A stretch of 64,000 nucleotides of DNA. It comes from an uncultured Bacteroidota bacterium. GTDB lineage: Bacteria; Bacteroidota; Bacteroidia; Flavobacteriales; BACL11. The stretch is from positions 205,566 to 269,565 of the forward strand of contig CACIJW010000001.1 in assembly GCA_902587125.1 (NCBI GenBank), written 5' to 3'. The position numbers and the translations under genes were made by a program. Below the pieces are notes generated by a model, which saw only the letters and a program-made list of their open reading frames with translations, did no database searches and was not told where the DNA came from. This document shows, piece after piece, positions 1 to 64,000 of the stretch (positions within the stretch are counted from its first letter, which is position 1; the number at the start of each line of letters is the position of its first letter).

Positions 1-598
1 ACCCTTTATAAATTTGACTAAAAATTTTAGGACTACCTGAGTTCCAATTTCCAACTCCAAGAATAACAGATGGATTAAGTATTGTTACATTCAATCCCTC
101 AGCACTTGCTCTCCAAACATTTTGTTCAGCAAAATATTTAGTTTCGGCATAATAACTTTTGTTGATTCCAAAATCATAAAAATCATCCTCAGTAATTAGA
201 TTACTATTTGAATTACCAAGCGTGGCTATAGAACTAATATAGATAAGCTTCTCTATTTTATGAGCAAGAGAAGCATTAACCACATTTTCTGTTCCAAATA
301 TATTTATTTCTTCAAGTTTATTTTTATCGAATTTATTGAATGATACAAATCCTGCAGCATGAACAACCTTATCGCAATTTTCCATTGCTTGAAGTAGAGA
401 TTGATAGTCTGTAACGTCTCCCTTAACCCATTTAATATTTTGTGTTTTATTTTCAATACCATGAATTTTAAAAACATTTTTTACAATATTTAAGGTGCTT
501 GATTTTCTTTTTAGTGCCTTATATTCAACATTATTTCTCTCAAATAATGCTATTAAATTAGCACCAACCATGCCAGTTGCTCCAGTTACAAAAATCAT
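1..598 (-). CDS. NAD-dependent epimerase/dehydratase family protein (runs off the window's left edge)
   Basis: Not in the ORF track. Manual translation from ATG at 598 gives MIFVTGATGMVGANL (GxxGxxG Rossmann motif), HAAGFVSF, YISSIATLG and YAETK (YxxxK). Divergent from tyrS. Confidence 0.85.
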   Translation of the reverse strand, partial: MIFVTGATGMVGANLIALFERNNVEYKALKRKSSTLNIVKNVFKIHGIENKTQNIKWVKGDVTDYQSLLQAMENCDKVVHAAGFVSFNKFDKNKLEEINIFGTENVVNASLAHKIEKLIYISSIATLGNSNSNLITEDDFYDFGINKSYYAETKYFAEQNVWRASAEGLNVTILNPSVILGVGNWNSGSPKIFSQIYKG

Positions 599-602
599 AT
601 TA

Positions 603-610
603 CAAAAATA
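603..610 (-). promoter_or_regulatory. Bacteroidetes -7 promoter element TAttTTTG, 4 nt before ATG 598
   Basis: Reverse complement reads TATTTTTG-taat-ATG; matches TAnnTTTG. Confidence 0.6.
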
Positions 611-640
611 CAAATAACATGATTATTTAAGTTATGATGT

Positions 641-648
641 TATATTTG
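641..648 (+). promoter_or_regulatory. -7 promoter element TAtaTTTG upstream of tyrS
   Basis: Exact TAnnTTTG, 12 nt before ATG 661. Confidence 0.6.
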
Positions 649-660
649 TAACAAGTTAAT

Positions 661-1926
661 ATGGATTTTATAAAAGAACTTAAATGGAGAGGTATGATAC
701 AAGATATTGTACCTGGAACACAAGAGCAGTTTCAAAAAGAAATTACAAGTGCTTACATTGGGTTTGATCCAACCTCTGACTCATTGCATATTGGTAGTTT
801 GGTGCAAATAATGATTTTAAAACACTTGCAAGATTGTGGTCATAAGCCTATCATATTAGTTGGCGGAGCAACAGGTATGGTTGGAGATCCATCGGGAAAA
901 AGTAAAGAAAGAAACTTATTAGATGAAGCTACTCTAGAAAGAAACTTAAGCTCTATAAGTAAGCAGCTAGAAAAATTTTTAAATTTTGATTGTGGATCAA
1001 ACTCTGCAGAAATTGTAAATAACTTCGATTGGTTTAAAAACTATTCTTTTTTGGAGTTTATTAGAGACGTCGGTAAGCATATTTCAATTAATTATATGAT
1101 GTCTAAAGACTCTGTTAAAAGTCGATTAGAAACAGGCATGAGTTTTACAGAGTTTTCTTATCAACTTGTTCAAGGTTATGATTTTTACAGACTATGGAAA
1201 GATAAAAATTGTTTAGTTCAACTTGGTGGATCTGATCAATGGGGGAACATAGTAACTGGTATTGAACTGATCAGGAGAAAAGAAAGCTCAGATGCATTTG
1301 CAGTGACTTCACCTCTTTTAAAGAAATCAGATGGCGGTAAGTTTGGGAAAACAGAAGAGGGAAATGTTTGGTTAGATAAAAATAAAACCACTGTTTACAA
1401 ATTCTATCAATTTTGGATAAATTGTTCTGATGATGATGCAAAAAACTATATTAAAATTTTCTCAACCAAAACTCAAGAGGAAATTAACAAAATTATTGAT
1501 GAGCACGATAAAAATCCTCATCTTAGAAAACTTCAGAAAAAACTTGCTAAAGAAGTTACAATTTTTGTACATAGCAAAGAAGAGCTTGATGAGGCAATAA
1601 AAGCATCCAATATTTTATTTGGGAAATCTACAGCAAAAGACTTACAACAATTGAACGAAACAACATTCTTAAATATTTTTGAAGGTGTACAAACCAGCTA
1701 TATAATAAATGATGACTTAAATAAAAATCTATTAGATTTTCTAGTGAGTCAAAACATTTTTAAAAGCAACGGAGAGGCTAAAAGAATGATCCAGTCAAAT
1801 GCTGTTAGTATTAACAAAGAAAAAATTAGTCTTAGTCATACTATATCCTCCAAAGACTTTATAAAGGAAAAATACTTACTTGTTCAAAAGGGTAAAAAAA
1901 ACTACTATATCATAGTTCTCAAGTAG
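661..1926 (+). CDS. tyrS: Tyrosine--tRNA ligase
   Basis: YIGFDPTSDSLHIGS (HIGH-like), QLGGSDQWGNI, KFGKT (KMSKS-like), C-terminal S4-like domain. Confidence 0.97.
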   Translation: MDFIKELKWRGMIQDIVPGTQEQFQKEITSAYIGFDPTSDSLHIGSLVQIMILKHLQDCGHKPIILVGGATGMVGDPSGKSKERNLLDEATLERNLSSISKQLEKFLNFDCGSNSAEIVNNFDWFKNYSFLEFIRDVGKHISINYMMSKDSVKSRLETGMSFTEFSYQLVQGYDFYRLWKDKNCLVQLGGSDQWGNIVTGIELIRRKESSDAFAVTSPLLKKSDGGKFGKTEEGNVWLDKNKTTVYKFYQFWINCSDDDAKNYIKIFSTKTQEEINKIIDEHDKNPHLRKLQKKLAKEVTIFVHSKEELDEAIKASNILFGKSTAKDLQQLNETTFLNIFEGVQTSYIINDDLNKNLLDFLVSQNIFKSNGEAKRMIQSNAVSINKEKISLSHTISSKDFIKEKYLLVQKGKKNYYIIVLK

Positions 1927-2374
1927 CTCTTAAATAAAATTTTAAAATCTTTTCAAGCTCTTTATTTTTTTGTGAACCAAAAAGTAAGTTCTTACCACCC
2001 TTTAACTTAAGCATGACACCTTGGTTGCCGCTTGTAGTATATGATTTTGCTTTGAACCCAAACTTAATTCCCCAGCCTCCATAGTCTTTGATTGGCTTAT
2101 AATCTATAGCTTCGACAGATTCAATTTCTTCAAAACTTATTTTGTGATATGAAAAGTGTATTGGAAAGAATTGATAAAAAAAACCTTGTTCATTTACTTC
2201 AGTTCTAAGTTGCAAAAAATAAAATAAGGATGGGATTAAAATTCCAATAAGTACATAGTAAAAATTTATTCCAGCACCATCATAATTACCAAAAGACAAA
2301 ATTGGAAAAATTAATAAAATGACCCACAACCACCATTGATTAAATTTTTGTAGTTCTTTAAAATTTCTCTGCAT
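1919..2374 (-). CDS. Small membrane protein with two N-terminal TM helices (DUF6141-like)
   Basis: Hydrophobic N-half; YGGWGIK and SGNQGV motifs recall a Bacteroidetes PH-like family. Confidence 0.6.
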   Translation of the reverse strand: MQRNFKELQKFNQWWLWVILLIFPILSFGNYDGAGINFYYVLIGILIPSLFYFLQLRTEVNEQGFFYQFFPIHFSYHKISFEEIESVEAIDYKPIKDYGGWGIKFGFKAKSYTTSGNQGVMLKLKGGKNLLFGSQKNKELEKILKFYLRAT

Positions 2375-3743
2375 AATTTTTAAAAAATAAAGGAATAGTT
2401 TCTATGCCTTTTAAATAATTAAAAATACCGTAATGCTCATTGGGAGAGTGAATTGCATCAGAATCTAAACCAAATCCTAACAAAATTGACTTTACACCAA
2501 GCTCTTTTTCAAATAATGCAACAATAGGAATACTTCCACCTCCTCTGACTGGAACAGGTTTTTTACCAAAAGTTTCTGCTATTGCTTCGGATGCAGATAA
2601 GTATTCAATAGTATCAGTTGGAGAAACATATGGTGTTCCACCATGATGCGGTTTTACATTCACAGAAACTGAATCAGGAGCAATATTGCTAAAGTAATCA
2701 GTGAACTTTTTAGTAATCTCATCATCCGTTTGATTGGGCACTAATCTCATGGATATTTTTGCAAATGCTTTTGATGGTATAACAGTCTTAGCACCTTCAC
2801 CAGTATACCCCCCCCAAATTCCATTTACATCAAGAGTTGGTCTAATACCTGCTCGCTCCATTGTGGTATATCCCTCTTCACCATGAATATCTTTTAAATC
2901 TAATGCTTTTTTGTAGTCAATTTCCGAAAAAGGAGCACTATTTATTTCTGACCTTTCATTTTCAGAAAGAATATCTACATTATCATAAAAGCCAGGGATT
3001 GTAATTTGATTCTTGTCATTCTTCAATTTGGAAATCATTTCACATAAAATATTTATTGGATTTGCAACTGCCCCACCGTAAAGTCCTGAGTGTAAATCTC
3101 TATTAGGACCAGTTACTTCAACTTCTAAGTATGTTAATCCTCTTAGGCCTGTAGTAATTGATGGTATTTCGTTTGAGATTATACCAGTGTCTGAAATTAG
3201 TATTACATCACAGGACAGTTTTTGCTTATTTTTGATTAAAAAATCAGAAAGATTTTCAGATCCTACCTCTTCCTCTCCCTCAATCATAAATTTTATATTA
3301 CATGGTAAATTATCTGTTTTAAGCATGTACTCAAATGCTTTAAGATGCATGTAAAACTGACCTTTATCATCACATGCACCTCTTGCAAAGATCGCTCCTT
3401 GAGGATGACTATCTGTTTTTTTTATATAAGGTTCAAAAGGGGGTTTATCCCATAATTCAATCGGGTCAGGGGGCTGAACATCATAATGTCCATATACTAA
3501 AACAGTTGGTAAATTTTTATCTATAATTTTATCTGCATATACTATTGGATAACCATCTGTCTGGCACAATTTAACATTCTCTGCACCAGAAATTATAAGT
3601 TTATTTTTCACCAATTCAGCGCATTTTAAAACATCTTCTTTATATTTTGGATCAGCAGAAATTGACGGTATTTTTAAAATTTCAAATAACTCATCAATAA
3701 ATCTATCTCTATTTTCTTGTATGTATTCTTTTAAGTTCTTCAT
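2358..3743 (-). CDS. M20 family dipeptidase (ArgE/DapE-like)
   Basis: YGHYDVQP, ARGACDDKGQ, EGEEEVGS and HSPNE metal-binding motifs. Confidence 0.93.
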   Translation of the reverse strand: MKNLKEYIQENRDRFIDELFEILKIPSISADPKYKEDVLKCAELVKNKLIISGAENVKLCQTDGYPIVYADKIIDKNLPTVLVYGHYDVQPPDPIELWDKPPFEPYIKKTDSHPQGAIFARGACDDKGQFYMHLKAFEYMLKTDNLPCNIKFMIEGEEEVGSENLSDFLIKNKQKLSCDVILISDTGIISNEIPSITTGLRGLTYLEVEVTGPNRDLHSGLYGGAVANPINILCEMISKLKNDKNQITIPGFYDNVDILSENERSEINSAPFSEIDYKKALDLKDIHGEEGYTTMERAGIRPTLDVNGIWGGYTGEGAKTVIPSKAFAKISMRLVPNQTDDEITKKFTDYFSNIAPDSVSVNVKPHHGGTPYVSPTDTIEYLSASEAIAETFGKKPVPVRGGGSIPIVALFEKELGVKSILLGFGLDSDAIHSPNEHYGIFNYLKGIETIPLFFKNYAEKF

Positions 3744-3744
3744 T

Positions 3745-5256
3745 TTATATTAAGCTTTTTCCAGTCATTTCTGACGGTTGTTTTATATTCATAATTTTTA
3801 AGATTGTTGGCGCAATATCAGCTAAAATACCATCTTTCAAATTATTTGTTTCGTAATTAATTAAAAAACAAGGTACTTTATTCTTTGTGTGAGCTGTATT
3901 GGGAGAATTGTCATCATTTATAGCCATTTCAGCATTGCCATGATCAGCAATTACTAAGACAGTATAATTATTTTTTTGTGCACAATTAACAATTTTTCCT
4001 GTGCAGATATCTACAGTTTCAACTGCCTTGATTATTGATTTAAAAATACCTGTATGCCCAACCATATCTGGGTTTGCAAGATTAACACAAATAAAATTTG
4101 ATGTATTCTTTTCAAGTTCAGTGATTGTTTTTTCACAAACCTCGAATGCACTCATTTCAGGTTTTAAATCATAAGTTTTAACCTTTGGTGATTTTACTAA
4201 AATTCTTTTCTCACCATCAAACTTCTTCTCTCTACCACCTGAAAAGAAAAAGGTTACATGAGGATATTTTTCCGTTTCAGCAATTCTTGTCTGAGTTAGA
4301 TTATTTTTACTAATTATTTCTCCTAGAGTATTGTTTAAAACTTCTTTATCATATAAAACACTAACATTATTGAAACTTTCATCATATGTTGTCATAGTGT
4401 TATATTCAAGCTTTAGTTTCATCATACCTAAATCAACTTTATCTACTTGAGTAAGAACCTGAGTGATTTGCCGACAACGATCTGTACGAAAATTAAAACA
4501 TATAACAGCATCATCAGCTTTTATGTTGCATATCGGATTATTATTTGAATCTACTTTTACTATTGGTTTGATAAATTCATCAGTTATGTTTTCTTCGTAT
4601 GAATTTTTAATAGCTTCTATCAAGTTTTTAGATTTTGCTCCAACACCTTTAGTTAGTAAATCATATGCTAACTTAGTTCTTTCCCATCTTTGGTCTCTGT
4701 CCATAGCATAGTATCTACCACAAACGCTAGCAATATTTGAACCGTGACAATTTTTTTCTAAATCACTAATGTGTTTAATAGCACTTTTTGGATCAGTATC
4801 TCTTCCATCAGTAAAGGCGTGAATAAAAACATTTTTAACTTTTTTTTGAGCAGCAATTCTACATATTTCATAAAGATGTTTTTGGTGAGAATGAATCCCG
4901 CCGTCAGAGACTAAACCAATCAGATGCAAACTCTTGTTATTATTATTACAATAATTAATGCATTCAAGTAATTTCTTATTGCGCACTAGATTACCCTCTT
5001 CGCAATCATTATTGATTCTTTGCAAATCCTGAAATAGCACTCTTCCTGAACCAATATTTAAATGGCCAACCTCAGAATTACCCATTTGATTATCTGGCAA
5101 TCCTACATATGAACCGTGAGTAAGAAGTGTAGAGCTAAGTTTTGTTTTACTCAGCTGATCAATGAAAGGAGTATTAGCAACATGAATAGCATTTCTTGAA
5201 TCTTTAACACCGTAGCCCCATCCGTCTAAAATTAGAAGTAATAACTTTTGACTCAA
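3745..5256 (-). CDS. gpmI: 2,3-bisphosphoglycerate-independent phosphoglycerate mutase (TTG start)
   Basis: LILDGWG, QMGNSEVGH, AETEKYPHVTFFFSGG, NPDMVGHTG, ADHGNAE. Confidence 0.97.
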   Translation of the reverse strand: MSQKLLLLILDGWGYGVKDSRNAIHVANTPFIDQLSKTKLSSTLLTHGSYVGLPDNQMGNSEVGHLNIGSGRVLFQDLQRINNDCEEGNLVRNKKLLECINYCNNNNKSLHLIGLVSDGGIHSHQKHLYEICRIAAQKKVKNVFIHAFTDGRDTDPKSAIKHISDLEKNCHGSNIASVCGRYYAMDRDQRWERTKLAYDLLTKGVGAKSKNLIEAIKNSYEENITDEFIKPIVKVDSNNNPICNIKADDAVICFNFRTDRCRQITQVLTQVDKVDLGMMKLKLEYNTMTTYDESFNNVSVLYDKEVLNNTLGEIISKNNLTQTRIAETEKYPHVTFFFSGGREKKFDGEKRILVKSPKVKTYDLKPEMSAFEVCEKTITELEKNTSNFICVNLANPDMVGHTGIFKSIIKAVETVDICTGKIVNCAQKNNYTVLVIADHGNAEMAINDDNSPNTAHTKNKVPCFLINYETNNLKDGILADIAPTILKIMNIKQPSEMTGKSLI

Positions 5257-6000
5257 TTATTTTTTATTTATTGCTTTAAAAAAATTATCTCTCATTGTGA
5301 TACTAATACCATTGTTTTCGCCTAATCTTTCTGGGTGAAACTGAACAGCAATCATAAATGGATGTAAGTTACTATCTAATACAATCGCTTCTGGCAGCAT
5401 ATCATTTGAACGAGCTAAAACAATGACTCCCTTTGCTAAATCATTCAATCCTTGATGATGCCATGAGTTAACATTAAAAGATGATGTAGTGTCATTTTTT
5501 GGAAAGATAAAAGAATTATAAGTGTTCTGAGGATCTACCAAGTAAATGGAATGATTCACCTCTCCATTATTTCGATGAGTGACAGTATTTCCTATTTGAG
5601 TGGGAATATCAGCGTATAATGATCCTCCAGCAGCTACATTAATCATTTGCATTCCTCTACAAATACCTATAGTTGGAATTGAATTATTAAAGGCGTAATC
5701 AAATATTAATTTTTCTAATGTATCTCTATAATGATTAATCGTTTCACACAAATAAAGATTAGATGCATTGTCATACATAAGTGGGTTAATGTCTTCCCCT
5801 CCTGTTAAAACAATACCATCCACGATACTCAACAAAGAGTCTAAATTATTTGCTTGATAAGCATTTAAAATATTATATTTTTCATCCTCTAACCACTTTA
5901 CATAATTAAATGATGATTTAGATAATAGTATGTTTTTCTGCTTATTTGGAGTACAAGAAAGAAATATAGTGATAAAAAATAAGAAGGATATTTTATACAT
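5257..6000 (-). CDS. Peptidase C26 / gamma-glutamyl-gamma-aminobutyrate hydrolase family, predicted lipoprotein
   Basis: LTGGED, GICRG (catalytic Cys), VNSWHHQG, VQFHPE (His-Glu); N-terminus MYKISFLFFITIFLSC resembles a lipoprotein signal. Confidence 0.85.
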   Translation of the reverse strand: MYKISFLFFITIFLSCTPNKQKNILLSKSSFNYVKWLEDEKYNILNAYQANNLDSLLSIVDGIVLTGGEDINPLMYDNASNLYLCETINHYRDTLEKLIFDYAFNNSIPTIGICRGMQMINVAAGGSLYADIPTQIGNTVTHRNNGEVNHSIYLVDPQNTYNSFIFPKNDTTSSFNVNSWHHQGLNDLAKGVIVLARSNDMLPEAIVLDSNLHPFMIAVQFHPERLGENNGISITMRDNFFKAINKK

Positions 6001-6150
6001 GGTGGTTAAATGAGTAAAAATATAAAATGAAAATCAAAAAATTATTTATTTGTGCAACACAATTTTTATTTATTCATAATCTGTAAATAAAAATGAAAAA
6101 TTTAATATCACTTTATGGTTTTAAATTTTTAATTCTTTTTATAGCGTTTT

Positions 6151-6192
6151 CTTGCATTTTTTTGCAATTTTTTGCAATTTTTTGCAATTTTT
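6151..6192. repeat. 10-bp tandem repeat (TTTGCAATTT)x3 plus one degenerate copy
   Basis: cttgcatttt tttgcaattt tttgcaattt tttgcaattt; exact copies at 6161-6190. Confidence 0.9.
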
Positions 6193-6545
6193 ACACTTTA
6201 TAAACATTTTTATAATTTTTATAATATTTTTTATAAAAGGAATAATTAAAAAACTTATAGTTTAGAATGATTTAAATAGGTTTTTAAGATGTTTTATTTA
6301 ACTTTTGTGATTTTTTTGTGCTTTTTTAACAATTTAGCTTAATTATATATGTATAATAATGATTAATTTATTAATTATAAAATATTTGATTTTTTTTAAC
6401 TTCTTTTTACACTTTTTAATACTTAATTACCGTTTTTTTGAATTTTTTACTTTTTTTTAGTCTTTTTTTGACATACAATGTTGTTTTTTTTAAATTTTAG
6501 AATTTAAAATATTATGCAGCACATAACATTTACTAATTGGGTTGA

Positions 6546-6553
6546 TAAATTTG
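6546..6553 (+). promoter_or_regulatory. -7 element TAaaTTTG, 4 nt before ATG 6558
   Basis: TAAATTTG-taga-ATG. Confidence 0.6.
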
Positions 6554-6557
6554 TAGA

Positions 6558-6911
6558 ATGAAAAAATTAATTATTACCTTATTAGTATTGATAGCTAATT
6601 TATCATATGCGTCATTTCCAATTAATAGTCTGTCAATGGATACAACCATTAATAAAAAGAGTGAAACATTAGAACAGTATCAGAAAAGATTAATAAAGCA
6701 GGGGTTTTATAACTCTGAAAATGAGATATTAAATTCATTTACAAAAAAGAATAAGAAATCTAAAAAGTCAAGATTTTTACCTAACTGGAAATTATGGCAA
6801 AAAGCATTATTAATTATTCTATGTATACCGATAATTATTGTTATTTATTATATTATTTTCCCTCCATCAATATCTTTTAAAGAAGAAGATTTGATTATAT
6901 GGTCCGATTAG
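6558..6911 (+). CDS. Hypothetical exported/membrane protein (signal peptide, basic linker, C-terminal TM helix)
   Basis: MKKLIITLLVLIANLSYA|SFP signal-peptide pattern; hydrophobic ALLIILCIPIIIVIYYIIFPP; has its own -7 promoter element. Confidence 0.7.
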   Translation: MKKLIITLLVLIANLSYASFPINSLSMDTTINKKSETLEQYQKRLIKQGFYNSENEILNSFTKKNKKSKKSRFLPNWKLWQKALLIILCIPIIIVIYYIIFPPSISFKEEDLIIWSD

Positions 6912-6943
6912 ACGCTAATGATTTCAATAGACGCTAATGATTT
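6909..6943. repeat. 16-bp direct repeat TAGACGCTAATGATTT x2 with 3-bp spacer
   Basis: Copies at 6909-6924 and 6928-6943; the first overlaps the TAG stop of ORF 6558-6911. Confidence 0.9.
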
Positions 6944-6962
6944 TTAAACTTTTAAAAATCAC

Positions 6963-8291
6963 TCAGATTTCCTTTAAGATCATATCTACAACAAAATCAT
7001 CATCCCATTTTTTTTCTATTTGAGGTAGTTTCATGATTTTTTCCATTATTTGTTCTTGTTTCTTACCAACTTCCCAAGCTGTTGAATACTTGATATTTGA
7101 AAAGCTAACCATACTATACAGAGGTAACCATTTTTCTGGGTGCAATTTTGAGACTTTTTGTTCAATTTTCTTTTGTAATAAAAAATCAGGATCCGCTGTT
7201 TTATCTCTCATGACTATAAAATTGTGCAATGACAGATCTTGCAAACCATCACCCTCTGGCTTTCTATCAATTGAAAATTGATCAAAGCATTTTTCATAAT
7301 TTTCTTTATAGATGTCTAGCATATCTGAAAGTACTCTGCAATCTTCAAAGCCAGCATTCATACCTTGACCATAAAAAGGCACGGTAGCATGAGCTGAATC
7401 ACCAATAAGTAAAACATTTTTTTTGTTCCAGGGGAAGGTTTTAACTATTCCAAGCTCAGAAGTAGGATTGGCCTGCCATTGCTCATAAAGATTGGGAACT
7501 AGTTTAGCAAAGTCCGGAAAATGCTTGTTGAAATAGTGAATTGTTTCTTTCTCAGTACTTAAATTTTCAAATGAATCTTTTCCGCGTTTAGCAGCAAATA
7601 ATGTGCAGGTGAAGCTTCCATCTAAATTAGCAAGAGCTATAACCATAAAATTTCCTCTTGGCCATATATGTAGAGCTTCTTTTTCAATTAAGTAAGAATT
7701 GTTTGGCCCTGATGGTATCAAAAGTTCTTTATAGTCGTACTCTATTTTATTGTAATCATACATATGCCCTAGTTTTTCAACCATTTTAGCTCTTACATTT
7801 GAAAAAGTACCATCTGCACCAACAATAAAATCAGCTACATATGTTTTTTCTTGATCTAGCTGCAAAAATGTAGCTTTTGTATTATTAAAATCTACATCAA
7901 CACATTTTGAATTGAAATGTATTTCAGCGCCATACTTTTCTGCAAGATTTAGCATTAACAAATTAAGCTCTACTCTTGAAACAGAAAAAATTGCCTGATC
8001 AGATTCTCCATATTGTTGAAATGTTAAATTTCCTTTATTATCATGCATAACCCTTCTATACATTGGTATGGCAATTTTTTTAACATACTCGTGAATATCA
8101 GCTTGTTCCAGGGATGTCCAACCTCTTTTAGATAAAGCAAGATTGATAGATTTTCCAGCAGTAATCTTTTGAGTTCTTAAGTCTTTTCTTCTCTCAAAAA
8201 GTTGAACTGAATATCCTTTTTTAATTAGATGAATAGCACACAATGAACCAACTAGGCCAGCACCAATTACTATTACTTTTTTTTCTTTCAT
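6963..8291 (-). CDS. kmo: Kynurenine 3-monooxygenase
   Basis: GAGLVG FAD motif, GKSINLALS, EALHIWPRG, LIGDSAHATVPFYGQGMNAGFED, WLPLYSMVSF. Confidence 0.95.
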   Translation of the reverse strand: MKEKKVIVIGAGLVGSLCAIHLIKKGYSVQLFERRKDLRTQKITAGKSINLALSKRGWTSLEQADIHEYVKKIAIPMYRRVMHDNKGNLTFQQYGESDQAIFSVSRVELNLLMLNLAEKYGAEIHFNSKCVDVDFNNTKATFLQLDQEKTYVADFIVGADGTFSNVRAKMVEKLGHMYDYNKIEYDYKELLIPSGPNNSYLIEKEALHIWPRGNFMVIALANLDGSFTCTLFAAKRGKDSFENLSTEKETIHYFNKHFPDFAKLVPNLYEQWQANPTSELGIVKTFPWNKKNVLLIGDSAHATVPFYGQGMNAGFEDCRVLSDMLDIYKENYEKCFDQFSIDRKPEGDGLQDLSLHNFIVMRDKTADPDFLLQKKIEQKVSKLHPEKWLPLYSMVSFSNIKYSTAWEVGKKQEQIMEKIMKLPQIEKKWDDDFVVDMILKEI

Positions 8292-9538
8292 AATAATTTT
8301 TTTAGCGTTTGATAAAAATTAAATGTATCAGTAAAAGTATTGTATAAAGGAACAGGAGCTATTCTAATTACATCTGGCTCTCTCCAATCTGCTACGATAC
8401 CATTTTCAGTCAAATTATTAAATAGTTTTTTATCATAATTTTTTACTCTTATGGACAATTGACACCCTCTCATTGGGACATCTATAATTTCAATGTTTTT
8501 ATTATCAATGCTTTTTATTAAAAACTCTAAATAATTAGTTAATACTTTTGATTTTTTTATTAAATCATCCATTCCTACTTTGTCAAAGATAGACAGTGAA
8601 GCAAAGACAGGAGCTAGTGAAAAAATTGGTGGATTACTCAACTGCCATCCTTCAGCACTTTTGATTGGTTTAAATTTGTCATCCATTAAGAACCTTTCCT
8701 TTTTATTATGTCCCCACCAACCAGTGAATCTTGGAAGTTCCACATTGTGAAACCTTTCATTTACGAAAGCTCCTGCAATAGCACCAGGTCCTGAGTTTAG
8801 ATACTTGTAAGTGCACCAAACAGCAAAATCGACATTCCACTTGTTCAGCTCTAATTTTACATTTCCAATTGCATGAGCTAAGTCAAAACCAACTACAATT
8901 CCATTCTCATGACCGACCCTTGTGATTTTTTGCATATCAAATAACTGGCCAGTATAATAATTTACACCCCCGATTAAGATTAAAGCAATTTCATTAGAGT
9001 TTTCTTTAATAATTTTCTCAATATCTTCTTGTCTAATAAAATGCTCACCTTTTCTTGGCTCAAGTTTGATTAATGCCTCATCAGCTTTAAATCCATGAAA
9101 TTTAATCTGAGATTCAACTGCATAAATATCGGAGGGGAACGCGTCTTTTTCAATTAAAATTTTAAATTTATTTTTTTCAGGTTTATAAAAAGACACCATC
9201 ATTAAATGAAGATTAACTGTTAAAGTATTCATAGCAATCACTTCACTACTTTTTGCACCAATTAACTTACTGTAGCTTATACTCAACATCTCATGATATG
9301 GAAGCCATGGATTTTTTGCATGAAAATGTCCTTCAACACCATGAGTTTTCCAGTCATCAATTTCCTGAATTATATATTCTTTTGTTTTTTTTGGTTGTAG
9401 TCCAAGAGAATTGCCGCAAAAATATATTAACTCTTTCCCTTGTTTATTCTTGGGTATGAAAAATAAATCTTTATAACTTTTTAGACTATCTTTTTGATCA
9501 AGCTCTTCACAAAATGATTTATCAGTACTATACTTCAT
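8288..9538 (-). CDS. kynU: Kynureninase (probable ATG at 9538)
   Basis: YFCGNSLGLQP, MNTLTVNLH, DLAHAIGN, WCTYKYLNSGPG (PLP Lys), GWWGH; ATGA overlap with kmo. Confidence 0.96.
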   Translation of the reverse strand: MKYSTDKSFCEELDQKDSLKSYKDLFFIPKNKQGKELIYFCGNSLGLQPKKTKEYIIQEIDDWKTHGVEGHFHAKNPWLPYHEMLSISYSKLIGAKSSEVIAMNTLTVNLHLMMVSFYKPEKNKFKILIEKDAFPSDIYAVESQIKFHGFKADEALIKLEPRKGEHFIRQEDIEKIIKENSNEIALILIGGVNYYTGQLFDMQKITRVGHENGIVVGFDLAHAIGNVKLELNKWNVDFAVWCTYKYLNSGPGAIAGAFVNERFHNVELPRFTGWWGHNKKERFLMDDKFKPIKSAEGWQLSNPPIFSLAPVFASLSIFDKVGMDDLIKKSKVLTNYLEFLIKSIDNKNIEIIDVPMRGCQLSIRVKNYDKKLFNNLTENGIVADWREPDVIRIAPVPLYNTFTDTFNFYQTLKKLL

Positions 9539-10328
9539 TAACTTCAAAAATTATTGGTTTACTAGGCGCTGCATCAGAAACAAATGAAGGGGTTTGTATA
9601 TTTAAAAGATATTTTCCATCAATAATATCGTTAGAGACAAATATCATTTCAGTGATAGTTTTTCCTCTTGCGGCCAAATTAAGTTTTTTATTATTTGTTT
9701 CCCAAAAAATATTATGACAAGTTAATTTACCTTCATCTAGTAACCTATCAACAGAAGGAAAATCAACAAGTAAATGTTTTACACCTAACTCAACAATATA
9801 ATTCATTGCTTCTATTGTAAAAAAGGGAGACTCATTACCAGAATATTTTTTTTTCAACTTATTTTCATTATTTGGAACTGTTCTTATGATTAGCCCATCT
9901 AAAAATGAAGTGTCAACACTTGAAAGTTTACTTTCTATTTCTTTTTTTGTTACTACTAAATCATCATTATTTAAGCGCGGTGAATAAGTTTCATTTGTTA
10001 CAGAGGGTGTCAAAGTAATTAAAGTTGCCGGCATAAACATGTCTCTTAATGAATTATTTATGCTAACACGTTCGTCTGTAATATGACCTATACACTCAGT
10101 ATGTGTACCGTTGCAGTGTGGAGTTAAAGTATAGGTTTCAAAATTACATGGACCTCCAAGCCTGGTATCTCCTACGAAACTGTTGTCTTTATATGCAAAA
10201 GAGCTAGCTTGATTAACGTTATAGGTATTTGGTTGCTCGCCGTTAAATTTTAAAGGAATAGATAAATCAGTAAATTTTTTAAAATTTATAAAATAAGATT
10301 TGGCACCAACTTTTATTTCAGCATTCAT
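9528..10328 (-). CDS. kynB: Cyclase-family kynurenine formamidase
   Basis: PHCNGTHTEC metal motif, LLVDFPSVDR, SDAAPS; lies inside the kynurenine cluster. Confidence 0.8.
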   Translation of the reverse strand: MNAEIKVGAKSYFINFKKFTDLSIPLKFNGEQPNTYNVNQASSFAYKDNSFVGDTRLGGPCNFETYTLTPHCNGTHTECIGHITDERVSINNSLRDMFMPATLITLTPSVTNETYSPRLNNDDLVVTKKEIESKLSSVDTSFLDGLIIRTVPNNENKLKKKYSGNESPFFTIEAMNYIVELGVKHLLVDFPSVDRLLDEGKLTCHNIFWETNNKKLNLAARGKTITEMIFVSNDIIDGKYLLNIQTPSFVSDAAPSKPIIFEVNEV

Positions 10329-10344
10329 TTATTATGATTTAATC

Positions 10345-11370
10345 TTAATTGTAATTTAACCAGTTTAAAACATTCTTATGCCAGATGTCTTTACCCTCTT
10401 GTTCTGTAAAGATACCTGTTTCTACAGCATAATCTAGTACCCTTCCTGGGTATGAGGTTCCTACACCCTCCATCTCTCCCAATGGAAATGGATCATCTAA
10501 ACCCATCATTATTTGACTTACTCCTACTCGCTTTTTAAGTAAGTCTAATGTATAAGAATCATGAACTAATGTATCAAAGAATAAATTTTTATGCCCTAGC
10601 GACTTCCTTGGGTCATGTAATTTTTCAAAGATATCAGGACGACCATCATATCCTTGAATTCTTCTGCCGTAATTCGCAATGCCCAGCATCCCTCCATGAG
10701 CAAAACAAATTCTTATTTTTGGAAATCGATTAGGGAGATCTCTTAAAGTGTATATATGTAAAGTATCAGCGCATTGAGCCATCATCCATATTAAGTGAAA
10801 CCTCCAATACTCATTTTTTAAAGCTATCATTTTTTCTCCATCATAAGGATGAATTTGAATTGCTAGCTCATGTTTATTTGCAAGTTCGTATATAGGATCC
10901 AAGTGCTTATCTGCAGTAGATAACCATTCACCTTTTTTGTTTAAAAAATGTGTTGGAAGACATAAAACTTTTAAATCTAGTTCATTAACACATCTATCAA
11001 TTTCTCTAAATGCATGTTCCATGTATAATGGCTGTACAACAAATCCACAGGTAAAAATTTCTGGAAAATCACTTTGAACTGAAGCATTAAAATCGTTTTG
11101 AAAAGTAATACCGTCTATACAATCTTGTTTTTCCCAACCATTACAATAAAGCTGAGAAAGGCATAACATTACTCCATGATCAATTTTGTTTTGTCTCATC
11201 CACTCTATCTTTTCCTTTAAAAAAAAACTTGATCCAGTTATTGGTCTAGACCAATTTCCTTGCCTCATAAATTTTTTATCATTGTCAATCCAAAACAATT
11301 TCTTGTCTTTCATGAACTTTGGAATCTGATTAGGTTCCGGAAGTATATGTCCATGTCCATTAATTCTCAT
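10345..11370 (-). CDS. 2-amino-3-carboxymuconate-6-semialdehyde decarboxylase (ACMSD, amidohydrolase family)
   Basis: HGHILP (HxH), FAHGG, DTLVHD, MGLDDPFPLGE; directly downstream of 3-HAO. Confidence 0.88.
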   Translation of the reverse strand: MRINGHGHILPEPNQIPKFMKDKKLFWIDNDKKFMRQGNWSRPITGSSFFLKEKIEWMRQNKIDHGVMLCLSQLYCNGWEKQDCIDGITFQNDFNASVQSDFPEIFTCGFVVQPLYMEHAFREIDRCVNELDLKVLCLPTHFLNKKGEWLSTADKHLDPIYELANKHELAIQIHPYDGEKMIALKNEYWRFHLIWMMAQCADTLHIYTLRDLPNRFPKIRICFAHGGMLGIANYGRRIQGYDGRPDIFEKLHDPRKSLGHKNLFFDTLVHDSYTLDLLKKRVGVSQIMMGLDDPFPLGEMEGVGTSYPGRVLDYAVETGIFTEQEGKDIWHKNVLNWLNYN

Positions 11371-11381
11371 ACAAAAGAATT

Positions 11382-11915
11382 TTATTCACTAACATATCTC
11401 TTATCAGCTTCCATTACTTCACCAGTTTTTGGGCACGTTCTCAATTTTTCACTTGAGTAAAATCTTTTAAAAACTGGCAAAAAGTCTTTTTCGATATTTG
11501 TTAAATGAAAGTACTCCTCGTAAAGTAATTCATTAGCAGTATCGGAGAACCACATCAACCCATCCCTATCATCTTTCTTTCTTTTTCTTTCAATTACTAA
11601 ACCTATTGAGCCTTCAGATCTAACTGGTGAGTGAGGTACTTTTGGTGGTAGTAAAAACATTTCTCCTTCATTAATTGGAACTTCAACAAGTTTACCATCT
11701 TGTTGAGTTTTAACAACAATACTTCCTTCAATCTGATAAAAAAGCTCTTCTGTTTCATTATAATGATAATCTTTCCTTGCGTTTGGTCCAGCCACAATCA
11801 TTACTATATAATCTTCGGATTCAACATATAGATTTTTGTTTCCCACAGGTGGTTTTAAGAGGTGTCTATTTTCATCAATCCATTTTTGTAAGTTAAAAGG
11901 TTTTTTAATGTTCAT
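11382..11915 (-). CDS. nbaC: 3-hydroxyanthranilate 3,4-dioxygenase
   Basis: LKPPVGNK, GPNARKDYHYNETEELFYQ, PHSPVR cupin motifs. The rubredoxin-like Cys pairs of some bacterial HAOs are not intact (only CPKTG). Confidence 0.95.
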   Translation of the reverse strand: MNIKKPFNLQKWIDENRHLLKPPVGNKNLYVESEDYIVMIVAGPNARKDYHYNETEELFYQIEGSIVVKTQQDGKLVEVPINEGEMFLLPPKVPHSPVRSEGSIGLVIERKRKKDDRDGLMWFSDTANELLYEEYFHLTNIEKDFLPVFKRFYSSEKLRTCPKTGEVMEADKRYVSE

Positions 11916-11925
11916 AATAAATGTT

Positions 11926-12342
11926 TTAAATTGTTGCTATTACTTTTAATTCTATTGCTATTGGTGTCGGTAACGACTTTATTTCTATTGTTGTTCTAGT
12001 AGGCTGATTATCTGAAAAATAATCAGCATAAATTTTATTGTACTTTTTAAAGTCATCTTTCATGTTAGTCAGAAAAACCTGTACATCAATTATCTTTTCC
12101 CAGCATGAGCCACAGTCCTCTAAAATAACTTTAATATTGTTAAAGACAGAGTGACACTGCTTTTCAATATCGTAATCTACTATTTTGCCTTCATTATTTA
12201 GAGTTACTCCAGGAATATCTTTGCTATCTAATGTTCGTGGCCCTACTCCAGATAAAAAGAGTAAGTTTCCAAACTTTCTTGCATGTGGATATAGCCCAAC
12301 AGCCTGAGGTGCTCTACTGGAATTTAATTTTTCTCCGTTCAT
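11926..12342 (-). CDS. RidA family protein, probable 2-aminomuconate deaminase
   Basis: GLYPHA, LFLSGVGPR, PTRTT, IAIELK; between HAO and the semialdehyde dehydrogenase. Confidence 0.8.
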   Translation of the reverse strand: MNGEKLNSSRAPQAVGLYPHARKFGNLLFLSGVGPRTLDSKDIPGVTLNNEGKIVDYDIEKQCHSVFNNIKVILEDCGSCWEKIIDVQVFLTNMKDDFKKYNKIYADYFSDNQPTRTTIEIKSLPTPIAIELKVIATI

Positions 12343-12345
12343 AAA

Positions 12346-13788
12346 TTAAATTTTTACACAAATATTTTTTGGTTCAGTAAAAAACTTAAGTGAATTAAAA
12401 CCTCCCTCTCTTCCCACACCAGAGTTTTTCATTCCTCCAAACGGGATTCTTAAATCTCTTAACAGCCATGTATTAATCCAAATAACACCTGAGTCAATTT
12501 TAGCAGCCACTCTATGTCCTCTACTAATATCTTTAGTAAAAATAGATGCTGACAATCCAAACTCACTAGAGTTAGCCATCATTATTACATCATCTTCACT
12601 TTCAAAAGGGATTAGTGTTACAACAGGACCAAAAATTTCTTCATTGTTAATTGAACAATCATATGCTAAATTTTCAAAAACTGTCGGTTGAATATAATAA
12701 CCATTTTTAAGCTCTCCCTCCAGTATCAATCTTTCTCCTCCACAAAGTAAAATACCACCTAATTTTTTGGCTTCATTAATTTTTAATAAAATTTTGTTCA
12801 TATGCTCCTCTGAAACGACAGCACCTAAATGGCTATTAGAACTTTTTGGGTCACCAACAATGAGTTTTTTTGCTTTATCAACTAACGCAGATTTAAATTT
12901 TTCATAAATTTTATTTTGCACAAATACTCTTGAGCCACACAAACAAATCTGACCTTGATTAGTAAATGCAGCTCTTGAAGCAGTACTTACTGCTTTGTCA
13001 AAGTCACAGTCATCGAAGATTATATTTGGATTTTTACCACCAAGTTCTAGTGATAGTTTTTTAAAGTACGGTGCTGTTATTTTTGAGATGTGTTTTCCTG
13101 TGTCACTTCCTCCTGTAAATGAAACAATTGGCACATCCTGATGAGTTGTTAGAGCATCCCCAAGCTTTTCTCCTCTACCATGTACTATATTAAGAACTCC
13201 TTTTGGGAAATTAATTTCTTTACAGATCTTACTGAGTAAATATGCAGTCATAGGCGTTATCTCAGAGGGCTTAGCTACAACTGTATTTCCTGTAGCTAAA
13301 GCAGGTGCAATTTTCCAAGTTAGTAGGTATAATGGTAAATTCCAAGGAGAAATACATGCAGCAACTCCAATTGGAACTCTGAGTGTATAATTAATTGCTT
13401 CTCCGTCCATCTCATGAACATCAGAGCTATCATGTAAAATAGCGCCAGCAAAAAATCTCAAGTTAGCTGAGGCTCTTGGTATATCAACTTTAGCTGCCAA
13501 GCTTAAAGGTTTACCGTTATCTCTACTTTCTGCTGCTACCAACATATCAAAATTTTCTTCAATAGCATCAGCTAATTTGTTCAAAATATCTGATCTTTCT
13601 TGCTTTGTAGTTTTACTCCAAAAAGAGTATGCAACCTTAGCAGATTTAACAGCTTCATTAACATCATCTGCACAAGAGTCGGGAACTAAACTATATGCTT
13701 TACCACATGATGGATCTATATTTTCAATATAGATTTTTGAGCTTGGTTCAATTAGTTCTCCGTTTATATAATTTAAAATTTTTTCCAT
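12346..13788 (-). CDS. 2-aminomuconic 6-semialdehyde dehydrogenase (ALDH8A1-like)
   Basis: SPWNLPLYLLTWKIAPALA, FTGG, LELGGKNP, NQGQICLCGSR, EEIFGPV; operon context. Confidence 0.88.
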   Translation of the reverse strand: MEKILNYINGELIEPSSKIYIENIDPSCGKAYSLVPDSCADDVNEAVKSAKVAYSFWSKTTKQERSDILNKLADAIEENFDMLVAAESRDNGKPLSLAAKVDIPRASANLRFFAGAILHDSSDVHEMDGEAINYTLRVPIGVAACISPWNLPLYLLTWKIAPALATGNTVVAKPSEITPMTAYLLSKICKEINFPKGVLNIVHGRGEKLGDALTTHQDVPIVSFTGGSDTGKHISKITAPYFKKLSLELGGKNPNIIFDDCDFDKAVSTASRAAFTNQGQICLCGSRVFVQNKIYEKFKSALVDKAKKLIVGDPKSSNSHLGAVVSEEHMNKILLKINEAKKLGGILLCGGERLILEGELKNGYYIQPTVFENLAYDCSINNEEIFGPVVTLIPFESEDDVIMMANSSEFGLSASIFTKDISRGHRVAAKIDSGVIWINTWLLRDLRIPFGGMKNSGVGREGGFNSLKFFTEPKNICVKI

Positions 13789-14567
13789 TACAAGCTAGTA
13801 GTTCTTCCACCGTCAACTGGCAGATTAATACCATTAATGTAGCTAGCTGATGGACTACATAAAAAAGCAATAGCATCCGCGACCTCAACCGCTTCTCCAA
13901 ATCTATTAGCTGGCACGCTGGAAATCATTTTTTTAGTAATCTCTTCGACACTCTTATTTAAGGTTTTAGATTTTGTCTCAATTAAAGTTTTTAATCTATT
14001 TGTATCAGTAAAGCCTGGTAAAACGTTATTAACTGTGATTCCATGTTCAGCCAACTCAAAAGAAAGAGTCTTCGCCCAATTTGCAACTGCTGCTCTAATT
14101 GTATTTGAAACACCCAAGCCAGGAATGGGAGATTTAACAGATGTTGAAATAATATTTACAATTCTTCCAAACCCTTCTTTTTTCATGCCCTCAACAACAT
14201 GCTGAACAAGAATATGATTGTTAATTAAATGCATTTCGAAAGCCTTATTAAATTCATTTAGATTTGCATCAATGAGCTTGCCTGAAGCAGGGCCACCGGT
14301 ATTATTTATTAATATATGAATAGGTGATTTAATCTTTTTAATTTCTTGTTCGAGCCTGCCGGAGTTTTGAAAATCAATACATAAATAATTATGAACTTGG
14401 CCCTTGGTATTATCTAAACGCTGTGATATTTGTTTAAGTTTTGTTTCGTTTCTGGCAAGCAAATAAATATTTGCACCAAGTTTAGCTAGCACTTCAGCAG
14501 TTGCCAAACCTATTCCTTGAGTAGATCCACAAACAACTGCATTCAAATTGGTTAATTCTAAATTCAT
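13788..14567 (-). CDS. Atypical short-chain dehydrogenase/reductase (SxxxR in place of YxxxK)
   Basis: CGSTQGIG, INNTGGP, VSNTIR at the catalytic position, NNVLPG, GINLPVDGG. Confidence 0.9.
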   Translation of the reverse strand: MNLELTNLNAVVCGSTQGIGLATAEVLAKLGANIYLLARNETKLKQISQRLDNTKGQVHNYLCIDFQNSGRLEQEIKKIKSPIHILINNTGGPASGKLIDANLNEFNKAFEMHLINNHILVQHVVEGMKKEGFGRIVNIISTSVKSPIPGLGVSNTIRAAVANWAKTLSFELAEHGITVNNVLPGFTDTNRLKTLIETKSKTLNKSVEEITKKMISSVPANRFGEAVEVADAIAFLCSPSASYINGINLPVDGGRTTSL

Positions 14568-14569
14568 AA

Positions 14570-15649
14570 TTAATTACTAAATCCTAGTTTGCTTTTAATT
14601 TTATCTGGTAATTCTGGCATAAAAGATCTTGAAAGCAGCAAAGTTGATATCTTTGAAATATCGTTAAATATTCTGTTCTGATAAACAGTATTTTTGAGAT
14701 AATCTGCTCCGTCACTACCTCCGGTTCCAATTTTTTTACCTAACATTTTATCAACCATTTGAGCATGTCTAAATCTCCAATTTGAAATGATATGATCAAT
14801 ATCTAATAGATTTTTAAGAAATCTGTAAGGCATGTGAAGTATAGGTTGGTCCTTGTATTGGAAAATAAGCAGTGCTGATATTAAAGCATTCTTTGAAAAA
14901 GCGTTTGAGTTTTTTTCTTCAAAGCTAGCTTTTGATACTATCTCTTTATAATATTCTTTTGATCCCTCCAACATTTTGATCCTAATGTTCTTTTCGTTGT
15001 CCGTGAGAATATCACTGGACTTAATACTATTCATTTCTTTACTCATCATATTTTCAATTGCTGTAGTGTAATGTTCCACAAAATCAAAATCCTCGTAATT
15101 GACAAATGGATTTCTATTTAACCATTTTTCAACTAAATCAAAAATTGATTGTTGATCTTCTAATGTCAAGATTTCTTTTTTCTCTTCTGCTGAAAACTGA
15201 TCATGATATGGACAGTTTCCAAAAGAATGTCTTTGATTAATTTTCAATCCAAGCATAACTTCGATTTTTCTAAACTGATGACTTTGAAAGCCTGATGCTG
15301 GCGAAAGATAGTCTCTAAAATCAAGAAAGTCGATTGAAGTCATTGTTTCTAATACATCAATCTGTTTAACTAGCAAGTTCAATATTTCTTTTATCCGATC
15401 CGTTCTTTTTACAACTTTGATAATCTCTTTTTCATCAATTTTTTCGTCTTTGATAGTGTCTTTGACTGATTTGATCTCGTGAATAATTTGTTTAAACCAG
15501 AGCTCATAAGCTTGATGAATAATTATAAACAACATTTCGTCATGTGACTCATCACCTAATTCTTTGCTCATTGGAAACTGAGCATGAAGAATTTTATCTA
15601 GCTTTAAGTAATTTTGATAATGTAGGGCTGTTTTTTTTAAATCTACCAA
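14570..15649 (-). CDS. kynA: Tryptophan 2,3-dioxygenase (long form, TTG start)
   Basis: YLKLDKILHAQ, HDEMLFIIIHQAYELWFKQ, FRDYLSPASGFQSHQFR, WRFRHAQMV, GTGGSDG. Confidence 0.96.
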   Translation of the reverse strand: MVDLKKTALHYQNYLKLDKILHAQFPMSKELGDESHDEMLFIIIHQAYELWFKQIIHEIKSVKDTIKDEKIDEKEIIKVVKRTDRIKEILNLLVKQIDVLETMTSIDFLDFRDYLSPASGFQSHQFRKIEVMLGLKINQRHSFGNCPYHDQFSAEEKKEILTLEDQQSIFDLVEKWLNRNPFVNYEDFDFVEHYTTAIENMMSKEMNSIKSSDILTDNEKNIRIKMLEGSKEYYKEIVSKASFEEKNSNAFSKNALISALLIFQYKDQPILHMPYRFLKNLLDIDHIISNWRFRHAQMVDKMLGKKIGTGGSDGADYLKNTVYQNRIFNDISKISTLLLSRSFMPELPDKIKSKLGFSN

Positions 15650-15681
15650 TTAATATTTTTCATTAAAAATAGTAAAGATGA

Positions 15682-16488
15682 TTAGATTTCAAAACCATTT
15701 AGGATAAAAAGTATTGTAGGCATGAGTATAAATATTCCCTCAAACAAAAATGAACATTTTTGTGATGTAAATTGATTGCTTTTTAAGAACAAAAATACAG
15801 ACAGCAAAATCGTAGTAATCAAGAAAGTAAGAAAGAATTCTAAATCAACATAATTAAAATGCCAAATTATGAATGTTATGAGAGTTGAAATTGATGATAA
15901 TATAATAGATAATATTTTTGACTTTTGAATTCCTAGCTTTATTGGAATAGTTACAAGTTTAGACTTATCAAACTCTATATCTCTTATATCAAAAGGAATC
16001 GTTATCGCTAAGACTTTCAAATAGATTGCTAAGAAAATAAGTATTATTTTTTCGTCTATTGCAACCAATAATTCGACTGCAGGTAAAAGAACTGAAAAGT
16101 ATGACCAAGAAAATGCAATCATAAATATTTTAAAATACTTAATCTTTCTTAAATATGAATAAAAAAAGATGAATGGAGTTAACACAATAAAGCTTATTGC
16201 GGAAATTAATTTTAAATTAAACAACAAATAAATTAGAATAAAGAGAAGTAATATAAAGAGTAATTTGTTAAGACTAAATTTATTCATCGAAATAAAGCCC
16301 TGATTATCATTTTCTTTTAAATTGTTTATAAAATTATAGGCTAAAAAACAAGAAAAAAAGGAAAATGATAAAATTTTAAATGAAAAAAATTTTAATCCTA
16401 TCATAACCAGTAAACATAGAAAAGAAAAGGAAAAAGAAACCCAAAAATGATAGCGAACTAAATATTTAAAAAAAGATTTAAAAAACAA
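15682..16488 (-). CDS. UbiA prenyltransferase-like integral membrane protein
   Basis: About 8 TM helices; PFDIRDIEFD Asp-rich motif followed by LVTIP; the first Asp-rich motif is degenerate. Confidence 0.6.
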   Translation of the reverse strand: MFFKSFFKYLVRYHFWVSFSFSFLCLLVMIGLKFFSFKILSFSFFSCFLAYNFINNLKENDNQGFISMNKFSLNKLLFILLLFILIYLLFNLKLISAISFIVLTPFIFFYSYLRKIKYFKIFMIAFSWSYFSVLLPAVELLVAIDEKIILIFLAIYLKVLAITIPFDIRDIEFDKSKLVTIPIKLGIQKSKILSIILSSISTLITFIIWHFNYVDLEFFLTFLITTILLSVFLFLKSNQFTSQKCSFLFEGIFILMPTILFILNGFEI

Positions 16489-19240
16489 TGTTTACAATCT
16501 TTCCTGGAACAATAATTATTTTTTTTGGAGATTTCCCTGATAAATAATGAGCTGTTTTTTCATTTTCTAAAACACATTTTTGAATGTAATCCTTATCTGA
16601 ATCCCTACTGAAATCCAGTTTGAATCTAGTTTTGCCATTAAATGAAATTGGATATTGAACGTTTTTCTTTAATATTTTAGTTGGATCATAATCAGGCATT
16701 TTAGCAAATGCAACAGAAGTTTTATTTCCTAATTTTTGCCAAATCTCCTCAGCAATGTGGGGCGCAAAAGGTGAAAGTAAAATCGTAAAGTCTTTTACTA
16801 TGGATCTTTTATTACATTTAAGATCTCTGAGTTTGTTTAAACAAATCATCATAGAACTAACAATTGTATTAAATGAAAATCTTTTCAAATCCTCATTAAT
16901 TTTATTAATTGTTAAATGTATAGTATTTAACTCCTCATCACTTGGCTGATCGTTTGAAACTAAGAAGCAATTTTTATCATCGTGAACTAAATCCCAAAGT
17001 TTTTTTAAAAAATTATGTACACCAGTAATTCCGTTTGTGTCCCAAGGTTTATATTGCTCTAGTGGACCTAAAAACATTTCATATAATCTTAGAGTATCTG
17101 CTCCATATTTTAAAATTAGTTCGTCTGGAGTTTGAGTATTATACTTAGACTTACTCATCTTTTCAACTTCAAAGCCACAAACATATTGTTGTTTTTCATT
17201 TAATATAAAGCTAGAATCTTTGTATTCATCTTTTGATGACCTAAAAGATTCAACATTAAGAATATCATTTTTTACAAGTTTAATATCAACATAAAGATTT
17301 ATACAGTCATAGTTATTTTTTAAATCATAACTTACAAAAGTATTTTTGTTTTTTAATTTGTAAACAAAATTTGACCTTCCTAGAATCATCCCTTGATTGA
17401 TTAATTTTTTGAAGGGTTCATCGAAAGGTATTATTTGAATATCAAATAAGAACTTAGTCCAAAATCTGGAATACATTAAATGACCAACAGCATGCTCGGC
17501 ACCACCAATATATAAATCTACTTGATTCCAATAGTTTAGTTTTTTAGCGTCACAAAAAATCTTATCATTTTTTGGATCAATAAATCTTATAAAATACCAT
17601 GATGACCCAGCCCATCCAGGCATTACATTATAATCTAATCTATCGCCACGAAAAACATTCCAGTCTTCTTTTTTTGCACGCGCTAAAGGAGGCAATCCTT
17701 CTTTAGTTGGTTTGTATTCATCAATTTCAGGTAAAATAGGAGTTTCATTATCTGGAAAGATCTTTGGAATGTCATTTTCATAATAAACAGGAAATGGTTC
17801 TCCCCAATATCTTTGCCTACTAAATATAGCATCTCGTTGTTTGAAGTTAGTTCTACTGAAACCTAATTTTTTAATCTCTAAAAAACTAACTATCTTCTGC
17901 GAAGCTTCAATTGATGACAATCCATTTACAAAACCTGAGTCTTTTAAAATTATTTCTTTTTCTTCGTGTGCAGATTTGGAAATATCAACTCCCTTGAAAA
18001 TATTTTTAATTTCTAAATCAAATTTATTTGCAAATGACCAATCTCTTTGATCACCACACGGCACAGCCATAATTGCTCCAGTACCGTAGTCTATCAACAC
18101 GTAATCAGAAATCCAAATTGGCATCTTTTTATTCGTTATTGGGTGTAAGGCATACATGCCAGAAAAAACACCAGTAATTAGTTTAGATTTTTTTCTTTCA
18201 ATTTCTGTTTTTTGCTTGCAGTCTTTAACATAAGCTGAAACATGTTTACTCTCAATAAATTCTTTAATCATTGGATGCTCTGGTGACAATACCAAAAAGG
18301 TTACTCCAAAAATGGTGTCTGGTCTTGTGGTATATACTTCAATTGATGCATTTTCCTTTTCATCAATCTTAAAGAAAATAGAAGCTCCAGTTGATTTTCC
18401 AATCCAATTTTTTTGAATCTCTTTGATTGAGCTTGGCCAGTCAATTTTATTTAAATCCTCAAGCAGTCTATTAGAGTATGCAGTAATCCTAAGGGCCCAT
18501 TGTTTCATTTTTCTTTTAATAACAGGGTACCCTCCTCTCTCTGAAAAACCATCCTTGACCTCGTCATTTGCCAAAACTGTTCCTAGTTCTTCACACCAAT
18601 TCACTGTGGTTTCAGTTAAAAATGCTAACCTAAATTTATGCAAAATGTTTTCTTTTTCAGAATCAGAAAAATTCATCCATTCAACATTTGTAAATGGGTA
18701 GATTTTCGAACTGCTGAAAGCGAAATCTTTGGAAAATCCATTTAATTTAAACTCGTCAATCAAATTAGAAATTGACATAGCTTTATCTTCTTTTAATGAG
18801 TAAAAACTATCATAAAGCCTTCTAAAAATCCATTGAGTCCATTTATAATATGAACTATTTGAAGTCAAAATTTTTCTGTCCCAGTCATATGCAAAGCCCA
18901 TTTTTTTTAACTGTTTTTCATAGCGCTTTGTATTTACAGCAGTTGCTTTGGCAGGGTGTATTCCCGTTTCAATAGCATATTGTTCTGTTGGCAATCCAAA
19001 TGAATCGTAGCCCATTGGGTGTAATACATTATATCCATTTAAGATCTTATACCTCGCATATATATCTGAAGCAATATATCCAAGAGGATGACCAACATGT
19101 AGCCCTGAACCTGAAGGATAGGGGAACATGTCAAGAACATAAAACTTTGGCTTATTTGAATCTTGCTTTACAGAAAAAGTTTTGTTTTTTTCCCAAAAAT
19201 GTTGCCATTTATTTTCTATTTCAATAAAATTATACTTCAA
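16478..19240 (-). CDS. leuS: Leucine--tRNA ligase (TTG start)
   Basis: DMFPYPSGSGLHVGH, QKNWIGKS, YTTRPDT, RQRYWGEP, KMSKS. Confidence 0.98.
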   Translation of the reverse strand: MKYNFIEIENKWQHFWEKNKTFSVKQDSNKPKFYVLDMFPYPSGSGLHVGHPLGYIASDIYARYKILNGYNVLHPMGYDSFGLPTEQYAIETGIHPAKATAVNTKRYEKQLKKMGFAYDWDRKILTSNSSYYKWTQWIFRRLYDSFYSLKEDKAMSISNLIDEFKLNGFSKDFAFSSSKIYPFTNVEWMNFSDSEKENILHKFRLAFLTETTVNWCEELGTVLANDEVKDGFSERGGYPVIKRKMKQWALRITAYSNRLLEDLNKIDWPSSIKEIQKNWIGKSTGASIFFKIDEKENASIEVYTTRPDTIFGVTFLVLSPEHPMIKEFIESKHVSAYVKDCKQKTEIERKKSKLITGVFSGMYALHPITNKKMPIWISDYVLIDYGTGAIMAVPCGDQRDWSFANKFDLEIKNIFKGVDISKSAHEEKEIILKDSGFVNGLSSIEASQKIVSFLEIKKLGFSRTNFKQRDAIFSRQRYWGEPFPVYYENDIPKIFPDNETPILPEIDEYKPTKEGLPPLARAKKEDWNVFRGDRLDYNVMPGWAGSSWYFIRFIDPKNDKIFCDAKKLNYWNQVDLYIGGAEHAVGHLMYSRFWTKFLFDIQIIPFDEPFKKLINQGMILGRSNFVYKLKNKNTFVSYDLKNNYDCINLYVDIKLVKNDILNVESFRSSKDEYKDSSFILNEKQQYVCGFEVEKMSKSKYNTQTPDELILKYGADTLRLYEMFLGPLEQYKPWDTNGITGVHNFLKKLWDLVHDDKNCFLVSNDQPSDEELNTIHLTINKINEDLKRFSFNTIVSSMMICLNKLRDLKCNKRSIVKDFTILLSPFAPHIAEEIWQKLGNKTSVAFAKMPDYDPTKILKKNVQYPISFNGKTRFKLDFSRDSDKDYIQKCVLENEKTAHYLSGKSPKKIIIVPGKIVNIVF

Positions 19241-19297
19241 TATTTTTGAAAGTTCTTGATTTGGGTAAAGATAAATACTTTATTTATTTTAGCAGTG

Positions 19298-20179
19298 ATG
19301 AACAGAAAAAGTAATTCATTGTTGAAGCTGAGGCTAATCTCGTCTTCTGCTTCAATAGTTATAAGCCTTAGTTTGGTACTTTATGTAATTGGATTACTTG
19401 CTTATATTCTAATAAATACTAACAGTTTCTCAAAAAAAATTAAAGAAAATATTACGTTTTCTATTCTTCTTAAAGATAGCGCCAAAGAAATTGATATTGT
19501 TAAGTTTCAGAAATACATTGACGCTGAAGATTTTGCAAAAAATAGTATATACATAAATAAAGATGAAGCAACAAAAAATTTAATTTCTGAACTTGGAGAA
19601 GATTTTACTGATTTTTTAGGATATAGCCCTCTACTTGCTTCCATTGATTTAAAATTAAAAGCTGAACACACCACCTTTGAAAAAATAAACCAGTTAGAGG
19701 CAGAGCTAATGAAATTTGATATTGTACAAGAAATTTATTATCACAAAAATTTAGTTCAAAATATAAATACCAATATTAACAAAATATTGATGTTTCTTTC
19801 TTCATTCTGTTTGCTTTTATCTATAATTTCTATAGCGCTAATTAACAATTCTATTAGATTATCGATATACTCAAAAAGATTTGTGATTCAAACCATGTCT
19901 TTGGTTGGAGCAGAAAACTGGCAAATTCAAAAACCATTTTTAATAAAAAGTTTAAACCAGGGGATGTATAGTTCGATTTTTGCAATTTTTCTAATGATTG
20001 GAAGTATCCAACTAATTCAAAATGAAACAGCATCTATATTAAATGTAAATGATTTGAAACTTATAAGCTTTATTTTTATTTTTATTTTTGTTTCAGGACT
20101 ATTTTTGAGCTGGCTTTCAACATTTTTTGCGGTCAGAAAATACGTTAGAATTGATGAACATAAATTATACAAACAATAA
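19298..20179 (+). CDS. ftsX: Cell division permease FtsX (probable ATG at 19298)
   Basis: ISLSLVL TM, ELGEDF..FLGYSPL, NNSIRLSIYSKRFVIQTMSLVGA, QKPFL. Confidence 0.92.
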   Translation: MNRKSNSLLKLRLISSSASIVISLSLVLYVIGLLAYILINTNSFSKKIKENITFSILLKDSAKEIDIVKFQKYIDAEDFAKNSIYINKDEATKNLISELGEDFTDFLGYSPLLASIDLKLKAEHTTFEKINQLEAELMKFDIVQEIYYHKNLVQNINTNINKILMFLSSFCLLLSIISIALINNSIRLSIYSKRFVIQTMSLVGAENWQIQKPFLIKSLNQGMYSSIFAIFLMIGSIQLIQNETASILNVNDLKLISFIFIFIFVSGLFLSWLSTFFAVRKYVRIDEHKLYKQ

Positions 20180-20397
20180 TGGATTTTGCATTTAAAAAAA
20201 AGAATTTTATTTTACTAATTACTGGTATTTTATTTATTGCAACAGGTCTAATTCTCATGTCAGGAGGAGCATCTGAAGACCCTGAAGTTTTTAATTATGA
20301 AATATTTAATTTCAGAAGACTTACCTTAGCTCCTATATTAATAACAATTGGCTTTGTTATTGAGATTTTTGCAATTATGCTAAAGTTTAAAAACTAG
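20179..20397 (+). CDS. DUF3098 family small membrane protein
   Basis: MSGGASEDP..FN..IFNFRRLTLAP; usual position between ftsX and uppP. Confidence 0.85.
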   Translation: MDFAFKKKNFILLITGILFIATGLILMSGGASEDPEVFNYEIFNFRRLTLAPILITIGFVIEIFAIMLKFKN

Positions 20398-20402
20398 TTT
20401 TT

Positions 20403-21185
20403 GTGGAATTTCTAGAAGCAATAATACTTGGAATTATCCAAGGCTTAACTGAATTCTTGCCTGTTAGCAGTAGTGGTCATTTAGAAATTATTAAACATAT
20501 TTTTGGTAATGATAAGATTGGTGAAGAAAGTCTAACAATGACTGTTGTGCTCCATTTTGCTACTGCATTATCAACATTATTTGTTTTTAGAAAAGATATT
20601 AATATAATTTTTAAAAAAGCATTACAGAAAAAAAAAGAAGAAACAAATTTTTTAATCTTTATTATCTTTTCAATGATTCCTGCAATTATTGTAGGCTTTG
20701 TTTTTGAATCACAAATTGAAAAACTTTTTGAACTTGACAGTTTGGTGTTTATAGGTTTTATGTTGATCATAACTGGAATTCTACTTTTACTAGCTGATAA
20801 AGCAAAAAAATCAGAAAAATCTTTAAATATTAAAAAAAGTTTAATTATCGGTATTGCACAAGCTATTGCTATATTGCCTGGGATATCAAGATCTGGGGCA
20901 ACAATATCTACATCTGTGCTTTTAGGAATTGACAAAGAAAAAGCTGCAAAATTTTCATTTCTAATGGTGGTGCCTTTGATTATAGGTAAGATATTGTATG
21001 ATTTGATATTTAATACTGAACTTTTAATATCAGAGAATCTGTTTGCACTACTCATGGGTTTTCTAAGCTCATTTTTGACCGGTCTTTTAGCTTGTAAATT
21101 GATGATTTATCTTGTTAAAAAAAGTAAGCTAAAATATTTTTCTTTGTACTGTATTATCGTTGCACTTTTTTGCATTTTCATCTAA
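20403..21185 (+). CDS. uppP: Undecaprenyl-diphosphatase (GTG start)
   Basis: QGLTEFLPVSSSGHL, LHFAT, PGISRSGATI. Confidence 0.96.
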   Translation: MEFLEAIILGIIQGLTEFLPVSSSGHLEIIKHIFGNDKIGEESLTMTVVLHFATALSTLFVFRKDINIIFKKALQKKKEETNFLIFIIFSMIPAIIVGFVFESQIEKLFELDSLVFIGFMLIITGILLLLADKAKKSEKSLNIKKSLIIGIAQAIAILPGISRSGATISTSVLLGIDKEKAAKFSFLMVVPLIIGKILYDLIFNTELLISENLFALLMGFLSSFLTGLLACKLMIYLVKKSKLKYFSLYCIIVALFCIFI

Positions 21186-21187
21186 AA

Positions 21188-21880
21188 ATGAAACAATTTA
21201 ATATAGATCAACTTAAAAATGGAGCAGTTTTTTTAATCAACAAGAAAGTTAATTGGACATCTTTTGACGTTGTCAAAAAAATGAGATCATGTATTAGCCA
21301 AAAATATTCCGAAAAGATTAAAGTTGGGCATGCAGGCACTCTAGACCCACTAGCTGAAGGTCTTCTAATTGTTTGCACTGGAAAAAAAACTAAGGAAATC
21401 TCTGAATTTCAGAATTTAAAAAAAAAATATAAAGGAGAGATAACAATTGGAGCAACAACACCTTCTTTTGATCTTGAGACTGCAGTTAATAAAAGATTGG
21501 ACTTTTCACACGTTAATAAAGAAGATATTTTAACTGCAACTGAAAAATTTCTTGGTAAAATTTGGCAAACTCCACCAATTTATTCGGCTTTAAAACAAAA
21601 TGGAGAAAGATTATACAGTTTAGCGAGGAAAAATAAATCAGCTAAAATTGCTAAAAGAGAAATTTGTATTTATGAGTTTAATATTGAAGAAATGCAATTA
21701 CCTAAAATTAAATTTGAAATAGTTTGCAGCAAAGGAACCTATATACGTTCAATTGCGAATGATTTTGGGAACGAACTCAATTCAGGAGGATATCTCTCAA
21801 AACTTAAGCGCATTGGGATAGGAAATTTCTGTCTAAAAGATGCTATTGATATCGATTCCTTCTCTAGTGTTCTCAACTGA
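21188..21880 (+). CDS. truB: tRNA pseudouridine(55) synthase (probable ATG at 21188)
   Basis: KVGHAGTLDPLAEG, QTPPIYSALK, CSKGTYIRS. Confidence 0.96.
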   Translation: MKQFNIDQLKNGAVFLINKKVNWTSFDVVKKMRSCISQKYSEKIKVGHAGTLDPLAEGLLIVCTGKKTKEISEFQNLKKKYKGEITIGATTPSFDLETAVNKRLDFSHVNKEDILTATEKFLGKIWQTPPIYSALKQNGERLYSLARKNKSAKIAKREICIYEFNIEEMQLPKIKFEIVCSKGTYIRSIANDFGNELNSGGYLSKLKRIGIGNFCLKDAIDIDSFSSVLN

Positions 21881-21882
21881 AA

Positions 21883-21914
21883 TTTGACAAGGCATTGTCA
21901 TTGTATTATATTTG
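21883..21914 (+). promoter_or_regulatory. Complete -33/-7 Bacteroidetes promoter upstream of queA
   Basis: TTTG (21883-86), 20-nt spacer, TATATTTG (21907-14); fits TTTG-N19-21-TAnnTTTG. Confidence 0.75.
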
Positions 21915-21941
21915 CAATCCCTTAATCTAAAAAAAAACATA

Positions 21942-22997
21942 ATGAAATATAAATTATCAAACTTTAACTATGATTTACCGGAAAAAAGAATAGTAGATAA
22001 ACCTTGTGAACAAAGAGATGAAGCTAAAATGATGGTACTTGACAGAAGTAGTGGTGAAATCGAACACAAACAAGTTAAGGATTTGATTAATTATTTTGAG
22101 GAGGACGATGTAATTGTTCTAAACAACACCAAAGTTTTTCCTGCAAGATTATATGCAAATAAAGAAAAAACAGGCGCTAGAATTGAAGTTTTTCTGTTAA
22201 GAGAACTAAATAAAAAGAACAGGCTCTGGGATGTTTTAGTTGACCCTGCCAGAAAAATAAGAATTGGTAATAAACTCTTTTTTGGTGAAAATGATGAACT
22301 AATTGCTGAGGTTATTGACAATACAACTTCTAGAGGAAGAACATTAAGATTTTTATATGACGGAACACATGAAGAATTTAAAGAAACTCTTGATAAACTT
22401 GGACAAACTCCTCTACCCAAATACCTAAAAAGAGAGCCAACTGATGAAGATGTTGAAAGATATCAAACTATTTATGCGAAGCATGAGGGTGCAGTTGCTG
22501 CTCCGACAGCTGGTCTCCATTTTAGTAGAGAGCTGCTCAAAAGATTAGAAATTAAGGGAATTAATTTATCTGAAATAACATTGCATGTTGGTTTAGGAAC
22601 TTTTAGCCCAATTTTGGTTGAGGATTTATCTAAACACAAAATGGAATCAGAAGAAATCATTATCGGTGAGAGTGATTCAGCTATCATTAATGAAGCAAAG
22701 AAGAATCGTAAAAGAGTTTGCTCAGTTGGGACCACAGTTATGAGAACATTAGAAAGTTCCGTCTCAACAAATAATACTGTCATTCCCTTCAAAGGATGGA
22801 CTAATAAATTTATTTTCCCCCCATATGACTTTAGAATTGCTAATTGTATGCTAACTAACTTCCATCTTCCCAAATCTTCACTAATGATGCAAGTTTCAGC
22901 CTTTGCAGGATTTGACTTGCTTAAAGTAGCATATAAAGAAGCCATTCAAAAAAAGTATAATTTTTATACTTATGGGGATGCAATGCTTATTCTGTAA
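21942..22997 (+). CDS. queA: tRNA preQ1(34) S-adenosylmethionine ribosyltransferase-isomerase (probable ATG at 21942)
   Basis: [51 protein letters not shown]. Confidence 0.97.
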
Positions 22998-22999
22998 GA

Positions 23000-23656
23000 A
23001 TGAAAAAATCAGTTCTGATATTGGGAGCAGGTTCTGGCACAAGAATGAATAGTAAACTTCCTAAACAATACATTCTTATTAAAGACAAGCCAATTATTTT
23101 TCATACAATTGAAAAGTTTAGCCATTTTGATGAAATTATAGTTGTGATAAATAAAAATCATATTAGTTTTTTCGAAAAGCATTTAAATGTTAATAAGCAT
23201 AAAAATAAAATTAAAATAGTCTTTGGAGGAAAAACAAGAACAGAGTCTGTTCTTAACGGATTAAAATATATAGACGAAAATAGCAATGTAGCGATACATG
23301 ACGCAGTTAGACCACTTATCTCGAAAGTCATGATCAACAAGTTAATTTCATCTGTAAGAAACAATTGCGTAATTCCTGGAATTAAGTTAAAAGATTCTGC
23401 TAGAGTTTTTGAAAATGGTAAAGCAATTTCCATTAACAGAGAAAAAATCATAAAAATTCAAACACCTCAATGTTTTTATGCAAAAGATATTAAAGATGCA
23501 TATTCAAATTTACAAGATTTTTCATTGACAGATGACGCATCTGTTTTTGAAATGAACGGTGGAAAAATTGAAGTTGTTGATGGCGAAGAATATAATATTA
23601 AAGTAACCACTCCTTTAGATTTGGAAATTGTCAAAATAAATTATGAAAAGCTATAA
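23000..23656 (+). CDS. ispD: 2-C-methyl-D-erythritol 4-phosphate cytidylyltransferase
   Basis: GAGSGTRM..KLPKQY, GGKTRTESV, IHDAVRP, QTPQ, TDDASV, NIKVTTP. Confidence 0.92.
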   Translation: MKKSVLILGAGSGTRMNSKLPKQYILIKDKPIIFHTIEKFSHFDEIIVVINKNHISFFEKHLNVNKHKNKIKIVFGGKTRTESVLNGLKYIDENSNVAIHDAVRPLISKVMINKLISSVRNNCVIPGIKLKDSARVFENGKAISINREKIIKIQTPQCFYAKDIKDAYSNLQDFSLTDDASVFEMNGGKIEVVDGEEYNIKVTTPLDLEIVKINYEKL

Positions 23657-24689
23657 ACTAGACATAAAAAAAATTGATGATGGAACTTTAACCGATATTC
23701 TCGAAAATTCCAATTTTAAGAAATTTAGAAAAAGTCAAATTAAGACATGGCTATTTAAAAAAAATGTTAACTCTTTTGAAAAAATGACTAACCTCTCAAA
23801 AGAATTAAAGAGATTCCTATCGAAAAAATTTGATATTAATTCATTAGAAATTATTTCAAAATCAAAAAGTAGTGATGGAACTAATAAATATCTTTTTAGA
23901 TTACACCAAGGTAATGAGATTGAAGGAGTTTTAATACCTTCGAATAATAGAGTAACTGCATGTGTTTCATCACAAGCAGGTTGTAGCTTAGACTGTTCAT
24001 TTTGTGCCACAGGAAAGTTAGATCTGAAGAAAAACCTTGACTTCTATGAAATTTATGAGCAAATTTTCGTTCTAAACAAAGAGTCACACAAAATTTATAA
24101 TAAAAATTTAAACAACATTGTATACATGGGCATGGGTGAACCTCTTCTAAACTATAAAAATGTCGTTCAGAGTATTAGGCTAGCTTGCTGTCCAAATGAA
24201 GGCCTTGCAATATCTCCTAAAAGAATTACTATTTCTACTTCTGGAATTTCGAAGATGATAAATAAATTAGCTCATGAGAACCTAAGATGTAATCTTGCCT
24301 TATCATTACATTCTGCTGATGATGAAATTAGATCTAGCTTAATGAAGATCAATAATTCAAATAATGTAGAAAGCTTATCCAAAAGCTTGAAGTATTTTTA
24401 CGAACAAACTAAGATAAGGCCCACAATTGAATATATATTACTAAAAGGTGTAAATGATAAAATTTCTGACGCAAACAAGCTGGCTAGTTTTTGTAAAAAC
24501 TTCCCAACTAAAATCAATATAATTGAGTACAATAAAATTGATAACGGTCTATTTGAAAAATCTAGCTCATCTAATACTGAAACTTTTATTAATTGTATAA
24601 AAAGAAAAAATATACCAATAACGTACAGAATTAGTAAGGGGAAAGATATTAAGGCAGCTTGTGGTCAATTAGTTAATCAAGGTAAATGA
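23643..24689 (+). CDS. rlmN: Dual-specificity 23S rRNA/tRNA radical-SAM methyltransferase
   Basis: CVSSQAGCSLDCSFCATG, MGMGEPLLN, LALSLHS, IKAACGQL. Confidence 0.96.
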   Translation: MKSYKLDIKKIDDGTLTDILENSNFKKFRKSQIKTWLFKKNVNSFEKMTNLSKELKRFLSKKFDINSLEIISKSKSSDGTNKYLFRLHQGNEIEGVLIPSNNRVTACVSSQAGCSLDCSFCATGKLDLKKNLDFYEIYEQIFVLNKESHKIYNKNLNNIVYMGMGEPLLNYKNVVQSIRLACCPNEGLAISPKRITISTSGISKMINKLAHENLRCNLALSLHSADDEIRSSLMKINNSNNVESLSKSLKYFYEQTKIRPTIEYILLKGVNDKISDANKLASFCKNFPTKINIIEYNKIDNGLFEKSSSSNTETFINCIKRKNIPITYRISKGKDIKAACGQLVNQGK

Positions 24690-25660
24690 GTACAATAAAG
24701 AAAATTAAAGCTCCAATTTCTGATGAGATTGCACAGTTTAACAAAGAATTTATCTCTAATATTAAAACTGAGAAAGGTCTCTTAGATAAAATTTTAAGGT
24801 ACATAATTAAAAAAAAGGGGAAACAAATTAGACCTATTCTTGTTTTATTATCAGCAAAATTAGTTGGCAAAATTAGTGAAAGGACATTTACAGCTGCAAC
24901 TCTCATCGAACTTCTTCACACTGCCACTTTAGTTCATGACGATGTTGTAGATAATTCAAATATTCGCAGAGGATTTTTTTCTGTAAATGCTCTATGGAAA
25001 AATAAAATAGCAGTTTTAATTGGAGACTTTCTTCTTGCTAAAGGACTAGATATTTCTGTTAAGAAAAAAGAATTTAGAATTCTTGAAATTGTTTCTGAAA
25101 CAGTACAGCAAATGAGTAAAGGTGAGCTCTTGCAAATTCAAAAGTCTAGAAGTTTAGAAATAAGTGAAAAAATCTATTTTGAAATCATCAGTAAAAAAAC
25201 CGCAAGTTTAATTTCAGCATGTTGTGAGTGTGGAGCATTATCGTCAACCAAAAATGAGAAAGATATTATTATGCTCAGAAACTATGGTGAACTAATTGGT
25301 TTAATATTTCAAATTAAAGATGACTTATTTGACTTCGAAAAAACTTCAATTGTAGGTAAACCAGTTGCTTTTGACATTAAAGATCGAAAAATGACACTTC
25401 CTTTAATTTATACTTTAAATCATTGTAGTGAAAAAGAAAAAAAATTCATAATTAGAACGATAAAAAAAAGTAGTAATATTCACAAAGAAGTTTTAGAAGT
25501 AATAGAAATTGTTAAAAATCATGGTGGAATTAAATATGCAAAAAGCAAAATGGAAGAACTTCGTTTAAAAGCAATAGATATTATAAACAAGTTTGATGAC
25601 AGTGAAACAAAAAATTCACTCATTGAATTGACAAATTATATGATTACAAGAAAAAAATGA
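24686..25660 (+). CDS. ispB: Polyprenyl diphosphate synthase (IspB-like)
   Basis: GKQIRP, ATLVHDDVVD (FARM), KKTASL, FQIKDDLFD (SARM). Confidence 0.85.
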   Translation: MSTIKKIKAPISDEIAQFNKEFISNIKTEKGLLDKILRYIIKKKGKQIRPILVLLSAKLVGKISERTFTAATLIELLHTATLVHDDVVDNSNIRRGFFSVNALWKNKIAVLIGDFLLAKGLDISVKKKEFRILEIVSETVQQMSKGELLQIQKSRSLEISEKIYFEIISKKTASLISACCECGALSSTKNEKDIIMLRNYGELIGLIFQIKDDLFDFEKTSIVGKPVAFDIKDRKMTLPLIYTLNHCSEKEKKFIIRTIKKSSNIHKEVLEVIEIVKNHGGIKYAKSKMEELRLKAIDIINKFDDSETKNSLIELTNYMITRKK

Positions 25661-27519
25661 TAACAAAAGAAACTATAGATAAAATTTTTGATGCTGTAAG
25701 AATTGAGGAGGTGATCGGAGATTTTGTTTCTGATTTAAAAAAGAGAGGAGTCAATTACATGGCCTGTTGCCCTTTTCATGATGAAAAAACTCCTTCTTTT
25801 TCTGTATCTCCAAGCAAGGGAATTTACAAATGTTTTGGATGTGGAAAAGGAGGTAATGCTATAAATTTTGTTATGGAGCATGAACACTTTACATATCCTG
25901 AGGCATTGAGGTACTTGGCTAAAAAATATAATATTGAAGTTGAAGAGAAGCAAATGACCAAAAAACAAGTGGATGCTAATAACGAAAAAAGTAGTCTTTT
26001 TTTAGTAAATGAATTTGCCAGAGATTTCTTTATTAAGAATTTAAATGATAAGAGCGAGGGTAATAAAATCGGGCTTTCTTATTTGTTGGAAAGAGGTATT
26101 TCTAATGAAATGATTAATCTTTTTGAGATTGGCTATGCATTAGAAAGCAATAACAATCTATCAACTGAAATTATTTCTAATTCATTCGACAAAGATCTTG
26201 TCGTAAAAAGTGGGTTGTCAAAAGAAAAAGGTGACCAGCTATATGATTTTTTTAATACTAGAGTTATTTTTCCTATACATTCTTTTTCAGGAAGAGTTTT
26301 AGGTTTTGGAGCTAGAACCATAGGAAATAAAAGTAAAATTAAGTACCTAAACTCACCTGAAAACGCCATTTATCAAAAAAGTAAAATTTTATACGGTATA
26401 TATTTTTCTAAAAACGAGATCATTAAAAAAAATAATTGTTTCATAGTTGAAGGCTACACTGATGTAATTTCTTTTCATCAAAACAACATAAAAAATGTAG
26501 TGTCATCATCAGGAACGGCTTTAAGTAAAGACCAGATTAAACTCATTAGCAGGTTTTCTAAGAATATAACTTTAATTTTTGACAGTGATGATGCTGGAGT
26601 AAAAGCTGCTTTTCGAAATATTGACCTGATACTTAGTGAAGGAATAAATGTTAAAATTGTAAAACTACCAGATGGTGAAGACCCTGATAGCTTGACAAAA
26701 AAATACAACTCATCAGAACTAATAAAATTTATAGACGATAGCACAAAAGATTTTATTACTTATAAAACAGAAATGCTGAGAGCAGAATCAGAAAAAGATC
26801 CAGTAAAAAGAGCTGAAAATTTAAGAGAAATTATCAAATCTATCGCCTCAGTACCTGATTACCTAACCAGAATTGAGTATTGTAAAATTTGTAGTGCAAT
26901 TTTCAAGATAAATGAAAAGGAATTACTTGCAATTGTTTCTAGAAACAAAAGTATTAGATTGGCATCATCCAATAGGCAAAAAACAAAAGAAAGATTAGTA
27001 GAAAAAGAAACTAAATTAGCTTTATTCGAAAAAGAAATTTTAAGGTTAATTCTAAATTATGGAAATGAAACCATTCATATTTTAAATGAAGAAATAAATC
27101 TAACTAAGTTTTTTATTGAAGAACTAGAATATGACGATTTAAACTTCACACTACCAAACTATAAAATTTTGTATTCGGAAATTGTTAATAATTTTAAAGA
27201 AAACGAATATGTTGAGGCAAAATATTTCTTGAACAATAACCAATCTATTATTCAAGAAATTGCTATAGACTTAATGTCTAATAAACATAATATAAGTGTA
27301 AATTGGCAAAAAAGACACAATATATTTACATCAACTGAATCAGATTCTCTTTCAAAAACTGCAGAAAAAGCTGTACTAAATCTCAAACACGAACATCTTG
27401 AAAATCAAATAAATGAACTAAAAAAGACATTAAATATTGAAAATAAAGCCTTAGTTAATAAGTTTAAAAGTTTGGTTGAAATTAGAAAAGAGATAGCTCA
27501 AAAACTTGGAAGAAAATAA
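25657..27519 (+). CDS. dnaG: DNA primase
   Basis: CPFHDEKTPSF..YKCFGCG zinc finger, KYLNSPE, VEGYTDVI, DSDDAG, DPD. Confidence 0.97.
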   Translation: MITKETIDKIFDAVRIEEVIGDFVSDLKKRGVNYMACCPFHDEKTPSFSVSPSKGIYKCFGCGKGGNAINFVMEHEHFTYPEALRYLAKKYNIEVEEKQMTKKQVDANNEKSSLFLVNEFARDFFIKNLNDKSEGNKIGLSYLLERGISNEMINLFEIGYALESNNNLSTEIISNSFDKDLVVKSGLSKEKGDQLYDFFNTRVIFPIHSFSGRVLGFGARTIGNKSKIKYLNSPENAIYQKSKILYGIYFSKNEIIKKNNCFIVEGYTDVISFHQNNIKNVVSSSGTALSKDQIKLISRFSKNITLIFDSDDAGVKAAFRNIDLILSEGINVKIVKLPDGEDPDSLTKKYNSSELIKFIDDSTKDFITYKTEMLRAESEKDPVKRAENLREIIKSIASVPDYLTRIEYCKICSAIFKINEKELLAIVSRNKSIRLASSNRQKTKERLVEKETKLALFEKEILRLILNYGNETIHILNEEINLTKFFIEELEYDDLNFTLPNYKILYSEIVNNFKENEYVEAKYFLNNNQSIIQEIAIDLMSNKHNISVNWQKRHNIFTSTESDSLSKTAEKAVLNLKHEHLENQINELKKTLNIENKALVNKFKSLVEIRKEIAQKLGRK

Positions 27520-27529
27520 TGCTTTTTTA

Positions 27530-29209
27530 CTACTTAATATCAATTAACTTAAGCTTTAACTTTTTTTCACCTCTCCAACTATCTTCATAAATTGTATAAC
27601 AAATATCAATAGCATTGGATTTACACAAATCATCATATTTGTATCCAAGGTTAAATCCTATAAATTCAAATGATTTAGATTTTCCCATAACAATACCTTT
27701 TAAGTGACTATTATTTTTACCAACAAGAGATAATTTAAAATTATTAATTTCATTAGTGCAGAAAACCGGAGCCTCATTTGCTAGTCCAAATGGTGCGAAT
27801 CTCATTATAGTTCTGTATAGAACATCATTTATTTCATCTATTGAGAGTACAAGATCAATAGTTATCTGCTTGTCTTTAGTTAATTCATTTGATAATTTAC
27901 CAACCTCTTGTTCAAATAAATCTTTAAACTTATTTAGGTTTTCTCTGATTAGAGACAACCCTGCAGCAGATTTATGTCCTCCATATTTTGTTAAAAATAC
28001 CGAACATTTGTCAAGGATTTCAAGGACATTTATACCTTTTGCTGTTCGAACTGAGCCAACTAAGTTGTTTTTTTCCTGAGTTAAAACAATTGAAGGCTTA
28101 TTATATTTTTCAACCAAATTGGAAGCAATAATACCTACTATTCCTTTATGCCACTTTTCAGAAAATACAATTATAGAATTTTTTGAACTGTTTAAAGCGA
28201 AATCAGCCTCATTAAGCATGTTTTTTTGAATCTCTTTTCTTTGATTATTTAAATCAATTAATGATTTAATTATTGCATAACTATTTACTTTTCGATCAGA
28301 TAAGAGAGCCTTGACGCCAATCTCTGCACTGCTGAGTCTACCAGAAGAGTTAAGTAGTGGAGCAATTCTGTAAGAAATATCTTCAGATAAAACTTTATTT
28401 TCAATATTAAGTGATTTAATGATATAGGAAATTGGTTTATTTCTACTATTATTTATTTCAAGTAGCCCATGAAATGCAAAAGTTCTATTTTCATCAATAA
28501 GTGGAACCATATCTGCAATAACACTTATTGCGAGCAAGTCAAAGTACTCCTTTACTAAATCAAATGACAAGTTATTAGAAATGCAGTACGCATGTATTAA
28601 TTTAAATCCTACTCCACAGCCTGATAAGTGCTTGAATGGATAATTGCAATCTTTTCTTTTAGGATCGAGCACTGCTATTGCATCTGGTATTTCTTTTCCT
28701 TGCTCATGGTGATCACAGATAATATAATCTATATTATTAGCCCTTGCATAAATTACTTCTTCACAAGATTTTATGCCACAGTCTAAAGCAATTATTAAAT
28801 TAACATTATTTGTTTTCGCATAATTAATAGATTCTATTGAAATCCCATACCCTTCATTATTTCTATCAGGAATATAAAATTCAATATTATCAGTGAATTT
28901 ATTTAAAAACATATACGTCATTGCTACTGAAGTAATCCCATCAACATCATAGTCACCATAAATCATAATTTTTTCATTATGATTTATTGCAATTGATAAT
29001 CTTTCTACTGCTTCATGCATAGATTTCATAAGAAATGGATCGATTAAGTTTGAGATGGAAGGATTGAAAAAAATCTTTGCGGTATCCTTAGTTTTAATTT
29101 GCTTAATATTTAACAATTTAGCTACATAGTCCTTTACTCCAAGATTACAAGAAATATTTTGTATTTCATCAACTGAATAGTTTCTAACAAGCCATTTAAA
29201 GTTATTCAT
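27530..29209 (-). CDS. recJ: ssDNA-specific exonuclease RecJ (probable ATG at 29209)
   Basis: IYGDYDVDGITS, EGYG, LDCG, CDHH, SGCGVGFKL, GGHKSAAGL, FAPFG..N. Confidence 0.95.
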   Translation of the reverse strand: MNNFKWLVRNYSVDEIQNISCNLGVKDYVAKLLNIKQIKTKDTAKIFFNPSISNLIDPFLMKSMHEAVERLSIAINHNEKIMIYGDYDVDGITSVAMTYMFLNKFTDNIEFYIPDRNNEGYGISIESINYAKTNNVNLIIALDCGIKSCEEVIYARANNIDYIICDHHEQGKEIPDAIAVLDPKRKDCNYPFKHLSGCGVGFKLIHAYCISNNLSFDLVKEYFDLLAISVIADMVPLIDENRTFAFHGLLEINNSRNKPISYIIKSLNIENKVLSEDISYRIAPLLNSSGRLSSAEIGVKALLSDRKVNSYAIIKSLIDLNNQRKEIQKNMLNEADFALNSSKNSIIVFSEKWHKGIVGIIASNLVEKYNKPSIVLTQEKNNLVGSVRTAKGINVLEILDKCSVFLTKYGGHKSAAGLSLIRENLNKFKDLFEQEVGKLSNELTKDKQITIDLVLSIDEINDVLYRTIMRFAPFGLANEAPVFCTNEINNFKLSLVGKNNSHLKGIVMGKSKSFEFIGFNLGYKYDDLCKSNAIDICYTIYEDSWRGEKKLKLKLIDIK

Positions 29210-29939
29210 TAATGAAAAAACTGTTAAATTCAACTGGTTTAATTTGCTGTTTTGAATCACTAAGTGCCTTTTCAGGATTATCATGCGTTTCAATCATAAC
29301 ACCATCATATTTTAATTTTTGACTTTTTAATAAGAGCTCTTTAACAATGCTTGAATCTCCAGCAATATGGCTACAATCACATATTAAATTAATTCCTTTA
29401 ATTTTTTTCTTAAATTCTTTAACAGCTCTCCATTTAGGTTTATTTCTGAAATTAATTTTTCTTTCTGCATAAAAACCTCTATGTATCGCTCCAATATTTT
29501 TAATATTGTAACTCTGCATTCTTTTAATTGCATTATACCATAAGTCCATATCAGGAATAATTGGATTTTTTATGTAAACATGAATCTTAGAATCCTGTAG
29601 ACTTTCAGCTATTTCTTGAACATAAAATGGATTAACAGTTGTTCGTGCACCTAACCAAACCATGTCAATCTTAAATTTTTTACAAAGTTCGACATGTTTG
29701 CTATTTGCTACCTCACACGCAACCTTTATATTATATTTATCTTTAATTTGCTTTAACCAAGACAATCCTACTTCACCAACTCCTTGAAAAGAATTTATAT
29801 TAGTTCTTGGTTTCCAAACTCCAGCTCTAAAAAAATCAATGTTTTTATGAATTTTTGAAGCTATAGAATCAACTTGAGAAAAGCTTTCAGCGCTGCATGG
29901 CCCAGCTACAATAGTATTATGTTTTTTATTAATTATCAC
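29202..29939 (-). CDS. 3-deoxy-7-phosphoheptulonate (DAHP) synthase, type I-beta, without a chorismate mutase domain
   Basis: AGPCSAES, RAGVWKPRT, WLGARTT, IHRGF, DCSHIAG, MIETH. Confidence 0.85.
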   Translation of the reverse strand: MIINKKHNTIVAGPCSAESFSQVDSIASKIHKNIDFFRAGVWKPRTNINSFQGVGEVGLSWLKQIKDKYNIKVACEVANSKHVELCKKFKIDMVWLGARTTVNPFYVQEIAESLQDSKIHVYIKNPIIPDMDLWYNAIKRMQSYNIKNIGAIHRGFYAERKINFRNKPKWRAVKEFKKKIKGINLICDCSHIAGDSSIVKELLLKSQKLKYDGVMIETHDNPEKALSDSKQQIKPVEFNSFFINE

Positions 29940-30606
29940 TGAACTTATTTACAACTATAACAAATTCTCCCTTTATTTTTTTATTTTCATAATATGAAAT
30001 CAAGTCTGTAATTTTTCCATTTTTTGTTTCCTCATAAATTTTAGATATTTCCTTGCTAACCGAGTAATCTCTCTGATCATTAAAAATCTCTTTAAAATCA
30101 TTTAAAGTTCTCAAAAGTCTATGAGGTGATTCATAAAAAATCATTGTCTTTTCTTCTTTAGAGACCTTCGTAAGAAAAGATTTTCTTCCTTTTTTTACAG
30201 GTATGAAGCCATAAAAAATAAAATTTTCACATGGAAATCCAGATTTGACCAAAGCAGGAATCAAAGCTGTCGGACCTGGCAAACACTCAACAATTATTTC
30301 ATTTTTGATGCATTCTCTTACCAAAAGGAATCCCGGATCAGAGATTGATGGGGTCCCCGCATCACTTACTAAACCGACTAGCTCATTGTTCTTAATTAAA
30401 TCAATACATTTTTGTAAATTTTTATGCTCATTGTATTGATGATATGAAACTATTTTTACTTTTATTGAAAGATGATTTAATAATTTCTTAGTTGTTCGTG
30501 TATCTTCCGCCAAAAGGATATCAATTCTGTTTAAAAGTTTGACTGCTCTAATTGTTATATCATCCAAGTTTCCTATTGGAGTTGGAATTATAATTAATCT
30601 ACTCAT
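29929..30606 (-). CDS. rsmI: 16S rRNA (cytidine-1402-2'-O)-methyltransferase
   Basis: PTPIGNLDDIT, AEDTR, SDAGTPSISDPG, YESPHR, IKGEFV. Confidence 0.97.
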   Translation of the reverse strand: MSRLIIIPTPIGNLDDITIRAVKLLNRIDILLAEDTRTTKKLLNHLSIKVKIVSYHQYNEHKNLQKCIDLIKNNELVGLVSDAGTPSISDPGFLLVRECIKNEIIVECLPGPTALIPALVKSGFPCENFIFYGFIPVKKGRKSFLTKVSKEEKTMIFYESPHRLLRTLNDFKEIFNDQRDYSVSKEISKIYEETKNGKITDLISYYENKKIKGEFVIVVNKFSDN

Positions 30607-30608
30607 AA

Positions 30609-31487
30609 CTAAAAGTAAAAAAAATGAAGTTTGTAACTTGGTGCAAATCTAATTGTTGGGCTTGGTAATTTAAAATAATCAATATAATAAATTATGTTTT
30701 TGACAAATTTATTATTTGATTTTCTAAAAATATGCTTTAGGTTATAATCCAAAGAAATATAATATTCTCTCAAACCGCCATCGATAGAGGAATTATTTAG
30801 AAACTGACTGTCATCTAGTCCTGTTCCAATAGCTAAATTGAAGTTTTTAAAAAATTCGAAATCTAATATCTTATTTAGTTTACATGTAAGCCAATAAGTT
30901 TGATTTACATAATCATTAAAAAACTCATAGCTGGATGCTAATTTTCCCCTTTCTTTTTCTAGCTGCCAATATTTATTACTTCTTTTAAAATAACTAAACT
31001 TAATATCTATATAGTTCAACTCGTTTGATTTCTTCTTTATATAATGAAAATAACTTCCCGCAGCTCCTGAGATTAAATCGTAAATACTGAAACCATAATT
31101 AGGAGAATAGGCATCTTTTACTTCAATAACTGACTGTATTAGTATTGAATTTCTTAGTGCCAATATCAAGGGCTTTTCTGAACCAGCCCACAAAAAGGCA
31201 TTATTAAACAATTTGTTAGTAAAATAGCCTCCATAAAAATGACCTACTTTATCAAGATTTTTAGCATAAGCAAAATCGTTATTAGAACTAAATGAGAATT
31301 GATTATTATTTTCACTCCACCAAACTCTATCTAAATAAAGATATGTAGCTCCACCTACCAAAAAAAAAGATGAATTCACAATACTTTCTTTTTTATTTTT
31401 TTCTAAATCATCATTAAAAAAAAGTTCTGACCCTGAAAGTGAATATGTAATGAAATTAACAACAAAAATTAAATATATATAATTCAA
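30609..31487 (-). CDS. DUF2279-like (YfiM-related) membrane/exported protein
   Basis: DKVGHFYGGY, EVKDAYS..YGFS..DL, DYVNQTYWL, REYYISLD, KLPSPT. Confidence 0.7.
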   Translation of the reverse strand: MNYIYLIFVVNFITYSLSGSELFFNDDLEKNKKESIVNSSFFLVGGATYLYLDRVWWSENNNQFSFSSNNDFAYAKNLDKVGHFYGGYFTNKLFNNAFLWAGSEKPLILALRNSILIQSVIEVKDAYSPNYGFSIYDLISGAAGSYFHYIKKKSNELNYIDIKFSYFKRSNKYWQLEKERGKLASSYEFFNDYVNQTYWLTCKLNKILDFEFFKNFNLAIGTGLDDSQFLNNSSIDGGLREYYISLDYNLKHIFRKSNNKFVKNIIYYIDYFKLPSPTIRFAPSYKLHFFYF

Positions 31488-31532
31488 TTATTCATATTTT
31501 TAGGCTTTAGTAAAAATAAAAAAACAAGCCAA

Positions 31533-32075
31533 ATGAAAAGTCACAAAGGTAAAATAGATATAATTTGTGGCTCTATGTTTTCTGGTAAAACAGAAGAGTT
31601 AATTCGCAGGCTGAAAAGGCTTGACTTTGCAAAAAAAAAATATAGACTATTTAAACCAATTGTTGATAATAGATATGACAATAATAAAGTCGTTTCACAT
31701 AATATGAACTCTGTTCAAGCAACTATCATCTCGAAATCAGAAGATATATATAAACATATTAAAAACGAAAAAGTTATTGCTATTGACGAGGCTCAATTTT
31801 TAGATGAAAATCTTTACGAAGTCTGCAAAAAACTTATACAAGATGGTATTGATATCATTTTAGCTGGATTAGATATGGATTACAAAGGCGAACCATTTGG
31901 CTCAATGCCAAAATTATTAGCTATATCTTATAACGTAAAAAAAATGCATGCAGTTTGTTTCAACTGTGGTGAAACTGCCAACTATACATATAGAATAAAT
32001 AATGACAAAAAACAAGTATTAATTGGTAGTAAAGAAAATTATAAAGCTCTTTGTAAAAACTGCTTTTTTAAATAA
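31533..32075 (+). CDS. tdk: Thymidine kinase
   Basis: GSMFSGKTEELIRR, IDEAQF, AGLDMDY, C-x2-C zinc pairs. Confidence 0.97.
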   Translation: MKSHKGKIDIICGSMFSGKTEELIRRLKRLDFAKKKYRLFKPIVDNRYDNNKVVSHNMNSVQATIISKSEDIYKHIKNEKVIAIDEAQFLDENLYEVCKKLIQDGIDIILAGLDMDYKGEPFGSMPKLLAISYNVKKMHAVCFNCGETANYTYRINNDKKQVLIGSKENYKALCKNCFFK

Positions 32076-32081
32076 GATAAA

Positions 32082-33146
32082 ATGAAAGCCAATTATGAGT
32101 CAGTTCTACACGTTAATTTAAATTTATTAGAATCAAATTTCAAGTTCTATAAAAAAAAGCTTGACGCTAGTACAAAAATAATTGCAGTGGTTAAAGCCTT
32201 TGCATATGGTCATGGTGATATAAAAATTTGCGAAGAGCTTGAAAAACTTAATGTTAGCTATTTTTGGGTTGCAGATTTTGAAGAAGCTATTCGAATTAGA
32301 AGAAATAATATCTCAACTCCAATAATTGTTGCTAACCCTGGATACAAAAATTATAATCTTTTTATTAAATATGACTTGGAGCCACTGATATTTAATTTTA
32401 AATCTCTAAATTACTTTAATCAAAATAAAAAGATTAATTGTCATATAAAATTCAATACTGGAATGAATCGTTTTGGATTTGAGAAGAATGATAAAGAAAT
32501 AATAATTAATTTTTTGAATCAAAATAAAAATATTAATGTAAAAACAATTTGTTCTCATTTAGCTGATTCAAATAATGAATCATTCACAAAAAATCAAATG
32601 AATAATTTTGATTTTATCTGTGATTATTTTACAAAAAATTACCACAGTAAGATTGAAAGACACTTATTTAACTCAAAAGCAACTATCAATTATAAAAATA
32701 AATATGAACTGGTTAGGCTAGGGATTGGCTTATTTGGTGTTACTAATAATAAAGGATTACATCAAATTTCTACTATGACTTCTGTTGTTTCACAAATTAA
32801 AATTATTAATAAAGGTGAATTTGTTGGTTATGGAATGAACCATTGCTCAAAGGAAAGAGTAAAAATCGGTATTATCCCATTTGGATATGCTGACGGCATA
32901 TATGAAAAAAAAAATAGTAACAACTACTATGTTTTTATAAAAAATAATAAATACAAAGTTATCGGTGACATTAGTATGGACTCGCTAGTTGTAAACTTGG
33001 AAAATTCCAAAATTGAAGAAGGAGATAAAGTGATTTTATTTGACTCTAGCTATACAATTAAAGAAATAGCTGAGAGCTGTAACACTTCAGAATATGAGAT
33101 GCTATCAAAACTCAACAGAAGAATCAAGCGTGAATACTATTCGTAA
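32082..33146 (+). CDS. alr: Alanine racemase (stand-alone)
   Basis: AVVKAFAYGHG (PLP Lys), HIKFNTGMNRFG, PFGYADG, ISMD, YEMLS. Confidence 0.93.
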   Translation: MKANYESVLHVNLNLLESNFKFYKKKLDASTKIIAVVKAFAYGHGDIKICEELEKLNVSYFWVADFEEAIRIRRNNISTPIIVANPGYKNYNLFIKYDLEPLIFNFKSLNYFNQNKKINCHIKFNTGMNRFGFEKNDKEIIINFLNQNKNINVKTICSHLADSNNESFTKNQMNNFDFICDYFTKNYHSKIERHLFNSKATINYKNKYELVRLGIGLFGVTNNKGLHQISTMTSVVSQIKIINKGEFVGYGMNHCSKERVKIGIIPFGYADGIYEKKNSNNYYVFIKNNKYKVIGDISMDSLVVNLENSKIEEGDKVILFDSSYTIKEIAESCNTSEYEMLSKLNRRIKREYYS

Positions 33147-34312
33147 TTAACGGAAATTATGAAAAGATAAATATATGCTATTGAAATAATAAAAATTAGC
33201 ATATAACTGTCAAAAAGCATCAAAGCTGTATATGAGACCACTAAGTTTCTGCTAAAAAACTCATGAGCTTTAGTTTTTAATTTACAATACATTGAATAAA
33301 AAAAATAACTTAATGCAATAAAGCCTAAAACTCCTATTTCAAAAAAGATATATAAATAATTATTGTGAGGAGTTATATGATTTTCATCAATTGAATTGAA
33401 ATAATCGAAACTTTCATTCATTTCTGATCTCCAAGAGCCTGTTCCATGACCAATTAAACTCTTCGCAGGTTTTTCACAAATTTTATTTAATGTGCTCTTC
33501 CAAAAAATATATCTATAATCATTGTTTTTTTCGGCTGATTGAAATTTAAAAGCCAATTCATTAACTCGATAATTAAAGTTAGGTGAATAGTTATACGATA
33601 TAAATAAAGTAACGATTAGAAAAAAAATCACATAGATTGATTCTCTTTTCTTTTTAATAGCTGAGTCTATGCTCAACAGTGTTAAGAATAAAATAAAAAC
33701 AATTTGACCTGCCCTTCCAGCCTCTGAAAATAAACCGAATATTAATAGAGTTATAAATAAGATTAGCAAATAAATCTTAGGCCCAGCTAACTTTTTAGTT
33801 AAATAAAAACAAATGATTAGAGAAAAGGAAACTAAAATATTATGATAATTATAAAGATGAGTAGATGGATAAAGCGCTAGAGGATGAGAGTTTTTAAACA
33901 AAGAAGGGAAATACTCAAAAATATGTGCAGTAACTCCCAATTGGTTAAGTACAGACATAATAACCATTAAAAAAACTGAGGCTAAAAATGCGAAGATGCC
34001 TCTTGAATAGCTTTCTTTCTTCAAATCCATTAGAAAAAGAATTGGTAGAAATAACCATACGCTTAAAGTATTAAAAACTTCTTTTGTATTTTGGCTAAAT
34101 TGTCCATCAATTGAGCCCAAAATATATAGAACAAAAATTAGAAACAAAGCTAGCAACCATTTTTCTGTCTTTAAAAATTTTATTTTTTGATAGTCCTTAT
34201 CTAATATAAAAAGAATTAGTAATAGAAATAGTGTAATGTATGTAAGAGAAATCGAAATTGGTATTGAAAAACCTAGAAGTGCAAATGAATAATTTTTTAT
34301 TCTATTAATCAA
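33137..34312 (-). CDS. O-antigen ligase (Wzy_C)-like membrane protein (start uncertain; TTG at 34312 likely)
   Basis: About 11 TM helices; GRAGQ, R..FWK, IGHGTG, PHNNYL..FEIGVLG. Confidence 0.75.
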   Translation of the reverse strand: MINRIKNYSFALLGFSIPISISLTYITLFLLLILFILDKDYQKIKFLKTEKWLLALFLIFVLYILGSIDGQFSQNTKEVFNTLSVWLFLPILFLMDLKKESYSRGIFAFLASVFLMVIMSVLNQLGVTAHIFEYFPSLFKNSHPLALYPSTHLYNYHNILVSFSLIICFYLTKKLAGPKIYLLILFITLLIFGLFSEAGRAGQIVFILFLTLLSIDSAIKKKRESIYVIFFLIVTLFISYNYSPNFNYRVNELAFKFQSAEKNNDYRYIFWKSTLNKICEKPAKSLIGHGTGSWRSEMNESFDYFNSIDENHITPHNNYLYIFFEIGVLGFIALSYFFYSMYCKLKTKAHEFFSRNLVVSYTALMLFDSYMLIFIISIAYIYLFIISVNYE

Positions 34313-35945
34313 TATTTGATAAAATTTGTTTGTAATTGGTGCTATCACTAATAACTGAAATGGCTTGCAATACATCTTTATCATAATTTAATGAAGACTG
34401 TATCCTGCCTTTTTGATAATAATATCTGCTTACTATTTCATTCGCTAAAATTTCCTTGATGAAATCTTTATTTTTTTCCAAATCATCACTTTTTGCATCC
34501 TCTATCTTATTAACCAATAGATCAAAGTCATTTTTCATAGATTCGAAGTAATTTTCATCTTTAGCAACTTTTTTTAACTTTTTATACGCTTTTTCTGTGT
34601 CTGTTTCATATTCGTATTCTTTGTCTGAAAGGAAATTTTTAAAATCTAAAAACATTTCATCCGTAATTTTAAAATCTTTAGCTGATAAAATATTTTCATT
34701 TTTAAGCCTAAATTCTGTGGCATAATCAAAAAATAATCTTTCTCTAAAAAGAGATAATAATATTTTACTTGATGTTTCACTTTCAATTACTAAATCAGGT
34801 GTAATACCACCACCATCATAAACTTTTCTATTATTTTTTGTTCTAAATTCAGTTGATAGTGAATCGGCAATTTTACCTACACTTCCATCTTCATTTCTAT
34901 TAGAGTAATCTAATGCTTGTATACATCTTCCGCTAGGAATATAATATTTTGCTACAGTTAACTTGAGTTGAGAGTTGTAGCTTAATTTTCTAGTTTGTTG
35001 TACCAATCCTTTACCAAAGCTTCTTTTGCCAACGATTACAGCCCTATCTAGATCCTGCAGTGAGCCAGAGACAATTTCAGAAGCAGATGCAGATGATTGA
35101 TCAATTAAAACTACTAAAGGTATTTCTGTATCAATTGGTTTACTCGTCGCTGTATAGACCTTTTCCCAAGACTTGATTTTTCCTTTTGTACTGACAATAT
35201 CTTCACCTTGATTTACAAAGAAGTTTGCAATTTTCACAGACTCATTTAATAAGCCGCCAGGATTACCCCTTAAATCAAGAATCAAGCTTGTAGCACTTTG
35301 CTCTTTTAACTTAAGTATTGCATTTTTAAGATCATTGCTGCAATTTCTAGTAAAACTCCTAAGCTTAACATATCCTACATTATTTTCTAATAATCCAAAG
35401 TAAGGAACACTGCCAACAGTAACTTTCTCTCTTTTAAAACTAACTTCAAAAGGGTCATTTATATATTTTCGTTCTATTAAGATTGAAACGTTTGTGTTAG
35501 GTTGTCCTTTTAAAAGTTTACTTACTTCCTCTGTACTTTTTCCTTTAACTGAAATATTATTTACCTTTAATATTTTATCTCCGGCCATAAGTCCTGATTT
35601 TTGAGCAGGAAACCCCTCATATGGTTCAGAAATGTAAACATATTCATCTCTTTTTGTAATCATTGCTCCAATACCTCCGTATTGACCAGTTGTCATAAAT
35701 TGGAAATCCTCTATTTCAGACTCAGGGATATAGTTCGTATATGGATCAAGAGTTTGAAGCATTTCATCCATTGCAGATTTGATTAATTTTCCCGGATCAG
35801 TTTCGTCTACATAATAAGTATTCAGTTCTTTATAAAGATCCGTGAAAATTTCTAAATTTTTTGCTATTTCAAAATAATCAGATTTAAAACTAAGCAATGT
35901 TAGTGATGAAATAAATAGCGAAATAAATATTAATTTTTTCTTCAT
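34305..35945 (-). CDS. ctpA: S41 family carboxy-terminal processing protease
   Basis: LDPYT, YGGIG PDZ, LDLRGNPGGLL, SASASEIVSG, RSFGKGLVQ, KYYIPSGR. Confidence 0.93.
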   Translation of the reverse strand: MKKKLIFISLFISSLTLLSFKSDYFEIAKNLEIFTDLYKELNTYYVDETDPGKLIKSAMDEMLQTLDPYTNYIPESEIEDFQFMTTGQYGGIGAMITKRDEYVYISEPYEGFPAQKSGLMAGDKILKVNNISVKGKSTEEVSKLLKGQPNTNVSILIERKYINDPFEVSFKREKVTVGSVPYFGLLENNVGYVKLRSFTRNCSNDLKNAILKLKEQSATSLILDLRGNPGGLLNESVKIANFFVNQGEDIVSTKGKIKSWEKVYTATSKPIDTEIPLVVLIDQSSASASEIVSGSLQDLDRAVIVGKRSFGKGLVQQTRKLSYNSQLKLTVAKYYIPSGRCIQALDYSNRNEDGSVGKIADSLSTEFRTKNNRKVYDGGGITPDLVIESETSSKILLSLFRERLFFDYATEFRLKNENILSAKDFKITDEMFLDFKNFLSDKEYEYETDTEKAYKKLKKVAKDENYFESMKNDFDLLVNKIEDAKSDDLEKNKDFIKEILANEIVSRYYYQKGRIQSSLNYDKDVLQAISVISDSTNYKQILSNID

Positions 35946-35957
35946 TTTCTTAGTTTT

Positions 35958-36179
35958 TTATGGTACTGGATCATGCCCATGTCCGCCCCAGGGATGGCAA
36001 GATAAAATTCGTTTAATAGTTAAAAACAATGCTTTCAAAACATTATGTTTTTTAAAACACTGAAGTGAATATTTTGAACAAGTTGGGCTATATCTACAGC
36101 TCATTGGATAGTAAGGAGAAATTACTTTTTGATAAAACAAAATCATCATAACGAATGGAAAAGAAAAAATTTTATTCAT
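35958..36179 (-). CDS. yidD: Membrane protein insertion efficiency factor
   Basis: YQKVISP, CRYSPTCS.Y, RILSCHPWGGHGHDPVP. Confidence 0.95.
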   Translation of the reverse strand: MNKIFSFPFVMMILFYQKVISPYYPMSCRYSPTCSKYSLQCFKKHNVLKALFLTIKRILSCHPWGGHGHDPVP

Positions 36180-36534
36180 CTACAATTAAACGAGTTAAAA
36201 TTAAGTTTATTTTGTCTTTTAAATAATCAAAATCATAAATAATACTGCTATTGTAAATAATTGCAATATGATAGTTTTTTTTTTGTTCAGATATTTTATT
36301 TTTCAGTTCTGCAACACACTCTCTCACTGAATTTTTCATCAACCTTTTTATTTTGTTTCTATTTACAGCTTTTGGTAAATGTTTTTTTTTAACACTGACT
36401 ACAAAATTAATATCATTAACTTCATTTACTTGCAAAAATCTTACTGATAATGGGTGTTCTTTGAAGTATTTACCATTTTTAAAAATAGAGTCAATTAATT
36501 TTTTTCGTTTTAAAAAAAGATGATTTTTTTTCAA
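36172..36534 (-). CDS. rnpA: Ribonuclease P protein component (probable TTG at 36534)
   Basis: LKRKKLIDSIFKNG, SVKKK..KAVNRNKIKRLMK (RNR-like motif); adjacent to yidD. Confidence 0.85.
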   Translation of the reverse strand: MKKNHLFLKRKKLIDSIFKNGKYFKEHPLSVRFLQVNEVNDINFVVSVKKKHLPKAVNRNKIKRLMKNSVRECVAELKNKISEQKKNYHIAIIYNSSIIYDFDYLKDKINLILTRLIVDE

Positions 36535-36538
36535 GAGT

Positions 36539-37306
36539 TTACTTTCTTCTCTTGTTTGCCTCTTTAATATATTGGTCAAGAGCCATAGACATAGATGTTG
36601 CAGTTTTACTTGGAACAACAATATCAGCTATTAACTTATTTTCTTTAAGAGAGTTTAATGTTGTTTTACCAAATACAGCTATTCTAGTTTCATTTTGTTC
36701 AAAATCTGGAAAATTTTGTTTTAACGATGTTATACCTGTAGGACTAAAAAAAACTAAAATATCATATTTCACATCACTTAAGTCGCTTAAATCAGAGCAG
36801 ACAACCTTGTACATTTGTGCCTTAGTGTATTCTAATCCACTTTTTTCTAATGAAGGATTTGGTCTTTCTTTTAGAACATTTGAACAAGGATACAGGAATT
36901 TACTTTCTGGAAATTTTTTCATTAATGGAATCAAGCTTGCAAAACTTTGCTCTCCAATAAAAATCTTTCTTTTTCTGTAGGTGATAAAATTTTGCAGATA
37001 GTGAGCTATCGCTTCAGAAACACAAAAGTATTTTGTTGTATCTGGTACTCTAAGCCTCATTTTTTCACAAAGGCCAAAATAATGATCCATAGAGTTTTTA
37101 CTTGTGAAAAGTACTGAATCATGATTAAGAATACTGATTCTTTGTTGTTTAAATTCAATAGCAGATATCTCTTCAACATTGATAAATGGTCTGAAGTCGA
37201 TTTTTAATTTATATTTTCTCTCAATTAATGCGTATGGTGACCTTCCCTCAGGCTTAGGCTGAGAAATCAATATCGTTTTTACTTTTTTATGTCTGGGATC
37301 AAGCAT
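36539..37306 (-). CDS. hemD: Uroporphyrinogen-III synthase
   Basis: KTILISQPKP, IDFRPFI, LFTSKN, DILVFFSPTGI, AVFGKTT. Confidence 0.88.
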   Translation of the reverse strand: MLDPRHKKVKTILISQPKPEGRSPYALIERKYKLKIDFRPFINVEEISAIEFKQQRISILNHDSVLFTSKNSMDHYFGLCEKMRLRVPDTTKYFCVSEAIAHYLQNFITYRKRKIFIGEQSFASLIPLMKKFPESKFLYPCSNVLKERPNPSLEKSGLEYTKAQMYKVVCSDLSDLSDVKYDILVFFSPTGITSLKQNFPDFEQNETRIAVFGKTTLNSLKENKLIADIVVPSKTATSMSMALDQYIKEANKRRK

Positions 37307-37309
37307 ATA

Positions 37310-37951
37310 CTAATAAAAAATACCTTTAGCTATTAGAGAAAAAGGTATAATTTCAGTTATGCAAAGATACAAAATTATATACACAGTTGAAATACCAATT
37401 GTGTTTGAAAGTATTTTATAAATCCAGTAAAGTTTATATATTATAATAAGATACAGAAATATTAAACATAAATTAACTATGTAATCATTAAATGAAATAA
37501 TTGAGAAAAAATAAATTATTAATAATGGTGTGATAATTACAGAAAAAAATTTTTCATGTAAGAAAGTATGAAAGATTGAAAACTTAGTTAGTTCACCTAT
37601 ATTAAATATTTTACAAAGAAGTTTTACTGTAAAGTATTTTATGCAATAAAATAAAATTACAAAAGAGAGAATTTTTAGAAAATTACAATAACTATAGTCT
37701 TCTTTAAGAATAAGAAGCAATATTGAAATATTAAATATTAAAATAGTATTTATGATATAGTTTACTCGCTCTGAAAAAACATTATCTTTTTTTAAAAATT
37801 TAGCCGAACTCTTTTTATCGAAAGTTGACAAAAAAAACATTTTTGACAAATCTTTATATCTAGATTTTAAAATTGATAGAAGGAAGACAATAAAAACAAA
37901 AATTATAAAATATAATTCATTATTTAGCTCTATATTTTTTACTGCTTCCAT
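37310..37951 (-). CDS. DUF4271 family membrane protein (probable ATG at 37951)
   Basis: Multi-TM; C-terminal YIILYLCITEIIP; usual upstream neighbour of hemD; TATATTTA-catt-ATG precedes this start. Confidence 0.7.
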   Translation of the reverse strand: MEAVKNIELNNELYFIIFVFIVFLLSILKSRYKDLSKMFFLSTFDKKSSAKFLKKDNVFSERVNYIINTILIFNISILLLILKEDYSYCNFLKILSFVILFYCIKYFTVKLLCKIFNIGELTKFSIFHTFLHEKFFSVIITPLLIIYFFSIISFNDYIVNLCLIFLYLIIIYKLYWIYKILSNTIGISTVYIILYLCITEIIPFSLIAKGIFY

Positions 37952-37955
37952 AATG

Positions 37956-37963
37956 TAAATATA
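37956..37963 (-). promoter_or_regulatory. Variant -7 element TAtaTTTA, 4 nt before ATG 37951
   Basis: One mismatch to TAnnTTTG; same spacing as five exact cases. Confidence 0.4.
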
Positions 37964-38011
37964 GTTTAGTTTAATTAGTAATTTGCAGTGCTTGATTTGA
38001 ATATAATTCAA

Positions 38012-38019
38012 TATTTTTG
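38012..38019 (+). promoter_or_regulatory. -7 element TAttTTTG upstream of gcdH
   Basis: Exact motif 12 nt before ATG 38032. Confidence 0.55.
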
Positions 38020-38031
38020 AAAAAAAAATAC

Positions 38032-39210
38032 ATGAAACCAGATTTATTTACATCTCCCGATTACTTTCATCTTAATGAGCTCCTTACTGAGGAACATAGA
38101 TTAATAAGAGACACATCTAGAGAATGGGTTAAAAAAGAAGTTTCTCCCATTATCGAAGAAGCTTGTCAAAAAGCTAAATTTCCTGATCAAATTTTGAAAG
38201 GCTTAGCAGAAATTGGAGCATTTGGTCCATATATTCCAGCTGAGTATGGAGGTGCCGGATTAGATCAAGTCTCATATGGCTTAATTATGCAAGAGTTAGA
38301 AAGAGGAGATAGTGGAATACGATCAACCGCTTCCGTCCAATCATCACTTGTCATGTATCCTATCTATAAGTATGGTAATGAAGAACAAAGAAAAAGATTT
38401 TTACCAAGGCTTGCCAGCGGCGAGCTAATAGGATGTTTTGGTTTAACTGAAGCTGATCATGGATCTAATCCTGGTGGCATGACAACAAATTTTAAAGATT
38501 GTGGAGATTACTTTTTACTTAATGGCGCTAAACTTTGGATATCTAATTCCCCATTTGCAGATATAGCTATCGTTTGGGCTAAGAATGAAGAAGGCAGAAT
38601 AAAAGGGCTGATTGTTGAAAGGGGTATGGATGGCTTTACAACGCCGGAAACTCATGGAAAATGGAGCCTAAGAGCATCGGCAACTGGCGAGCTTGTTTTT
38701 GACAATGTAAAAGTTCCAAAGCAAAATTTACTACCAAACAAAGATGGGCTTGGAGCACCTCTTGGATGCCTAGACTCTGCTAGATACGGAATTGCGTGGG
38801 GTGCAATTGGAGCTGCAATGGATTGCTACGACACAGCGCTAAGATACTCCAAGGAAAGACACCAGTTCGGTAAACCAATTGGTTCATTTCAACTGCAACA
38901 GAAAAAACTTGCTGAAATGATAACTGAAATAACTAAAGCTCAATTTTTGACTTGGAGGCTTGGGGTACTTAAAAATGAAGATCGAGCTAGCACTGCTCAA
39001 ATCTCAATGTGCAAAAGAAACAATGTTGACATGGCTTTGAAAATTGCAAGAGAATCTAGACAAATTTTAGGAGGTATGGGTATAACTGGAGATTATCCAA
39101 TAATGAGACACATGATGAATTTAGAGTCTGTTGTTACTTATGAGGGAACTCATGATATTCACCTATTAATAACTGGACTAGATATTACAGGGCTTAATGC
39201 GTTCAAATAA
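38032..39210 (+). CDS. gcdH: Acyl-CoA dehydrogenase, glutaryl-CoA dehydrogenase type (probable ATG at 38032)
   Basis: ELERGDSGIRSTASVQSSLVMYPI (GCDH-type Arg), GCFGLTE..HGSNP, WISNSP, ARYGIAWGA, TYEGTHDIH. Confidence 0.85.
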   Translation: MKPDLFTSPDYFHLNELLTEEHRLIRDTSREWVKKEVSPIIEEACQKAKFPDQILKGLAEIGAFGPYIPAEYGGAGLDQVSYGLIMQELERGDSGIRSTASVQSSLVMYPIYKYGNEEQRKRFLPRLASGELIGCFGLTEADHGSNPGGMTTNFKDCGDYFLLNGAKLWISNSPFADIAIVWAKNEEGRIKGLIVERGMDGFTTPETHGKWSLRASATGELVFDNVKVPKQNLLPNKDGLGAPLGCLDSARYGIAWGAIGAAMDCYDTALRYSKERHQFGKPIGSFQLQQKKLAEMITEITKAQFLTWRLGVLKNEDRASTAQISMCKRNNVDMALKIARESRQILGGMGITGDYPIMRHMMNLESVVTYEGTHDIHLLITGLDITGLNAFK

Positions 39211-39763
39211 TTTTTGCTATCTCATCCAGCTTTTTGTACCAGTCCTTACCATATTTTCTGATAAGTGCGTTTTTAAGAAATTTATATAATGGGGTTTTTT
39301 TGGATATTCCGCATGTAAAACCAGAGCTGCATATTTTAAGCTTTTCGATATTTAAAGCATCAAATGATTCATAATTAGTAATTCTTACTGGAAACAAATG
39401 ACAAGAGATTGGTTTATTAAAATCAATATCACCATTTTTATAAGCTTTTTCAATAGAGCATTTATTTATCCCTTTTTCAGAAAAAACAAATACGCATTGT
39501 TTATCATTAACTAAAGTTGTAGTTAAGTCTCCTTCACTATCTACTACCGAAACCCCTCTTTGATTCACCTCATCTATTCCCTCTTTTGACATGTATTTTT
39601 TAATTATTTTGAGGCTTTTGTTAATCATTTTTACTTCATCAACAGTAACAGGAGCACCAGAATCCCCAATCACACAGCACATGCCTTTGCATGAAGATAG
39701 CTCACAAGCAAATTTTTCCTCTAATAATTCTTTACTAAAAATTTTTCCGTCAAGTTCAATCAT
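39203..39763 (-). CDS. DUF3109 family Cys-rich protein
   Basis: FAC.LSSCKGMCCVIGDSGAP, CVF, CSIEKAY, KPISCHLFPVRI. Confidence 0.88.
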   Translation of the reverse strand: MIELDGKIFSKELLEEKFACELSSCKGMCCVIGDSGAPVTVDEVKMINKSLKIIKKYMSKEGIDEVNQRGVSVVDSEGDLTTTLVNDKQCVFVFSEKGINKCSIEKAYKNGDIDFNKPISCHLFPVRITNYESFDALNIEKLKICSSGFTCGISKKTPLYKFLKNALIRKYGKDWYKKLDEIAKII

Positions 39764-39767
39764 GCAA

Positions 39768-39775
39768 CTAAATTA
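39768..39775 (-). promoter_or_regulatory. Variant -7 element TAatTTAG, 4 nt before ATG 39763
   Basis: Reverse complement TAATTTAG-ttgc-ATG. Confidence 0.4.
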
Positions 39776-39795
39776 AAAAAACAATCATAATTTTA

Positions 39796-39803
39796 TACTT
39801 TTG
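39796..39803 (+). promoter_or_regulatory. -7 element TActTTTG, 4 nt before glyS ATG
   Basis: TACTTTTG-ttga-ATG(39808). Confidence 0.6.
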
Positions 39804-39807
39804 TTGA

Positions 39808-41343
39808 ATGAGTAATCAAAACGAATTATTTAAGAAACTGATTTCTCACTGTAAGGAGTATGGTTTTGTATTTCAGTCAAGTGAAATCTATGATAGTTTA
39901 GCGGCCACATACGATTATGGTCCCTTTGGAGTTGAGTTAAAGAATAACATAAAGCACTATTGGTGGAAATCGATGGTGGATATGAACGAAAATATAGTTG
40001 GTCTTGACTCATCAGTTTTAATGCATCCAAAAGTTTGGAAGGCATCAGGACATGTTGATGCTTTTAACGATCCTTTAATTGATAATAAAGATTCAAAAAA
40101 AAGATATCGTGCAGACCAATTGATTGAAGACCATATAAATAAGATACAGCTCAAAATTGATAAAGATATTTTAAAGGCTGAAAAGAAATTTGGAAGTGAT
40201 TTTAATAAAAAAATATACTGTGAAACGAATAAAAGAGTTTCAGAAAGGATAGCTCAAATTCAAGAAATAAAAGATAAGTTAGTAAATTCAATGAACAAAA
40301 ATAAGTTATCTGACATTAAAAATTTAATTGAAAATCTAGAAATTAAATGTCAAATATCAGGAACTAAAAATTGGACTGATGTTCGTCAATTTAATTTGAT
40401 GTTTAAAACCAACTTTGGGTCCACTGATGATTCATCTAGTGAGGGGTACTTAAGACCAGAAACTGCGCAGGGCATTTTTGTAAATTTTTTAAATGTTCAA
40501 AAGACTGCTAGAGCGAAAATCCCTTTTGGAATTGCCCAAATTGGTAAAGCTTTCAGAAACGAAATAGTTGCGAGACAATTTATTTTTAGAATGAGAGAAT
40601 TTGAACAAATGGAAATGCAATTTTTTGTTAGACCTGGCGAAGAAATTAATTATTATAATTTTTGGAAAGATCAACGACTAAAATGGCATTTGAACCTTGG
40701 CTTTAACAATGATATGTTTAGATTTCATAATCACCAAAATCTAGCTCATTATGCTAACGCTGCCGTTGATATCGAATACAAATTTCCTTTTGGATTTAAA
40801 GAGCTCGAAGGTATACACTCAAGAACTGATTTCGACTTAAAATCTCACCAACAATACTCAAGAAGAAAAATACAGTACTTTGATTCGGAACTTAACAAAA
40901 GCTATATACCTTACGTAATTGAAACATCAATTGGATTAGATAGAATGTTTTTGGCTATCATGTGTAATTCATATAAAGAAGAGGAAATAAATGAAAATGA
41001 AAAAAGAATCGTTTTATCCATTCCACAATTTTTAGCTCCCATCAAGCTAGCAATACTTCCTCTCACAAAAAAAGATGGTCTCAGCCAAAAGGCTAAAAAA
41101 ATATTTAATGATTTAAAACTTGAATTTAATTGTTGTTACGAAGAAAAGGACTCAATTGGTAAGCGATACAGAAGGCAGGATGCAATTGGAACTCCTTTTT
41201 GTTTAACAATTGACCATCAAACTCTTGAGGATAATACATGCACCCTCAGATATAGAGATAAAATGAATCAAAAAAGAGTAAAAATTAAAGAAGTTTCTGA
41301 AATAATTGATAAAGAAGTTAATTTGAAAAATTTCATTGTTTAG
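39808..41343 (+). CDS. glyS: Glycine--tRNA ligase (homodimeric, eukaryote/archaeal type)
   Basis: YDYGPFG.ELKNN, ASGHVDAF.DP, YLRPETAQGIF, IFRMREFEQME, LEGIHSRTDFDL, IGKRYRRQDAIGTP. Confidence 0.96.
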   Translation: MSNQNELFKKLISHCKEYGFVFQSSEIYDSLAATYDYGPFGVELKNNIKHYWWKSMVDMNENIVGLDSSVLMHPKVWKASGHVDAFNDPLIDNKDSKKRYRADQLIEDHINKIQLKIDKDILKAEKKFGSDFNKKIYCETNKRVSERIAQIQEIKDKLVNSMNKNKLSDIKNLIENLEIKCQISGTKNWTDVRQFNLMFKTNFGSTDDSSSEGYLRPETAQGIFVNFLNVQKTARAKIPFGIAQIGKAFRNEIVARQFIFRMREFEQMEMQFFVRPGEEINYYNFWKDQRLKWHLNLGFNNDMFRFHNHQNLAHYANAAVDIEYKFPFGFKELEGIHSRTDFDLKSHQQYSRRKIQYFDSELNKSYIPYVIETSIGLDRMFLAIMCNSYKEEEINENEKRIVLSIPQFLAPIKLAILPLTKKDGLSQKAKKIFNDLKLEFNCCYEEKDSIGKRYRRQDAIGTPFCLTIDHQTLEDNTCTLRYRDKMNQKRVKIKEVSEIIDKEVNLKNFIV

Positions 41344-41689
41344 TTCTAAATAACTCAATTGATATTTTATCAAAATTAGCATCAACTGGAGGACTAATTT
41401 TTTCAAGCTCAATATTTACTGATTGTATCAATTCAATTTTAAATAACTCATCCAATATTTCATTCGCAGCTGATTCAATCATATTTTTTGTTTTTTTCAT
41501 TTGTTCTTTTACAATATCAATTACATGTACATAATCAATAGTATCTTCTAATTTATCAGTAGATACAACTTTATCAGAGTTGAAGCCTATCTCAAGATTT
41601 ACAATAAAATGTCCTCCTAACTTTTTTTCCTCTTCAAAGTGCCCATGAAATGCATAAATTTTTATTCCTTTTATGTTAAGTTTTGTCAT
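41333..41689 (-). CDS. folB: Dihydroneopterin aldolase
   Basis: YAFHG.FEEE..LGG.F, DKLEDTIDY, IESAA, EKISPP. Confidence 0.93.
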   Translation of the reverse strand: MTKLNIKGIKIYAFHGHFEEEKKLGGHFIVNLEIGFNSDKVVSTDKLEDTIDYVHVIDIVKEQMKKTKNMIESAANEILDELFKIELIQSVNIELEKISPPVDANFDKISIELFRTKQ

Positions 41690-43209
41690 GAAATTTCTTT
41701 TAAAAAATTTTCAATTCTGTTAATTGTTTTTTCCTTTCCTATAATCTCGGCTATTGAATATAGTGAAGGTCCATAAAGTAAATTCGTTAAGGCAAATCTA
41801 AACAAAGGAAGTAGCATTGACATCTTTAAGTTGAACTCTTCTAAAACCTCGGCAAATACAGACTCAACATTAATTGAAGAAAAATTCTCAATTTTTTTTA
41901 ACTTTTCACAAAGGGTTTGCATATGATTAAAACTATTTTCCTTTATCCTTTTTTGCACAAGCGAAAATTTATACCCATTAATATCCTCAAAAAAATACTT
42001 TCCCTCAATCCAAAAATCTTTGATAAAAACTACTCTCTCTAAAAAAAGATCGCATACTTTTTCAATATAGTCATTTGTAAATTCAAGATTATTTTTGGCT
42101 AAATAATCTGATATTTCTTTAACAACTAAATCTTTGGGTAACTTTCTTACATATTTTTGATTGAACCATTTTGCTTTTTCGAAATCAAATTTTGCACCAG
42201 ATTTGCCTATTCTTTCTAAAGAAAAAGTCTGAACCAGTTCTTCTAAATCAAATATTTCTTTTTCATTTCCAGGATTCCACCCCAAAAAGACTAGCATATT
42301 GATGAAACTTTCAGGTAAAAATCCAAATTCTTTATAACCATCGTATTTCTCACCAGTTGTTAGATTTTCCCAAAGAATTGGAAAGACAGGAAATCCAAGT
42401 CTTTCACCATCTCTCTTGCTTAATTTTCCATTTCCCTCTGGCTTTAAAATTAGTGGTAGATGAGAAAACACTGGAATCTCTTTTTCCCAACCAAGATAAT
42501 TATATAATAGTATGTGTAAAGGAGCAGATGGTAACCATTCCTCTCCACGAACAACGTGAGAAATTTTCATCAAATAATCATCTACCACATTTGCTAGATG
42601 GTAAGTTGGCATACCGTCAGATTTAAAAATTACTTTATCATCAAGGTTATTTGAATTTATTGACACCCATCCTCTAATTGTATCATTTAATTTAATTTCT
42701 TCATTTCGAGGAACTTTAATTCTAATTACATATTTTTCTGAACTAGTAATTCTTTTTTTTACTTCGTCTTTTGAAAGTGTCAATGAATTTTTCATGCTAT
42801 TTCTTGTAATAGAATTATACTGGGGTGACTTTACTCCAGAAAGCTTCATGTTCTTTCTCATCTGTTCTAACTCATCTGGGGTGTCAAAAGCATAGTAAGC
42901 TTTACCTTCATCGACTAGTTGTTGTGCATATTTTTCATATATTTTTTTTCTCTCTGATTGTCGATATGGTCCAAATTCACCTCCTATTTCCGGACCTTCA
43001 TCAAATTCAATTCCGCACCAGGAAAGTGAGTCAATAATATATTTTTCTGCTCCAGGAACATACCTATTTTGATCTGTATCTTCAATTCTTAATATAAATT
43101 TACCTTTTGATTTTTTTGCAAATAAATAATTGTAAAGAGCTGTTCTAACCCCACCAATGTGTAGAGGTCCTGTTGGGCTTGGGGCAAATCTTAATCTTAC
43201 TGATCTCAT
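41686..43209 (-). CDS. gltX: Glutamate--tRNA ligase
   Basis: RFAPSPTGPLHIGG, RIEDTD, PTYHLANVVDD, RGEEW, KLSKR. Confidence 0.97.
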   Translation of the reverse strand: MRSVRLRFAPSPTGPLHIGGVRTALYNYLFAKKSKGKFILRIEDTDQNRYVPGAEKYIIDSLSWCGIEFDEGPEIGGEFGPYRQSERKKIYEKYAQQLVDEGKAYYAFDTPDELEQMRKNMKLSGVKSPQYNSITRNSMKNSLTLSKDEVKKRITSSEKYVIRIKVPRNEEIKLNDTIRGWVSINSNNLDDKVIFKSDGMPTYHLANVVDDYLMKISHVVRGEEWLPSAPLHILLYNYLGWEKEIPVFSHLPLILKPEGNGKLSKRDGERLGFPVFPILWENLTTGEKYDGYKEFGFLPESFINMLVFLGWNPGNEKEIFDLEELVQTFSLERIGKSGAKFDFEKAKWFNQKYVRKLPKDLVVKEISDYLAKNNLEFTNDYIEKVCDLFLERVVFIKDFWIEGKYFFEDINGYKFSLVQKRIKENSFNHMQTLCEKLKKIENFSSINVESVFAEVLEEFNLKMSMLLPLFRFALTNLLYGPSLYSIAEIIGKEKTINRIENFLKEIS

Positions 43210-43223
43210 AGCACAATTTTAAG

Positions 43224-43231
43224 CAAATATA
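43224..43231 (-). promoter_or_regulatory. -7 element TAtaTTTG upstream of gltX
   Basis: Exact motif 14 nt before ATG 43209. Confidence 0.55.
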
Positions 43232-43275
43232 GTTTTTGATAAATAATTTTTTAATAAAATAGACTCATAAAATTG

Positions 43276-43283
43276 TATTTTTG
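43276..43283 (+). promoter_or_regulatory. -7 element TAttTTTG, 4 nt before ATG 43288
   Basis: TATTTTTG-ctgt-ATG. Confidence 0.6.
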
Positions 43284-43287
43284 CTGT

Positions 43288-46200
43288 ATGAAAAATTCCG
43301 TAATTATTGAAAAGATAAATTTATTTAGAAATAAGTTTTATTTGAATCTAATAATAAAGGGGATTTTACTTTCAATTTTTTTTTCAATTAATGGTTTTTT
43401 ATTAATTGTTTTCCTGGAGCATTTGGTTTGGTTTGACTCAAAATTTAGACAATTTATTTTTTGGGGGTTCTGCATTTCTAGTTTAATATTTATAACATAC
43501 AATATCATTATACCATTTCTTAAGATTTATAGCTTTGGTAATATAATTTCAAATAAACAAGCTGCTAATATTATTGGAGAATACTTTAGAGATATTGATG
43601 ATAAGCTTCTGAATTTATTGGAACTTGAAGAGATTGATGATAAGCATTCTGACTTACTAATTGCCAGTATTAATCAAAAAACAGAACATTTAAATAAATT
43701 TAAATTTGAGGATGTAATAAATTTTAGTTCTAATAAAAAGTATCTAAAGCTACTAATTATACCCACTACAATAATAATATTGATTTTTATCACTGGAAAT
43801 AATCAAATTATTAGTGAGAGTTCAGCTCGAGTCATAAATTACAATGAAACATTTACTAAGCCCGCCCCTTTTAAATTTATTTTAAAAAACAAGAAACTTG
43901 ATTTGATAGAAAACCAAAAACTTAAAGTTCTTCTAGAACTTAAAGGTTCTAATTTACCTAATGAGGTGTTCATTAGAGTAGCTGACAGAGACCTTTTGAT
44001 GTCAAAAGCTGAAAGCTCTGATTTTTATTCTTACGAGTTTTACAATATAAAAGAATCATTCAACTTTAACTTTTATTCCAATGGGTTCAAATCTAAAAAA
44101 TATAAAATTGAAGTAAAGAAAAGACCTCTCATGCTAGAATTCATGATTAGTTTTTCATATCCGAAGCATACTTTCAAAAAAGATGATTCTCAAAAAAATA
44201 TTGGAGAAATTTTTGTGCCAGAAGGAACTAAGACAAAATGGTCATTTAAAACAAAAAATGTTGATGAATTGATTTTTGCTCTTGATAATGAAATAGAAAG
44301 TAAAAGTTTTAATAATGATGATTTTGAAATTCAAAAAACTTTAATGAATTCTGGCAATTACAAATTAAAGCTTGTTAATAAGAACGGGGTTACTGATTCT
44401 AATTATTATTCAATAAGACTTTTGAAAGATGAATATCCAAAAATTAATGTTGAAGTTAATTTTGATTCAACTAATAATTTATTTGTCTATAATGGTTCGG
44501 CTTTTGACGATTATCAAATTTCAGATATCAAAATCAAGTATTTGAAAAATAAAAAAATAATAAATGAAACATCATTTAAGACAAACAAACAGCGTGAAGA
44601 GTTTTTTGAATATGAGATTAATACAAATAATATTAGCGAATTCGAATATGATAAATTGTATTTTGAAGTGTGGGATAATGATGGTGTAAATGGATTTAAA
44701 TCAGCTAAAACTGAAGTTTTTAGCCTTAATAGTATAAGCAAAACAGATGCAATCTCTAATAGGAACCAAAAAAATAACGAGCTTAAATCAACAATGCAAT
44801 CTAGCTTTGAAACCATTAAAGAAATGAACGAAGAAATTGAAAAGATCAAGCGCTCATTAATCAATAATAAAAGGCTTGATTGGAATCAAAAAGAAAATGT
44901 TAAAGATCTATTAAAAAAACAAATGAAGCTTGAGAACGAAATTCAAAAATCTAAAAATCTTCTTAACGATTTAATTGAAAAAAATGAAATTCTTAGCCCA
45001 GAAATTATTGAAAAGCAGAAGCTACTAAATGAGATGATGGAAAAGGTTTTTGACGAAGAGCTTTTAAAGATGATCGATGAAATGCAAAAAGATTTTGAAA
45101 ATTTAAATAAAGAGGAGATTCAAAAACTCTTAGAAAATTTAGAGGACCAAAATTTAAACATTGAAGAAGAGCTTGACAGAGAAATTGAGTTGTTCAAACA
45201 AATGGAAATTGAGCAAAGATTATCTGAATTAAAGCAAAAAATACAAGAAATTAAAAGCAAACAAGACAGTTTGACCAATAATAAAAATATAGATCAAAAC
45301 AGCCTAGAAAAACAAAATGATATAAAAAAAGATTTTGATGAGTTAAAAAAAGACATTGATGAAATGCAAAATCTAAATGACTCTTTAGAAAATCCTAATA
45401 ATTTTGAAAACACTGAAGAATTGGAAAAAAAGATTGATGAAAGTATTGAAGAGAGCATAAAGAAAATGAAACTAGGTAATAAAAAAAGCTCAAAAAAGAG
45501 TCAAAAAAATACTAGTGATAAAATGCAAGACTTAGAGGATCAACTATCTATGATGCTCTCTAGCTGTAAAGGGAATCAAAATTTTGAAAACCTTGAGACA
45601 CTTAGACAAATTCTTGAGAATCTCATATCTATTTCTTTCTCTCAAGAGGAACTAATTCTAAAAACTAAAGAAACAAATAAAAACAGTTCAGAATTCATAC
45701 AAATAATAAGAACTCAGAAAAAAATTAAGGATGACTCAGAAATTGTCAAAGACTCTCTGCTCGCACTTTCTAAAAGAGTTATTGAGATAGAGTCAATTGT
45801 AAACAAAGAAATAAATAAAATAAATAGCTACTTATCGAAATCTATTAATTCGTTAGAGGATAGGGATATAAGAAAAGCAAATATTTCTCAACAATTTGTG
45901 ATGACTTCAGTAAATAATCTTGCCCTTTTGTTAGATGAATCACTCAAACAAATGCAAAAGCAATTAGCATCGCAGACGCCTGGAAATAAGCAATGTAATA
46001 ATCCTGGAAGCGGACCACCTTCGCTATCACAACTCAAACAAATGCAGAAAAAATTATTGGAAGAGATGAAAAATGGAGAAAATGGTAAAAATGGATCTAA
46101 ATCACTTGGAGAATCTCTTTCAAAAAAACTTATGCAACTTGCACAATTACAACAAGAGGCTAAAGAAAATTTACTAAAAATGAGAGATGAGCTAGGAAAT

Positions 46201-46545
46201 GGAAAAAATAAAGGTGATATAGATAAGCTATTAGACGATATGGAAAAAAATAATGATGATATAATTTTTAACAAAATATCTCAAAAAACAATAGATAGAC
46301 AAAATAAAATATTATCGAGGTTACTAGATTTTGATGAAGCTGAAAGAGAGCAAGGTGAAGACGACAAAAGAGAATCCTTAGAATGGATAATGAAAAATGA
46401 CATTGAAACTATAGATGAAGAAATCTCCAGACAAAAGAAAAAAAATATTTCTGAGGAAATTTTAAAAAGAAACAATGTTAAACTAAACCCTTTCTATAAA
46501 AGAATAAATACAGATTATTTTAATAAAATTTCTAAGGATGATTAG
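43288..46545 (+). CDS. Large membrane-anchored coiled-coil protein (DUF4175-like), probable ATG at 43288
   Basis: Three N-terminal TM helices, beta-rich middle (DEYP, DDY, YFEVWDNDGVNG.KS), long Q/K/E/N coiled coils, RQNKILSRLL; usual upstream neighbour of ybeY. Confidence 0.8.
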   Translation: MKNSVIIEKINLFRNKFYLNLIIKGILLSIFFSINGFLLIVFLEHLVWFDSKFRQFIFWGFCISSLIFITYNIIIPFLKIYSFGNIISNKQAANIIGEYFRDIDDKLLNLLELEEIDDKHSDLLIASINQKTEHLNKFKFEDVINFSSNKKYLKLLIIPTTIIILIFITGNNQIISESSARVINYNETFTKPAPFKFILKNKKLDLIENQKLKVLLELKGSNLPNEVFIRVADRDLLMSKAESSDFYSYEFYNIKESFNFNFYSNGFKSKKYKIEVKKRPLMLEFMISFSYPKHTFKKDDSQKNIGEIFVPEGTKTKWSFKTKNVDELIFALDNEIESKSFNNDDFEIQKTLMNSGNYKLKLVNKNGVTDSNYYSIRLLKDEYPKINVEVNFDSTNNLFVYNGSAFDDYQISDIKIKYLKNKKIINETSFKTNKQREEFFEYEINTNNISEFEYDKLYFEVWDNDGVNGFKSAKTEVFSLNSISKTDAISNRNQKNNELKSTMQSSFETIKEMNEEIEKIKRSLINNKRLDWNQKENVKDLLKKQMKLENEIQKSKNLLNDLIEKNEILSPEIIEKQKLLNEMMEKVFDEELLKMIDEMQKDFENLNKEEIQKLLENLEDQNLNIEEELDREIELFKQMEIEQRLSELKQKIQEIKSKQDSLTNNKNIDQNSLEKQNDIKKDFDELKKDIDEMQNLNDSLENPNNFENTEELEKKIDESIEESIKKMKLGNKKSSKKSQKNTSDKMQDLEDQLSMMLSSCKGNQNFENLETLRQILENLISISFSQEELILKTKETNKNSSEFIQIIRTQKKIKDDSEIVKDSLLALSKRVIEIESIVNKEINKINSYLSKSINSLEDRDIRKANISQQFVMTSVNNLALLLDESLKQMQKQLASQTPGNKQCNNPGSGPPSLSQLKQMQKKLLEEMKNGENGKNGSKSLGESLSKKLMQLAQLQQEAKENLLKMRDELGNGKNKGDIDKLLDDMEKNNDDIIFNKISQKTIDRQNKILSRLLDFDEAEREQGEDDKRESLEWIMKNDIETIDEEISRQKKKNISEEILKRNNVKLNPFYKRINTDYFNKISKDD

Positions 46546-46948
46546 GTTTCATTTTACAAATAGTTTCACATTGAAAAACAAAAGGAAAATAAAGAATTGG
46601 CTTAAGGACACCATTGTAAATGAGAAAAAAAAGGTTGGGGATATTAACTATATTTTTTGTTCCAAGGAATACTTGAAAAAAATGAATAATGATTACTTAA
46701 TAAAAAACTATGAGACTGACGTAATTTCTTTTGATTTCTCAAATGATAATAAAATTTCTGGTGATATTTATATTAGTAGTGAAACTGTAAAAAAGAATTC
46801 AATTATATTTAATGTTTGCTTTAATAATGAATTAAAAAGAGTAATGGTTCACGGACTACTTCATTTATTAAACTACAATGATAAGAGTAAGCAAGAACTT
46901 AAAATAATGAGAGAAAAAGAAAATTTTTATATTAATTTAAATAGTTGA
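46538..46948 (+). CDS. ybeY: rRNA maturation endoribonuclease
   Basis: TDVISFD, GDIYIS, HGLLHLLNYND (HxxxHxxxxxD). Confidence 0.93.
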   Translation: MIRFHFTNSFTLKNKRKIKNWLKDTIVNEKKKVGDINYIFCSKEYLKKMNNDYLIKNYETDVISFDFSNDNKISGDIYISSETVKKNSIIFNVCFNNELKRVMVHGLLHLLNYNDKSKQELKIMREKENFYINLNS

Positions 46949-46955
46949 TTTTCAG
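46938..46955 (+). promoter_or_regulatory. IHF-consensus-like motif TAA-N4-TTGATTTTCAG (copy 1)
   Basis: taaatagttgattttcag matches YAANNNNTTGATW, the reverse complement of WATCAANNNNTTR. Confidence 0.4.
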
Positions 46956-46967
46956 TAAATTACGAAT

Positions 46968-48830
46968 ATGAAATATAATGTCATAGTAATCGGTGGAGGA
47001 CATGCAGGATGTGAAGCAGCACATGCCGCTGCTAAACTTGGATCTAAAGTTTTGATGATAACTCAGAACCTTGAAACAATTGCAAGAATGTCTTGCAATC
47101 CAGCAATGGGTGGCGTTGCAAAAGGTCAAATTTTAAGAGAAATTGATGCTCTGGGTGGGATGTCAGCAATTGTGACTGATGAGTCAATGATTCAGTTTAG
47201 AATGTTAAATAGGTCCAAGGGTCCAGCTATGTGGAGCCCTAGAGCTCAATGCGACAAAAAATTATTTGAAAAAAAATGGAGATACCTATTAGAACAAAAT
47301 AAAAATATTGATTTCAAGCAAGACACAGTTAAAAATTTAATTATTAAAAATTATAAAGTATGTGGTGTAATCACGATGCTTGGTAATCAAATATTTTCGA
47401 ATACAGTAATTTTATGTAGCGGAACATTTATGAACGGAATAATTCATCTAGGATTAAAAAATTACAAAGGTGGTAGGTCAGGTGAACCATCAGCTAAAGG
47501 AATTACTAAGCAGCTAATAGATTTAGGCTTTGAACACGGAAGAATGAAGACGGGGACTCCTCCAAGATTAGATGGTAGGACAATAGATTATAATAAACTA
47601 ATTGAACAAGCGGGTGATAAAAATCCGGGTTCATTTTCCTTTACAAATATATCAGAACTCACTAATCAATTAAGTTGCTTTATTACTTACACTAATAGTA
47701 AAGTTCACGAAATTTTGCAAGAGGGATTTGAAAAATCACCAATGTTCACGGGCAGAATTCAAGGGGTTGGTCCAAGATATTGTCCGTCAATTGAGGATAA
47801 AATTGATAGATTTAAAGAAAGGGAAAGACATCAGCTATTTATTGAGCCGGAAGGAAGAGAAACTGTTGAGATATATTTAAATGGATTCTCCACCTCATTA
47901 CCAGAGGCAGTGCAGGTCAAAGCGCTGAGACACGTAAATGGCCTTGAAAATGCAAAACTATTTAGAGCAGGTTACGCAATTGAATATGATTATTTTCCTC
48001 CAACACAATTAAATTATTCTTTAGAAACCAAATTGATAAAGAACTTATTTTTTTGCGGGCAGATTAACGGAACAACAGGATACGAAGAGGCAGGTTGTCA
48101 AGGTCTCATTGCAGGTATAAATGCACATAGAAAATGTAAAGGTTTAAGTCAATTTATATTAAAAAGGTCCGATGCATATATAGGAGTTCTGATAGATGAT
48201 TTAATTACAAAGGGCACTGATGAGCCGTATAGAATGTTTACATCAAGAGCTGAGTATAGACTTTTATTAAGACAAGATAATGCAGATATCAGATTGACAA
48301 AAATAGGATATGAAATTGGGCTCATTGACAGAAAGCGATATGATAAACTAAAAAGCAAAATTGACACTGTTAAAAAGCTAGAAAAAACAGTAAAGAAAAT
48401 AAGTGCTGAGCCCATTAAATTTAATTCTATTCTAAGTAACAAAAAGTCATCACAAATCAAGCAAAAACTAAAGTTAGACTCCCTACTTTCACGACCTAAT
48501 ATTAGTTTTGATGATCTTAAAAATGGTTCGATTAAACTACGTGAATTTATTAATGAAAATAATATAAACAGGTTAGAAGAGGAGCAGGTAGAAATTAATA
48601 TTAAATATGGGGGTTATCTAAAAAGAGAAAAAGATAATGTTGAAAAATCAAAAAGGCTCGAAGACGTAAAAATTCCTGATGACTTTGAATTTCACAAGCT
48701 ACATTCTGTTTCTAGTGAAGCAAAAGAAAAACTCTCATCTGTCAACCCAAAGACTATAGGCCAAGCAAAGAGAATTAGTGGAGTTAGTCCAGCTGATGTG
48801 AATGTTTTACTAGTATACATGGGCCGGTGA
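46968..48830 (+). CDS. mnmG: tRNA uridine-5-carboxymethylaminomethyl(34) synthesis enzyme (GidA)
   Basis: GGGHAGCEAA, MSCNPAMGG, GRMKTGTPPR, GPRYCPSIEDK, GQINGTTGYEEA, YRMFTSRAEYR. Confidence 0.98.
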   Translation: MKYNVIVIGGGHAGCEAAHAAAKLGSKVLMITQNLETIARMSCNPAMGGVAKGQILREIDALGGMSAIVTDESMIQFRMLNRSKGPAMWSPRAQCDKKLFEKKWRYLLEQNKNIDFKQDTVKNLIIKNYKVCGVITMLGNQIFSNTVILCSGTFMNGIIHLGLKNYKGGRSGEPSAKGITKQLIDLGFEHGRMKTGTPPRLDGRTIDYNKLIEQAGDKNPGSFSFTNISELTNQLSCFITYTNSKVHEILQEGFEKSPMFTGRIQGVGPRYCPSIEDKIDRFKERERHQLFIEPEGRETVEIYLNGFSTSLPEAVQVKALRHVNGLENAKLFRAGYAIEYDYFPPTQLNYSLETKLIKNLFFCGQINGTTGYEEAGCQGLIAGINAHRKCKGLSQFILKRSDAYIGVLIDDLITKGTDEPYRMFTSRAEYRLLLRQDNADIRLTKIGYEIGLIDRKRYDKLKSKIDTVKKLEKTVKKISAEPIKFNSILSNKKSSQIKQKLKLDSLLSRPNISFDDLKNGSIKLREFINENNINRLEEEQVEINIKYGGYLKREKDNVEKSKRLEDVKIPDDFEFHKLHSVSSEAKEKLSSVNPKTIGQAKRISGVSPADVNVLLVYMGR

Positions 48831-49711
48831 TGGAAAAGATAAACTGCCCACTATTTGAGAAAAAAACAGTCCTAAAGAATTACATTAATGTAAAGGATTA
48901 CTCCAACACACAAGAAGAATTCACAATTGTTTCATGTGAAACAACTGGTTTTTTGTTTACAAACCCCAGGCCAGAAGAAAAGGATATTTCAAAATACTAT
49001 GATTTTGAAGATTACATATCACACACAAATAAACAAAGTGATTTCATAAGCAAATTATATCAAAAGGTTAGAACTCTTTCGATTATAAAAAAATATAAAC
49101 TTATCTCTGAATTAGTAAGGTCTAAGAAAATTCTAGATATCGGAAGCGGGACAGGAGAGTTTTTATATTACATGAAAAGTAAAGGATATGACACATACGG
49201 TGTAGAGATAGCAAAAAAAGCAAGAGAACTGTCTATAAAAAACCATAAACTATTTATCAAGGACTCGCTATCAAGTTTAAAGGAAAATAATTTTGATATC
49301 ATCACAATGTGGCATGTGCTAGAGCATGTATATGATCTAGATGGGTATATGAAAAAAATAAAAAGTTTATTAAATGATAATGGCATATTAATAATAGCAG
49401 TTCCAAACCATAAATGTTTTGACCAAAAGTTTTATGGAAAACATTGGGCGGGTTGGGATGTGCCGCTACATTTGTGGCACTTTGATAAAGAGAGCATGCT
49501 AAAACTTTCTAATAAATATGGATTTGAAATTTCTTCAACCCATCCTTTATATTTTGACTCATTTTATGTATCGCTACTAAGCTCAAAATATAAATACAAC
49601 TCATCAAAATTTGTTCAATCATTTATAATTGGATTATATTCCAATTTAATCGCAAGGTTTAAAACTGGGGAATACTCAAGCCTAATATACGTATTAAAAA
49701 AGAGCGTTTAG
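48830..49711 (+). CDS. Class I SAM-dependent methyltransferase
   Basis: ILDIGSGTG, ITMWHVLEH, IAVPN, W..WDVP.HLWHF; TGATG overlap with mnmG. Confidence 0.9.
   Translation: MEKINCPLFEKKTVLKNYINVKDYSNTQEEFTIVSCETTGFLFTNPRPEEKDISKYYDFEDYISHTNKQSDFISKLYQKVRTLSIIKKYKLISELVRSKKILDIGSGTGEFLYYMKSKGYDTYGVEIAKKARELSIKNHKLFIKDSLSSLKENNFDIITMWHVLEHVYDLDGYMKKIKSLLNDNGILIIAVPNHKCFDQKFYGKHWAGWDVPLHLWHFDKESMLKLSNKYGFEISSTHPLYFDSFYVSLLSSKYKYNSSKFVQSFIIGLYSNLIARFKTGEYSSLIYVLKKSV
48928..48943. promoter_or_regulatory. parS centromere-like site TGTTTCATGTGAAACA
   Basis: 15/16 match to the established consensus TGTTTCACGTGAAACA; the palindrome extends to 48927-48944; adjacent to mnmG. Confidence 0.75.
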
Positions 49712-49788
49712 GGCGATTTAAGCAATTTAAGTACAAAATGAAGTTCTATTATTAAAAAAAAATGATATTGTCTTACACAAAAGATTTA

Positions 49789-49806
49789 TAACTTATTGAT
49801 TTTCAG
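49789..49806 (+). promoter_or_regulatory. IHF-consensus-like motif TAA-N4-TTGATTTTCAG (copy 2)
   Basis: taacttattgattttcag; the 11-mer TTGATTTTCAG is identical to copy 1. Confidence 0.45.
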
Positions 49807-49836
49807 GGATTTAAGGTTCTTTTACTATTTTTTGCT

Positions 49837-49844
49837 TATATTTG
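49837..49844 (+). promoter_or_regulatory. -7 element TAtaTTTG, 4 nt before ATG 49849
   Basis: TATATTTG-caat-ATG. Confidence 0.6.
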
Positions 49845-49848
49845 CAAT

Positions 49849-51126
49849 ATGTTAAGACTTCTAACCTTATTTGTATTTGCAGTATGTATTGAAAGTCAAT
49901 CTCAATGCTTAAGCACAGATTCGACATATAGTACAAACATAAACTATACTAACGCCAAAGTAAATTGGGAAAAAGTAGATTCAGCAATCTTTTACAGAGT
50001 GAGATACAAAGATGTAAATGCAAGTACTTGGAGCTTTCAAAACAACATTGATTCTTCAGAAACTAATAAACTATTAATTGGACTAACACCCCAAACGCAT
50101 TATGTATGGCAAATAAAATCATATTGTGACAGTCTAGCAAATACATCTTCACAATGGTCTACAGCAGATAGTTTTTTTACTGAAAATATAACACTAGCAT
50201 ACCCTACAAGTATTTACGCTAACAACATAACTTTTTACAATGCACAAGTCAACTGGACTGGAGCAAATAATACAGACCGCTTCAAAATTAGATATAGAAT
50301 ATTCGGAACAACCACATGGAATTATCTTTCCAATATAGCAGGTTTTGTCTCAAGCACACAATTACCACAACTAAACCAACTAACCTTATATCAGTGGTCT
50401 ATAATGTCATATTATGACACTACAAATCTGCTTGGTTCCCTTTGGTCACCGATTGATACATTTACCACGGCTCAGTTTATTCCAGCACCTTTTTTACCTG
50501 TAATAAACACTTCAATTAGCTCAAATTTATGTGGAGAAAAAGTAGATTTATTTGTATCAATCAGTCAATCGGCTAATCAACCGGACATAGAGCAATCGGT
50601 TGTTACAACGAACGAAGGACAATTTGATATTGGAGGCTTATCAATTGGTGATACAGTTGGTTATGCAGATCTTTATTTATCAAATTTATCAGCTACAGCT
50701 ACATTAAAAGTGGGAATTACTTTTGGTCAAAACTATGCTTTTATAAACGCTGTAGATAGTTTAGGAGATTTGATTGGATTCTTTTCAATTGAAAATGAAA
50801 CAAACGGTGTTAAAATTACTTCCACATCTCCACCGGATGGCAATAATTACACAGGCGGGTTGACAACTGATATTACTTTTAATGAAATTTTTATAAATCC
50901 AAACTTTAATACGAACCTTATAATAACGACAGATATAGATTCTGAACTTCAAGACCAAGTTATGATTACGGATACAATACAAATAAATTGTCCGTCATCT
51001 ACTTATGAAATAATAGATGATAAAAAAACAATATGGTATTTTAATTTAGTAGGAAAAAATGCAAAAAGAAAAAAATACTCTTTTAGTTTTCTAAACAATC
51101 AAAAGAAAATAATAATCTATGAGTAA
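49849..51126 (+). CDS. Secreted protein with two fibronectin type III repeats and a possible T9SS-type C-terminal signal
   Basis: Signal peptide; two repeats (AKVNW..YRVRYK..W..LTPQTHYVWQI / AQVNW..FKIRYR..W..LNQLTLYQWSI); C-terminal FNLVGK..KKIII. Confidence 0.72.
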   Translation: MLRLLTLFVFAVCIESQSQCLSTDSTYSTNINYTNAKVNWEKVDSAIFYRVRYKDVNASTWSFQNNIDSSETNKLLIGLTPQTHYVWQIKSYCDSLANTSSQWSTADSFFTENITLAYPTSIYANNITFYNAQVNWTGANNTDRFKIRYRIFGTTTWNYLSNIAGFVSSTQLPQLNQLTLYQWSIMSYYDTTNLLGSLWSPIDTFTTAQFIPAPFLPVINTSISSNLCGEKVDLFVSISQSANQPDIEQSVVTTNEGQFDIGGLSIGDTVGYADLYLSNLSATATLKVGITFGQNYAFINAVDSLGDLIGFFSIENETNGVKITSTSPPDGNNYTGGLTTDITFNEIFINPNFNTNLIITTDIDSELQDQVMITDTIQINCPSSTYEIIDDKKTIWYFNLVGKNAKRKKYSFSFLNNQKKIIIYE

Positions 51127-52123
51127 AGTAATTGTTACAGGTGGTGCAGGTTATATAGGCTCACATACATGTGTAAGGCTTATCAAAATGGGGTATACTC
51201 CTGTAATTATAGACAACCTCTCTAATACAAGTATTGATAACATAAAAGGAGTTGAAAGCATTACAAATAAAAAATTAAATTATTACGAGATAGATTGCTG
51301 TTTTGCAAAAAAGCTTGATATGATTATAAAAAAAGAAAATGGTATAATAGGAGCTATTCATTTTGCAGCATACAAATCTGTTGAAGAATCAGTAAGATTG
51401 CCTGAAAAATATTTTAAAAATAATTTAAAATCTCTTGAGTCTTTGCTTGATGTTATGCAAAGTAATAATCTAAATAATTTGATTTTTTCTTCTTCATGTA
51501 CTGTTTATGGTAGCCCAGATAGTTTACCTGTAGATGAGAATGCTCCATTCAAAAAAGCTGAATCTCCATATGGAGAAACAAAACAGTTATGCGAAAAACT
51601 CATTGAAAAATCAACTCTATTTAGCGTTTGTCTCAGATATTTTAATCCAATCGGTTCGCACAAAAGCGGACTAATTGGTGACAGATCTGCAGATAAACCA
51701 GCCAATTTAATCCCAATAATTTGTGAAGTTGCCACTGGTAAAAGGGAGAAATTAGTAATTAACGGCAATGACTATAACACAAAAGATGGCACGTGTGTGA
51801 GAGACTATATTCATGTTGAGGATTTAGCTATAGCACATATAAATGCTCTTGAGTATTGCATAAAAAATAAAAACAAAAGCGTATTCAATATAGGAACAGG
51901 TCAAGGTTTATCAGTAACTGAAGCTGTTAGAATTTTTGAAGAGTGCAATAATGTAAAACTAAATATAGAGTTTGGACCAAGACGAAGCGGTGATGTATCT
52001 GAAATATATTCTGATACAAAAAAATCAAATGAGTTTCTTAACTGGAAAGCAAAAAGAACTGTTAAAGAAGCATTTCAAAGTGCTTACTTTTGGGAGAAAA
52101 GAAAAATATTAAGCAAATTGTAA
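51119..52123 (+). CDS. galE: UDP-glucose 4-epimerase
   Basis: VTGGAGYIGSHT, HFAAYKSVEES, SSSCTVYG, YGETK, LRYFNPIG, RDYIHVEDLA. Confidence 0.95.
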   Translation: MSKVIVTGGAGYIGSHTCVRLIKMGYTPVIIDNLSNTSIDNIKGVESITNKKLNYYEIDCCFAKKLDMIIKKENGIIGAIHFAAYKSVEESVRLPEKYFKNNLKSLESLLDVMQSNNLNNLIFSSSCTVYGSPDSLPVDENAPFKKAESPYGETKQLCEKLIEKSTLFSVCLRYFNPIGSHKSGLIGDRSADKPANLIPIICEVATGKREKLVINGNDYNTKDGTCVRDYIHVEDLAIAHINALEYCIKNKNKSVFNIGTGQGLSVTEAVRIFEECNNVKLNIEFGPRRSGDVSEIYSDTKKSNEFLNWKAKRTVKEAFQSAYFWEKRKILSKL

Positions 52124-52169
52124 CGCGACACAAATGAGGAAAACTTATTTTAAGTAATTTTAATTTATT

Positions 52170-52616
52170 TTGAAAATTAATTCATCGATTTTGCACCTTA
52201 ACAAGAGACACCTTACCAAAACAATAACATGGAGGTTTGTTGGAACTTTAGACACAATGCTGCTTTCGTGGTTTATCACTGGTCAATTTGCAACAGGACT
52301 AAAAATTGGAGTAGCTGAAACATTAACAAAAATGATATTGTATTATATGCATGAAAGAGCTTGGTTTACTTCAAGAAAATTTAAAAGTTCAAAAAGACAC
52401 ATCATAAAGACTTTTACATGGAGAGCTATTGGCACAATTGATACGATTTTATTAGGCTGGCTAATCTCAGGCGATCATCTTATGGGGCTAAAAATTGGAG
52501 CCTTTGAAGTAGTAACTAAGATGATATTATACTATTTGCATGAAAAATTATGGTATAAGCTTAATTTTGGATTAAAAACTAATAATCGTTTAAAACCAAT
52601 GTCGAAAAATGACTAA
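52170..52616 (+). CDS. Tandem DUF2061 membrane protein (two repeats; TTG start)
   Basis: RHLTKTITWR..DT..LYYMHERAW and RHIIKTFTWR..DT..LYYLHEKLW. Confidence 0.85.
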   Translation: MKINSSILHLNKRHLTKTITWRFVGTLDTMLLSWFITGQFATGLKIGVAETLTKMILYYMHERAWFTSRKFKSSKRHIIKTFTWRAIGTIDTILLGWLISGDHLMGLKIGAFEVVTKMILYYLHEKLWYKLNFGLKTNNRLKPMSKND

Positions 52617-52685
52617 TAATTTTACATAGTTTGATGACGACAATCAAAATGAATATAGAAATTAAAACAAAAACCATTATTAAAT

Positions 52686-53774
52686 ATGATTATAATTGAG
52701 TACTTATCGAGCATTTTAAAAAATCACACTTTACTAGTAATAGTGGCAGGTATAATAGGTTCTTTTCTAGTAACATCACAATCCCTTCCGTTCATAATTT
52801 ACTTTAGTAAAATTAAAAATCTTACGGCTAAAGTTGATGAAAGAAGTTCTCATTCAAGTAATATACCAAATATCGGAGGTCTTGGAATTATTGCGGGCAT
52901 ATACATAATAACCCTATCTTTATCTTTTTTCATTTTAGACTATAAAGACTCAAAATTAGTTATAGCTCTATTTATTTCACTATTGATATTACTGTTTATT
53001 GGATTTAAAGATGACATGCTAGGCTTAAGTGCTAGGGCTAAACTATTAACCGAAATTTGTACTGCAGCAGGATTTATTATTTTAACAGATTGCAGACTAG
53101 ATAATTTCTATGGGTTATTTGGCATTTATGAAATCAACTACTATGCTTCTTTATTTTTATCAATTTTCATATTTGTTGTTACTATAAATTCTTATAACTT
53201 AATAGATGGAATAGATGGGCTTGCTGGAGGTTTTGGTATAATTGCAATGATTGCATTTTTAATTTTAAGCATATCAGCTAACAATACAGTTGCGATTATA
53301 TTGTGCACTACTATTATTGGCAGTTTAGCTGGATTTTTGAGGTTTAATTTAAGAAGTGATAAAAGAAAAATTTTTATGGGAGATACTGGCTCTTTAGTTG
53401 TTGGCTTTTTGATTTCTGTTATTGTAATGATTATTTTAAGTTCAAAATATAACAGTAATCTTTATGCAAACAACACCCCGGTTTTAGTTCTCTCAATACT
53501 ATCATTTCCATATATCGACACGCTAAGGGTTATGGTTATCAGAAAAAGAATTGGTAAAAGGTTTTTTGAACCTGATAAAAATCATATTCACCACAAATTA
53601 ATAGGAAGGGGCAAAAGTCATAAAGTTTCTTCAATAATAATATTGTCCGTTTATTTGTCATCTATTATTTTTTGTATATCGTTAATAAAATTAGATATTA
53701 CAATTCATTTTTTTATTTCACTGATATACTCAGTACTGAGTTTATTAGCATTAGTATTAATTTTTAATAAATAA
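52686..53774 (+). CDS. MraY/WecA-family undecaprenyl-phosphate sugar-1-phosphate transferase
   Basis: RSSH..PNIGG, GFKDD, NSYNLIDGIDGL, IFMGDTGS, DTLRV..R, PDKNHIHHKL. Confidence 0.92.
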   Translation: MIIIEYLSSILKNHTLLVIVAGIIGSFLVTSQSLPFIIYFSKIKNLTAKVDERSSHSSNIPNIGGLGIIAGIYIITLSLSFFILDYKDSKLVIALFISLLILLFIGFKDDMLGLSARAKLLTEICTAAGFIILTDCRLDNFYGLFGIYEINYYASLFLSIFIFVVTINSYNLIDGIDGLAGGFGIIAMIAFLILSISANNTVAIILCTTIIGSLAGFLRFNLRSDKRKIFMGDTGSLVVGFLISVIVMIILSSKYNSNLYANNTPVLVLSILSFPYIDTLRVMVIRKRIGKRFFEPDKNHIHHKLIGRGKSHKVSSIIILSVYLSSIIFCISLIKLDITIHFFISLIYSVLSLLALVLIFNK

Positions 53775-54997
53775 TGACTGATTTAAAAATATGTGTGATT
53801 GGTCTTGGAAACGTTGGGCTAGATTTAGCAATAAATTTCAGTAAAAAATTTCATACAATTGGTTATGATATAAACAAGAGTTTGATTGAAAAAATCAAAA
53901 ATCAAAAATCAAAACACCTAAAGATTTCAAAAAATGGAGTCGGACTTGAGGTTTCGTGCAATCATAAACTGATTGTAAACTGCAATGTTTATATAATAAC
54001 CGTTCCATCTCCAGTGAATAAAAAAAAATTGCCTGATTTAGATAATATTATAGAACTAACTAAATTAATATCTAAATTTATAAGAATCGGAAATATTTTG
54101 ATTTATGAAAGCACTTTTTATCCTGGCCTAACAGAAGAAATATTTATACCCATAATTGAAAGAGAATCAAAATTAAAATTAAATAAAGATTTTTATGTTG
54201 GATATTCTCCTGAGAGAATCAATATCGGAAAAAACAAAAGATTATCAAATGAGATTGTAAAAATTACATCTGGATCAAATAAAAAAGCAAGCAAAATAAT
54301 AGATAGTCTTTACAAAAGGATAATAAAAGCTGGAACTTATAATGTAGAAAGCATAAGAATAGCAGAAGCTGTAAAAATTCTTGAAAACTGTCAGAGAGAT
54401 CTCAATATTGCATTCATGAACGAAATAACTAAATTTTTTAATAAACTAAATTTAGATACAAAAAAAGTTATTGAAGCCGCATCTACTAAATGGAACTTTT
54501 TTCAATTTTATCCAGGACTGGTAGGGGGAGATTGTATTGCTGTTGATCCATATTATTTAATTTTTTCTGCAAAAAAAATTAAACATGACTTGCCGTTAGT
54601 TAGATTGGCAAGAGAAACTAATGAAGGAATGGTAGATTATATTTATAAACATATTACAAAAGCGATATCTAACTTAAAAATATCTGCGCTGGCTTTTTTT
54701 GGAATTTCGTACAAGGAAAACTGTAAGCAGATAAACAATAGTATGTATTTAAGAATCATTCAAAAACTAGAGAAAAACTACAAGGTTGATATTTATGATC
54801 ATTTTGTTGAAAAAGCTCAACCAGAATCAAATTTTGTAAGGACAATGGAGTGTGCAAATAAAAAATATGATGTAATTATAATTGGCTCAAAGCATGATGA
54901 ATATAAAAAAATGAACTTCAAGAAATTCTTGAACAAATTTGGGACTATTATTGATATTCATGGCATTAGTATGTACCCAAAAAATAAAATTTTATAG
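53774..54997 (+). CDS. Nucleotide-sugar 6-dehydrogenase (UDP-HexNAc type, TviB/WbpO-like)
   Basis: GLGNVG, ESTFYPG, YSPERIN, AEAVKILENCQRDLNIAFMNE, PGLVGGDCIAVDPYYL. Confidence 0.88.
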   Translation: MTDLKICVIGLGNVGLDLAINFSKKFHTIGYDINKSLIEKIKNQKSKHLKISKNGVGLEVSCNHKLIVNCNVYIITVPSPVNKKKLPDLDNIIELTKLISKFIRIGNILIYESTFYPGLTEEIFIPIIERESKLKLNKDFYVGYSPERINIGKNKRLSNEIVKITSGSNKKASKIIDSLYKRIIKAGTYNVESIRIAEAVKILENCQRDLNIAFMNEITKFFNKLNLDTKKVIEAASTKWNFFQFYPGLVGGDCIAVDPYYLIFSAKKIKHDLPLVRLARETNEGMVDYIYKHITKAISNLKISALAFFGISYKENCKQINNSMYLRIIQKLEKNYKVDIYDHFVEKAQPESNFVRTMECANKKYDVIIIGSKHDEYKKMNFKKFLNKFGTIIDIHGISMYPKNKIL

Positions 54998-55022
54998 TCT
55001 TAATGATTAATTATAAAAAAGT

Positions 55023-55030
55023 TATTTTTG
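55023..55030 (+). promoter_or_regulatory. -7 element TAttTTTG upstream of cysC
   Basis: Exact motif in the 80-bp gap before cysC. Confidence 0.5.
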
Positions 55031-55077
55031 GGACAAATGATAAACAATATTTCTTGGTTGATTAACCGTTTAAAAAT

Positions 55078-55686
55078 ATGAGTTTAAATAAAAATCTCAA
55101 AAAACACAATTATAAAACAACCAAAATCCAACGCGAGACTTTGCATGGCCACAAGGCGTATTTAATTTGGTTTACAGGATTATCAGGCTCAGGTAAATCT
55201 ACTTTTGCAAATTTGCTTGAAATTGAATTGCATAAAAGAGGGTTATCAACATATATCTTAGACGGGGATAATATCCGTCTGGGAATTAATAAAGACTTAA
55301 GCTTCAATCATAAAGATAGAGCAGAAAACATAAGACGTATCGCTGAAATAAGTAATTTAATGATTGATGCAGGTGTTATAACCTTAGCTGCTTTTGTATC
55401 TCCATATATTAAAGATCGCAAAAAAGTTAAACAAATTGTTGGTGCAGAAAATTTTATTGAAATTTTTGTAAATACGCCGATAGAAGAATGTGAAAGAAGA
55501 GATGTAAAAGGCCTTTACAAAAAAGCAAGAGCAGGAAAAATTAAAAATATGACAGGTATATCTGCACCGTATGAGTCTCCGGAAAACCCAGACTTAGAAG
55601 TGTTTACAGAGCGTCAATCGATTGAAGAAAATTTAGAAGTTATTATCAATTTTATTAATAAAAAATTAAATAAAACTCATGAATAA
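55078..55686 (+). CDS. cysC: Adenylyl-sulfate (APS) kinase
   Basis: WFTGLSGSGKST, LDGDNIR, RAENIRR, RDVKGLYKKARAG, TGISAPYE.P. Confidence 0.96.
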   Translation: MSLNKNLKKHNYKTTKIQRETLHGHKAYLIWFTGLSGSGKSTFANLLEIELHKRGLSTYILDGDNIRLGINKDLSFNHKDRAENIRRIAEISNLMIDAGVITLAAFVSPYIKDRKKVKQIVGAENFIEIFVNTPIEECERRDVKGLYKKARAGKIKNMTGISAPYESPENPDLEVFTERQSIEENLEVIINFINKKLNKTHE

Positions 55687-56584
55687 TTATATAGTTAATC
55701 ATTTACGTGAGCTAGAATCAGAAGCAATTTTTGTGATTAGAGAAATATCCGCTCAATTTGAAAACCCTGTCTTACTTTTTTCTGGAGGTAAAGACTCTAT
55801 TTTACTAGTGCATTTAGCTAAAAAAGCATTTTATCCAGCTAAAATCCCATTCCCTCTAGTTCATATAGACACAGGAAATAATTTTCCCGAAACCATTTCT
55901 TTTAGAGATGATTTAGTTAATAAGTTAGGTGTTCGGTTAATTGTTGGTTCAGTTCAAGAATCAATAGATAAAGGACGCGCTAAAGAAGAAACAGGAAGCG
56001 ATGCATCACGTAATTCCTTACAGATTGTTACCTTGTTAGACACTTTAGATGAATATAAAGTTGATGCTGCATTAGGTGGTGCACGACGTGACGAAGAAAA
56101 AGCTAGAGCGAAAGAACGTTTTTTTTCACATCGAGATGAATTCGGACAATGGGATCCAAAAAATCAAAGACCTGAATTATGGAATCTTTTCAACGGACGT
56201 AAAAATTTTGGTGAACATTTTCGTGTTTTTCCTATTTCTAACTGGACAGAGATGGATGTTTGGGAATATATTAAATTAGAAAATATTGATTTACCCTCAC
56301 TTTATTTTTCACATCAGCGTGATTGTATAGTCCGAAATGGTGTAATTTTAGCTAATTCTAAATTTATCAAGTTAAAAGAAGGGGAAAAAGTAGTTAACAT
56401 GACTGTTCGTTTCAGAACTTGTGGGGATATGCCTATTACTGGAGCAATAGAATCTGAAGCAGATGATTTAACTAAGATTATTAAAGAAATTGCTACTACT
56501 AGAGTTACAGAACGTGGGGGTAGAGCAGATGATAAACGAGCTGAAACAGCTATGGAGGATCGTAAAAAACAAGGATACTTTTGA
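55679..56584 (+). CDS. cysD: Sulfate adenylyltransferase subunit 2
   Basis: LFSGGKDS, GGARRDEEKARAKERFFS, WDPKNQRPELW, RFRTCGD, MEDRKKQGYF. Confidence 0.97.
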   Translation: MNNYIVNHLRELESEAIFVIREISAQFENPVLLFSGGKDSILLVHLAKKAFYPAKIPFPLVHIDTGNNFPETISFRDDLVNKLGVRLIVGSVQESIDKGRAKEETGSDASRNSLQIVTLLDTLDEYKVDAALGGARRDEEKARAKERFFSHRDEFGQWDPKNQRPELWNLFNGRKNFGEHFRVFPISNWTEMDVWEYIKLENIDLPSLYFSHQRDCIVRNGVILANSKFIKLKEGEKVVNMTVRFRTCGDMPITGAIESEADDLTKIIKEIATTRVTERGGRADDKRAETAMEDRKKQGYF

Positions 56585-56594
56585 AAAAAAAAAT

Positions 56595-57851
56595 ATGCAA
56601 TATAAAGACAAAGAATTATTAAGATTTACTACTGCTGGAAGCGTAGATGATGGAAAAAGCACACTTATTGGTAGATTATTATACGATAGCAAATCTGTTT
56701 ATCAAGATCAATTAGACGCCGTTGAAGAATCTAGCAATACAAAAGGCTTTGATTATATAGACCTTTCATTATTAACAGACGGATTGAAATCTGAGCGTGA
56801 GCAGGGAATTACTATAGACGTAGCATACCGTTACTTTGCTACCCCAAAACGAAAATTTATTGTAGCAGACACTCCGGGGCATATCCAATATACAAGAAAC
56901 ATGGTTACTGGTGCTTCAACTGCCAATCTTGCAATTATCCTTATTGATGCTAGAAAAGGCATGCTAGAACAAACTCATCGACATTCTTTTATTGCTTCTT
57001 TATTACGTATTCCTCACGCAATTGTTTGTGTGAATAAAATGGATTTGGTAGACTATAGTGAAGAGGTTTTCAACAAGATTGTAGATGACTATAAAGCTTT
57101 TGCAACAAAATTAGAAATTATTGATATACAATTTGTGCCAATTTCTGCACTCAAAGGTGATAATGTAGTTAATAAATCTAAAAATATGAATTGGTACAAA
57201 GGAGGTTCATTAATGTACCGTCTAGAAAATGTTCATATCTCAAGTGATAAAAACCACATAGACTGTCGCTTCCCAATACAAGCTGTTATTCGTCCACAAA
57301 CTATAGAGCATCAAGACTTTAGAGGATTTGCAGGTCGTATTGATGGAGGTGTTTTTAAGACTGGTGATAGTGTGAAGATTTTACCCTCTGGGTTTATCTC
57401 CAAAATAAAAACTCTGGAACTCAACGGTGAACGCCTTTCAGAAGCATTTGCACCTATGTCGATTACAATGACACTAGAAGACGAAATTGATATTAGTCGC
57501 GGAGATATGATTGTAAGAGAAAATAATAGTCCTGAAGTAGGGCAAGACCTAGAAGTTTTAGTAACGTGGATGAATATTAATCCTTTACTAGCTCGCACGA
57601 AGGTAATTATAAAGCATACTACAAATGAGTGCGTTGCAATGGTGAAAGAATTAAGGTATAAAATTGATATCAATACTTTGCATAGGGTTGTAGACATTGA
57701 AAAACTGCAGATGAATGATATTGGTCGTATTTCTATACGAACATCTAAACCTTTATTTTTTGATACTTACAAGAAAAATCGTCAAACAGGCAGCATAATT
57801 ATTATTGATGAACAAACGAATGAAACTATTGGCGCAGGAATGTTTATATAA
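56595..57851 (+). CDS. cysN: Sulfate adenylyltransferase subunit 1 (probable ATG at 56595; no fused CysC domain)
   Basis: TAGSVDDGKSTLIGRLL, EREQGITIDVAYRYF, DTPGH, NKMD, PISALKGDNV. Confidence 0.97.
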   Translation: MQYKDKELLRFTTAGSVDDGKSTLIGRLLYDSKSVYQDQLDAVEESSNTKGFDYIDLSLLTDGLKSEREQGITIDVAYRYFATPKRKFIVADTPGHIQYTRNMVTGASTANLAIILIDARKGMLEQTHRHSFIASLLRIPHAIVCVNKMDLVDYSEEVFNKIVDDYKAFATKLEIIDIQFVPISALKGDNVVNKSKNMNWYKGGSLMYRLENVHISSDKNHIDCRFPIQAVIRPQTIEHQDFRGFAGRIDGGVFKTGDSVKILPSGFISKIKTLELNGERLSEAFAPMSITMTLEDEIDISRGDMIVRENNSPEVGQDLEVLVTWMNINPLLARTKVIIKHTTNECVAMVKELRYKIDINTLHRVVDIEKLQMNDIGRISIRTSKPLFFDTYKKNRQTGSIIIIDEQTNETIGAGMFI

Positions 57852-57875
57852 TAATTGAAAATTGGTTTTTATTAA

Positions 57876-58928
57876 ATGAATATGAGGAAAATTCTTATTA
57901 CAGGAGGTGCAGGATTTATTGGCTCTCACGTTGTTAGGCTATTTGTAAACAAATATCCAAATTATCAAATTTTTAATTTAGATGCATTAACCTATGCCGG
58001 TAATTTAGAGAATCTCATAGACATAGAATCTAACGAAAATTATACCTTTTTACGTGGTGATATTACAGATGAAGTCTATATCAATTCAATTTTTAAAAAA
58101 TATTGTTTTGATGATGTAATACATCTAGCAGCTGAATCTCACGTGGATAGATCAATTAGTGACCCCTTAGCTTTTGCAAAAACAAATGTTCTTGGAACAA
58201 TGATTTTACTAAATAACTTCAAAGAGCTACACAAAAATAATTGGAAAGGCAAACGTTTTTATCATATTAGCACAGACGAGGTGTACGGGTCATTAGGTGA
58301 GAATGGGCTATTTAAAGAGACAACCTCTTATGATCCTAACTCTCCATATTCAGCGTCAAAAGCAAGTTCAGATCATTTTGTAAGAGCCTATGGTGAAACT
58401 TATGGATTACCTTTCATTATTACAAATTGTTCCAATAATTATGGAAAACAACAATTTCCAGAAAAATTAATTCCTCTATTTATCAATAATGTATTAAATA
58501 ATAAACCACTACCTGTCTATGGAGATGGTAATTACACTAGAGACTGGCTTTATGTAATTGACCATGCAAAAGCCATAGACATGGTATTTCACAGGGGCAA
58601 TATCTATCAAACTTATAATATTGGCGGATTTAATGAATGGAAAAATATTGATCTTGTAAAGTTGCTATGCAAACAAATGGATAAAAAATTAGGTCGTTCA
58701 GTCGGAAGTAGTGAAAAACTTATCACATTTGTGAAAGATAGACCTGGTCACGATTTACGATATGCAATTGACGCCTCAAAAATTAATCAGGAATTGGGAT
58801 GGAGCCCAACAGTTACTTTTGAACAGGGGCTATCCGAAACAATAGATTGGTATATTTCTAATGAACATTGGTTGAAAAATATTACATCAGGAAATTACCA
58901 AAACTATTACATGAAAAAATATAAGTGA
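57876..58928 (+). CDS. rfbB: dTDP-glucose 4,6-dehydratase
   Basis: TGGAGFIGSH, HLAAESHVDRSI, STDEVYG, YSASK, NCSNNYG, DRPGHDLRYAID. Confidence 0.96.
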   Translation: MNMRKILITGGAGFIGSHVVRLFVNKYPNYQIFNLDALTYAGNLENLIDIESNENYTFLRGDITDEVYINSIFKKYCFDDVIHLAAESHVDRSISDPLAFAKTNVLGTMILLNNFKELHKNNWKGKRFYHISTDEVYGSLGENGLFKETTSYDPNSPYSASKASSDHFVRAYGETYGLPFIITNCSNNYGKQQFPEKLIPLFINNVLNNKPLPVYGDGNYTRDWLYVIDHAKAIDMVFHRGNIYQTYNIGGFNEWKNIDLVKLLCKQMDKKLGRSVGSSEKLITFVKDRPGHDLRYAIDASKINQELGWSPTVTFEQGLSETIDWYISNEHWLKNITSGNYQNYYMKKYK

Positions 58929-59054
58929 AATTCGTAGAAATTATATAGCTTATTTAAAAAAAGCAGATCTTAAATTTTATACAACAATATAATTTTATAA
59001 ATAATCCTTACGCTTAAATAAATTAAAAGAATAATTTTGTTCTTATTAAATAAA

Positions 59055-60449
59055 ATGAAGATAAAATCAATATGTTGTATCGGAGCAGGTTATGTTGGAG
59101 GTCCAACCATGGCTGTAATTGCTTTAAAATGCCCACACATAAAAGTAACTGTAGTAGATATTAATGAAGAGAGGATTAAAGCATGGAATGACAAAAATCT
59201 TAGTAATTTACCAATATATGAACCCGGGTTAGCTGAAGTTGTTAGTTTAGCAAGAAATAGGAATTTATTTTTTTCTACAAAAATAGATAAAGCTATAGAG
59301 GAATCAGAAATGATTTTTATATCTGTGAATACACCAACAAAAACTTATGGGATTGGGAAAGGACAAGCGGCAGACTTAAAATACGTTGAACTATGCGCTC
59401 GTAATATAGCTAGAGTTGCAAAAGATGACAAAATTGTTGTGGAAAAATCTACACTACCTGTCAGAACTGCAGAAGCTGTCCAAACAATACTGGATTCAAC
59501 TGGTAATGGTATAAATTTCGAGGTTTTATCAAACCCTGAATTTTTAGCTGAAGGAACAGCTGTTCAAGATTTATTTAAATCCGATAGAGTATTGATTGGT
59601 GGATCTCAGTCAAAAAGTGGTAAAAAAGCAATTGATCAACTAGTTGATATTTATGCAAATTGGATACCAAGAGAAAAAATTTACACTACAAATGTATGGT
59701 CTTCTGAGCTATCTAAACTTGTTGCAAATGCTTTCTTAGCACAAAGAATAAGCTCCATAAACAGCATATCAGCTTTATGTGAAAAAACTGAAGCAGATGT
59801 AGATGAGGTAGCTACTGCTATCGGAATGGATACAAGAATTGGTGATAAATTTCTAAAATCTTCAGTAGGCTTTGGTGGAAGCTGTTTTCAAAAAGACATT
59901 CTAAACTTAGTTTATATTTCAAAATCGCTAGGTCTAGATGAAGTTTCTGAATACTGGAATCAGGTTATTAAAATAAACAATTATCAAAAAACTAGATTTG
60001 CAAAAAAAATCATAAAATCTCTTTTTGACACAGTTTCAGATAAAAAAATTACTTTTTTTGGCTGGTCATTTAAAAAAGACACAAACGATACTCGAGAGTC
60101 TGCTGCTATATATGTGGCTGATATACTTATTGAGAATGGAGCTAAGGTTTTTGTATATGACCCTAAAGTTTCTAGAGAACAAATGCTCACAGATTTAGAT
60201 TATTTAAATACAAGAACAAGTAATGAAAATAGAGAATCTTTAATTACAGAAAAAAACCCGTACGATGCGGCCAAAGATTCTCATGCGATTGCAATTATTA
60301 CTGAATGGGATGAGTTTATATCATTAGATTGGAAAAAAATTCATAAAAAAGTTATGAAGCCTGCAAAAATATTTGACGGAAGAAATATATTAGACAGAAA
60401 AGAAATAAAAAAAATAGGGTTTGAGCTTTATTCTATAGGAAAGTACTAG
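59055..60449 (+). CDS. ugd: UDP-glucose 6-dehydrogenase (probable ATG at 59055)
   Basis: [59 protein letters not shown]. Confidence 0.95.
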
Positions 60450-60460
60450 TCTTAATTATT

Positions 60461-61414
60461 TTGATAACTAAAAGTACAAAAATATATATTGCCGGTCACA
60501 AAGGAATGGTAGGCAGTTCGATTTGGAATTTGTTACAAAAAAATGGTTTTAAAAATTTAGTTGGAAAAAGTTCATTTGAACTTGATTTAAGAAACCAAAA
60601 AGAAGTCCAAGACTTCTTTAAAATTGAAAGCCCCGAAATTGTAATATGTGCCGCCGCAAAAGTCGGGGGAATATTAGCTAACGTAAATAACCCTTTTAGA
60701 ATTATTTCAGATAATCTTGATATCCAAAATAATTTAATTAAATCTTCTCTTGAACATGACGTAAAAAAGTTTATTTTTTTAGGAAGTTCATGTATATATC
60801 CAAAAAACTGTTCTCAACCAATAAAAGAGTCTTATTTGTTAACAAATACTTTAGAGCAAACAAATCAGTATTATTCCGTATCAAAAATTGCAGGAATAAA
60901 ATTATGTGAATCTATAAGAAATCAATACAAGAAGGACTTTGTTTGCTTGATGCCATGCAATCTTTATGGCCCTAGGGACAATTTTGATCTAAAAAACTCT
61001 CATGTACTTCCAGCTCTAATCAGAAGGTTTTATGAGGGGAAAAAGAATAAAGCTTCAACAATATGTTTGTGGGGTACTGGTACACCATTAAGAGAATTTT
61101 TATATGTTGAAGATTTAGCAAGGGCTATTTTTTTTATGATGAACAAAAAAAAATCTGACTTCATATACAATGTTGGCTCTGGCATTGAAATTACAATTCG
61201 AGACTTAGCCTTAAAAATTCAAAATATAATTGGATACGAAGGAGAAATTATTTGGGATCATTCTAAACCAAATGGTGTTCACAGAAAGCTTTTAAATACA
61301 CAAAAGTTATCATCCTTAGGATGGAAAAGTACGTTTGATTTAGATGAAGGAATAAATAATACTATCTCTTGGTTTAACAAAAACTATAAAAATCTTAAAA
61401 AAGTGACATTTTAA
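60461..61414 (+). CDS. fcl: GDP-L-fucose synthase (TTG start)
   Basis: AGHKGMVGS, AAKVGGI, LGSSCIYPK, YSVSKIAG, MPCNLYGP.DNF, SHVLPALI, WGTGTPLREF. Confidence 0.95.
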   Translation: MITKSTKIYIAGHKGMVGSSIWNLLQKNGFKNLVGKSSFELDLRNQKEVQDFFKIESPEIVICAAAKVGGILANVNNPFRIISDNLDIQNNLIKSSLEHDVKKFIFLGSSCIYPKNCSQPIKESYLLTNTLEQTNQYYSVSKIAGIKLCESIRNQYKKDFVCLMPCNLYGPRDNFDLKNSHVLPALIRRFYEGKKNKASTICLWGTGTPLREFLYVEDLARAIFFMMNKKKSDFIYNVGSGIEITIRDLALKIQNIIGYEGEIIWDHSKPNGVHRKLLNTQKLSSLGWKSTFDLDEGINNTISWFNKNYKNLKKVTF

Positions 61415-61439
61415 CTAAAATTTAGTTGTTTTGTATCTC

Positions 61440-62522
61440 ATGAAAAAAATTGCTTTAATTACTGGTATTACAGGCCAAGATGGCTCATATTTAGCTGAGT
61501 TGCTTTTAAATAAAGGTTACGTTGTACATGGTGTCAAAAGGAGGTCATCAATGTTCAATACGCAAAGAATTGATCACATATTTGAAAATCTTAAACTACA
61601 AAACAAAAGATTTTTTTTGCATTTCGGAGACTTAATTGATAGTTCTAATATAATTAGGCTTATCTCAGAGATTAGACCAAATGAAATTTACAACTTAGCA
61701 GCTATGAGTCACGTAAAAGTATCATTTGAAATTCCGGAATATGTCGCTAATACAGATGCTATTGGAACATTAAGAATTTTAGAAGCAATAAGAATTTTAG
61801 GTTTAGAAAAAAAAACAAGAATTTACCAAGCTTCAACATCAGAGCTTTATGGTAACAACATGCAAATTCCTTTAAACGAGGAGTCACAATTTTATCCAAA
61901 CTCACCTTATGCTGTAGCAAAACTATATTCATATTGGATAATGATTAACTACAGAAAAGCATATAATATATTTGCTGCTAACGGAATATTATTTAATCAT
62001 GAAAGCCCCAGAAGAGGGGAAACGTTTGTAACAAGAAAAATAACTATTGGAATTGCTAAAATTTTATATGGATTGAATGACAAACTTTATCTTGGCAATC
62101 TAGATGCAGTAAGAGATTGGGGACATGCAAAAGATTACGTTGATGCTATGTGGAGAATACTACAACATAAAAATCCGCAAGATTGGGTTATTGCAACAGG
62201 TTTGTCTTACTCTATAAGAGAATTTTTAATTGCATGTTTAAAAAAAGTTGGCTTAATACTAGGCTTTAGAGGCAAGGGGTTGAATGAAATTGGATATGTT
62301 ATTTCTTCAAAAAATGAAAATTACAAACATTTAGTTGGAAAAGAAATCATCAATGTGAGTGAGAAATATTTTAGACCATCTGATGTCAATAAGCTTGTGG
62401 GTGATGCATCAAAGGCTAGACAAAAACTAGATTGGAAGCCAAAAAGTTCTTTTGATGATTTAGTAGAAGAAATGATAACTCACGATATGCAAATGATAGA
62501 AAAGAAATATTTTAAAAAATGA
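61440..62522 (+). CDS. gmd: GDP-mannose 4,6-dehydratase (probable ATG at 61440)
   Basis: TGITGQDGSYL, NLAAMSHV..SF, QASTSELYG, SPYAVAKLY, NHESPRRGETFVTRKI, RDWGHAKDYV. Confidence 0.97.
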   Translation: MKKIALITGITGQDGSYLAELLLNKGYVVHGVKRRSSMFNTQRIDHIFENLKLQNKRFFLHFGDLIDSSNIIRLISEIRPNEIYNLAAMSHVKVSFEIPEYVANTDAIGTLRILEAIRILGLEKKTRIYQASTSELYGNNMQIPLNEESQFYPNSPYAVAKLYSYWIMINYRKAYNIFAANGILFNHESPRRGETFVTRKITIGIAKILYGLNDKLYLGNLDAVRDWGHAKDYVDAMWRILQHKNPQDWVIATGLSYSIREFLIACLKKVGLILGFRGKGLNEIGYVISSKNENYKHLVGKEIINVSEKYFRPSDVNKLVGDASKARQKLDWKPKSSFDDLVEEMITHDMQMIEKKYFKK

Positions 62523-63532
62523 AAGTTTTAATAACTGGTATTGCAGGTTTTATTGGCTTTCACACTGCAAAAAAACTATTATCTCAAAACTATAAAGTTT
62601 ATGGGGTCGATTCTATCAACGATTATTATAGTACAAAGCTGAAATATGACAGATTGTCTGAACTAGGCTTAGAAAAAGAGTGTGCAGATAAGTTTTATGT
62701 TGAGTGTAAAAGTGAAAAATTTAAAAATTTGATTTTTCAAAGAGCTGACTTGACAAATTCTGAAAAAGTTAGAATGATCTTTAAGGCTCATAAGTTCAAT
62801 ATTGTATGTCATCTGGCAGCTCAGCCAGGTGTAAGATATAGCTTAGTAAATCCTCATGCTTATATTAACTCTAATATCAATGGTTTTTTAAATATTCTTG
62901 AAGGATGTAGGAACAATAAAATTAGTCATCTGATTTATGCATCTAGTTCAAGTGTTTATGGAAATAATAAAAAATTGCCATTTAAAACAGAAGATAAAGT
63001 GGATAATCCTGTGAGTCTATACGCAGCCACAAAAAAAAGTAATGAATTGATGGCATATACCTACAGTCATCTTTATGGCTTTAAGACAACAGGGTTACGG
63101 TTTTTTACTGTTTATGGACCCTGGGGAAGACCTGACATGGCAATCTATTTATTTGCAGATGCAATTAAACAAGAAAAACCAATTAAAGTTTACAATAATG
63201 GCAACTTGTTCAGGGACTTTACATACATTGACGATATAGTGCAGGGAATATCAAATATTGTTTCTTATAAACCAAAACAATATTTGAGCAAAATTTATAA
63301 TATTGGAAATAGTAAGCCAGTTAACCTTATGGATTTCATAACTTTACTTGAAAGATTCTTAAACACCAAAGCCAAGAAAGAAATGTGTGAAATGCAGCCA
63401 GGTGATGTTTACAAGACCTGGGCAGATGTTTCTGAATTAGAAAAAGACTATAATTACAGTCCTAAAACAGACCTAGAATATGGCATAAAGTCATTTGTTG
63501 ATTGGTTTTCTTTATATAACATTCAAAAATAA
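62519..63532 (+). CDS. UDP-glucuronate 4-epimerase-like NAD-dependent epimerase
   Basis: TGIAGFIG, HLAAQPGVRYSL.NP, ASSSSVYG, SLYAATKK, LRFFTVYGPWGRPDMA, RDFTYIDD, QPGDV. Confidence 0.9.
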   Translation: MKVLITGIAGFIGFHTAKKLLSQNYKVYGVDSINDYYSTKLKYDRLSELGLEKECADKFYVECKSEKFKNLIFQRADLTNSEKVRMIFKAHKFNIVCHLAAQPGVRYSLVNPHAYINSNINGFLNILEGCRNNKISHLIYASSSSVYGNNKKLPFKTEDKVDNPVSLYAATKKSNELMAYTYSHLYGFKTTGLRFFTVYGPWGRPDMAIYLFADAIKQEKPIKVYNNGNLFRDFTYIDDIVQGISNIVSYKPKQYLSKIYNIGNSKPVNLMDFITLLERFLNTKAKKEMCEMQPGDVYKTWADVSELEKDYNYSPKTDLEYGIKSFVDWFSLYNIQK

Positions 63533-63538
63533 TTTTAA

Positions 63539-64000
63539 ATGAAACGTCCTGACTTTCTTATTTGCGGGGCTCAGAAGGGTGGTACAACTTCATTATTGAA
63601 TTATGCCAAAAAAATTAATGCTATTTTATTTTCCAAACTTTTTCCATTTTACATATTCACAATCTTAAGCTCAGTAAGCGAGTTATTATTTACTAGATAT
63701 TTCATTATCAATGTTGGGGTTGAAGGGCTTGGTATGTATGCTCTGATGTTGAGTATATCATTAATTGCATTTAATGTAATTGAAACAAGAACCAGCGAAA
63801 GTGTTGTATATTTTCTAGCACAAAAAAATTCAAAAAATCTAGTTTTAACGACGTCTCTTTTTTTTGATATATTATCATTAATTCTGATTACTTGCTTGAT
63901 GACAATCTTTTTCCCATTTATTAAAAACAACTTACAGGGGATGTCCTCGGTTCCAAATACAGTTTTTTTGTTGGGTATATTAATAAATACACCTTTAATG
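63539..64000 (+). CDS. Open-ended ORF: sulfotransferase PAPS-binding N-terminus fused to a Wzx-flippase-like membrane protein (runs off the window's right edge)
   Basis: Not in the ORF track. 154 stop-free codons from ATG 63539: MKRPDFLICGAQKGGTTSLLNY then AKKINAILFSKLFPFYIFTILSSVSELLFTRYFIINVGVEGLGMYALMLSISL and further TM segments. Confidence 0.75.
   Translation, partial: MKRPDFLICGAQKGGTTSLLNYAKKINAILFSKLFPFYIFTILSSVSELLFTRYFIINVGVEGLGMYALMLSISLIAFNVIETRTSESVVYFLAQKNSKNLVLTTSLFFDILSLILITCLMTIFFPFIKNNLQGMSSVPNTVFLLGILINTPLM

Follow-up and report, generated by a model that had tools for sequence, protein, structure and literature searches.

What does a flavobacterium do with a compact set of kynurenine-pathway genes: does it make NAD, degrade tryptophan or both, and by which route would the pathway continue below 2-aminomuconate? 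The window, a 64,000-nucleotide stretch of DNA from an uncultured member of the Flavobacteriales, raises this question through nine co-directional genes on the minus strand (positions 6963–15649), which abut or overlap one another and encode tryptophan 2,3-dioxygenase (TDO) through kynurenine 3-monooxygenase (KMO). They are listed here in operon order, followed by one gene that lies outside the operon.

14570–15649, minus strand: kynA, tryptophan 2,3-dioxygenase (TDO), long form; 359 aa, PF03301
13788–14567, minus strand: atypical NADP(H)-type SDR without YxxxK; 259 aa, candidate 2-oxohex-3-enedioate (or 2-aminomuconate) reductase that would form 2-oxoadipate
12346–13788, minus strand: putative 2-aminomuconate-6-semialdehyde dehydrogenase (ALDH); 480 aa, PF00171, probable substrate from operon position
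11926–12342, minus strand: RidA-family 2-aminomuconate deaminase (AMD type); 138 aa, PF01042, 6izh-type insertion
11382–11915, minus strand: 3-hydroxyanthranilate 3,4-dioxygenase (HAAO/nbaC); 177 aa, NF009763, TIGR03037
10345–11370, minus strand: ACMSD, divergent but very conserved type; 341 aa, match to human ACMSD 4igm
9528–10328, minus strand: probable cyclase-family arylformamidase (kynB-like, divergent); 266 aa, PF04199, assigned with moderate confidence
8288–9547, minus strand: kynU, kynureninase; 419 aa, TIGR01814
6963–8291, minus strand: kynurenine 3-monooxygenase (KMO); 442 aa, match to KMO 6lkd
38017–39210, plus strand: glutaryl-CoA dehydrogenase (GCDH), outside the operon, likely downstream sink; match to human GCDH 1sir

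The sequence-only reading of this DNA had described nine tightly coupled genes, some of them overlapping, and the ORF coordinates and junctions bear this out. TDO and the SDR are separated by 2 nucleotides, the SDR and ALDH frames overlap by 1 nucleotide, the next four junctions are gaps of 3, 10, 11 and 16 nucleotides, the cyclase-family and kynU frames overlap by 20 nucleotides (longest-ORF call), and kynU and KMO overlap by 4 nucleotides. Judged by this spacing, the nine genes probably form one operon-like, singly transcribed unit. When the gene order was profiled, as had been suggested for a check, roughly 20 of 80 ACMSD loci showed the identical nine-gene arrangement, as did additional relatives.

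The gene identities support the earlier claim that the path from tryptophan to 2-aminomuconate is complete. TDO covers the whole 346-position PF03301 profile (303 bits), HAAO exceeds the NCBIfam cut-offs of both NF009763 (257 bits) and TIGR03037 (221 bits), and kynureninase scores 450 bits against TIGR01814, for which the cut-off is 246. KMO matches KMO 6lkd with 286 bits, the human enzyme (5x68) with 262 and that of P. fluorescens with 258. The ALDH is a clear PF00171 member (541 bits), and its best NCBIfam model, TIGR03216 (2-hydroxymuconic semialdehyde dehydrogenase), gives 549 bits, which is under that model's cut-off. ACMSD retains the metal and substrate residues (HxH, HPYD, CFAHGG, DxPFPLGE and both Arg) and is 73–97% identical across the 80 loci. 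The RidA protein aligns to the 2-aminomuconate deaminase 6izh with a gap of only one residue across an insertion of about 12 residues that generic RidA lacks; a second, housekeeping RidA is encoded separately from the operon (C2:112367-112714). The remaining member is a divergent cyclase-family protein (PF04199, 54 bits), for which NCBIfam and single-sequence PDB searches returned no match and whose profile matches only the kynurenine formamidases 4co9 and 4cz1, weakly (E 0.007). It carries the invariant motif PHCNGTHTECIGH, and we regard it with moderate confidence as a kynB-like arylformamidase.

The description of this gene set as eukaryote-like holds in part. TDO is of the long form and reaches just 175 bits against the bacterial model TIGR03036 (cut-off 391), and both KMO and ACMSD score at least as well against animal as against Pseudomonas structures (for ACMSD, 102 bits to human 4igm versus 46 bits to P. 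fluorescens 2hbv). However, the ACMSD in the window is the more divergent of two ACMSD types that occupy this operon slot.

Below 2-aminomuconate, the familiar bacterial genes are missing. The sequence-only reading had found no 4-oxalocrotonate decarboxylase, hydratase or aldolase gene in the window, as we also find, and had named their presence elsewhere as what would count against its proposal. A search of the whole genome found no 4-oxalocrotonate decarboxylase (4-OD)/hydratase, DmpG aldolase or tautomerase, and the only FAA_hydrolase matches are a homogentisate-linked protein and a YcgM-like one. Among 151 Flavobacteriales genomes, including all 77 that are ALDH-positive, neither DmpG (0/151) nor 4-OD above the cut-off (0/151) was found. 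These counts weigh heavily against a classical lower route (4-oxalocrotonate decarboxylase, 2-oxopent-4-enoate hydratase and 4-hydroxy-2-oxovalerate aldolase) supplied by genes that lie elsewhere or were not assembled, with the SDR as a bystander or inactive pseudo-enzyme, even though an assembly of 36 contigs that is 95.85% complete may lack some genes.

What the genomes carry in place of that route is the SDR, which travels with the lower module. Every one of the 77 ALDH-positive genomes carries it, which is unexpected for a bystander, and in 66 it lies within 1.5 kb of the ALDH gene; AMD is found in 75 and ACMSD in 74. Across the 80 ACMSD loci, HAAO adjoins in 51 and the SDR does so in 48 of these, in three different gene arrangements. 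The AMD gene is often distant from the SDR–ALDH pair, though in the same genome, and two genomes (G064 and G137) have SDR, ALDH and ACMSD with AMD missing at the threshold used. Homologues of the SDR with 41–57% identity are also found where the genome or locus has no kynurenine genes, including families f3 and f7 and, as stand-alone genes, Chlorobiota MAGs and Ca. Uabimicrobium, and plasmid homologues (34–40% identity) occur in other contexts. The subfamily thus has no single function.

At the classical YxxxK position the SDR reads S-N-T-I-R, so that the catalytic Tyr and Lys are missing, as might be expected of a pseudo-enzyme. Yet the block GLGVSNTxR is invariant in 16 orthologues of only 47–68% identity, which argues against inactivity, and SNxxR likewise occurs in 5va8, 1o5i and 2z1n. 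With this conservation added to the gene counts, we consider the classical route extremely improbable and already close to refuted. The AF2 model of the SDR (pLDDT 87.8) has as its nearest folds AerF (6jh7/6jha/6jhb; TM 0.89–0.92), NADP(H)-bound Burkholderia SDRs and BacG (3u4c). AerF (131 bits) and BacG (100 bits) are also its closest characterised relatives by sequence, at 29–34% identity, and the nearest AerF structure is a complex with NADPH and 4-hydroxyphenylpyruvate. BacG reduces the conjugated C=C bond of a 2-oxo-3-enoic acid, and AerF reportedly catalyses a reaction of the same type. Given the invariant SNTxR and the NADP(H)-binding relatives, we assume that the SDR is catalytically competent, and by analogy it is a good candidate for the step that yields 2-oxoadipate, to which no gene has been assigned.

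The sequence-only reading had also assigned the operon to degradation rather than NAD synthesis, and this proves too strong. Although nadC is indeed not within the nine-gene cluster, it is present elsewhere in the genome, unlinked to the operon; nadA was not found there, and the sole match to the nadB model is a 674-aa frame below the cut-off. Besides the operon, no de novo source of quinolinate, and no second de novo route to NAD, thus turned up in this 95.85% complete genome. Across the 151 genomes, the HAAO-positive families f8, f9 and f12 yielded no NadA, and in the families that lack HAAO (f3, with 4/5, f5, f7 and f14) most or all members have it.

The nad genes of this genome, together with its size of just 1.54 Mb, could suggest that the operon is essentially devoted to NAD, and that ACMSD, ALDH, RidA and SDR serve only as a valve, for overflow or detoxification, that keeps quinolinate and picolinate in check. 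In that case the pathway would end in something other than 2-oxoadipate, or its product would be excreted, with the SDR acting, for example, on a semialdehyde or on a 2-oxo or 2-hydroxy acid; its homologues in genomes without kynurenine genes suit this proposal. However, genus g10 of the same order (nine genomes sampled) has HAAO and an NAD-only pathway that lacks ACMSD, ALDH, AMD and SDR, the nine-gene operon is kept in two genomes that also have nadA (G020 and G144), and a valve of four conserved genes would be costly in a streamlined genome. In addition, reducing the C=C bond of the compound that AMD makes would suit an enzyme with an AerF/BacG-type fold. We therefore judge a mere valve to be quite unlikely.

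Our preferred reading, which we hold to be somewhat better than evenly probable, is that the operon has two jobs, NAD supply and tryptophan catabolism through AMD and then the SDR to 2-oxoadipate. TDO, formamidase, KMO, kynureninase and HAAO would convert tryptophan to 2-amino-3-carboxymuconate semialdehyde (ACMS), part of which would cyclise spontaneously to quinolinate for the unlinked nadC. ACMSD would decarboxylate ACMS, the ALDH would oxidise the resulting semialdehyde to 2-aminomuconate, and the AMD-type RidA would deaminate this compound to 2-oxohex-3-enedioate (4-oxalocrotonate). The tyrosine-less SDR would then saturate the conjugated C=C with NADPH as reductant, yielding 2-oxoadipate. 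If true, a small-genome marine flavobacterium uses one compact operon both to supply quinolinate and to drain the pathway.

The last two steps could occur in the opposite order. Rid proteins hydrolyse imines and enamines, and the SDR might first reduce 2-aminomuconate, leaving the RidA-type protein to release ammonia from the resulting enamine or 2-iminoadipate by hydrolysis, with 2-oxoadipate as the other product. In function the SDR would then correspond to animal ASPDH/AMR or to the old 'cat-liver 2-aminomuconate reductase', and an NAD(P)H-dependent 2-aminomuconate reductase does exist in nature (bioRxiv 10.64898/2026.06.05.730449). SDR and ALDH form the most closely coupled pair and adjoin in most ALDH-positive genomes, which suits hand-over of labile 2-aminomuconate, and the frequent separation of AMD from that pair points the same way. 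In contrast, the RidA protein has the insertion specific to the structurally solved deaminase, and the nearest characterised relatives of the SDR work on 2-oxo-3-enoic acids, not enamines; the two genomes with no AMD at threshold are compatible with either order. On balance the reversed order appears unlikely, if less so than the valve.

In the preferred order, 2-oxoadipate would enter a lysine-type sink through the 2-oxoglutarate dehydrogenase complex and GCDH to crotonyl-CoA and acetyl-CoA. No dedicated 2-oxoadipate dehydrogenase was identified in the genome, and its single OGDH E1 (one sucA) may handle this compound. GCDH scores 422 bits to human GCDH 1sir and has unrelated neighbours; the genome also encodes 3-hydroxyacyl-CoA dehydrogenases and saccharopine-dehydrogenase-family proteins. 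Because GCDH is present in 118 of the 151 genomes, being nearly universal in free-living ones without tracking the SDR, it is non-discriminating, a point in favour of the valve. The earlier proposal of a 2-oxoadipate route fits the ALDH–AMD–SDR trio, the AerF/BacG-like fold, GCDH and the single OGDH E1.

NAD synthesis by the kynurenine pathway in Flavobacteriales and Xanthomonadales was reportedly described by Kurnasov et al. in 2003 and by Lima, Varani and Menck (2009, Mol Biol Evol 26:399; cited in PMC10143591). As in those lineages, quinolinate for nadC comes from TDO, KMO, kynureninase and HAAO in place of nadA/nadB, but unlike the NAD-only versions of genus g10, the operon adds an ACMSD–ALDH–AMD–SDR branch. 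The Burkholderia cenocepacia tryptophan cluster and the Pseudomonas nba and amn clusters share HAAO, ACMSD, the semialdehyde dehydrogenase and a RidA-family deaminase that leads to 2-oxohex-3-enedioate (for Burkholderia, bioRxiv 10.64898/2026.06.05.730449 cites the deaminase), and their lower part then consists of 4-oxalocrotonate decarboxylase, hydratase, aldolase and acetaldehyde dehydrogenase, where this operon has the Tyr-less SDR. AerF (Microcystis, aeruginosin Choi synthesis; 2-oxo-acid ligand in 6jhb) and BacG/YwfH (Bacillus, bacilysin synthesis; 3u49/3u4c) resemble the SDR in fold and in its proposed use of NADPH, but their substrates are cyclic dihydro-hydroxyphenylpyruvates of natural-product synthesis, whereas the SDR's proposed substrate is a linear C6 dicarboxylate of catabolism. 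The animal pathway (TDO2, AFMID, KMO, KYNU, HAAO, ACMSD, ALDH8A1 and ASPDH/AMR) has the same intermediates down to 2-aminomuconate, which ASPDH then reduces (bioRxiv 10.64898/2026.06.05.730449). The sequence-only reading's 'as in animals' fails at this point, since the ASPDH family was not found in the genome and the operon has a bacterial/fungal-type deaminase and an SDR instead; its formamidase is also of the Cyclase family, not the AFMID type. There is a parallel with fungi, in which a RidA-type deaminase (AMD) likewise acts after 2-aminomuconate and the step that follows has no assigned enzyme, a step for which the flavobacterial operon offers the SDR as a candidate.

The nine tightly linked genes noted in the sequence-only reading are confirmed by ORF coordinates to lie head to tail on the minus strand, running from 15649 to 6963, in a genome of 1.54 Mb (36 contigs, completeness 95.85%, G+C roughly 30%). 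In operon order, the genes are as follows.

Minus strand: tryptophan 2,3-dioxygenase (TDO, kynA); PF03301, 303 bits, full length
13788–14567, minus strand: SDR; SDR-family profile match with an atypical active site
12346–13788, minus strand: ALDH; nearest model TIGR03216 (2-hydroxymuconic semialdehyde dehydrogenase), 549 bits
11926–12342, minus strand: RidA-family protein, predicted 2-aminomuconate deaminase (AMD) type; RidA profile match plus the AMD-specific insertion
Minus strand: 3-hydroxyanthranilate dioxygenase (HAAO); exceeds both NCBIfam cut-offs
10345–11370, minus strand: ACMSD, Amidohydro_2 family; best solved relative human ACMSD, 102 bits; Pfam 56 bits
Minus strand: Cyclase-family protein, putative arylformamidase; PF04199, 54 bits
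Minus strand: kynureninase; TIGR01814, 450 bits
Minus strand: KMO; 286 bits to 6lkd

Junctions are spacers of 2–16 nt or overlaps, which measure 1 nt for SDR/ALDH, 4 nt for kynureninase/KMO and 20 nt for the cyclase gene and kynureninase (longest-ORF call). With TDO, arylformamidase, KMO, kynureninase and HAAO, the operon holds a complete enzyme set from tryptophan to ACMS/quinolinate. The weakest of the nine assignments is the putative arylformamidase: the protein has no NCBIfam match and no PDB match by single-sequence search, and a profile of ten orthologues, among which its His-rich metal motif is invariant, matches only kynurenine formamidase (KynB) structures and does so weakly (E 0.007).

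The flanks are of housekeeping type, comprising leuS, a weak UbiA-like gene, a C26 peptidase gene and iPGM. A scan of 5900–19500 for promoter and terminator consensus sequences gave counts no higher than in shuffled sequences; the consensus set contains no Bacteroidota promoters, and operon limits are not addressed by it. The UbiA-like membrane protein gene (15682–16488, minus strand; Pfam 34.0 bits against a cut-off of 34.2) lies between leuS, which it overlaps by 11 nt, and kynA, 32 nt ahead of which it ends. Most nine-gene loci carry a 31–38% identical UbiA-like gene at the same position, but the whole region is syntenic and thus no functional link with the operon is established. Convergent to KMO is the only plus-strand gene of the run, a 117-aa ORF (6558–6911) that has no Pfam match and has homologues in the three closest loci only. 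In several relatives, a gene for a GNAT acetyltransferase (about 150 aa), absent from the window, separates ALDH from RidA in the nine-gene operon (locus L037:8466–8921, with the corresponding position occupied in L043, L045, L049, L067, L070, L078 and L082). A variant operon of order kynA-SDR-ALDH-RidA-cyclase-kynU-KMO occurs at locus L094 on contig C6 of genome G059, where HAAO and ACMSD have moved off the operon to another contig (C4:19560–21100).

The operon had been proposed to serve degradation rather than NAD synthesis, an opposition that gives way here because both roles apply. A nadC gene (268 bits, over the cut-off) resides on a different contig from the operon. No NadA was found in the window's genome at its 95.85% completeness, and the sole match there to the nadB model is a 674-aa frame below the cut-off, which we read, from its size, as the succinate dehydrogenase flavoprotein. 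No source of quinolinate was thus found in this genome other than the HAAO product, which cyclises to it spontaneously.

Kurnasov and co-workers reportedly described in 2003 a kynurenine pathway in place of the aspartate route in Flavobacteriales. The same replacement is attributed to Lima et al. 2009, as listed in PMC10143591. The NadA distribution agrees with this known replacement, in that the aspartate and kynurenine routes are largely complementary among 151 sampled Flavobacteriales genomes. Specifically, searches for NadA found it nowhere in the HAAO-positive families f8, f9 and f12, whereas among the HAAO-negative families every sampled member of f5, f7 and f14 and 4/5 of f3 gave a match. 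Two members of the window's own family (G020 and G144) hold nadA together with the complete nine-gene operon; in them, the operon is not retained for NAD alone. A fragmented assembly from the same family (G094) likewise has nadA alongside HAAO, ACMSD and SDR. Another genome, G120 (97% complete), may rely on salvage for its NAD supply, as neither NadA nor HAAO was found in it.

The lower pathway of Burkholderia type was sought across the genome. The sequence-only reading would have been undermined by decarboxylase, hydratase and aldolase genes elsewhere in the genome, and none was found in the 96% complete assembly. Searches of the window's genome found no 4-oxalocrotonate decarboxylase or 2-oxopent-4-enoate hydratase (MhpD/XylI/XylJ group), no DmpG aldolase domain (PF07836) and no 4-OT tautomerase (PF01361). 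Just two FAA_hydrolase genes are present in the genome, a YcgM-like one and one that neighbours a homogentisate dioxygenase-like gene. The decarboxylase model TIGR03218 exceeds its cut-off in 0/151 Flavobacteriales genomes, with one weak match, and PF07836 is matched in 0/151. In animals, the step after 2-aminomuconate is assigned to ASPDH, and in fungi a RidA-type deaminase has been assigned, with later steps left unassigned in both groups (bioRxiv 10.64898/2026.06.05.730449). ASPDH (PF01958) was found neither in the window's genome nor in 10 relatives.

The operon RidA is predicted to be a 2-aminomuconate deaminase. Its alignment with the deaminase structure 6izh leaves a gap of one residue only across an insertion, about 12 residues long, that is missing from generic RidA proteins, and its PTRTT aligns with PARTT, preserving a conserved Arg. 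Bit scores alone fail to separate AMD-type from generic RidA proteins, whereas the insertion does separate them. A separate housekeeping RidA is encoded elsewhere in the genome.

The overall similarity of the window's ACMSD to known members is modest (102 bits to the human enzyme; Pfam 56 bits). In the alignment with human ACMSD (4igm), the segments HgH, iHPyD, CFAHGG, DdPFPLGE, sR and GR are all kept, and with them the HxH, His, His and Asp metal or catalytic residues and two substrate-binding Arg residues. Two ACMSD types that are 27% identical share the same operon slot: the window type, which scores 56 bits against Pfam, and a canonical one with 155 bits (for example, L089:12029–13045). 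Among the 151 genomes, 36 have the window type, 47 the canonical type and 0 both, and the type changes inside genera g3, g4 and g43, a pattern that looks like repeated replacement in place. Window-type sequences are 73–97% identical over 80 loci, among them Chitinophagales, a pair of Chlorobiota MAGs and Ca. Uabimicrobium (Planctomycetota), where the gene stands by itself with no kynurenine genes beside it (L014, L025, L033, L036 and L074). For a catabolic enzyme, this is either unusually strong conservation or recent transfer.

The second gene of the operon encodes an atypical rather than a classical SDR, since S-N-T-I-R occupies the position of the catalytic YxxxK. The Rossmann motif (CGSTQGIG) is present, and the Arg in LLARNE that follows strand 2 suggests NADP(H) as the cofactor. 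SNTxR is invariant in 16 orthologues, and the longer GLGVSNTxR does not vary among orthologues as distant as 47% identity. SNxxR also occurs in the nearest solved relatives, which are uncharacterized structural-genomics proteins from Burkholderia, Thermotoga and Aeropyrum.

A Foldseek search with the AlphaFold model (pLDDT 87.8) ranks AerF at the top (TM 0.89–0.92), followed by NADP(H)-bound Burkholderia proteins, with BacG/YwfH at rank 12; sequence scores are 131 bits for AerF and 100 bits for BacG. The matched AerF structure was solved with NADPH and 4-hydroxyphenylpyruvate. BacG reduces a conjugated C=C on the way to bacilysin; for AerF, the corresponding reaction is described in a 2020 paper (reference 59 of PMC10143770). 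With both enzymes, the double bond is in conjugation with a 2-oxo acid, and this is the chemistry required to convert 2-oxohex-3-enedioate to 2-oxoadipate. A look-up of the SDR in the ESM Atlas returned only generic ‘SDR family’ clusters, and our literature search found no named 2-oxohex-3-enedioate or 4-oxalocrotonate reductase and no paper on the Bacteroidota form of this SDR.

Gene context places the SDR with the ACMSD branch. We collected 80 loci around ACMSD homologues and clustered their ORFs. HAAO adjoins ACMSD in 51 loci, 48/51 of which also carry an SDR orthologue; ALDH is present in 35 loci of the set and RidA in 23. The SDR link is kept through three arrangements: the nine-gene operon and two divergent layouts, which set HAAO-ACMSD against (RidA-)ALDH-SDR in one case and against SDR in the other. 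In family f16, SDR and ALDH form a two-gene unit amid unrelated genes.

Genome counts were made on one fixed sample, the 151 Flavobacteriales genomes, whose members are mutually related, so that the figures are to be taken as a pattern and not as a statistical test. SDR and HAAO each occur in 93 genomes, ALDH in 77 and AMD-type RidA in 80. Every ALDH-positive genome has the SDR (77/77), at a distance of no more than 1.5 kb by coordinates in 66/77; AMD-type RidA accompanies ALDH in 75/77, and 74/77 have exactly one ACMSD. Genus g10 is represented by nine sampled genomes, all with HAAO and none with SDR, ALDH, AMD or ACMSD. Together, these counts and the g10 pattern indicate that the SDR is part of the ACMSD branch and not of the NAD trunk. 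Window-type ACMSD is far rarer than SDR (36 versus 93 of 151), and the link seems broken when that type is counted by itself; the second ACMSD type in the same slot explains the shortfall.

Homologues with 41–57% identity to the SDR also occur in genomes or places lacking kynurenine genes. Families f3 and f7 have an SDR homologue without HAAO and ALDH, and stand-alone copies are found in two Chlorobiota MAGs, Flavipsychrobacter and Ca. Uabimicrobium. Plasmid homologues (34–40% identity) lie beside DHDPS-family, dihydropyrimidinase, or FAH and dicarboxylate-symporter genes; as these are not kynurenine genes, the plasmid copies are no guide to the function of the window orthologue. The subfamily is therefore not monofunctional, and our assignment is limited to ALDH-linked orthologues. 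One plasmid copy, 39.5% identical (L130; Priestia aryabhattai p-LAD2, NZ_CP072475.1), is flanked by a fumarylacetoacetate-hydrolase-family gene on one side and a cation:dicarboxylate symporter gene on the other, under GntR/FadR regulators, a setting that hints at action of the wider subfamily on dicarboxylic 2-oxo acids. Over its residues 173–425, a 428-aa protein in the representative library (P0135) shows 49% identity to the SDR. No Pfam family matches the 170 residues at its N-terminus, and the protein is a fusion or else the product of a gene called too long.

In the most economical reading of the operon genes, ALDH would yield 2-aminomuconate, AMD would turn this into 2-oxohex-3-enedioate, and the SDR would then reduce the latter to 2-oxoadipate. 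The same genes can be read with the last two enzymes reversed, the SDR acting before the RidA-type protein, an order that we regard as less probable. With the SDR acting last, the tyrosine-less protein would be the missing enzyme from 2-oxohex-3-enedioate to 2-oxoadipate and would constitute, with ALDH and AMD, a three-gene module, a third natural way of ending tryptophan catabolism next to the bacterial route through 4-oxalocrotonate decarboxylase and the metazoan one through ASPDH; we judge the chances of this to be evenly balanced. It is plausible that 2-oxoadipate and glutaryl-CoA enter a lysine-type sink, since the window encodes a glutaryl-CoA dehydrogenase (GCDH; 38017–39210, 422 bits to human GCDH) and the genome one 2-oxoglutarate dehydrogenase E1, two 3-hydroxyacyl-CoA dehydrogenases and two saccharopine-dehydrogenase-family genes. 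GCDH is required by the route model, yet it does not discriminate: 118/151 genomes carry it, SDR-negative families included, and it was set aside as a marker of the route.

How 2-aminomuconate becomes 2-oxoadipate has been a standing question since the 1960s. Here a widespread bacterial module couples a RidA-type deaminase with a conserved reductase, and searches of its carriers did not turn up the one alternative continuation that is known; this pairing thus provides a concrete candidate enzyme that can be expressed. Judging by Tara, single-cell and MAG matches, the carriers are abundant small-genome marine Flavobacteriales, which makes the operon relevant to marine tryptophan turnover and NAD self-sufficiency. 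Some Aspergillus 3-hydroxyanthranilate clusters contain a syntenic SDR, for which reduction to 2-oxoadipate has been raised as a possibility (PMC7842363), and the window SDR may for this reason serve as a model for the fungal step after the deaminase.

Both the upper kynurenine pathway and the part it plays in NAD supply in Flavobacteriales are already known. The ACMSD, ALDH and AMD steps of the window operon are the same as those of the Burkholderia, Pseudomonas and fungal clusters. What is new is that the 4-oxalocrotonate decarboxylase branch is systematically absent from the Flavobacteriales set and that the Tyr-less SDR apparently stands in its place. The operon also differs from the metazoan route, whose ASPDH was not found in the genomes searched. 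Like mammalian liver, which carries out cofactor synthesis and catabolism at once, this single operon appears, from its gene content, able to serve both together.

Follow-up and report, generated by a model that had tools for sequence, protein, structure and literature searches.

A nine-gene operon for tryptophan degradation in a marine flavobacterium was found to include an SDR gene whose product is a plausible NADPH-dependent 2-oxohex-3-enedioate (4-oxalocrotonate) reductase, i.e., a candidate enzyme of the lower kynurenine pathway that would act after ring opening. Judged by analogy with characterised relatives and by gene context, this assignment stands at about an even chance. More tentatively, at somewhat short of an even chance, the clade is proposed to convert the deaminated product of ring cleavage to 2-oxoadipate, a reaction for which no organism has an assigned gene.

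Operon organization and transcription

The window, i.e., the whole stretch of 64,000 nucleotides that was analysed, carries all nine operon genes on the minus strand. The first gene encodes tryptophan 2,3-dioxygenase (TDO; 14570..15649, (-); PF03301, 3.6e-90) and is separated by 2 nt from the candidate SDR gene (13788..14567, (-); 259 aa, ATG start), which was characterised from the ORF list, Pfam, an AF2 model, fold matches, and synteny. The TAA stop of the SDR gene and the ATG of the following gene overlap by a single base, 13788 (TAATG on the minus strand), as the sequence-only reading had stated. This following gene encodes an ALDH of the 2-aminomuconate/2-hydroxymuconate semialdehyde dehydrogenase type (AMSDH; 12346..13788, (-); 480 aa; TIGR03216, 6e-165, under the cut-off) with 42-46% identity to the ALDHs encoded in HAAO clusters of Cupriavidus and Rhodococcus. 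It is followed by a RidA-family protein, the presumed 2-aminomuconate deaminase (11926..12342, (-); PF01042, 5.9e-26), which has PDB 6izh ("2-aminomuconate deaminase") among its best matches (1e-19) and shows 34-39% identity to the RidA proteins encoded in HAAO clusters of proteobacteria and actinobacteria. Then come 3-hydroxyanthranilate 3,4-dioxygenase (HAAO; 11382..11915, (-); NF009763, 257 bits, cut-off 220) and ACMS decarboxylase (ACMSD, Amidohydro_2; 10345..11370, (-)), the latter assigned by PDB matches and nearer to the animal than to the Pseudomonas enzyme (human ACMSD 3.5e-28, Pseudomonas ACMSD 4.5e-11). The remaining genes encode a cyclase-family kynurenine formamidase (KFA; 9528..10328, (-); PF04199, 2.1e-14), bacterial KynB being a member of the cyclase family, kynureninase (KYNU; 8288..9547, (-); TIGR01814, 450 bits, cut-off 246), and the FAD enzyme kynurenine 3-monooxygenase (KMO; 6963..8291, (-); PF01494), the KYNU-KMO pair being kept in related loci. 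Since these eight genes all map to known steps, the SDR gene is, as claimed beforehand, the only operon gene without an assigned step.

Transcription of the operon was observed in seawater, with RNA contigs bridging both the SDR/ALDH and the TDO/SDR junctions, and RNA contig depth upstream of TDO drops to 0 (runs X1 and X2). Scanning the operon for promoters and terminators was uninformative for this AT-rich Bacteroidota genome, because the counts were not above those in shuffled sequence. Outside the operon, at a distance of 22 kb, lies a gene for glutaryl-CoA dehydrogenase (GCDH; 38017..39210, (+)), an enzyme that acts two steps past 2-oxoadipate. Its product matched human GCDH (PDB 1sir) at 1.5e-125 and 422 bits, as against about 250 bits to other acyl-CoA dehydrogenases. 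In other genomes GCDH was not found clustered with the SDR gene, and only locus L038 has an acyl-CoA dehydrogenase, 36% identical to GCDH.

Fold and active-site motif of the SDR

Membership in the SDR superfamily was judged by a Rossmann fold with an N-terminal Gly motif, a length near 250 residues, and a Pfam match that exceeds the gathering threshold. The protein matched adh_short_C2 (PF13561; 9e-40, 137 bits, cut-off 27) and adh_short (PF00106; 8e-35, 120 bits), and its AF2 model (pLDDT 95.6) showed the beta/alpha alternation of SDRs. The Rossmann glycine motif G14-S-T-Q-G18-I-G20 (14508..14528, (-)) is intact (pattern G14-x3-G18-x-G20, in VVCGSTQGIG), and its three glycines are invariant in alignment A1. 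At E <= 1e-5, SDR domains were the only Pfam domains found, and no aspartate-dehydrogenase fold (ASPDH/AMR) was among them. No NCBIfam model reached its cut-off, the best being PRK08339 with 185 bits against 339. Rosetta-stone fusions were sought among relatives and none was informative; a single relative was long (P0134, 428 aa), and since its N-terminal extension resembles no operon protein, it was taken as an over-called ORF.

In place of the classical YxxxK, the protein has S154-N-T-I-R158 (14094..14108, (-)), as determined by sequence reading and alignments. In the alignment with AerF, S154 and R158 pair with a Ser and an Asn, and these same AerF residues pair with Tyr and Lys of Aquifex FabG (2p68), with which a joint alignment concurs. 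The positions of the N-S-Y-K tetrad thus correspond to H113, S141, S154, and R158, and only S141 is retained, so that the protein has neither the tetrad nor the YxxxK of classical, FabG-type ketoreductases. The sequence-only reading had noted the kept Rossmann motif and SNTIR in place of YxxxK, both of which were borne out by the ORF and by the alignments with AerF and 2p68. It had also called the motif atypical, which holds with respect to YxxxK; it is, however, no local oddity, the S...R pair being kept in 115 of the 127 full-length sequences that represent clusters at 50% identity. An E. coli FabG sequence served for comparison in this count; the Tyr/Lys equivalence rests on the AerF, 2p68, and joint alignments.

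The protein was assigned to the S-N-x-x-R subfamily (5VA8, 1O5I, 2Z1N), whose defining motifs, i.e., an Arg after beta-2, NNxGGP after beta-4, S-N-x-x-R on helix alpha-5, and PGxxxTxR after beta-6, were all found. Residues R39 (the Arg after strand beta-2), N89, G92, P93, S154, N155, R158, P184, G185, T189, and R191 are invariant in alignment A1, and their conservation in distant members is at least 92% except for N155 (0.90). From the invariant R39 and the NADP(H) in 5VA8, 5VPS, 5IDY, and 6JHA, the cofactor is probably NADP(H). R158, R191, and R255 are predicted to bind carboxylates. The clade-specific residues H59, H84, H113, N117, T142, T156, and R255 are common to orthologues with and without linkage to kynurenine genes, which are intermixed in the tree. 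A neighbour-joining (NJ) tree placed AerF and BacG outside the S-N-x-x-R group; this deep placement carries little weight because a single outgroup was used. One "YK" sequence within the clade of the same tree (P0147) seems to be chimeric.

Since the S...R motif marks a very large family that occurs in many other contexts, the motif alone is no pointer to the substrate. Distant S-x-x-x-R members have as neighbours genes for extradiol dioxygenases and for proteins of the FAH and DHDPS families, i.e., settings of 2-oxo-acid metabolism and ring cleavage.

Characterised and structural relatives

The best structural matches were AerF (6jha/6jhb, TM 0.93), BacG/YwfH, and Burkholderia NADP(H)-SDRs. 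AerF shares the SDR fold with 35% identity over the full length, and like the operon protein it carries Ser where the catalytic Tyr would be and lacks the Lys. Its crystals contain NADPH and 4-hydroxyphenylpyruvate, a 2-oxo acid (6jha/6jhb). AerF differs in its motif (S-G-V-V-N instead of S-N-x-x-R), in a Gly at the classical Ser141 position, and in its genomic setting, where it is encoded alongside AerD and AerE in a non-ribosomal peptide cluster rather than in a catabolic operon. The natural substrate of AerF is presumably a conjugated 2-oxo acid as well, albeit a cyclic dienyl-pyruvate instead of a linear C6 dicarboxylate. BacG/YwfH of Bacillus subtilis (PDB 3U49/3U4C), an NADPH reductase of bacilysin biosynthesis, has a much similar fold at 29% identity and likewise lacks Tyr and Lys (N-S-M-M-N), but it is biosynthetic, has another motif, and has no kynurenine genes nearby. 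According to work of the Walsh laboratory, BacG reportedly acts on an unsaturated 2-oxo acid by conjugate reduction.

Residues R39, G92, P147, R191, and D252 are common to the S-N-x-x-R family, AerF, and BacG and are absent from FabG, and in all three an SDR fold of the NADPH-binding type lacks both Tyr and Lys on its active-site helix. With 29-35% identity and a differing motif, the operon protein is not an orthologue of AerF or BacG, and the shared chemistry is an analogy because of the low identities (35% and 29%) and the different motif residues. Neither a prephenate decarboxylase (AerD/BacA) nor a cupin isomerase (AerE/BacB) was found in the window or among the recurrent neighbours of 80 orthologue loci. 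AerF is described in the literature as an NADPH-dependent double-bond reductase. The earlier suggestion that loss of the Tyr fits non-carbonyl chemistry gains from the Tyr-less AerF and BacG, the former a C=C reductase.

The same NNxGGP, S-N-x-x-R, and PGxxxTxR motifs are present in Burkholderia 5VA8/5VPS/5IDX, Thermotoga TM1169 (1O5I), and Aeropyrum APE0912 (2Z1N), which are 32-37% identical to the operon protein (Foldseek alignments) and lack the clade residues H113, N117, T142, T156, and R255. NADP(H) is bound in the Burkholderia crystals. We take these entries to correspond to CDD cd05344 "BKR_like_SDR_like". They are structural-genomics depositions, for which a literature search found no function.

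Synteny across orthologues

For 80 species-level SDR orthologues (50-63% identity) from Bacteroidota, some Gammaproteobacteria, Ignavibacteria, and one Phycisphaeraceae MAG, at least one kynurenine gene was found within 10 kb in 55/80 loci and directly adjacent (within 500 bp) in 47/80, the adjacent gene being HAAO (26), AMSDH (25), ACMSD (8), TDO (4), or KYNU (2). The remaining 25/80 were unlinked to kynurenine genes. In some loci (L131, L015, L028, and L047), the SDR gene occurs with HAAO, KYNU, and KMO, and neither AMSDH nor ACMSD was found within 10 kb. Apart from kynurenine genes, no neighbour recurred in the 80 loci beyond lineage synteny: the most frequent, a 213-aa O-methyltransferase-like gene (by sequence reading), was confined to Flavobacteriaceae synteny, and further recurrent ones were unrelated (GDH, read by eye from the sequence, and DUF4286, GNAT, OmpA, and AbiH, by Pfam).

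In the reverse direction, 80 HAAO-centred metagenome loci were inspected. The SDR gene was beside HAAO only where other kynurenine genes co-occur, and beside none of 26 isolated HAAO genes; its presence was associated with that of AMSDH/ACMSD (Fisher p = 0.0018), and where AMSDH lies near HAAO, the SDR gene was adjacent in 7/8 loci. Linkage across taxa, together with the junction-spanning RNA contigs, places the gene in the kynurenine operon, and synteny conserved across phyla supports its being functionally part of the lower kynurenine branch.

These data bear on whether the SDR is an unrelated passenger of the operon, e.g., a FabG-like 3-oxoacyl-ACP reductase as in JGI annotations. Relatives are indeed labelled "3-oxoacyl-ACP reductase" in their source annotations, and the unlinked orthologues would fit. 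However, FabG models of NCBIfam all scored far under their cut-offs (about 135 bits vs about 297), catalytic Tyr and Lys are missing, the linkage is kept from Bacteroidota to Ignavibacteria, Gammaproteobacteria, and the Phycisphaeraceae MAG despite differing gene orders, and the 1-nt overlap and the RNA contigs over both flanking junctions tie the gene to its neighbours. A passenger is hence considered very improbable.

A second alternative is a carbonyl reductase that forms a 2-hydroxy acid from 4-oxalocrotonate or 2-oxoadipate by acting on the 2-oxo group, or that detoxifies the reactive aldehydes ACMS or AMS by turning them into alcohols. Carbonyls are the substrates of most SDRs, and the tightest neighbours, HAAO and AMSDH, make and consume aldehydes. 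Moreover, in three loci of one lineage (L162, L165, and L173), the slot after RidA is filled by a Zn-dependent enzyme of the cinnamyl-alcohol-dehydrogenase type, which normally reduces carbonyls; an aldehyde-reducing type of enzyme thus takes the place of the SDR. On the other side, conserved substitutions affect three tetrad residues (the Asn, the Tyr that serves as general acid, and the Lys), the known Tyr-less relatives are ene-reductases, and a 2-hydroxy acid or alcohol would have no obvious onward route. Carbonyl reduction therefore appears rather unlikely.

Alternative lower routes

The meta-pathway of 4-oxalocrotonate decarboxylase (4-OD), hydratase, and aldolase (xylI/J/K, nbaG-type) starts from the same presumed substrate, 2-oxohex-3-enedioate, once a RidA-type deamination has taken place, but uses other proteins and yields pyruvate and acetaldehyde (HAAO clusters of Burkholderiales and Rhodococcus). 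In the HAAO clusters of Cupriavidus and Rhodococcus, RidA is accompanied by 4-OD, hydratase, and aldolase, and no such SDR is present. Conversely, no homologues of the pWW0 4-OD/hydratase, aldolase, acetaldehyde dehydrogenase, or 4-OT were found in the window or in 79/80 SDR loci, the exception being Mesonia (L009), whose kynurenine cluster contains a 4-OD-like FAH gene in addition to the SDR. RidA was found in 20/23 SDR clusters that carry AMSDH and ACMSD. The linkage to kynurenine genes, the missing rival route, and the Tyr-less relatives favour the idea of the sequence-only reading that the SDR, with the ALDH and RidA, would give 2-oxoadipate.

In animals, the same gap after AMSDH is filled by an NAD(P)H-dependent reduction of another kind. 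Human ASPDH reduces 2-aminomuconate with NAD(P)H to L-2-aminohex-3-enedioate, not 2-oxoadipate, according to a June 2026 preprint (bioRxiv 10.64898/2026.06.05.730449), which leaves open the steps from this product to 2-oxoadipate. The earlier statement that the animal reductase gene is not firmly assigned is thereby outdated. ASPDH/AMR has a fold unrelated to that of the SDR and acts before deamination, with no release of ammonia. On some alphaproteobacterial plasmids an ASPDH-like gene adjoins HAAO, and those clusters have neither RidA nor such an SDR; among the 80 HAAO-centred loci, no ASPDH-like gene was found.

As an analogue of animal ASPDH, the SDR might reduce 2-aminomuconate itself (imine/enamine) to 2-aminohex-3-enedioate or 2-aminoadipate, with RidA in a competing or clean-up role only. 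This would be exactly the NAD(P)H reaction of the human enzyme (bioRxiv 10.64898/2026.06.05.730449), and RidA went undetected in 6/27 SDR clusters. SDR-type imine reductases are known, noroxomaritidine/norcraugsodine reductase being among the PDB sequence matches, and some distant members adjoin DHDPS-family, racemase, and amidohydrolase genes (imino/amino acids). Against this, RidA accompanies the SDR in most full clusters, as it does 4-OD in Cupriavidus and Rhodococcus, the alphaproteobacterial HAAO clusters of the ASPDH type are without RidA, and the closest characterised relatives act on C=C by a 2-oxo acid, not on C=N. We regard direct 2-aminomuconate reduction as unlikely, if less so than carbonyl reduction.

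Proposed function

In the proposed scheme, tryptophan would be converted to 3-hydroxyanthranilate via TDO, KFA, KMO, and KYNU, HAAO would yield ACMS, and ACMSD would yield 2-aminomuconate semialdehyde, from which the ALDH would make 2-aminomuconate. RidA would deaminate the latter to 2-oxohex-3-enedioate (4-oxalocrotonate). As a 2-oxohex-3-enedioate reductase, the SDR would reduce this alpha,beta-unsaturated 2-oxo acid with NADPH, the hydride being added at C4 and a proton thereafter at C3, and 2-oxoadipate would result; substrate, product, and regiochemistry are predicted from relatives and context. 2-Oxoadipate could then enter the route via glutaryl-CoA to crotonyl-CoA. A literature search retrieved no paper naming a gene for a 4-oxalocrotonate or 2-oxohex-3-enedioate reductase, and a search for a bacterial reductase of this step, or for fitness data, gave nothing useful. 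For fungi, reduction versus decarboxylation of 2-oxohex-3-enedioate is left open in the literature.

Significance

Within the kynurenine pathway, what becomes of 2-aminomuconate is the one stretch that is still ill defined. If the proposed function is true, Bacteroidota and other carriers would have a closed route from kynurenine to glutaryl-CoA. This would be a third solution, next to 4-OD in Burkholderiales and Rhodococcus and to ASPDH in animals and perhaps some alphaproteobacteria. With its clear and testable prediction, a bacterial gene would complete the tryptophan-to-acetyl-CoA map of abundant marine and soil Bacteroidota and would help to search for the corresponding activity in fungi or animals. 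The assignment would also correct the common "FabG" mis-annotation and provide a way into the function of an SDR family that has several orphan crystal structures; it would be the first function for the very large S-N-x-x-R family, as ene-reductases acting on unsaturated 2-oxo acids from ring cleavage.

Operon organization and expression

The SDR gene, encoding a 259-aa short-chain reductase (13788–14567, minus strand), lies in a tightly packed block of nine genes, all on the minus strand, with intergenic gaps of −20 to +16 nt. Besides the SDR, the block comprises the kynurenine-pathway genes TDO (14570–15649), an ALDH of the AMSDH type (12346–13788), RidA, the presumed 2-aminomuconate deaminase (11926–12342), HAAO (11382–11915), ACMSD (10345–11370), a cyclase-type formamidase (KFA; 9528–10328), kynureninase (KYNU; 8288–9547), and KMO (6963–8291). 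As the sequence-only reading had noted, the SDR is the sole operon gene without a pathway step, the other eight being assigned by family, and it overlaps the ALDH gene by 1 nt, stop and start codon having one base in common (TAATG). The window has a GC content of 29.6% and matches a contig of assembly GCA_902546675.1; on a complete chromosome of 2.1 Mb, the same operon contains an SDR orthologue with 69% identity.

In four seawater metatranscriptomes, RNA contigs spanned about 7.5–15.6 kb of the block and bridged the SDR/ALDH, TDO/SDR, RidA/ALDH, and KFA/ACMSD junctions, which argues that the operon is expressed in situ, with the caveat that DNA can be present in metatranscriptome contigs. In two of the four runs, RNA contig depth dropped to zero upstream of TDO, where a UbiA-like prenyltransferase gene (15682–16488, minus strand) is located at a distance of 32 nt, a position kept in three relatives (L089–L091); this gene may thus lie outside the operon transcript.

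TDO was of the long form, matching PF03301 end to end and the 264-aa bacterial NCBIfam model in part only. ACMSD resembled the human enzyme (3.5e-28) much more closely than the Pseudomonas one (4.5e-11), and related clusters of other taxa carried another ACMSD type (25–39% identical). These features fit earlier proposals of lateral transfer of the pathway. Elsewhere in the window, three long ORFs of 1090, 425, and 292 aa (43273–46545 and 49849–51126, plus strand; 30609–31487, minus strand) had no Pfam match at 1e-8; their neighbours were housekeeping and polysaccharide-biosynthesis genes.

Active site and structural relatives

The protein was assigned to the SDR superfamily by Pfam, and no curated NCBIfam model matched it at its cut-off. 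Alignments confirmed an intact Rossmann glycine motif and a replaced YxxxK motif, with S154 at the catalytic Tyr position, R158 at the Lys position, and H113 at the tetrad Asn position. Across 28 sequences (41–56% identity), S141, S143, S154, N155, R158, R39, N89, G92, P93, P184, G185, T189, and R191 were invariant. The family comprised 590 clusters at E ≤ 1e-30, and of 127 full-length sequences representing 50%-identity clusters, 115 kept the S...R pair. This conservation indicates an alternative active site and not decay.

The AF2 model was confident (pLDDT 95.6), and its best structural matches comprised Microcystis AerF (TM 0.93), which was crystallised with NADPH and 4-hydroxyphenylpyruvate, orphan Burkholderia SDRs (NADP(H) bound), YwfH/BacG, TM1169, and APE0912. 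At the YxxxK position, AerF has S-G-V-V-N and BacG N-S-M-M-N, compared to S-N-T-I-R in the SDR; R39, G92, P147, R191, and D252 are common to AerF, BacG, and the S-N-x-x-R family, but not FabG. BacG reduces a C=C bond, and AerF is described in the literature as an NADPH-dependent reductase of double bonds. Every characterised relative near the family is therefore Tyr-less and C=C-reducing, in line with the earlier suggestion that Tyr loss goes with non-carbonyl chemistry, by analogy at 29–35% identity, not orthology.

Synteny of SDR orthologues

An alignment-based scan using one genome per species yielded 80 orthologues (50–63% identity), mostly from Bacteroidota, but also from Ignavibacteria, Gammaproteobacteria (Wenzhouxiangella, Lysobacter, Dyella, Methylocaldum), and one Phycisphaeraceae MAG. 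The expected linkage to kynurenine genes was recovered: at least one was present in the flank at 55 of 80 loci, and within 500 bp at 47 of 80. The adjoining gene was mainly HAAO (26) or AMSDH (25), and no other neighbour family recurred beyond single lineages at these loci. Gene orders included a divergent HAAO-ACMSD/SDR-AMSDH-RidA type, KYNU-KMO-RidA-AMSDH-SDR-HAAO-ACMSD in Flavobacteriaceae, and the window's own order in Methylocaldum; such differing orders argue that the linkage is selected rather than inherited synteny. At some loci, the SDR accompanied HAAO, KYNU, and KMO, and the surrounding 10 kb contained neither AMSDH nor ACMSD. Unlinked orthologues shared the clade-specific residues of linked ones, and the two interleave in the tree. 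In the reverse sample of 80 HAAO-centred metagenome loci, the SDR stood beside AMSDH in seven of the eight loci with AMSDH near HAAO and beside none of 26 isolated HAAO genes; its presence was associated with that of AMSDH/ACMSD (Fisher p = 0.0018).

Distant plasmid-borne S-x-x-x-R members (35–40% identity) were located beside FAH-family proteins and a dicarboxylate symporter (Priestia), an extradiol dioxygenase, FAH proteins, and a hydroxylase (Rhodococcus BG43), a VOC dioxygenase and a monooxygenase (Bradyrhizobium), or hpaD, dienelactone hydrolase, and FAH (Thioclava). Many alphaproteobacterial members overlapped a DHDPS-family gene. Among the 40 best plasmid hits, at least 10 showed such an overlap, and on plasmid loci L081–L083, L086, and L088 distant S-x-x-x-R members adjoined FAH-family, DHDPS-family, and extradiol-dioxygenase genes. 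Other contexts were an acyl-CoA dehydrogenase with ETF (Agrobacterium vitis) and a phenylacetate-CoA ligase family gene, TTT-family binding protein, quinone oxidoreductase, and amidohydrolase (Variovorax). As a pattern only, the ring-cleavage and 2-oxo-acid contexts would fit a family that acts more generally on unsaturated 2-oxo acids.

Alternative modules following AMSDH

Three alternative modules follow AMSDH: the SDR, the 4-oxalocrotonate decarboxylase (4-OD) route, and a possible ASPDH type. The window and 79 of 80 SDR loci lacked homologues of the pWW0 decarboxylase/hydratase, aldolase, acetaldehyde dehydrogenase, and tautomerase, the exception being Mesonia, where a 4-OD-like gene accompanies the SDR. 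In this Mesonia aestuariivivens locus (L009, 5799–8408), the 4-OD-like gene belongs to the FAH family and lies inside the kynurenine cluster, in which an AbiH-like abortive-infection gene separates RidA from AMSDH. The HAAO clusters on plasmids of Cupriavidus and Rhodococcus, in contrast, combine RidA, HAAO, ACMSD, and AMSDH with the decarboxylase/hydratase/aldolase route and have no S-N-x-x-R SDR. RidA accompanied the SDR in 20 of 23 SDR clusters having AMSDH and ACMSD, as expected from the sequence-only reading. Since RidA accompanies both the SDR and 4-OD, the SDR would act on the deaminated product 2-oxohex-3-enedioate, and direct reduction of 2-aminomuconate is unlikely.

Alphaproteobacterial HAAO clusters differ in that an "aspartate dehydrogenase" gene adjoins HAAO and RidA is missing (L092, Shinella plasmid NZ_CP132312.1, 9001–10373; L093, Ruegeria plasmid NZ_CP031947.1, 7021–9543). 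Bacteria may have a kynurenine module of the ASPDH type; prokaryotic ASPDH has been treated as a true aspartate dehydrogenase (bioRxiv 10.64898/2026.06.05.730449). Both loci also carry a DHDPS-family gene, an SSADH-like ALDH, and a LysR regulator (plus kynureninase in Shinella); ACMSD, RidA, and 4-OD are all missing within 9 kb.

One lineage (L162, L165, L173) has an aldehyde-reducing-type Zn-ADH and no SDR, the Zn-ADH standing after RidA in L162 and L173. If it were a functional replacement, this would point to carbonyl chemistry; set against the C=C chemistry of the Tyr-less relatives, carbonyl reduction by the SDR appears quite improbable. In all three clusters, this cinnamyl-alcohol-dehydrogenase-type gene is followed by DUF1697, which recurs in kynurenine clusters (L173, 1865–3597; L162, 6307–7631; L165, 2–1421; L037, 7242–7766; L021, 6884–7384). 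In a RidA-HAAO-ACMSD cluster on a Caballeronia plasmid (L094, 10581–11294), a different 237-aa SDR, also without the catalytic Tyr (L-S-A-S-K), directly follows ACMSD, with mhpD, FAH, and acetaldehyde dehydrogenase genes in the same region.

At a distance of 22 kb from the operon, the window encodes an orthologue of glutaryl-CoA dehydrogenase (GCDH; 38017–39210, plus strand; human GCDH E 1.5e-125, other acyl-CoA dehydrogenases scoring about 250 bits). Its presence would fit further conversion of 2-oxoadipate; GCDH also serves lysine catabolism.

Predicted function

The earlier premise that the animal step has no firmly assigned gene has been superseded: in humans, ASPDH forms L-2-aminohex-3-enedioate by reducing 2-aminomuconate, with no release of ammonia, and fungi use a RidA-type deaminase, and the animal route from L-2-aminohex-3-enedioate to 2-oxoadipate was left open (bioRxiv 10.64898/2026.06.05.730449). 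In Aspergillus, the step following 2-oxohex-3-enedioate was likewise left open in the literature, and our literature search found no paper naming a bacterial reductase for 2-oxohex-3-enedioate to 2-oxoadipate.

The earlier observation on the SDR was confirmed, and its interpretation as a 2-oxoadipate-forming enzyme was supported in part: the lower-kynurenine role stood, through synteny, and the animal premise fell. Very probably, the gene encodes a reductase dedicated to the lower kynurenine pathway. It would most likely, at about an even chance, be an NADPH-dependent 2-oxohex-3-enedioate ene-reductase forming 2-oxoadipate; the main rivals are direct reduction of 2-aminomuconate, which is unlikely, and carbonyl reduction, which is slightly less likely still. 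As such, the SDR is a candidate for a new function among Tyr-less SDRs of the AerF/BacG-like kind.

What the first reader, a model, noticed from the sequence alone, without database searches (positions are those of the whole stretch)
51119..64000. Polysaccharide locus equipped for a sulfated, fucose- and uronate-containing glycan
Seen: one plus-strand run with galE, a WecA-like initiator, two nucleotide-sugar dehydrogenases, cysC-cysD-cysN, rfbB, fcl-gmd, a uronate 4-epimerase and a sulfotransferase motif at the window end. No cysH/cysI/cysJ are present here. Known: CysDN+CysC make PAPS, the donor for sulfotransferases; Gmd/Fcl make GDP-fucose; Ugd and the epimerase make UDP-GlcA/GalA. Inference: PAPS is dedicated to glycan sulfation, giving a fucoidan- or GAG-like bacterial surface polymer. 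Flavobacteria are mostly studied as degraders rather than producers of such polymers.
Basis: partly seen in the sequence, partly recalled or inferred. Interest (0 to 1): 0.62.

Follow-up and report, generated by a model that had tools for sequence, protein, structure and literature searches.

The report
Sulfated surface polysaccharide gene cluster
A small-genome marine flavobacterium keeps the genes for the sulfate donor PAPS inside a capsule-type sugar-polymer gene cluster and has no genes for reducing sulfate, so it very probably makes sulfated surface polysaccharides; the design is already published for Vibrio and Cobetia capsules, but here it is a trait of a whole bacterial family.

Summary
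The locus runs past the window: about 22.7 kb and 21 co-directional genes. The part outside the window holds Wzx, an intact sulfotransferase, Wzy, four glycosyltransferases, Wza and Wzc. The "sulfotransferase motif" at the window's end is a real remnant of about 24 residues fused to the Wzx flippase, not a gene.

The genome (1.54 Mb, 95.85% complete) has no cysH and no sulfite reductase. It has one cysC-cysD-cysN set, one cysQ and 14 sulfotransferase ORFs, 13 of them intact. Eight lie in three Wzx/Wzy polysaccharide loci.

The pattern holds across the family:
- cysH in 0 of 41 genomes
- sulfite reductase in 0 of 24
- sulfotransferases in 24 of 24
- cysC within 15 kb of sulfotransferases in at least 17 of 20

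So PAPS is used for sulfation, most likely of lipid-linked repeat units. "Fucoidan- or GAG-like" is not supported; this is a repeat-unit heteropolysaccharide with one sulfotransferase.

Clusters joining PAPS genes and sulfotransferases are published for Vibrio KMM 8419 and Cobetia KMM 1449. The scan has also found this theme before on other flavobacterial DNA (e1-4248981, e1-2402094). It is a new member of a known kind. No chemistry exists yet.

The parts
51119..52123 (+). galE, UDP-glucose (or UDP-HexNAc) 4-epimerase; first gene of the conserved 5' module
   Evidence: TIGR01179, 360.1 bits against a cut-off of 262.3. 80-84% identical and syntenic in the same-genus genomes G003 and G005.
52170..52616 (+). 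DUF2061 protein: two repeats, predicted four-helix protein, function unknown; a likely accessory of the PAPS module
   Evidence: PF09834, 141 bits. In 21 of 21 cases among 80 cysC loci the DUF2061 ORF lies directly upstream of cysC on the same strand. Model pLDDT is 85 with four helices, and there is no PDB fold match (best E = 2).
52686..53774 (+). WecA/MraY-family polyprenyl-phosphate HexNAc-1-phosphate transferase; starts the repeat unit on undecaprenyl phosphate
   Evidence: PF00953, 121.8 bits. TIGR02380 WecA scores 134 bits, below its cut-off of 326, so this is family level only.
53774..54997 (+). Nucleotide-sugar 6-dehydrogenase, TviB/WbpO-like (a UDP-HexNAc to UDP-HexNAc-uronate type)
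   Evidence: TIGR03026, 321.7 bits against 189.8. The TviB model scores 331.5, below its cut-off of 592. Closest solved structures are Cap5O and an archaeal UDP-ManNAc dehydrogenase at 148 bits. The substrate is not resolved.
55078..55686 (+). cysC, APS kinase (APS + ATP gives PAPS); the only copy in the genome
   Evidence: TIGR00455, 240.6 bits against 138.7. It is the only APS_kinase hit over the cut-off in G000.
55679..56584 (+). cysD, small subunit of sulfate adenylyltransferase
   Evidence: TIGR02039, 425.8 bits against 396.6. It is the only PAPS_reduct-family hit over the cut-off in the genome.
56595..57851 (+). cysN, GTPase subunit of sulfate adenylyltransferase; not fused to cysC
   Evidence: TIGR02034, 551.3 bits against 336.1. 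The ATG at 56595 gives 418 aa, as in relatives with 420 aa. The longest ORF starts at 56490 with TTG inside cysD.
57876..58928 (+). rfbB, dTDP-glucose 4,6-dehydratase
   Evidence: TIGR01181, 464.2 bits against 365.1. An RmlA-type nucleotidyltransferase (best NTP_transferase hit, not individually confirmed) and rmlC lie elsewhere, at C1:153362 and C13:17592.
59037..60449 (+). ugd, UDP-glucose 6-dehydrogenase (makes UDP-GlcA)
   Evidence: TIGR03026, 336.7 bits against 189.8. TuaD scores 324.5, below its cut-off of 700.
60461..61414 (+). fcl, GDP-L-fucose synthase
   Evidence: NF047922, E 2e-123, 411.7 bits, full length, below the equivalog cut-off of 500.
61431..62522 (+). gmd, GDP-mannose 4,6-dehydratase
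   Evidence: TIGR01472, 537.2 bits against 415.
62519..63532 (+). SDR epimerase, probably a UDP-glucuronate (or UDP-HexNAc-uronate) 4-epimerase; last gene of the conserved 5' module
   Evidence: PF01370, 179.6 bits. The best PDB hit is 5u4q (369 bits, deposited under the name dTDP-glucose 4,6-dehydratase), then B. cereus UDP-GlcA 4-epimerase 6zl6/6zla (170 bits) and WbgU/WbpP.
63539..63610 (+). Remnant of a sulfotransferase gene (5'-phosphosulfate-binding loop, residues 1-24), fused in frame to wzx
   Evidence: MKRPDFLICGAQKGGTTSLLNY matches the N-termini of this genome's sulfotransferases at C1:97382 and C1:98263 (E 1e-4 and 6e-5). The orthologous Wzx in L119 aligns only from residue 25 on.
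63539..64000 (+). N-terminal part of a probable Wzx flippase (434 aa, runs to window-equivalent 64843) and the start of the low-GC variable 3' module. The locus continues beyond the window.
   Evidence: Wzx: PF13440 at E 4e-4, 20.1 bits, below the cut-off of 23; at least 9 hydrophobic spans; 50% identical to the L119 Wzx.

Genes beyond the window, as L001 coordinate + 62000 = window-equivalent coordinate:
- sulfotransferase 64875-65762
- Wzy 65759-66838
- GT4 66835-67926
- GT4 67919-68995
- GT4 68982-70001
- GT26 (WecG/TagA) 69998-70666
- Wza 70700-71470
- Wzc 71471-73840
- then PorZ at 74161, which is outside the locus

GC of wzx to GT26 is 24-26%, against 27-35% in the 5' module.

Best explanation
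This is a Wzx/Wzy-dependent, Wza/Wzc-exported capsule or exopolysaccharide locus. It spans window 51119 to window-equivalent 73840 and also houses the genome's only PAPS-making genes.

Proposed mechanism:
1. Sulfate enters the cell. The importer is not identified. One DASS symporter is a candidate, and the role of DUF2061 is unknown.
2. CysD/CysN make APS and CysC makes PAPS. This follows from gene identity.
3. The WecA-family enzyme starts a repeat unit on undecaprenyl phosphate. Three GT4 enzymes and one GT26 enzyme extend it. The donors are the nucleotide sugars the locus can make: UDP-Gal, UDP-GlcA/GalA, a UDP-HexNAc-uronate, GDP-L-fucose and dTDP-rhamnose.
4. The soluble 295-aa sulfotransferase encoded between wzx and wzy moves sulfate from PAPS to the lipid-linked repeat unit in the cytoplasm. 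CysQ, encoded in a second sulfotransferase-rich locus, removes the PAP by-product. This step is inferred.
5. Wzx flips the unit, Wzy polymerises it, and Wzc/Wza export it.

The genome has no cysH and no sulfite reductase, so activated sulfate has no assimilatory outlet. It serves the 13 intact sulfotransferases.

The locus has a conserved 5' module (sugar-nucleotide and PAPS genes) and a low-GC, strain-variable 3' module (wzx, sulfotransferase, wzy, glycosyltransferases). This is the layout of a serotype-determining surface-glycan locus.
For: - Gene identities.
- The locus sulfotransferase is intact. It passes PF13469 (39 bits against 27) and PF00685 (31 against 22). Its homologues keep an invariant G-x-x-R-S-G-T/S-T loop, R-H-P...S, E-P, H-E and R-N-S. 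The model (pLDDT 77, pTM 0.82) has PAPS-dependent sulfotransferases as all 50 top PDB fold matches. It has no hydrophobic span.
- Genome-wide: no cysH, because the weak PF01507 hits are GuaA and TilS. No NIR_SIR. One cysC. CysQ passes its curated cut-off, 246 bits against 229. There are 12 + 2 sulfotransferase ORFs, and 8 of them lie in three Wzx/Wzy loci.
- Family-wide: NIR_SIR in 0 of 24 genomes, including a one-contig genome at 99% and two draft genomes at 100% estimated completeness. cysH in 0 of 41. APS kinase in 20 of 24. Sulfotransferases in 24 of 24, with 2-12 hits each. cysC lies within 15 kb of sulfotransferases in at least 17 of 20.
- Operon-like layout: 21 co-directional genes with gaps of -14 to +108 nt, taking cysN from ATG 56595.
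- The same 3' module (wzx, sulfotransferases, wzy, three GT4, GT26, wza, wzc) is conserved at 41-59% amino-acid identity in another MAG, L119.
- Published hallmark: PAPS genes plus sulfotransferases in a capsule cluster go with a chemically proven sulfated capsule (PMC11641403 and PMC11766843).
Against: - There is no chemical, transcript or enzymatic evidence.
- The acceptor of the sulfotransferase is inferred only from gene position.
- The flippase scores below Pfam's cut-off and carries a foreign 24-residue N-terminus, which could impair it.
- No recognised sulfate transporter (SulP) was found. Only a DASS symporter of unknown substrate is present.
- The cys genes sit in the conserved module, and relatives keep them next to quite different 3' modules. 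Their position therefore reflects a genome-wide PAPS supply, not a dedication to this one polymer.
- The genome is a 36-contig draft at 95.85% completeness.
Confidence: 0.77

Rival explanations
1. The cysC-cysD-cysN genes are the ordinary assimilatory set. cysH and sulfite reductase exist but lie in the unassembled 4% of the genome, and the position of the cys genes in a glycan locus is incidental.
For: The genome is a 36-contig draft at 95.85% completeness. Two cysK-like genes are present, so sulfide can be used.
Against: NIR_SIR was found in 0 of 24 family genomes and cysH in 0 of 41. These include a one-contig genome at 99% and draft genomes at 100% estimated completeness. The same searches ring in 10-11 of 14 control genomes. 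APS kinase is not needed in the APS-reductase route of assimilation, yet it is kept. cysQ and 13 sulfotransferases are present.
Confidence: 0.02
2. The locus polymer itself is not sulfated. The sulfotransferase between wzx and wzy acts on something else (a lipid, a small molecule, a protein or another glycan), and the PAPS genes here mainly serve the sulfotransferase-rich loci elsewhere (C8 and C1:88-101 kb) and the lone sulfotransferases.
For: The cys genes belong to the conserved 5' module whatever 3' module follows. Five sulfotransferases lie outside glycan loci, next to unrelated genes. The best fold matches are protein-tyrosine and polyketide sulfotransferases, at TM of only about 0.5.
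Against: The sulfotransferase overlaps wzy by 4 nt and lies 31 nt after wzx. It travels with the same wzx/wzy/glycosyltransferase set in L119 at 57% identity. It shares the low GC of the variable module. In published clusters, sulfotransferases in this position go with sulfated capsules.
Confidence: 0.12
3. The locus is decaying. A deletion removed a sulfotransferase gene and fused its start to wzx, leaving a non-functional flippase and a silent 3' module.
For: There is a sulfotransferase-remnant/Wzx fusion. No in-frame ATG lies between residue 1 and residue 66 of the ORF, so no native wzx start is evident. Another sulfotransferase in the genome (C2:70561-71400) is broken by a TAA. Wzx is below the Pfam cut-off.
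Against: All 21 ORFs are open and of full length. Only the first 24 residues of Wzx are replaced, and the first hydrophobic span (residues 28-46) and the rest align with the L119 orthologue. The fused ORF keeps a start codon 6 nt after the epimerase stop, so translation is provided for.
Confidence: 0.08

Closest known systems
Sulfated capsular polysaccharide gene cluster of Vibrio sp. KMM 8419 (PMC11641403)
   Same: A surface-polysaccharide cluster that contains cysC, cysN, cysD and sulfotransferases beside sugar-nucleotide (dTDP-Rha) and glycosyltransferase genes. The authors call this combination a hallmark of sulfated polysaccharide synthesis.
   Different: There the product is chemically proven, export is by the kps ABC transporter, and the cys genes are second copies beside an assimilatory set. 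The host is a Gammaproteobacterium with a cluster of about 80 genes. Here there is Wzx/Wzy/Wza/Wzc export, the sole cys set in a genome with no sulfate reduction, a Flavobacteriales host, 21 genes and no chemistry.
Sulfated capsule cluster of Cobetia marina KMM 1449 (PMC11766843)
   Same: cysN/C, cysD, cysQ and a sulfotransferase within the capsule cluster. CysQ is assigned to PAP removal.
   Different: That cluster has a fused cysNC, a sulfate permease in the cluster, and kps ABC export with a Kdo-lipid primer. Here cysC is separate, cysQ sits in another locus about 160 kb away, and no sulfate permease is in the locus.
Bacteroides thetaiotaomicron PAPS pathway feeding the BtSULT sulfotransferase (PMC13449962)
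   Same: A Bacteroidota genome that activates sulfate to PAPS for sulfotransferases.
   Different: Its characterised acceptors are steroids and other small molecules, not a Wzy-built polysaccharide.
Hypervariable surface-glycan regions with sulfotransferases in SAR11/Pelagibacter (bioRxiv 10.64898/2026.04.03.716430)
   Same: A streamlined marine bacterium without assimilatory sulfate reduction. Its low-GC, strain-variable polysaccharide island contains sulfotransferases, GDP-mannose dehydratases and epimerases.
   Different: That paper reports gene content only. I did not check whether Pelagibacter carries cysC/cysDN. Here the PAPS genes are part of the locus and conserved across the family.
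Group 1-type (Wzx/Wzy, Wza-Wzc) capsule loci such as E. coli K30 (from my own knowledge)
   Same: An initiating phosphoglycosyltransferase, a flippase, a polymerase, the outer-membrane exporter Wza and the tyrosine-kinase co-polymerase Wzc, with a conserved block and a serotype-specific variable block.
   Different: Those loci have no Wzb phosphatase counterpart identified here, and they carry no PAPS genes or sulfotransferase.

Membership tests
Wzx/Wzy-dependent capsule/EPS locus with Wza-Wzc export | Initiating polyprenyl-phosphate sugar-phosphate transferase | tested here: met
   PF00953, 121.8 bits against 27.
Wzx/Wzy-dependent capsule/EPS locus with Wza-Wzc export | Wzx (MOP-family) flippase | tested here: inconclusive
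   PF13440 scores 20.1 bits, below the cut-off of 23, but covers 263 of 293 model positions. There are at least 9 hydrophobic spans. BLAST against the genome's two clear Wzx proteins is insignificant to marginal.
Wzx/Wzy-dependent capsule/EPS locus with Wza-Wzc export | Wzy polymerase | tested here: met
   PF04932, 43.6 bits against 31.7.
Wzx/Wzy-dependent capsule/EPS locus with Wza-Wzc export | Wza outer-membrane exporter and Wzc chain-length/tyrosine-kinase protein | tested here: met
   Poly_export and SLBB domains. Wzz (24.6 bits, just under its cut-off of 25.5), GNVR and AAA_31 domains in a 789-aa protein.
PAPS-dependent sulfotransferase (Sulfotransfer_1/_3) | 5'-phosphosulfate-binding loop and 3'-phosphate-binding motif | tested here: met
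   GIHRSGTT (residues 11-18) and RHP...S (138-146) are invariant in 9 homologues. Both Pfam models pass their cut-offs.
PAPS-dependent sulfotransferase (Sulfotransfer_1/_3) | Sulfotransferase fold | tested here: met
   Model pLDDT 77, pTM 0.82. All 50 top Foldseek PDB hits are PAPS sulfotransferases (best E 1.5e-7, TM about 0.5).
PAPS-dependent sulfotransferase (Sulfotransfer_1/_3) | PAPS-dependent transfer to a defined acceptor | not testable with these tools
   Needs an enzyme assay.
Sulfated-polysaccharide cluster with its own PAPS genes (Vibrio KMM 8419 / Cobetia KMM 1449 type) | cysD, cysN and cysC inside the polysaccharide cluster together with at least one sulfotransferase | tested here: met
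   definition from PMC11641403.
Sulfated-polysaccharide cluster with its own PAPS genes (Vibrio KMM 8419 / Cobetia KMM 1449 type) | kps-type ABC-transporter export | tested here: not met
   The locus has Wzx, Wzy, Wza and Wzc and no kps genes.
Sulfated-polysaccharide cluster with its own PAPS genes (Vibrio KMM 8419 / Cobetia KMM 1449 type) | Sulfate ester shown chemically on the polymer | not testable with these tools
   The organism is uncultured and no chemistry exists.
Assimilatory sulfate reduction operon (cysDNC-cysH-cysIJ) | PAPS/APS reductase CysH | tested here: not met
   PF01507 over the cut-off only for cysD; the weak hits are GuaA and TilS. TIGR00434 in 0 of 41 family genomes.
Assimilatory sulfate reduction operon (cysDNC-cysH-cysIJ) | Sulfite reductase (CysI/Sir) | tested here: not met
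   PF01077: none in G000, and 0 of 24 in the family. The controls ring in 11 of 14.
Fucoidan-like or glycosaminoglycan-like polymer | Synthase-type polymerisation of a disaccharide or fucan backbone with dense sulfation (several sulfotransferases) | tested here: not met
   The locus holds three GT4 enzymes, one GT26, Wzy and one sulfotransferase. No processive dual-domain synthase was seen among its ORFs.

The most novel reading that the evidence does not exclude
A whole family of abundant, small-genome marine Flavobacteriales has given up sulfate assimilation but kept sulfate activation solely to decorate hypervariable surface polysaccharides. In this genome that means 13 intact sulfotransferases and three Wzx/Wzy loci, about 3.5% of 1.54 Mb. 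That would make these planktonic bacteria a regular and so far uncounted source of sulfated glycans in seawater, and sulfation a main axis of their surface (serotype or phage-receptor) diversity. The conserved DUF2061 protein, always directly upstream of cysC in Bacteroidota, would be an undescribed component of the PAPS module.
Probability: 0.4. Interest if true: 0.65.

Novelty: new member of a known kind. Interest (0 to 1): 0.42.

Why it matters
Marine flavobacteria are studied mainly as consumers of algal sulfated polysaccharides. This locus and its two sister loci argue that streamlined planktonic members also make sulfated glycans, and spend a sizeable share of a very small genome on it.

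Three consequences follow.
1. In this family, 'cysDNC present' should not be read as 'assimilatory sulfate reduction' in metabolic reconstructions of MAGs. The organisms are predicted to need reduced sulfur, as SAR11 does.
2. Bacterial sulfated glycans may add to the marine pool of sulfated polysaccharide that is usually credited to algae.
3. The work points to cultured, testable carriers of the same PAPS module. The best is Xanthomarina gelatinilytica AK20, which also lacks sulfite reductase.

The design itself is not new.

Tried and rejected
- Promoter and terminator scans of the locus gave no more sites than shuffled sequence. The sigma-70 consensus is also not the Bacteroidota promoter type, so they are uninformative.
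- The search for related loci with the locus sulfotransferase found no relative in genome contigs. The enzyme is rare: 11 homologues in the 5.8-billion-protein search.
- A PDB sequence search with the sulfotransferase gave only CurM ST at E 0.45. The fold search was needed.
- SulP sulfate permease: none. The one DASS symporter cannot be assigned to sulfate.
- The DUF2061 fold search found nothing significant.
- Pairwise BLAST of the flippase against the genome's other two Wzx proteins was insignificant to marginal (E 2.8 and 0.007 on short segments).
- I considered and rejected that the remnant-Wzx ORF is a true bifunctional sulfotransferase-flippase. Only the first 24 residues are sulfotransferase-like. 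The 3'-phosphate-binding motif and the rest of the domain are missing.
- I could not name the GTDB family. The closest named records are a MAG labelled Aurantibacter sp. (79% CysC identity) and an uncultured Flavobacteriales bacterium.

Full report
OBSERVATION

The window is G000:C1:205566-269565 of a 1.54-Mb draft genome with 36 contigs, 30% GC and an estimated completeness of 95.85%. From 51119 to the window's end there is one uninterrupted + strand run of ORFs.
- galE
- a WecA/MraY-family initiator
- a TviB/WbpO-like nucleotide-sugar dehydrogenase
- cysC, cysD and cysN, all three above their curated cut-offs
- rfbB, ugd, fcl and gmd
- an SDR epimerase, whose closest solved enzyme with an informative name is the Bacillus cereus UDP-glucuronate 4-epimerase

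cysN most likely starts at ATG 56595, not at the upstream TTG of the longest ORF.

THE WINDOW'S END

The ORF starting at 63539 begins MKRPDFLICGAQKGGTTSLLNY. This is a sulfotransferase 5'-phosphosulfate-binding loop. Residues 4-39 match the N-termini of this genome's own sulfotransferases (E 6e-5 to 1e-4). From residue 25 on, the protein is a 434-aa multi-span membrane protein. It matches the Wzx family weakly (PF13440, 20.1 bits, cut-off 23). It is 50% identical to the flippase of a related locus, L119, whose alignment starts only at residue 25.

I agree on the fusion, but see no evidence for a second catalytic function.

THE REST OF THE LOCUS

The rest lies outside the window (L001). After wzx come, in order:
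- a 295-aa sulfotransferase (window-equivalent 64875-65762)
- Wzy
- three GT4 glycosyltransferases
- a GT26 (WecG/TagA) glycosyltransferase
- Wza
- Wzc (ends at 73840)
- then the unrelated T9SS gene porZ

The locus is therefore about 22.7 kb and 21 co-directional genes. Gaps run from -14 to +108 nt, taking cysN from ATG 56595.

The sulfotransferase is intact. It passes both Pfam sulfotransferase models. The PAPS-binding elements are invariant among its few homologues. Its model (pLDDT 77, pTM 0.82) finds only PAPS-dependent sulfotransferases among the 50 best PDB fold matches. It has no hydrophobic segment, so it should act in the cytoplasm.

THE REFUTATION TEST

- The only PAPS_reduct-family hit above the cut-off is cysD. 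The two weak hits are GuaA and TilS.
- There is no NIR_SIR sulfite reductase.
- There is one APS kinase.
- A CysQ PAP phosphatase scores above its curated cut-off (246 bits against 229).
- There are 12 Sulfotransfer_1/_3 ORFs, one of them broken by a TAA, plus 2 Sulfotransfer_2 ORFs. That makes 14, of which 13 are intact.

Eight of the sulfotransferases lie in three complete Wzx/Wzy loci:
- This locus has one.
- A locus on C8:30045-49673 has three. It also carries wza, wzc, a NeuB-like synthase, a CMP-Kdn synthetase/Kdn-9-P phosphatase fusion, wzx, wzy, four GT4 enzymes, a deacetylase, a carbamoyltransferase and a GT2.
- A locus on C1:88821-101284 has four. It carries cysQ, wzx, three sulfotransferases, wzy, an epimerase, a fourth sulfotransferase, an acetyltransferase, a GT2, a GT4 and gmhA.

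Together these loci take 54.8 kb, or 3.55% of the genome. A small GT2-sulfotransferase-sulfotransferase-GT2 group lies on C2. Four more sulfotransferases stand alone next to unrelated genes.

RELATIVES

The draft state of the genome is not the explanation. Among sampled genomes of the same family (1.0-2.1 Mb):
- Sulfite reductase was found in 0 of 24, including a one-contig genome at 99% and two draft genomes at 100% estimated completeness.
- cysH was found in 0 of 41.
- APS kinase was found in 20 of 24. The four without it are 62-84% complete.
- Sulfotransferases were found in 24 of 24, with 2-12 hits each.
- In at least 17 of the 20 genomes with cysC, a listed sulfotransferase lies on the same contig within 15 kb of it (coordinates).

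In other families of the order, 6 of 16 genomes have any sulfotransferase, and 3 of 16 have sulfite reductase.

In two same-genus genomes the 5' part is syntenic and 62-96% identical at protein level. Its order is mnmG, methyltransferase, FN3 protein, galE, (DUF2061), cysC-cysD-cysN, rfbB, wecA, dehydrogenase, ugd, fcl/gmd/epimerase, with small rearrangements. Everything after the epimerase is unrelated.

The variable part of our locus has 24-26% GC, against 27-35% for the conserved part. It recurs as a block in another MAG (L119) at 41-59% amino-acid identity: wzx, an extra sulfotransferase, the matching sulfotransferase, wzy, three GT4 enzymes, GT26, wza and wzc. This is the familiar build of a serotype-type surface-glycan locus: conserved precursor genes plus an exchangeable assembly cassette.

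A WIDER MODULE

Among 80 cysC loci from named genomes, many Bacteroidota carry cysQ-DUF2061-cysC-cysD-cysN, or the variant with cysQ last. These include Flavobacteriaceae, Crocinitomicaceae, Cyclobacteriaceae, Reichenbachiella, Ekhidna and Chitinophagaceae. The module sits among rfbB, TviB-like dehydrogenase, epimerase, ugd and wza/wzc genes, often with a sulfotransferase. None of them has a sulfite-reductase gene nearby.

All 21 DUF2061 ORFs in these loci lie directly upstream of cysC on the same strand. DUF2061 folds confidently as a four-helix protein but matches no solved structure.

Cultured carriers exist:
- Xanthomarina gelatinilytica AK20 and Flavobacteriaceae bacterium LYZ1037 have the module and no sulfite reductase.
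- Saonia flava, Reichenbachiella agariperforans and Hyunsoonleella aestuarii have the module and a sulfite reductase elsewhere.

MECHANISM

Shown by gene identity:
- PAPS synthesis (CysDN, CysC) and PAP removal (CysQ)
- supply of UDP-Gal, UDP-GlcA, GDP-L-fucose and a dTDP-6-deoxyhexose intermediate; an RmlA-type nucleotidyltransferase (the best NTP_transferase hit, not individually confirmed) and rmlC are elsewhere
- Wzx/Wzy assembly and Wza/Wzc export

Inferred:
- The epimerase makes UDP-GalA or a HexNAc-uronate epimer.
- The sulfotransferase acts on the undecaprenyl-diphosphate-linked repeat unit before flipping.
- The repeat has about five sugars (initiator plus four glycosyltransferases) and carries about one sulfate.
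- The product is a capsule or EPS.

Not resolved:
- how sulfate enters the cell; there is no SulP and one DASS symporter of unknown substrate
- what DUF2061 does
- what the five sulfotransferases outside the three Wzx/Wzy loci sulfate

Two cysK-like genes score just below the curated cut-off. With no route from sulfate to sulfide, this predicts dependence on reduced sulfur.

COMPARISON WITH WHAT IS KNOWN

PAPS genes plus sulfotransferases inside a capsule cluster are published, with chemically proven sulfated capsules, for Vibrio sp. KMM 8419 and Cobetia marina KMM 1449. The Vibrio paper calls the combination a hallmark of sulfated polysaccharide synthesis. Those clusters differ in three ways: they use kps ABC export, they are gammaproteobacterial, and in Vibrio the cys genes are second copies.

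PAPS made only for sulfotransferases is also known in Bacteroidota, in B. thetaiotaomicron. The control rows show the same gene pattern there.

Sulfotransferases in low-GC hypervariable glycan islands of a streamlined marine bacterium that lacks sulfate assimilation are reported for Pelagibacter.

I found no paper on this arrangement in Flavobacteriales. However, the library searched is limited to open-access papers.

The scan itself has reported the same theme on other flavobacterial genomes (e1-4248981, e1-2402094).

VERDICT

It overreaches on 'fucoidan- or GAG-like', and it mistook a gene remnant for the sulfotransferase. This is a sound, well-supported new member of a known kind. Its added value is the family-wide, genome-level picture and the pointer to cultured strains for testing. 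Nothing here has been tested chemically.

Noticed in passing
window 63539-63610: The first 24 residues of the Wzx ORF are the phosphosulfate-binding loop of a sulfotransferase, fused in frame. The orthologous Wzx in L119 lacks it. This is probably the scar of a deletion that removed a sulfotransferase gene and the native wzx start.
   Followed up: yes
window 52170-52616, and L032-L102: DUF2061 (148 aa, two repeats, confident four-helix model, no fold match) lies directly upstream of cysC on the same strand in 21 of 21 Bacteroidota loci where it occurs. In this genome wecA and a dehydrogenase have been inserted between them. It is a candidate unknown component of the PAPS module.
   Followed up: partly
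G000:C8:30045-49673 (L024/L025): A second Wzx/Wzy/Wza/Wzc locus with three sulfotransferases (two Sulfotransfer_1, one Sulfotransfer_2), a NeuB-like synthase, a CMP-sugar synthetase fused to a Kdn-9-phosphate phosphatase, a polysaccharide deacetylase and a carbamoyltransferase. It predicts a sulfated, nonulosonic-acid-containing polymer.
   Followed up: partly
G000:C1:88821-101284 (L026), about 105-117 kb upstream of the window's start on the same contig: A third Wzx/Wzy locus, headed by cysQ (above the curated cut-off), with four sulfotransferases, an acetyltransferase, GT2, GT4 and gmhA, and no wza/wzc. It may be an O-antigen-type locus. In most other genera of the family the cysC genes sit next to such a run of sulfotransferases.
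   Followed up: partly
G000:C2:69637-72882 (L028): A small group GT2, sulfotransferase, Sulfotransfer_2 sulfotransferase, GT2. The first sulfotransferase is interrupted by one TAA and is probably a pseudogene.
   Followed up: partly
G000:C10:37344-38252 and C2:14332-15198: Two cysK/cysM-like genes (307 and 300 bits, just under the cut-off of 344) in a genome with no route from sulfate to sulfide. This predicts a SAR11-like need for reduced sulfur.
   Followed up: no
G000:C21:7193-9424, C30:1564-4064, C2:134059-134871: Five sulfatase-family genes (two pairs on C21 and C30 and one on C2). The organism can probably also remove sulfate esters. The substrates are unknown.
   Followed up: no
window 49849-51126: A 425-aa protein with a signal-peptide-like start and one FN3 domain. 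Its end overlaps the galE start by 8 nt. It is 82-94% identical and in the same place in the two same-genus genomes. Whether it belongs to the polysaccharide locus is unknown.
   Followed up: no
window 43273-46545: A 1090-aa ORF upstream of ybeY and mnmG with no NCBIfam or Pfam match. A long ORF occupies the same place in G003 and G005.
   Followed up: no

Follow-up and report, generated by a model that had tools for sequence, protein, structure and literature searches.

The window analysed here, a stretch of DNA of 64,000 nt with 29.6% G+C and no Ns, carries a surface-polysaccharide locus that starts at ~51 kb and is read on the + strand. At the distal end of this locus we identified an ORF that starts with an ATG at 63539 (+) and stays open for 154 codons without a stop to the window end at 64000, as read from the sequence and the ORF translation. 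The first 22 codons of this ORF correspond to the beginning of a sulfotransferase gene and the remaining codons to the body of a predicted Wzx-type flippase gene. The genes and features of the locus are as follows.

Start of the locus, + strand: genes for an epimerase-family protein, a membrane transferase (MraY/WecA-like) and a nucleotide-sugar dehydrogenase, judged from their translations only
52686 to 53774, + strand: the MraY/WecA-like ORF of this group, assigned by eye from its translation
55078 to 55686, + strand: cysC, adenylylsulfate (APS) kinase, which contributes to PAPS supply (PF01583 APS_kinase, E 1.5e-64)
55679 to 56584, + strand: cysD, sulfate adenylyltransferase small subunit (PF01507 PAPS_reduct, E 2e-44), named on the basis of its location between cysC and cysN
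56595 to 57851, + strand: cysN, sulfate adenylyltransferase GTPase subunit (GTP_EFTU, E 1.7e-43; GTP-eEF1A_C)
After cysN and upstream of the epimerase gene, + strand, in this order: dTDP-glucose-dehydratase-like, UDP-glucose dehydrogenase, GDP-fucose-synthase-like and GDP-mannose dehydratase genes, assigned from translations and Pfam
62519 to 63532, + strand: UDP-glucuronate 4-epimerase-like NAD-dependent epimerase (PF01370, E 9e-53), directly upstream of the fusion and the last complete gene
63539 to 63604, + strand: remnant of a PAPS-dependent sulfotransferase gene, a start codon and 21 codons (MKRPDFLICGAQKGGTTSLLNY) that include the 5'-phosphosulfate-binding (PSB) loop
63596 to 63598, + strand: in-frame TTG read from the sequence, a possible alternative start giving MNYAKKINAILF…
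63604/63605, + strand: joint of the two parent genes, in frame, with 0 bp common to the observed parent alleles
63605 to 64000, + strand: Wzx-type flippase gene (MOP superfamily, Polysacc_synt) from codon 18 onward, assigned by homology to the proteins P0001 and P0002 and running past the window end

The listed start of cysN, a TTG at 56490, overlaps cysD by 95 nt; a start at the ATG at 56595, located 11 nt past the cysD stop, is more probable. The presence of cysC, cysD and cysN within the polysaccharide locus allows us to predict a sulfated surface glycan and, together with the sugar-nucleotide genes upstream, is the reason to expect a sulfotransferase in the locus. The combination of PAPS genes and sulfotransferases has been described as a hallmark of sulfated polysaccharide clusters (PMC11641403), in which PAPS synthesis genes and sulfotransferases are paired with either Wzx or ABC export (PMC11641403, PMC8205485), as in the synechan xss cluster of Synechocystis with its two sulfotransferases, XssA and XssE, and a Wzx (PMC8205485). 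The upstream sugar-nucleotide genes of the window, which are of the dehydrogenase, GDP-mannose dehydratase and epimerase-family types, provide the setting of a Wzx/Wzy-type cluster for the flippase. A 148-aa ORF (52170 to 52616), located ~2.5 kb upstream from the PAPS genes, contains a membrane module of ~65 residues that is internally duplicated, with the pattern …KT.TWR..GT.DT.LL.W…KM.LYY.HE..W… occurring twice.

The hybrid ORF is separated from the stop codon of the epimerase gene by a 6-nt spacer, TTTTAA (63533 to 63538), so that both its start position and its open frame up to 64000 agree with the original prediction. The epimerase itself has its next relative in a homology search at only 65% identity, and its homologues with 62-65% identity carry the JGI name UDP-glucuronate 4-epimerase. 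When the exact protein sequences of the epimerase and of P0002 were looked up, no contigs were returned. The visible 154-aa fragment of the hybrid, about one-third of the protein, gave no matches in Pfam and NCBIfam, as did its 35-aa N-terminus, and matched nothing in a word-indexed search of 5.8 billion proteins. A protein scan of metagenome contigs returned no match to the hybrid ORF, and a codon-degenerate DNA pattern of flippase residues 26 to 40 had no match either. By exhaustive search of 1.84 billion cluster representatives, four matches to the hybrid ORF were identified.

P0001, 418 aa: 48% identity over query residues 35 to 154, E 1.2e-28
P0002, 56 aa: 95% identity over query residues 22 to 61, E 8.3e-14
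P0003, 423 aa: 31% identity over query residues 32 to 152, E 1.8e-5
P0004, 431 aa: 29% identity over query residues 32 to 125, E 7.1e-4

Residues 1 to 22 of the ORF contain the PSB loop of sulfotransferases (PxFxIxGxxKxGTT/S), which reads PDFLICGAQKGGTT and occupies residues 4 to 17. A strict version of the pattern, [PA][DN]F.[ILV].G..[KR].G[TS][TS], has a single match in the six frames of the 64-kb window, at the ORF starting at 63539, and none in 200 shuffled windows. Among 185,579 species genomes, one per species, which were scanned with peptide patterns taken from the whole ORF, a single locus was confirmed, with residues 1 to 22 only: the sole significant match to these residues, at 73% identity, is the N-terminal end of a cyanobacterial protein of 297 aa (L001) that starts with MKRPDFLIIGVQRGGTSSLFRYLMEHPQI… and scores 68.8 bits with Sulfotransfer_1. 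The first 35 residues have one match in the PDB, to residues 7 to 29 of the sulfotransferase 3RNL, where the PSB motif stands in the corresponding place; its E-value of 0.98 is not significant by itself. A 32-aa sulfotransferase N-terminus that we reconstructed and padded with X to 40 aa found no candidates in the word-indexed homology search. The unique pattern, the 73% identity with L001 and the metagenome contigs described below, in which the same DNA opens a sulfotransferase gene, bear out the PSB loop that had been recognised in the original prediction.

A PSB loop binds PAPS only inside a whole sulfotransferase fold that includes the 3'-phosphate-binding motif. The full fold of ~250 residues, with the 3'-phosphate-binding motif and the catalytic base, is absent from the hybrid, in which the flippase takes over from residue 23 and no Pfam or NCBIfam sulfotransferase family is matched, and the stub is unable to function as a sulfotransferase. 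The hybrid resembles bacterial PAPS-dependent polysaccharide sulfotransferases (PF00685, PF13469) in having an N-terminal PSB loop in the normal position, in its location within a Wzx-type glycan locus with its own cysC, cysD and cysN, and in that a full gene occupies this place in related strains. However, the 22 residues that it keeps are a remnant without the 3'-phosphate-binding motif, catalytic residues or fold, and do not make it a member of these families.

From residue 23 onward the ORF has a different character. Two of its homologues, P0001 (35.7 bits) and P0003 (46.3 bits), pass the 28.2-bit cutoff of PF01943 (Polysacc_synt), and hydropathy analysis revealed three membrane-type segments with centres near residues 37, 64-73 and 108-123, whereas residues 1 to 22 are not hydrophobic. 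A complete Wzx flippase has about 12 transmembrane helices, and the part inside the window would contain the first three. Based on this homology and on the three segments, we assign the body of the ORF to the Wzx-type flippases, within a subfamily that has rarely been sampled. This is in line with the flippase-like transmembrane part that the original prediction had placed after the switch; the sequence GVEGLGMYAL, which it had treated as a Wzx-like motif, is not a defined motif but a region with one invariant Gly in a small alignment. Like other Wzx repeat-unit flippases (MOP superfamily, PF01943), the hybrid is homologous from residue 23 to members that pass the family cutoff, it has hydrophobic segments at the places of their first helices, and it sits in a locus of sugar-nucleotide and glycosyltransferase genes. 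It differs from them by a foreign 22-residue peptide in place of the native cytoplasmic tail, which has 17 residues in the nearest allele, and by the sparseness of its subfamily, with 4 matches among 1.84 billion representative proteins; the comparison covers the 132 flippase residues visible in the window. The only full-length relative of this subfamily with genomic context, 48% identical, is found in L002 (JGI 3300009432), where a 295-aa Sulfotransfer_3 gene (1592 to 2479) lies directly 3' of the flippase gene; the linkage of a sulfotransferase with a flippase thus recurs in the subfamily.

Seawater metagenomes contain both parent genes in unfused form, and the contigs of both forms break exactly between 63604 and 63605, which makes precise the switch previously placed at ~63605. 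The left parent is represented by two contigs from different studies. The first of them (X28, 191 nt) matches 63464 to 63604 with 4 mismatches and then continues with TTAAATGAGCACCCTGAGATACAAATGCCA, encoding LNEHPEIQMP, so that its translation runs from …TTSLLNY before the breakpoint into LNEHPEIQMP after it, which is the continuation of an intact sulfotransferase. The second (X38, 212 nt) matches 63401 to 63604 and continues with TTAAATGA. Across the breakpoint the left-parent form reads …AATTAT-TTAAATGAGCACCC…, and the cyanobacterial sulfotransferase L001 has the corresponding sequence YLxEHPxI past its PSB loop. Because of this resemblance, we conclude that an ordinary sulfotransferase gene lies directly 3' of the epimerase gene in related strains. 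The loop-coding DNA of the window is 95-97% identical to the start of this ordinary gene, and the stub has one listed difference from the intact 5' end, at 63546.

The right parent was found in a third study, as a 151-nt contig (X24) in which 66 unlike letters ending in GAGCTTGTATTAAATCTGAATAAAAAAGCA (ELVLNLNKKA) precede a match to 63605 to 63689; over the breakpoint this form reads …AAAAAAGCA-GCCAAAAAAATT…. The same form is represented by P0002, a Tara Oceans gene fragment from surface water of station 094 that reads MGILKYKELVLNLNKKAAKKINAILF… and is 95% identical to the hybrid from residue 22. In this fragment, MGILKYKELVLNLNKKA-AKKINAILFSKLFPFYMF…, the N-terminal 17 residues are different and the sequence is near-identical to the window from Ala23, that is, the native start MGILKYKELVLNLNKKA is followed by AKKINAILF… at the breakpoint. 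One more contig (X26) matches the window only from 63605, with its first letter outside the match, and carries the I39M substitution of P0002 (63655 A>G). Both unfused parents therefore occur in close relatives of the window, with similarity ending at one and the same base from the left (X28, X38) and from the right (X24, X26 and P0002). When the parent sequences are compared at 63604/63605, they have no common base on either side, and the joint is blunt and unambiguous. Two adenine runs (A6 and A7) surround the breakpoint in the 5' region of the native flippase gene, formed by 63605 to 63614 and the upstream part of X24 (AATAAAAAAGCA followed by GCCAAAAAAATT).

These parent alleles bear on an option raised in the original prediction, a flippase with a PAPS-sensing N-terminal loop, here taken as an evolved flippase whose PSB-like loop would bind PAPS or PAP and couple export to sulfation. 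In its favour are only that the loop is present and in frame and that the locus contains PAPS genes. Against it, flippase alleles with 95-99% identity, among them P0002 and X24, have an unrelated N-terminus, and the 66 nt that encode the loop are the 5' end of a normal sulfotransferase gene in relatives, stopping at the same base. Moreover, the search of 1.84 billion representative proteins revealed no second flippase with an N-terminus of this type, the 3'-phosphate-binding motif is absent, and a PSB loop is known to need the whole fold. We reject a PAPS-sensing flippase as extremely improbable. The direction of the change is loss, because the PSB loop is meaningless outside the sulfotransferase fold and the native flippase start is present in alleles that are 95-99% identical.

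The most probable origin of the hybrid ORF is, in our view, a deletion or illegitimate recombination in the lineage of this strain that joined two surface-polysaccharide genes. Such an event would have taken out all sulfotransferase codons from 23 onward, flippase codons 1 to 17 and any DNA in between, a loss of ~0.8-0.9 kb if the sulfotransferase and flippase genes were adjacent, as estimated from the 264-295-aa length of the sulfotransferases in L001 and L002. Ancestral adjacency was sought in L002, where the partial gene upstream of the flippase was not recognisable as a sulfotransferase by Pfam, BLASTP or PDB searches; its interpretation as a sulfotransferase C-terminus, which would have given the ancestral gene order, was dropped. 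Since the joint is in frame, the flippase would inherit the sulfotransferase ATG together with tight coupling to the epimerase gene, and would now be translated within one operon from a start located 6 nt past the epimerase stop. The foreign 22-residue cytoplasmic tail, with 3 K/R and 1 D/E, would take the place of the native 17-residue tail, with 4 K/R and 1 D/E; neither tail is hydrophobic, and the fused tail precedes the first membrane segment. The flippase is probably still functional, since all membrane segments visible in the window are kept and the new tail is similar in charge and hydropathy to the native one.

Where a locus still builds lipid-linked units, losing the Wzx flippase is usually harmful, and thus a surviving in-frame event is what selection would leave. 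The strain would lose one sulfation step yet keep export, and the surface glycan would be altered in this respect. The deletion that fuses a sulfotransferase start to a flippase, one of the options of the original prediction, is the one that best fits the two unfused parents and their coincident breakpoints. Its corollary that sulfation has been switched off is not supported, given that the cys genes are intact, that the locus continues past the window, and that L002 has a Sulfotransfer_3 gene downstream of its flippase; from this comparison, further sulfotransferase genes may lie beyond 64000. Two points run counter to a deletion: spontaneous deletions most commonly leave a signature other than a blunt joint that lacks microhomology, and all contigs extending up to the breakpoint, whether from the left or from the right, belong to unfused forms. 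The more complete scenario, in which the fusion is real and has been selected, the deletion having dropped a sulfation step and survived by landing in frame and lending its start to an essential flippase gene, is put forward tentatively, as a serious candidate that we stop short of calling probable.

The absence of the fused form among these contigs has another potential explanation, namely that a chimeric molecule or a mis-assembly joined two places of a genome in which both genes are intact, either by a chimera of multiple displacement amplification or PCR, or by a consensus stitched from co-occurring strains in a hypervariable locus. When the contigs of 31 public runs were placed on the region, none crossed 63604/63605, while both unfused forms break precisely there; furthermore, the locus is strain-variable, and its flanks match different runs at different identities. 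Pieces that are 100% identical to the window were found on both sides of the joint at a depth of 2-3, covering 62669 to 63204 (X3), 63099 to 63398 (X2) and 63692 to 64000 (X1). In a search with the last 10 kb of the window, the best public run contained 17% of the sampled words. The missing spanning contigs are weak evidence, because the organism is present at ~2-3x contig depth in most runs and the interval 63399 to 63660 is uncovered at 100% identity in all of them. Several features of the joint argue against an artefact. With 0 bp common to the parents, a k-mer graph or overlap assembler has no basis for a mis-join; the joint preserves the frame and leaves the flippase with a start codon, an outcome that has a probability of ~1 in 3 by chance and is expected under selection; and the window is free of Ns and derives from a source contig of 334,420 nt. 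A graph mis-join is thus unlikely, a chimeric amplification template is possible, and we regard an artefact as a whole as rather unlikely, though the most substantial competitor of a deletion that would be present in the genome of the organism.

A real deletion could also have left the stub untranslated, with the flippase starting at the in-frame TTG at 63596 or further downstream, and the 5' 57 nt being a dead scar. In addition to this TTG, such a start would be consistent with the TTG start of the 48% identical relative P0001 and with the variable length of the N-terminal tail among flippase relatives. However, the ATG at 63539, 6 nt past the upstream stop, is at the position of the intact sulfotransferase start in related strains, the frame from there on is uninterrupted, and the one listed difference from the intact gene, at 63546, indicates no decay. 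An untranslated stub is, in our judgement, improbable. The ORF is to be annotated as a flippase with a sulfotransferase-derived leader, that is, neither as a sulfotransferase nor as a new bifunctional protein.

The proposed event is of a familiar kind, a gene remnant in a hypervariable locus, and invokes no new mechanism; it is mildly unusual in that the scar would supply the start codon of the downstream gene. A comparable case is the capsule locus of marine Vibrio, where strain KMM 8419 differs from strain KMM 8434 in whether it has a sulfotransferase gene (PMC11641403). The likeness to such scars in hypervariable O-antigen and capsule loci consists in a modifying enzyme being gained or lost between strains, an otherwise conserved locus and the coexistence of the parental forms, whereas here an in-frame fusion would give a start codon to an essential downstream gene, and the event comes from one assembly of an uncultured organism. 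If true, the fusion would provide a tidy, datable case of the diversification of a surface-glycan locus in abundant marine bacteria, with a bearing on recognition by phages and grazers, and would mean that a Wzx flippase tolerates the exchange of its N-terminal tail; a repeat unit short of one sulfate would presumably be tolerated as well. It would also be an example of glycotype micro-evolution caught in the act, in which both ancestral forms continue to circulate side by side in the ocean.

The metagenome comparisons revealed sequence variation along the flippase part of the hybrid as well. A>G variants at 63655, 63755 and 63881 recur across runs of different studies, which shows that at least two flippase alleles with 98-99% identity are co-circulating; the first of these variants replaces Ile39 by Met and is the mark of the unfused allele of P0002, X24 and X26. 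Contigs from seawater metatranscriptomes were placed on the epimerase part (X11, 63300 to 63440, with 3 mismatches in 141 nt) and on the flippase part (X14, 63737 to 63935, with 4 mismatches in 199 nt). Close relatives of the epimerase and flippase genes therefore appear to be transcribed in situ, although the libraries may contain carried-over DNA.
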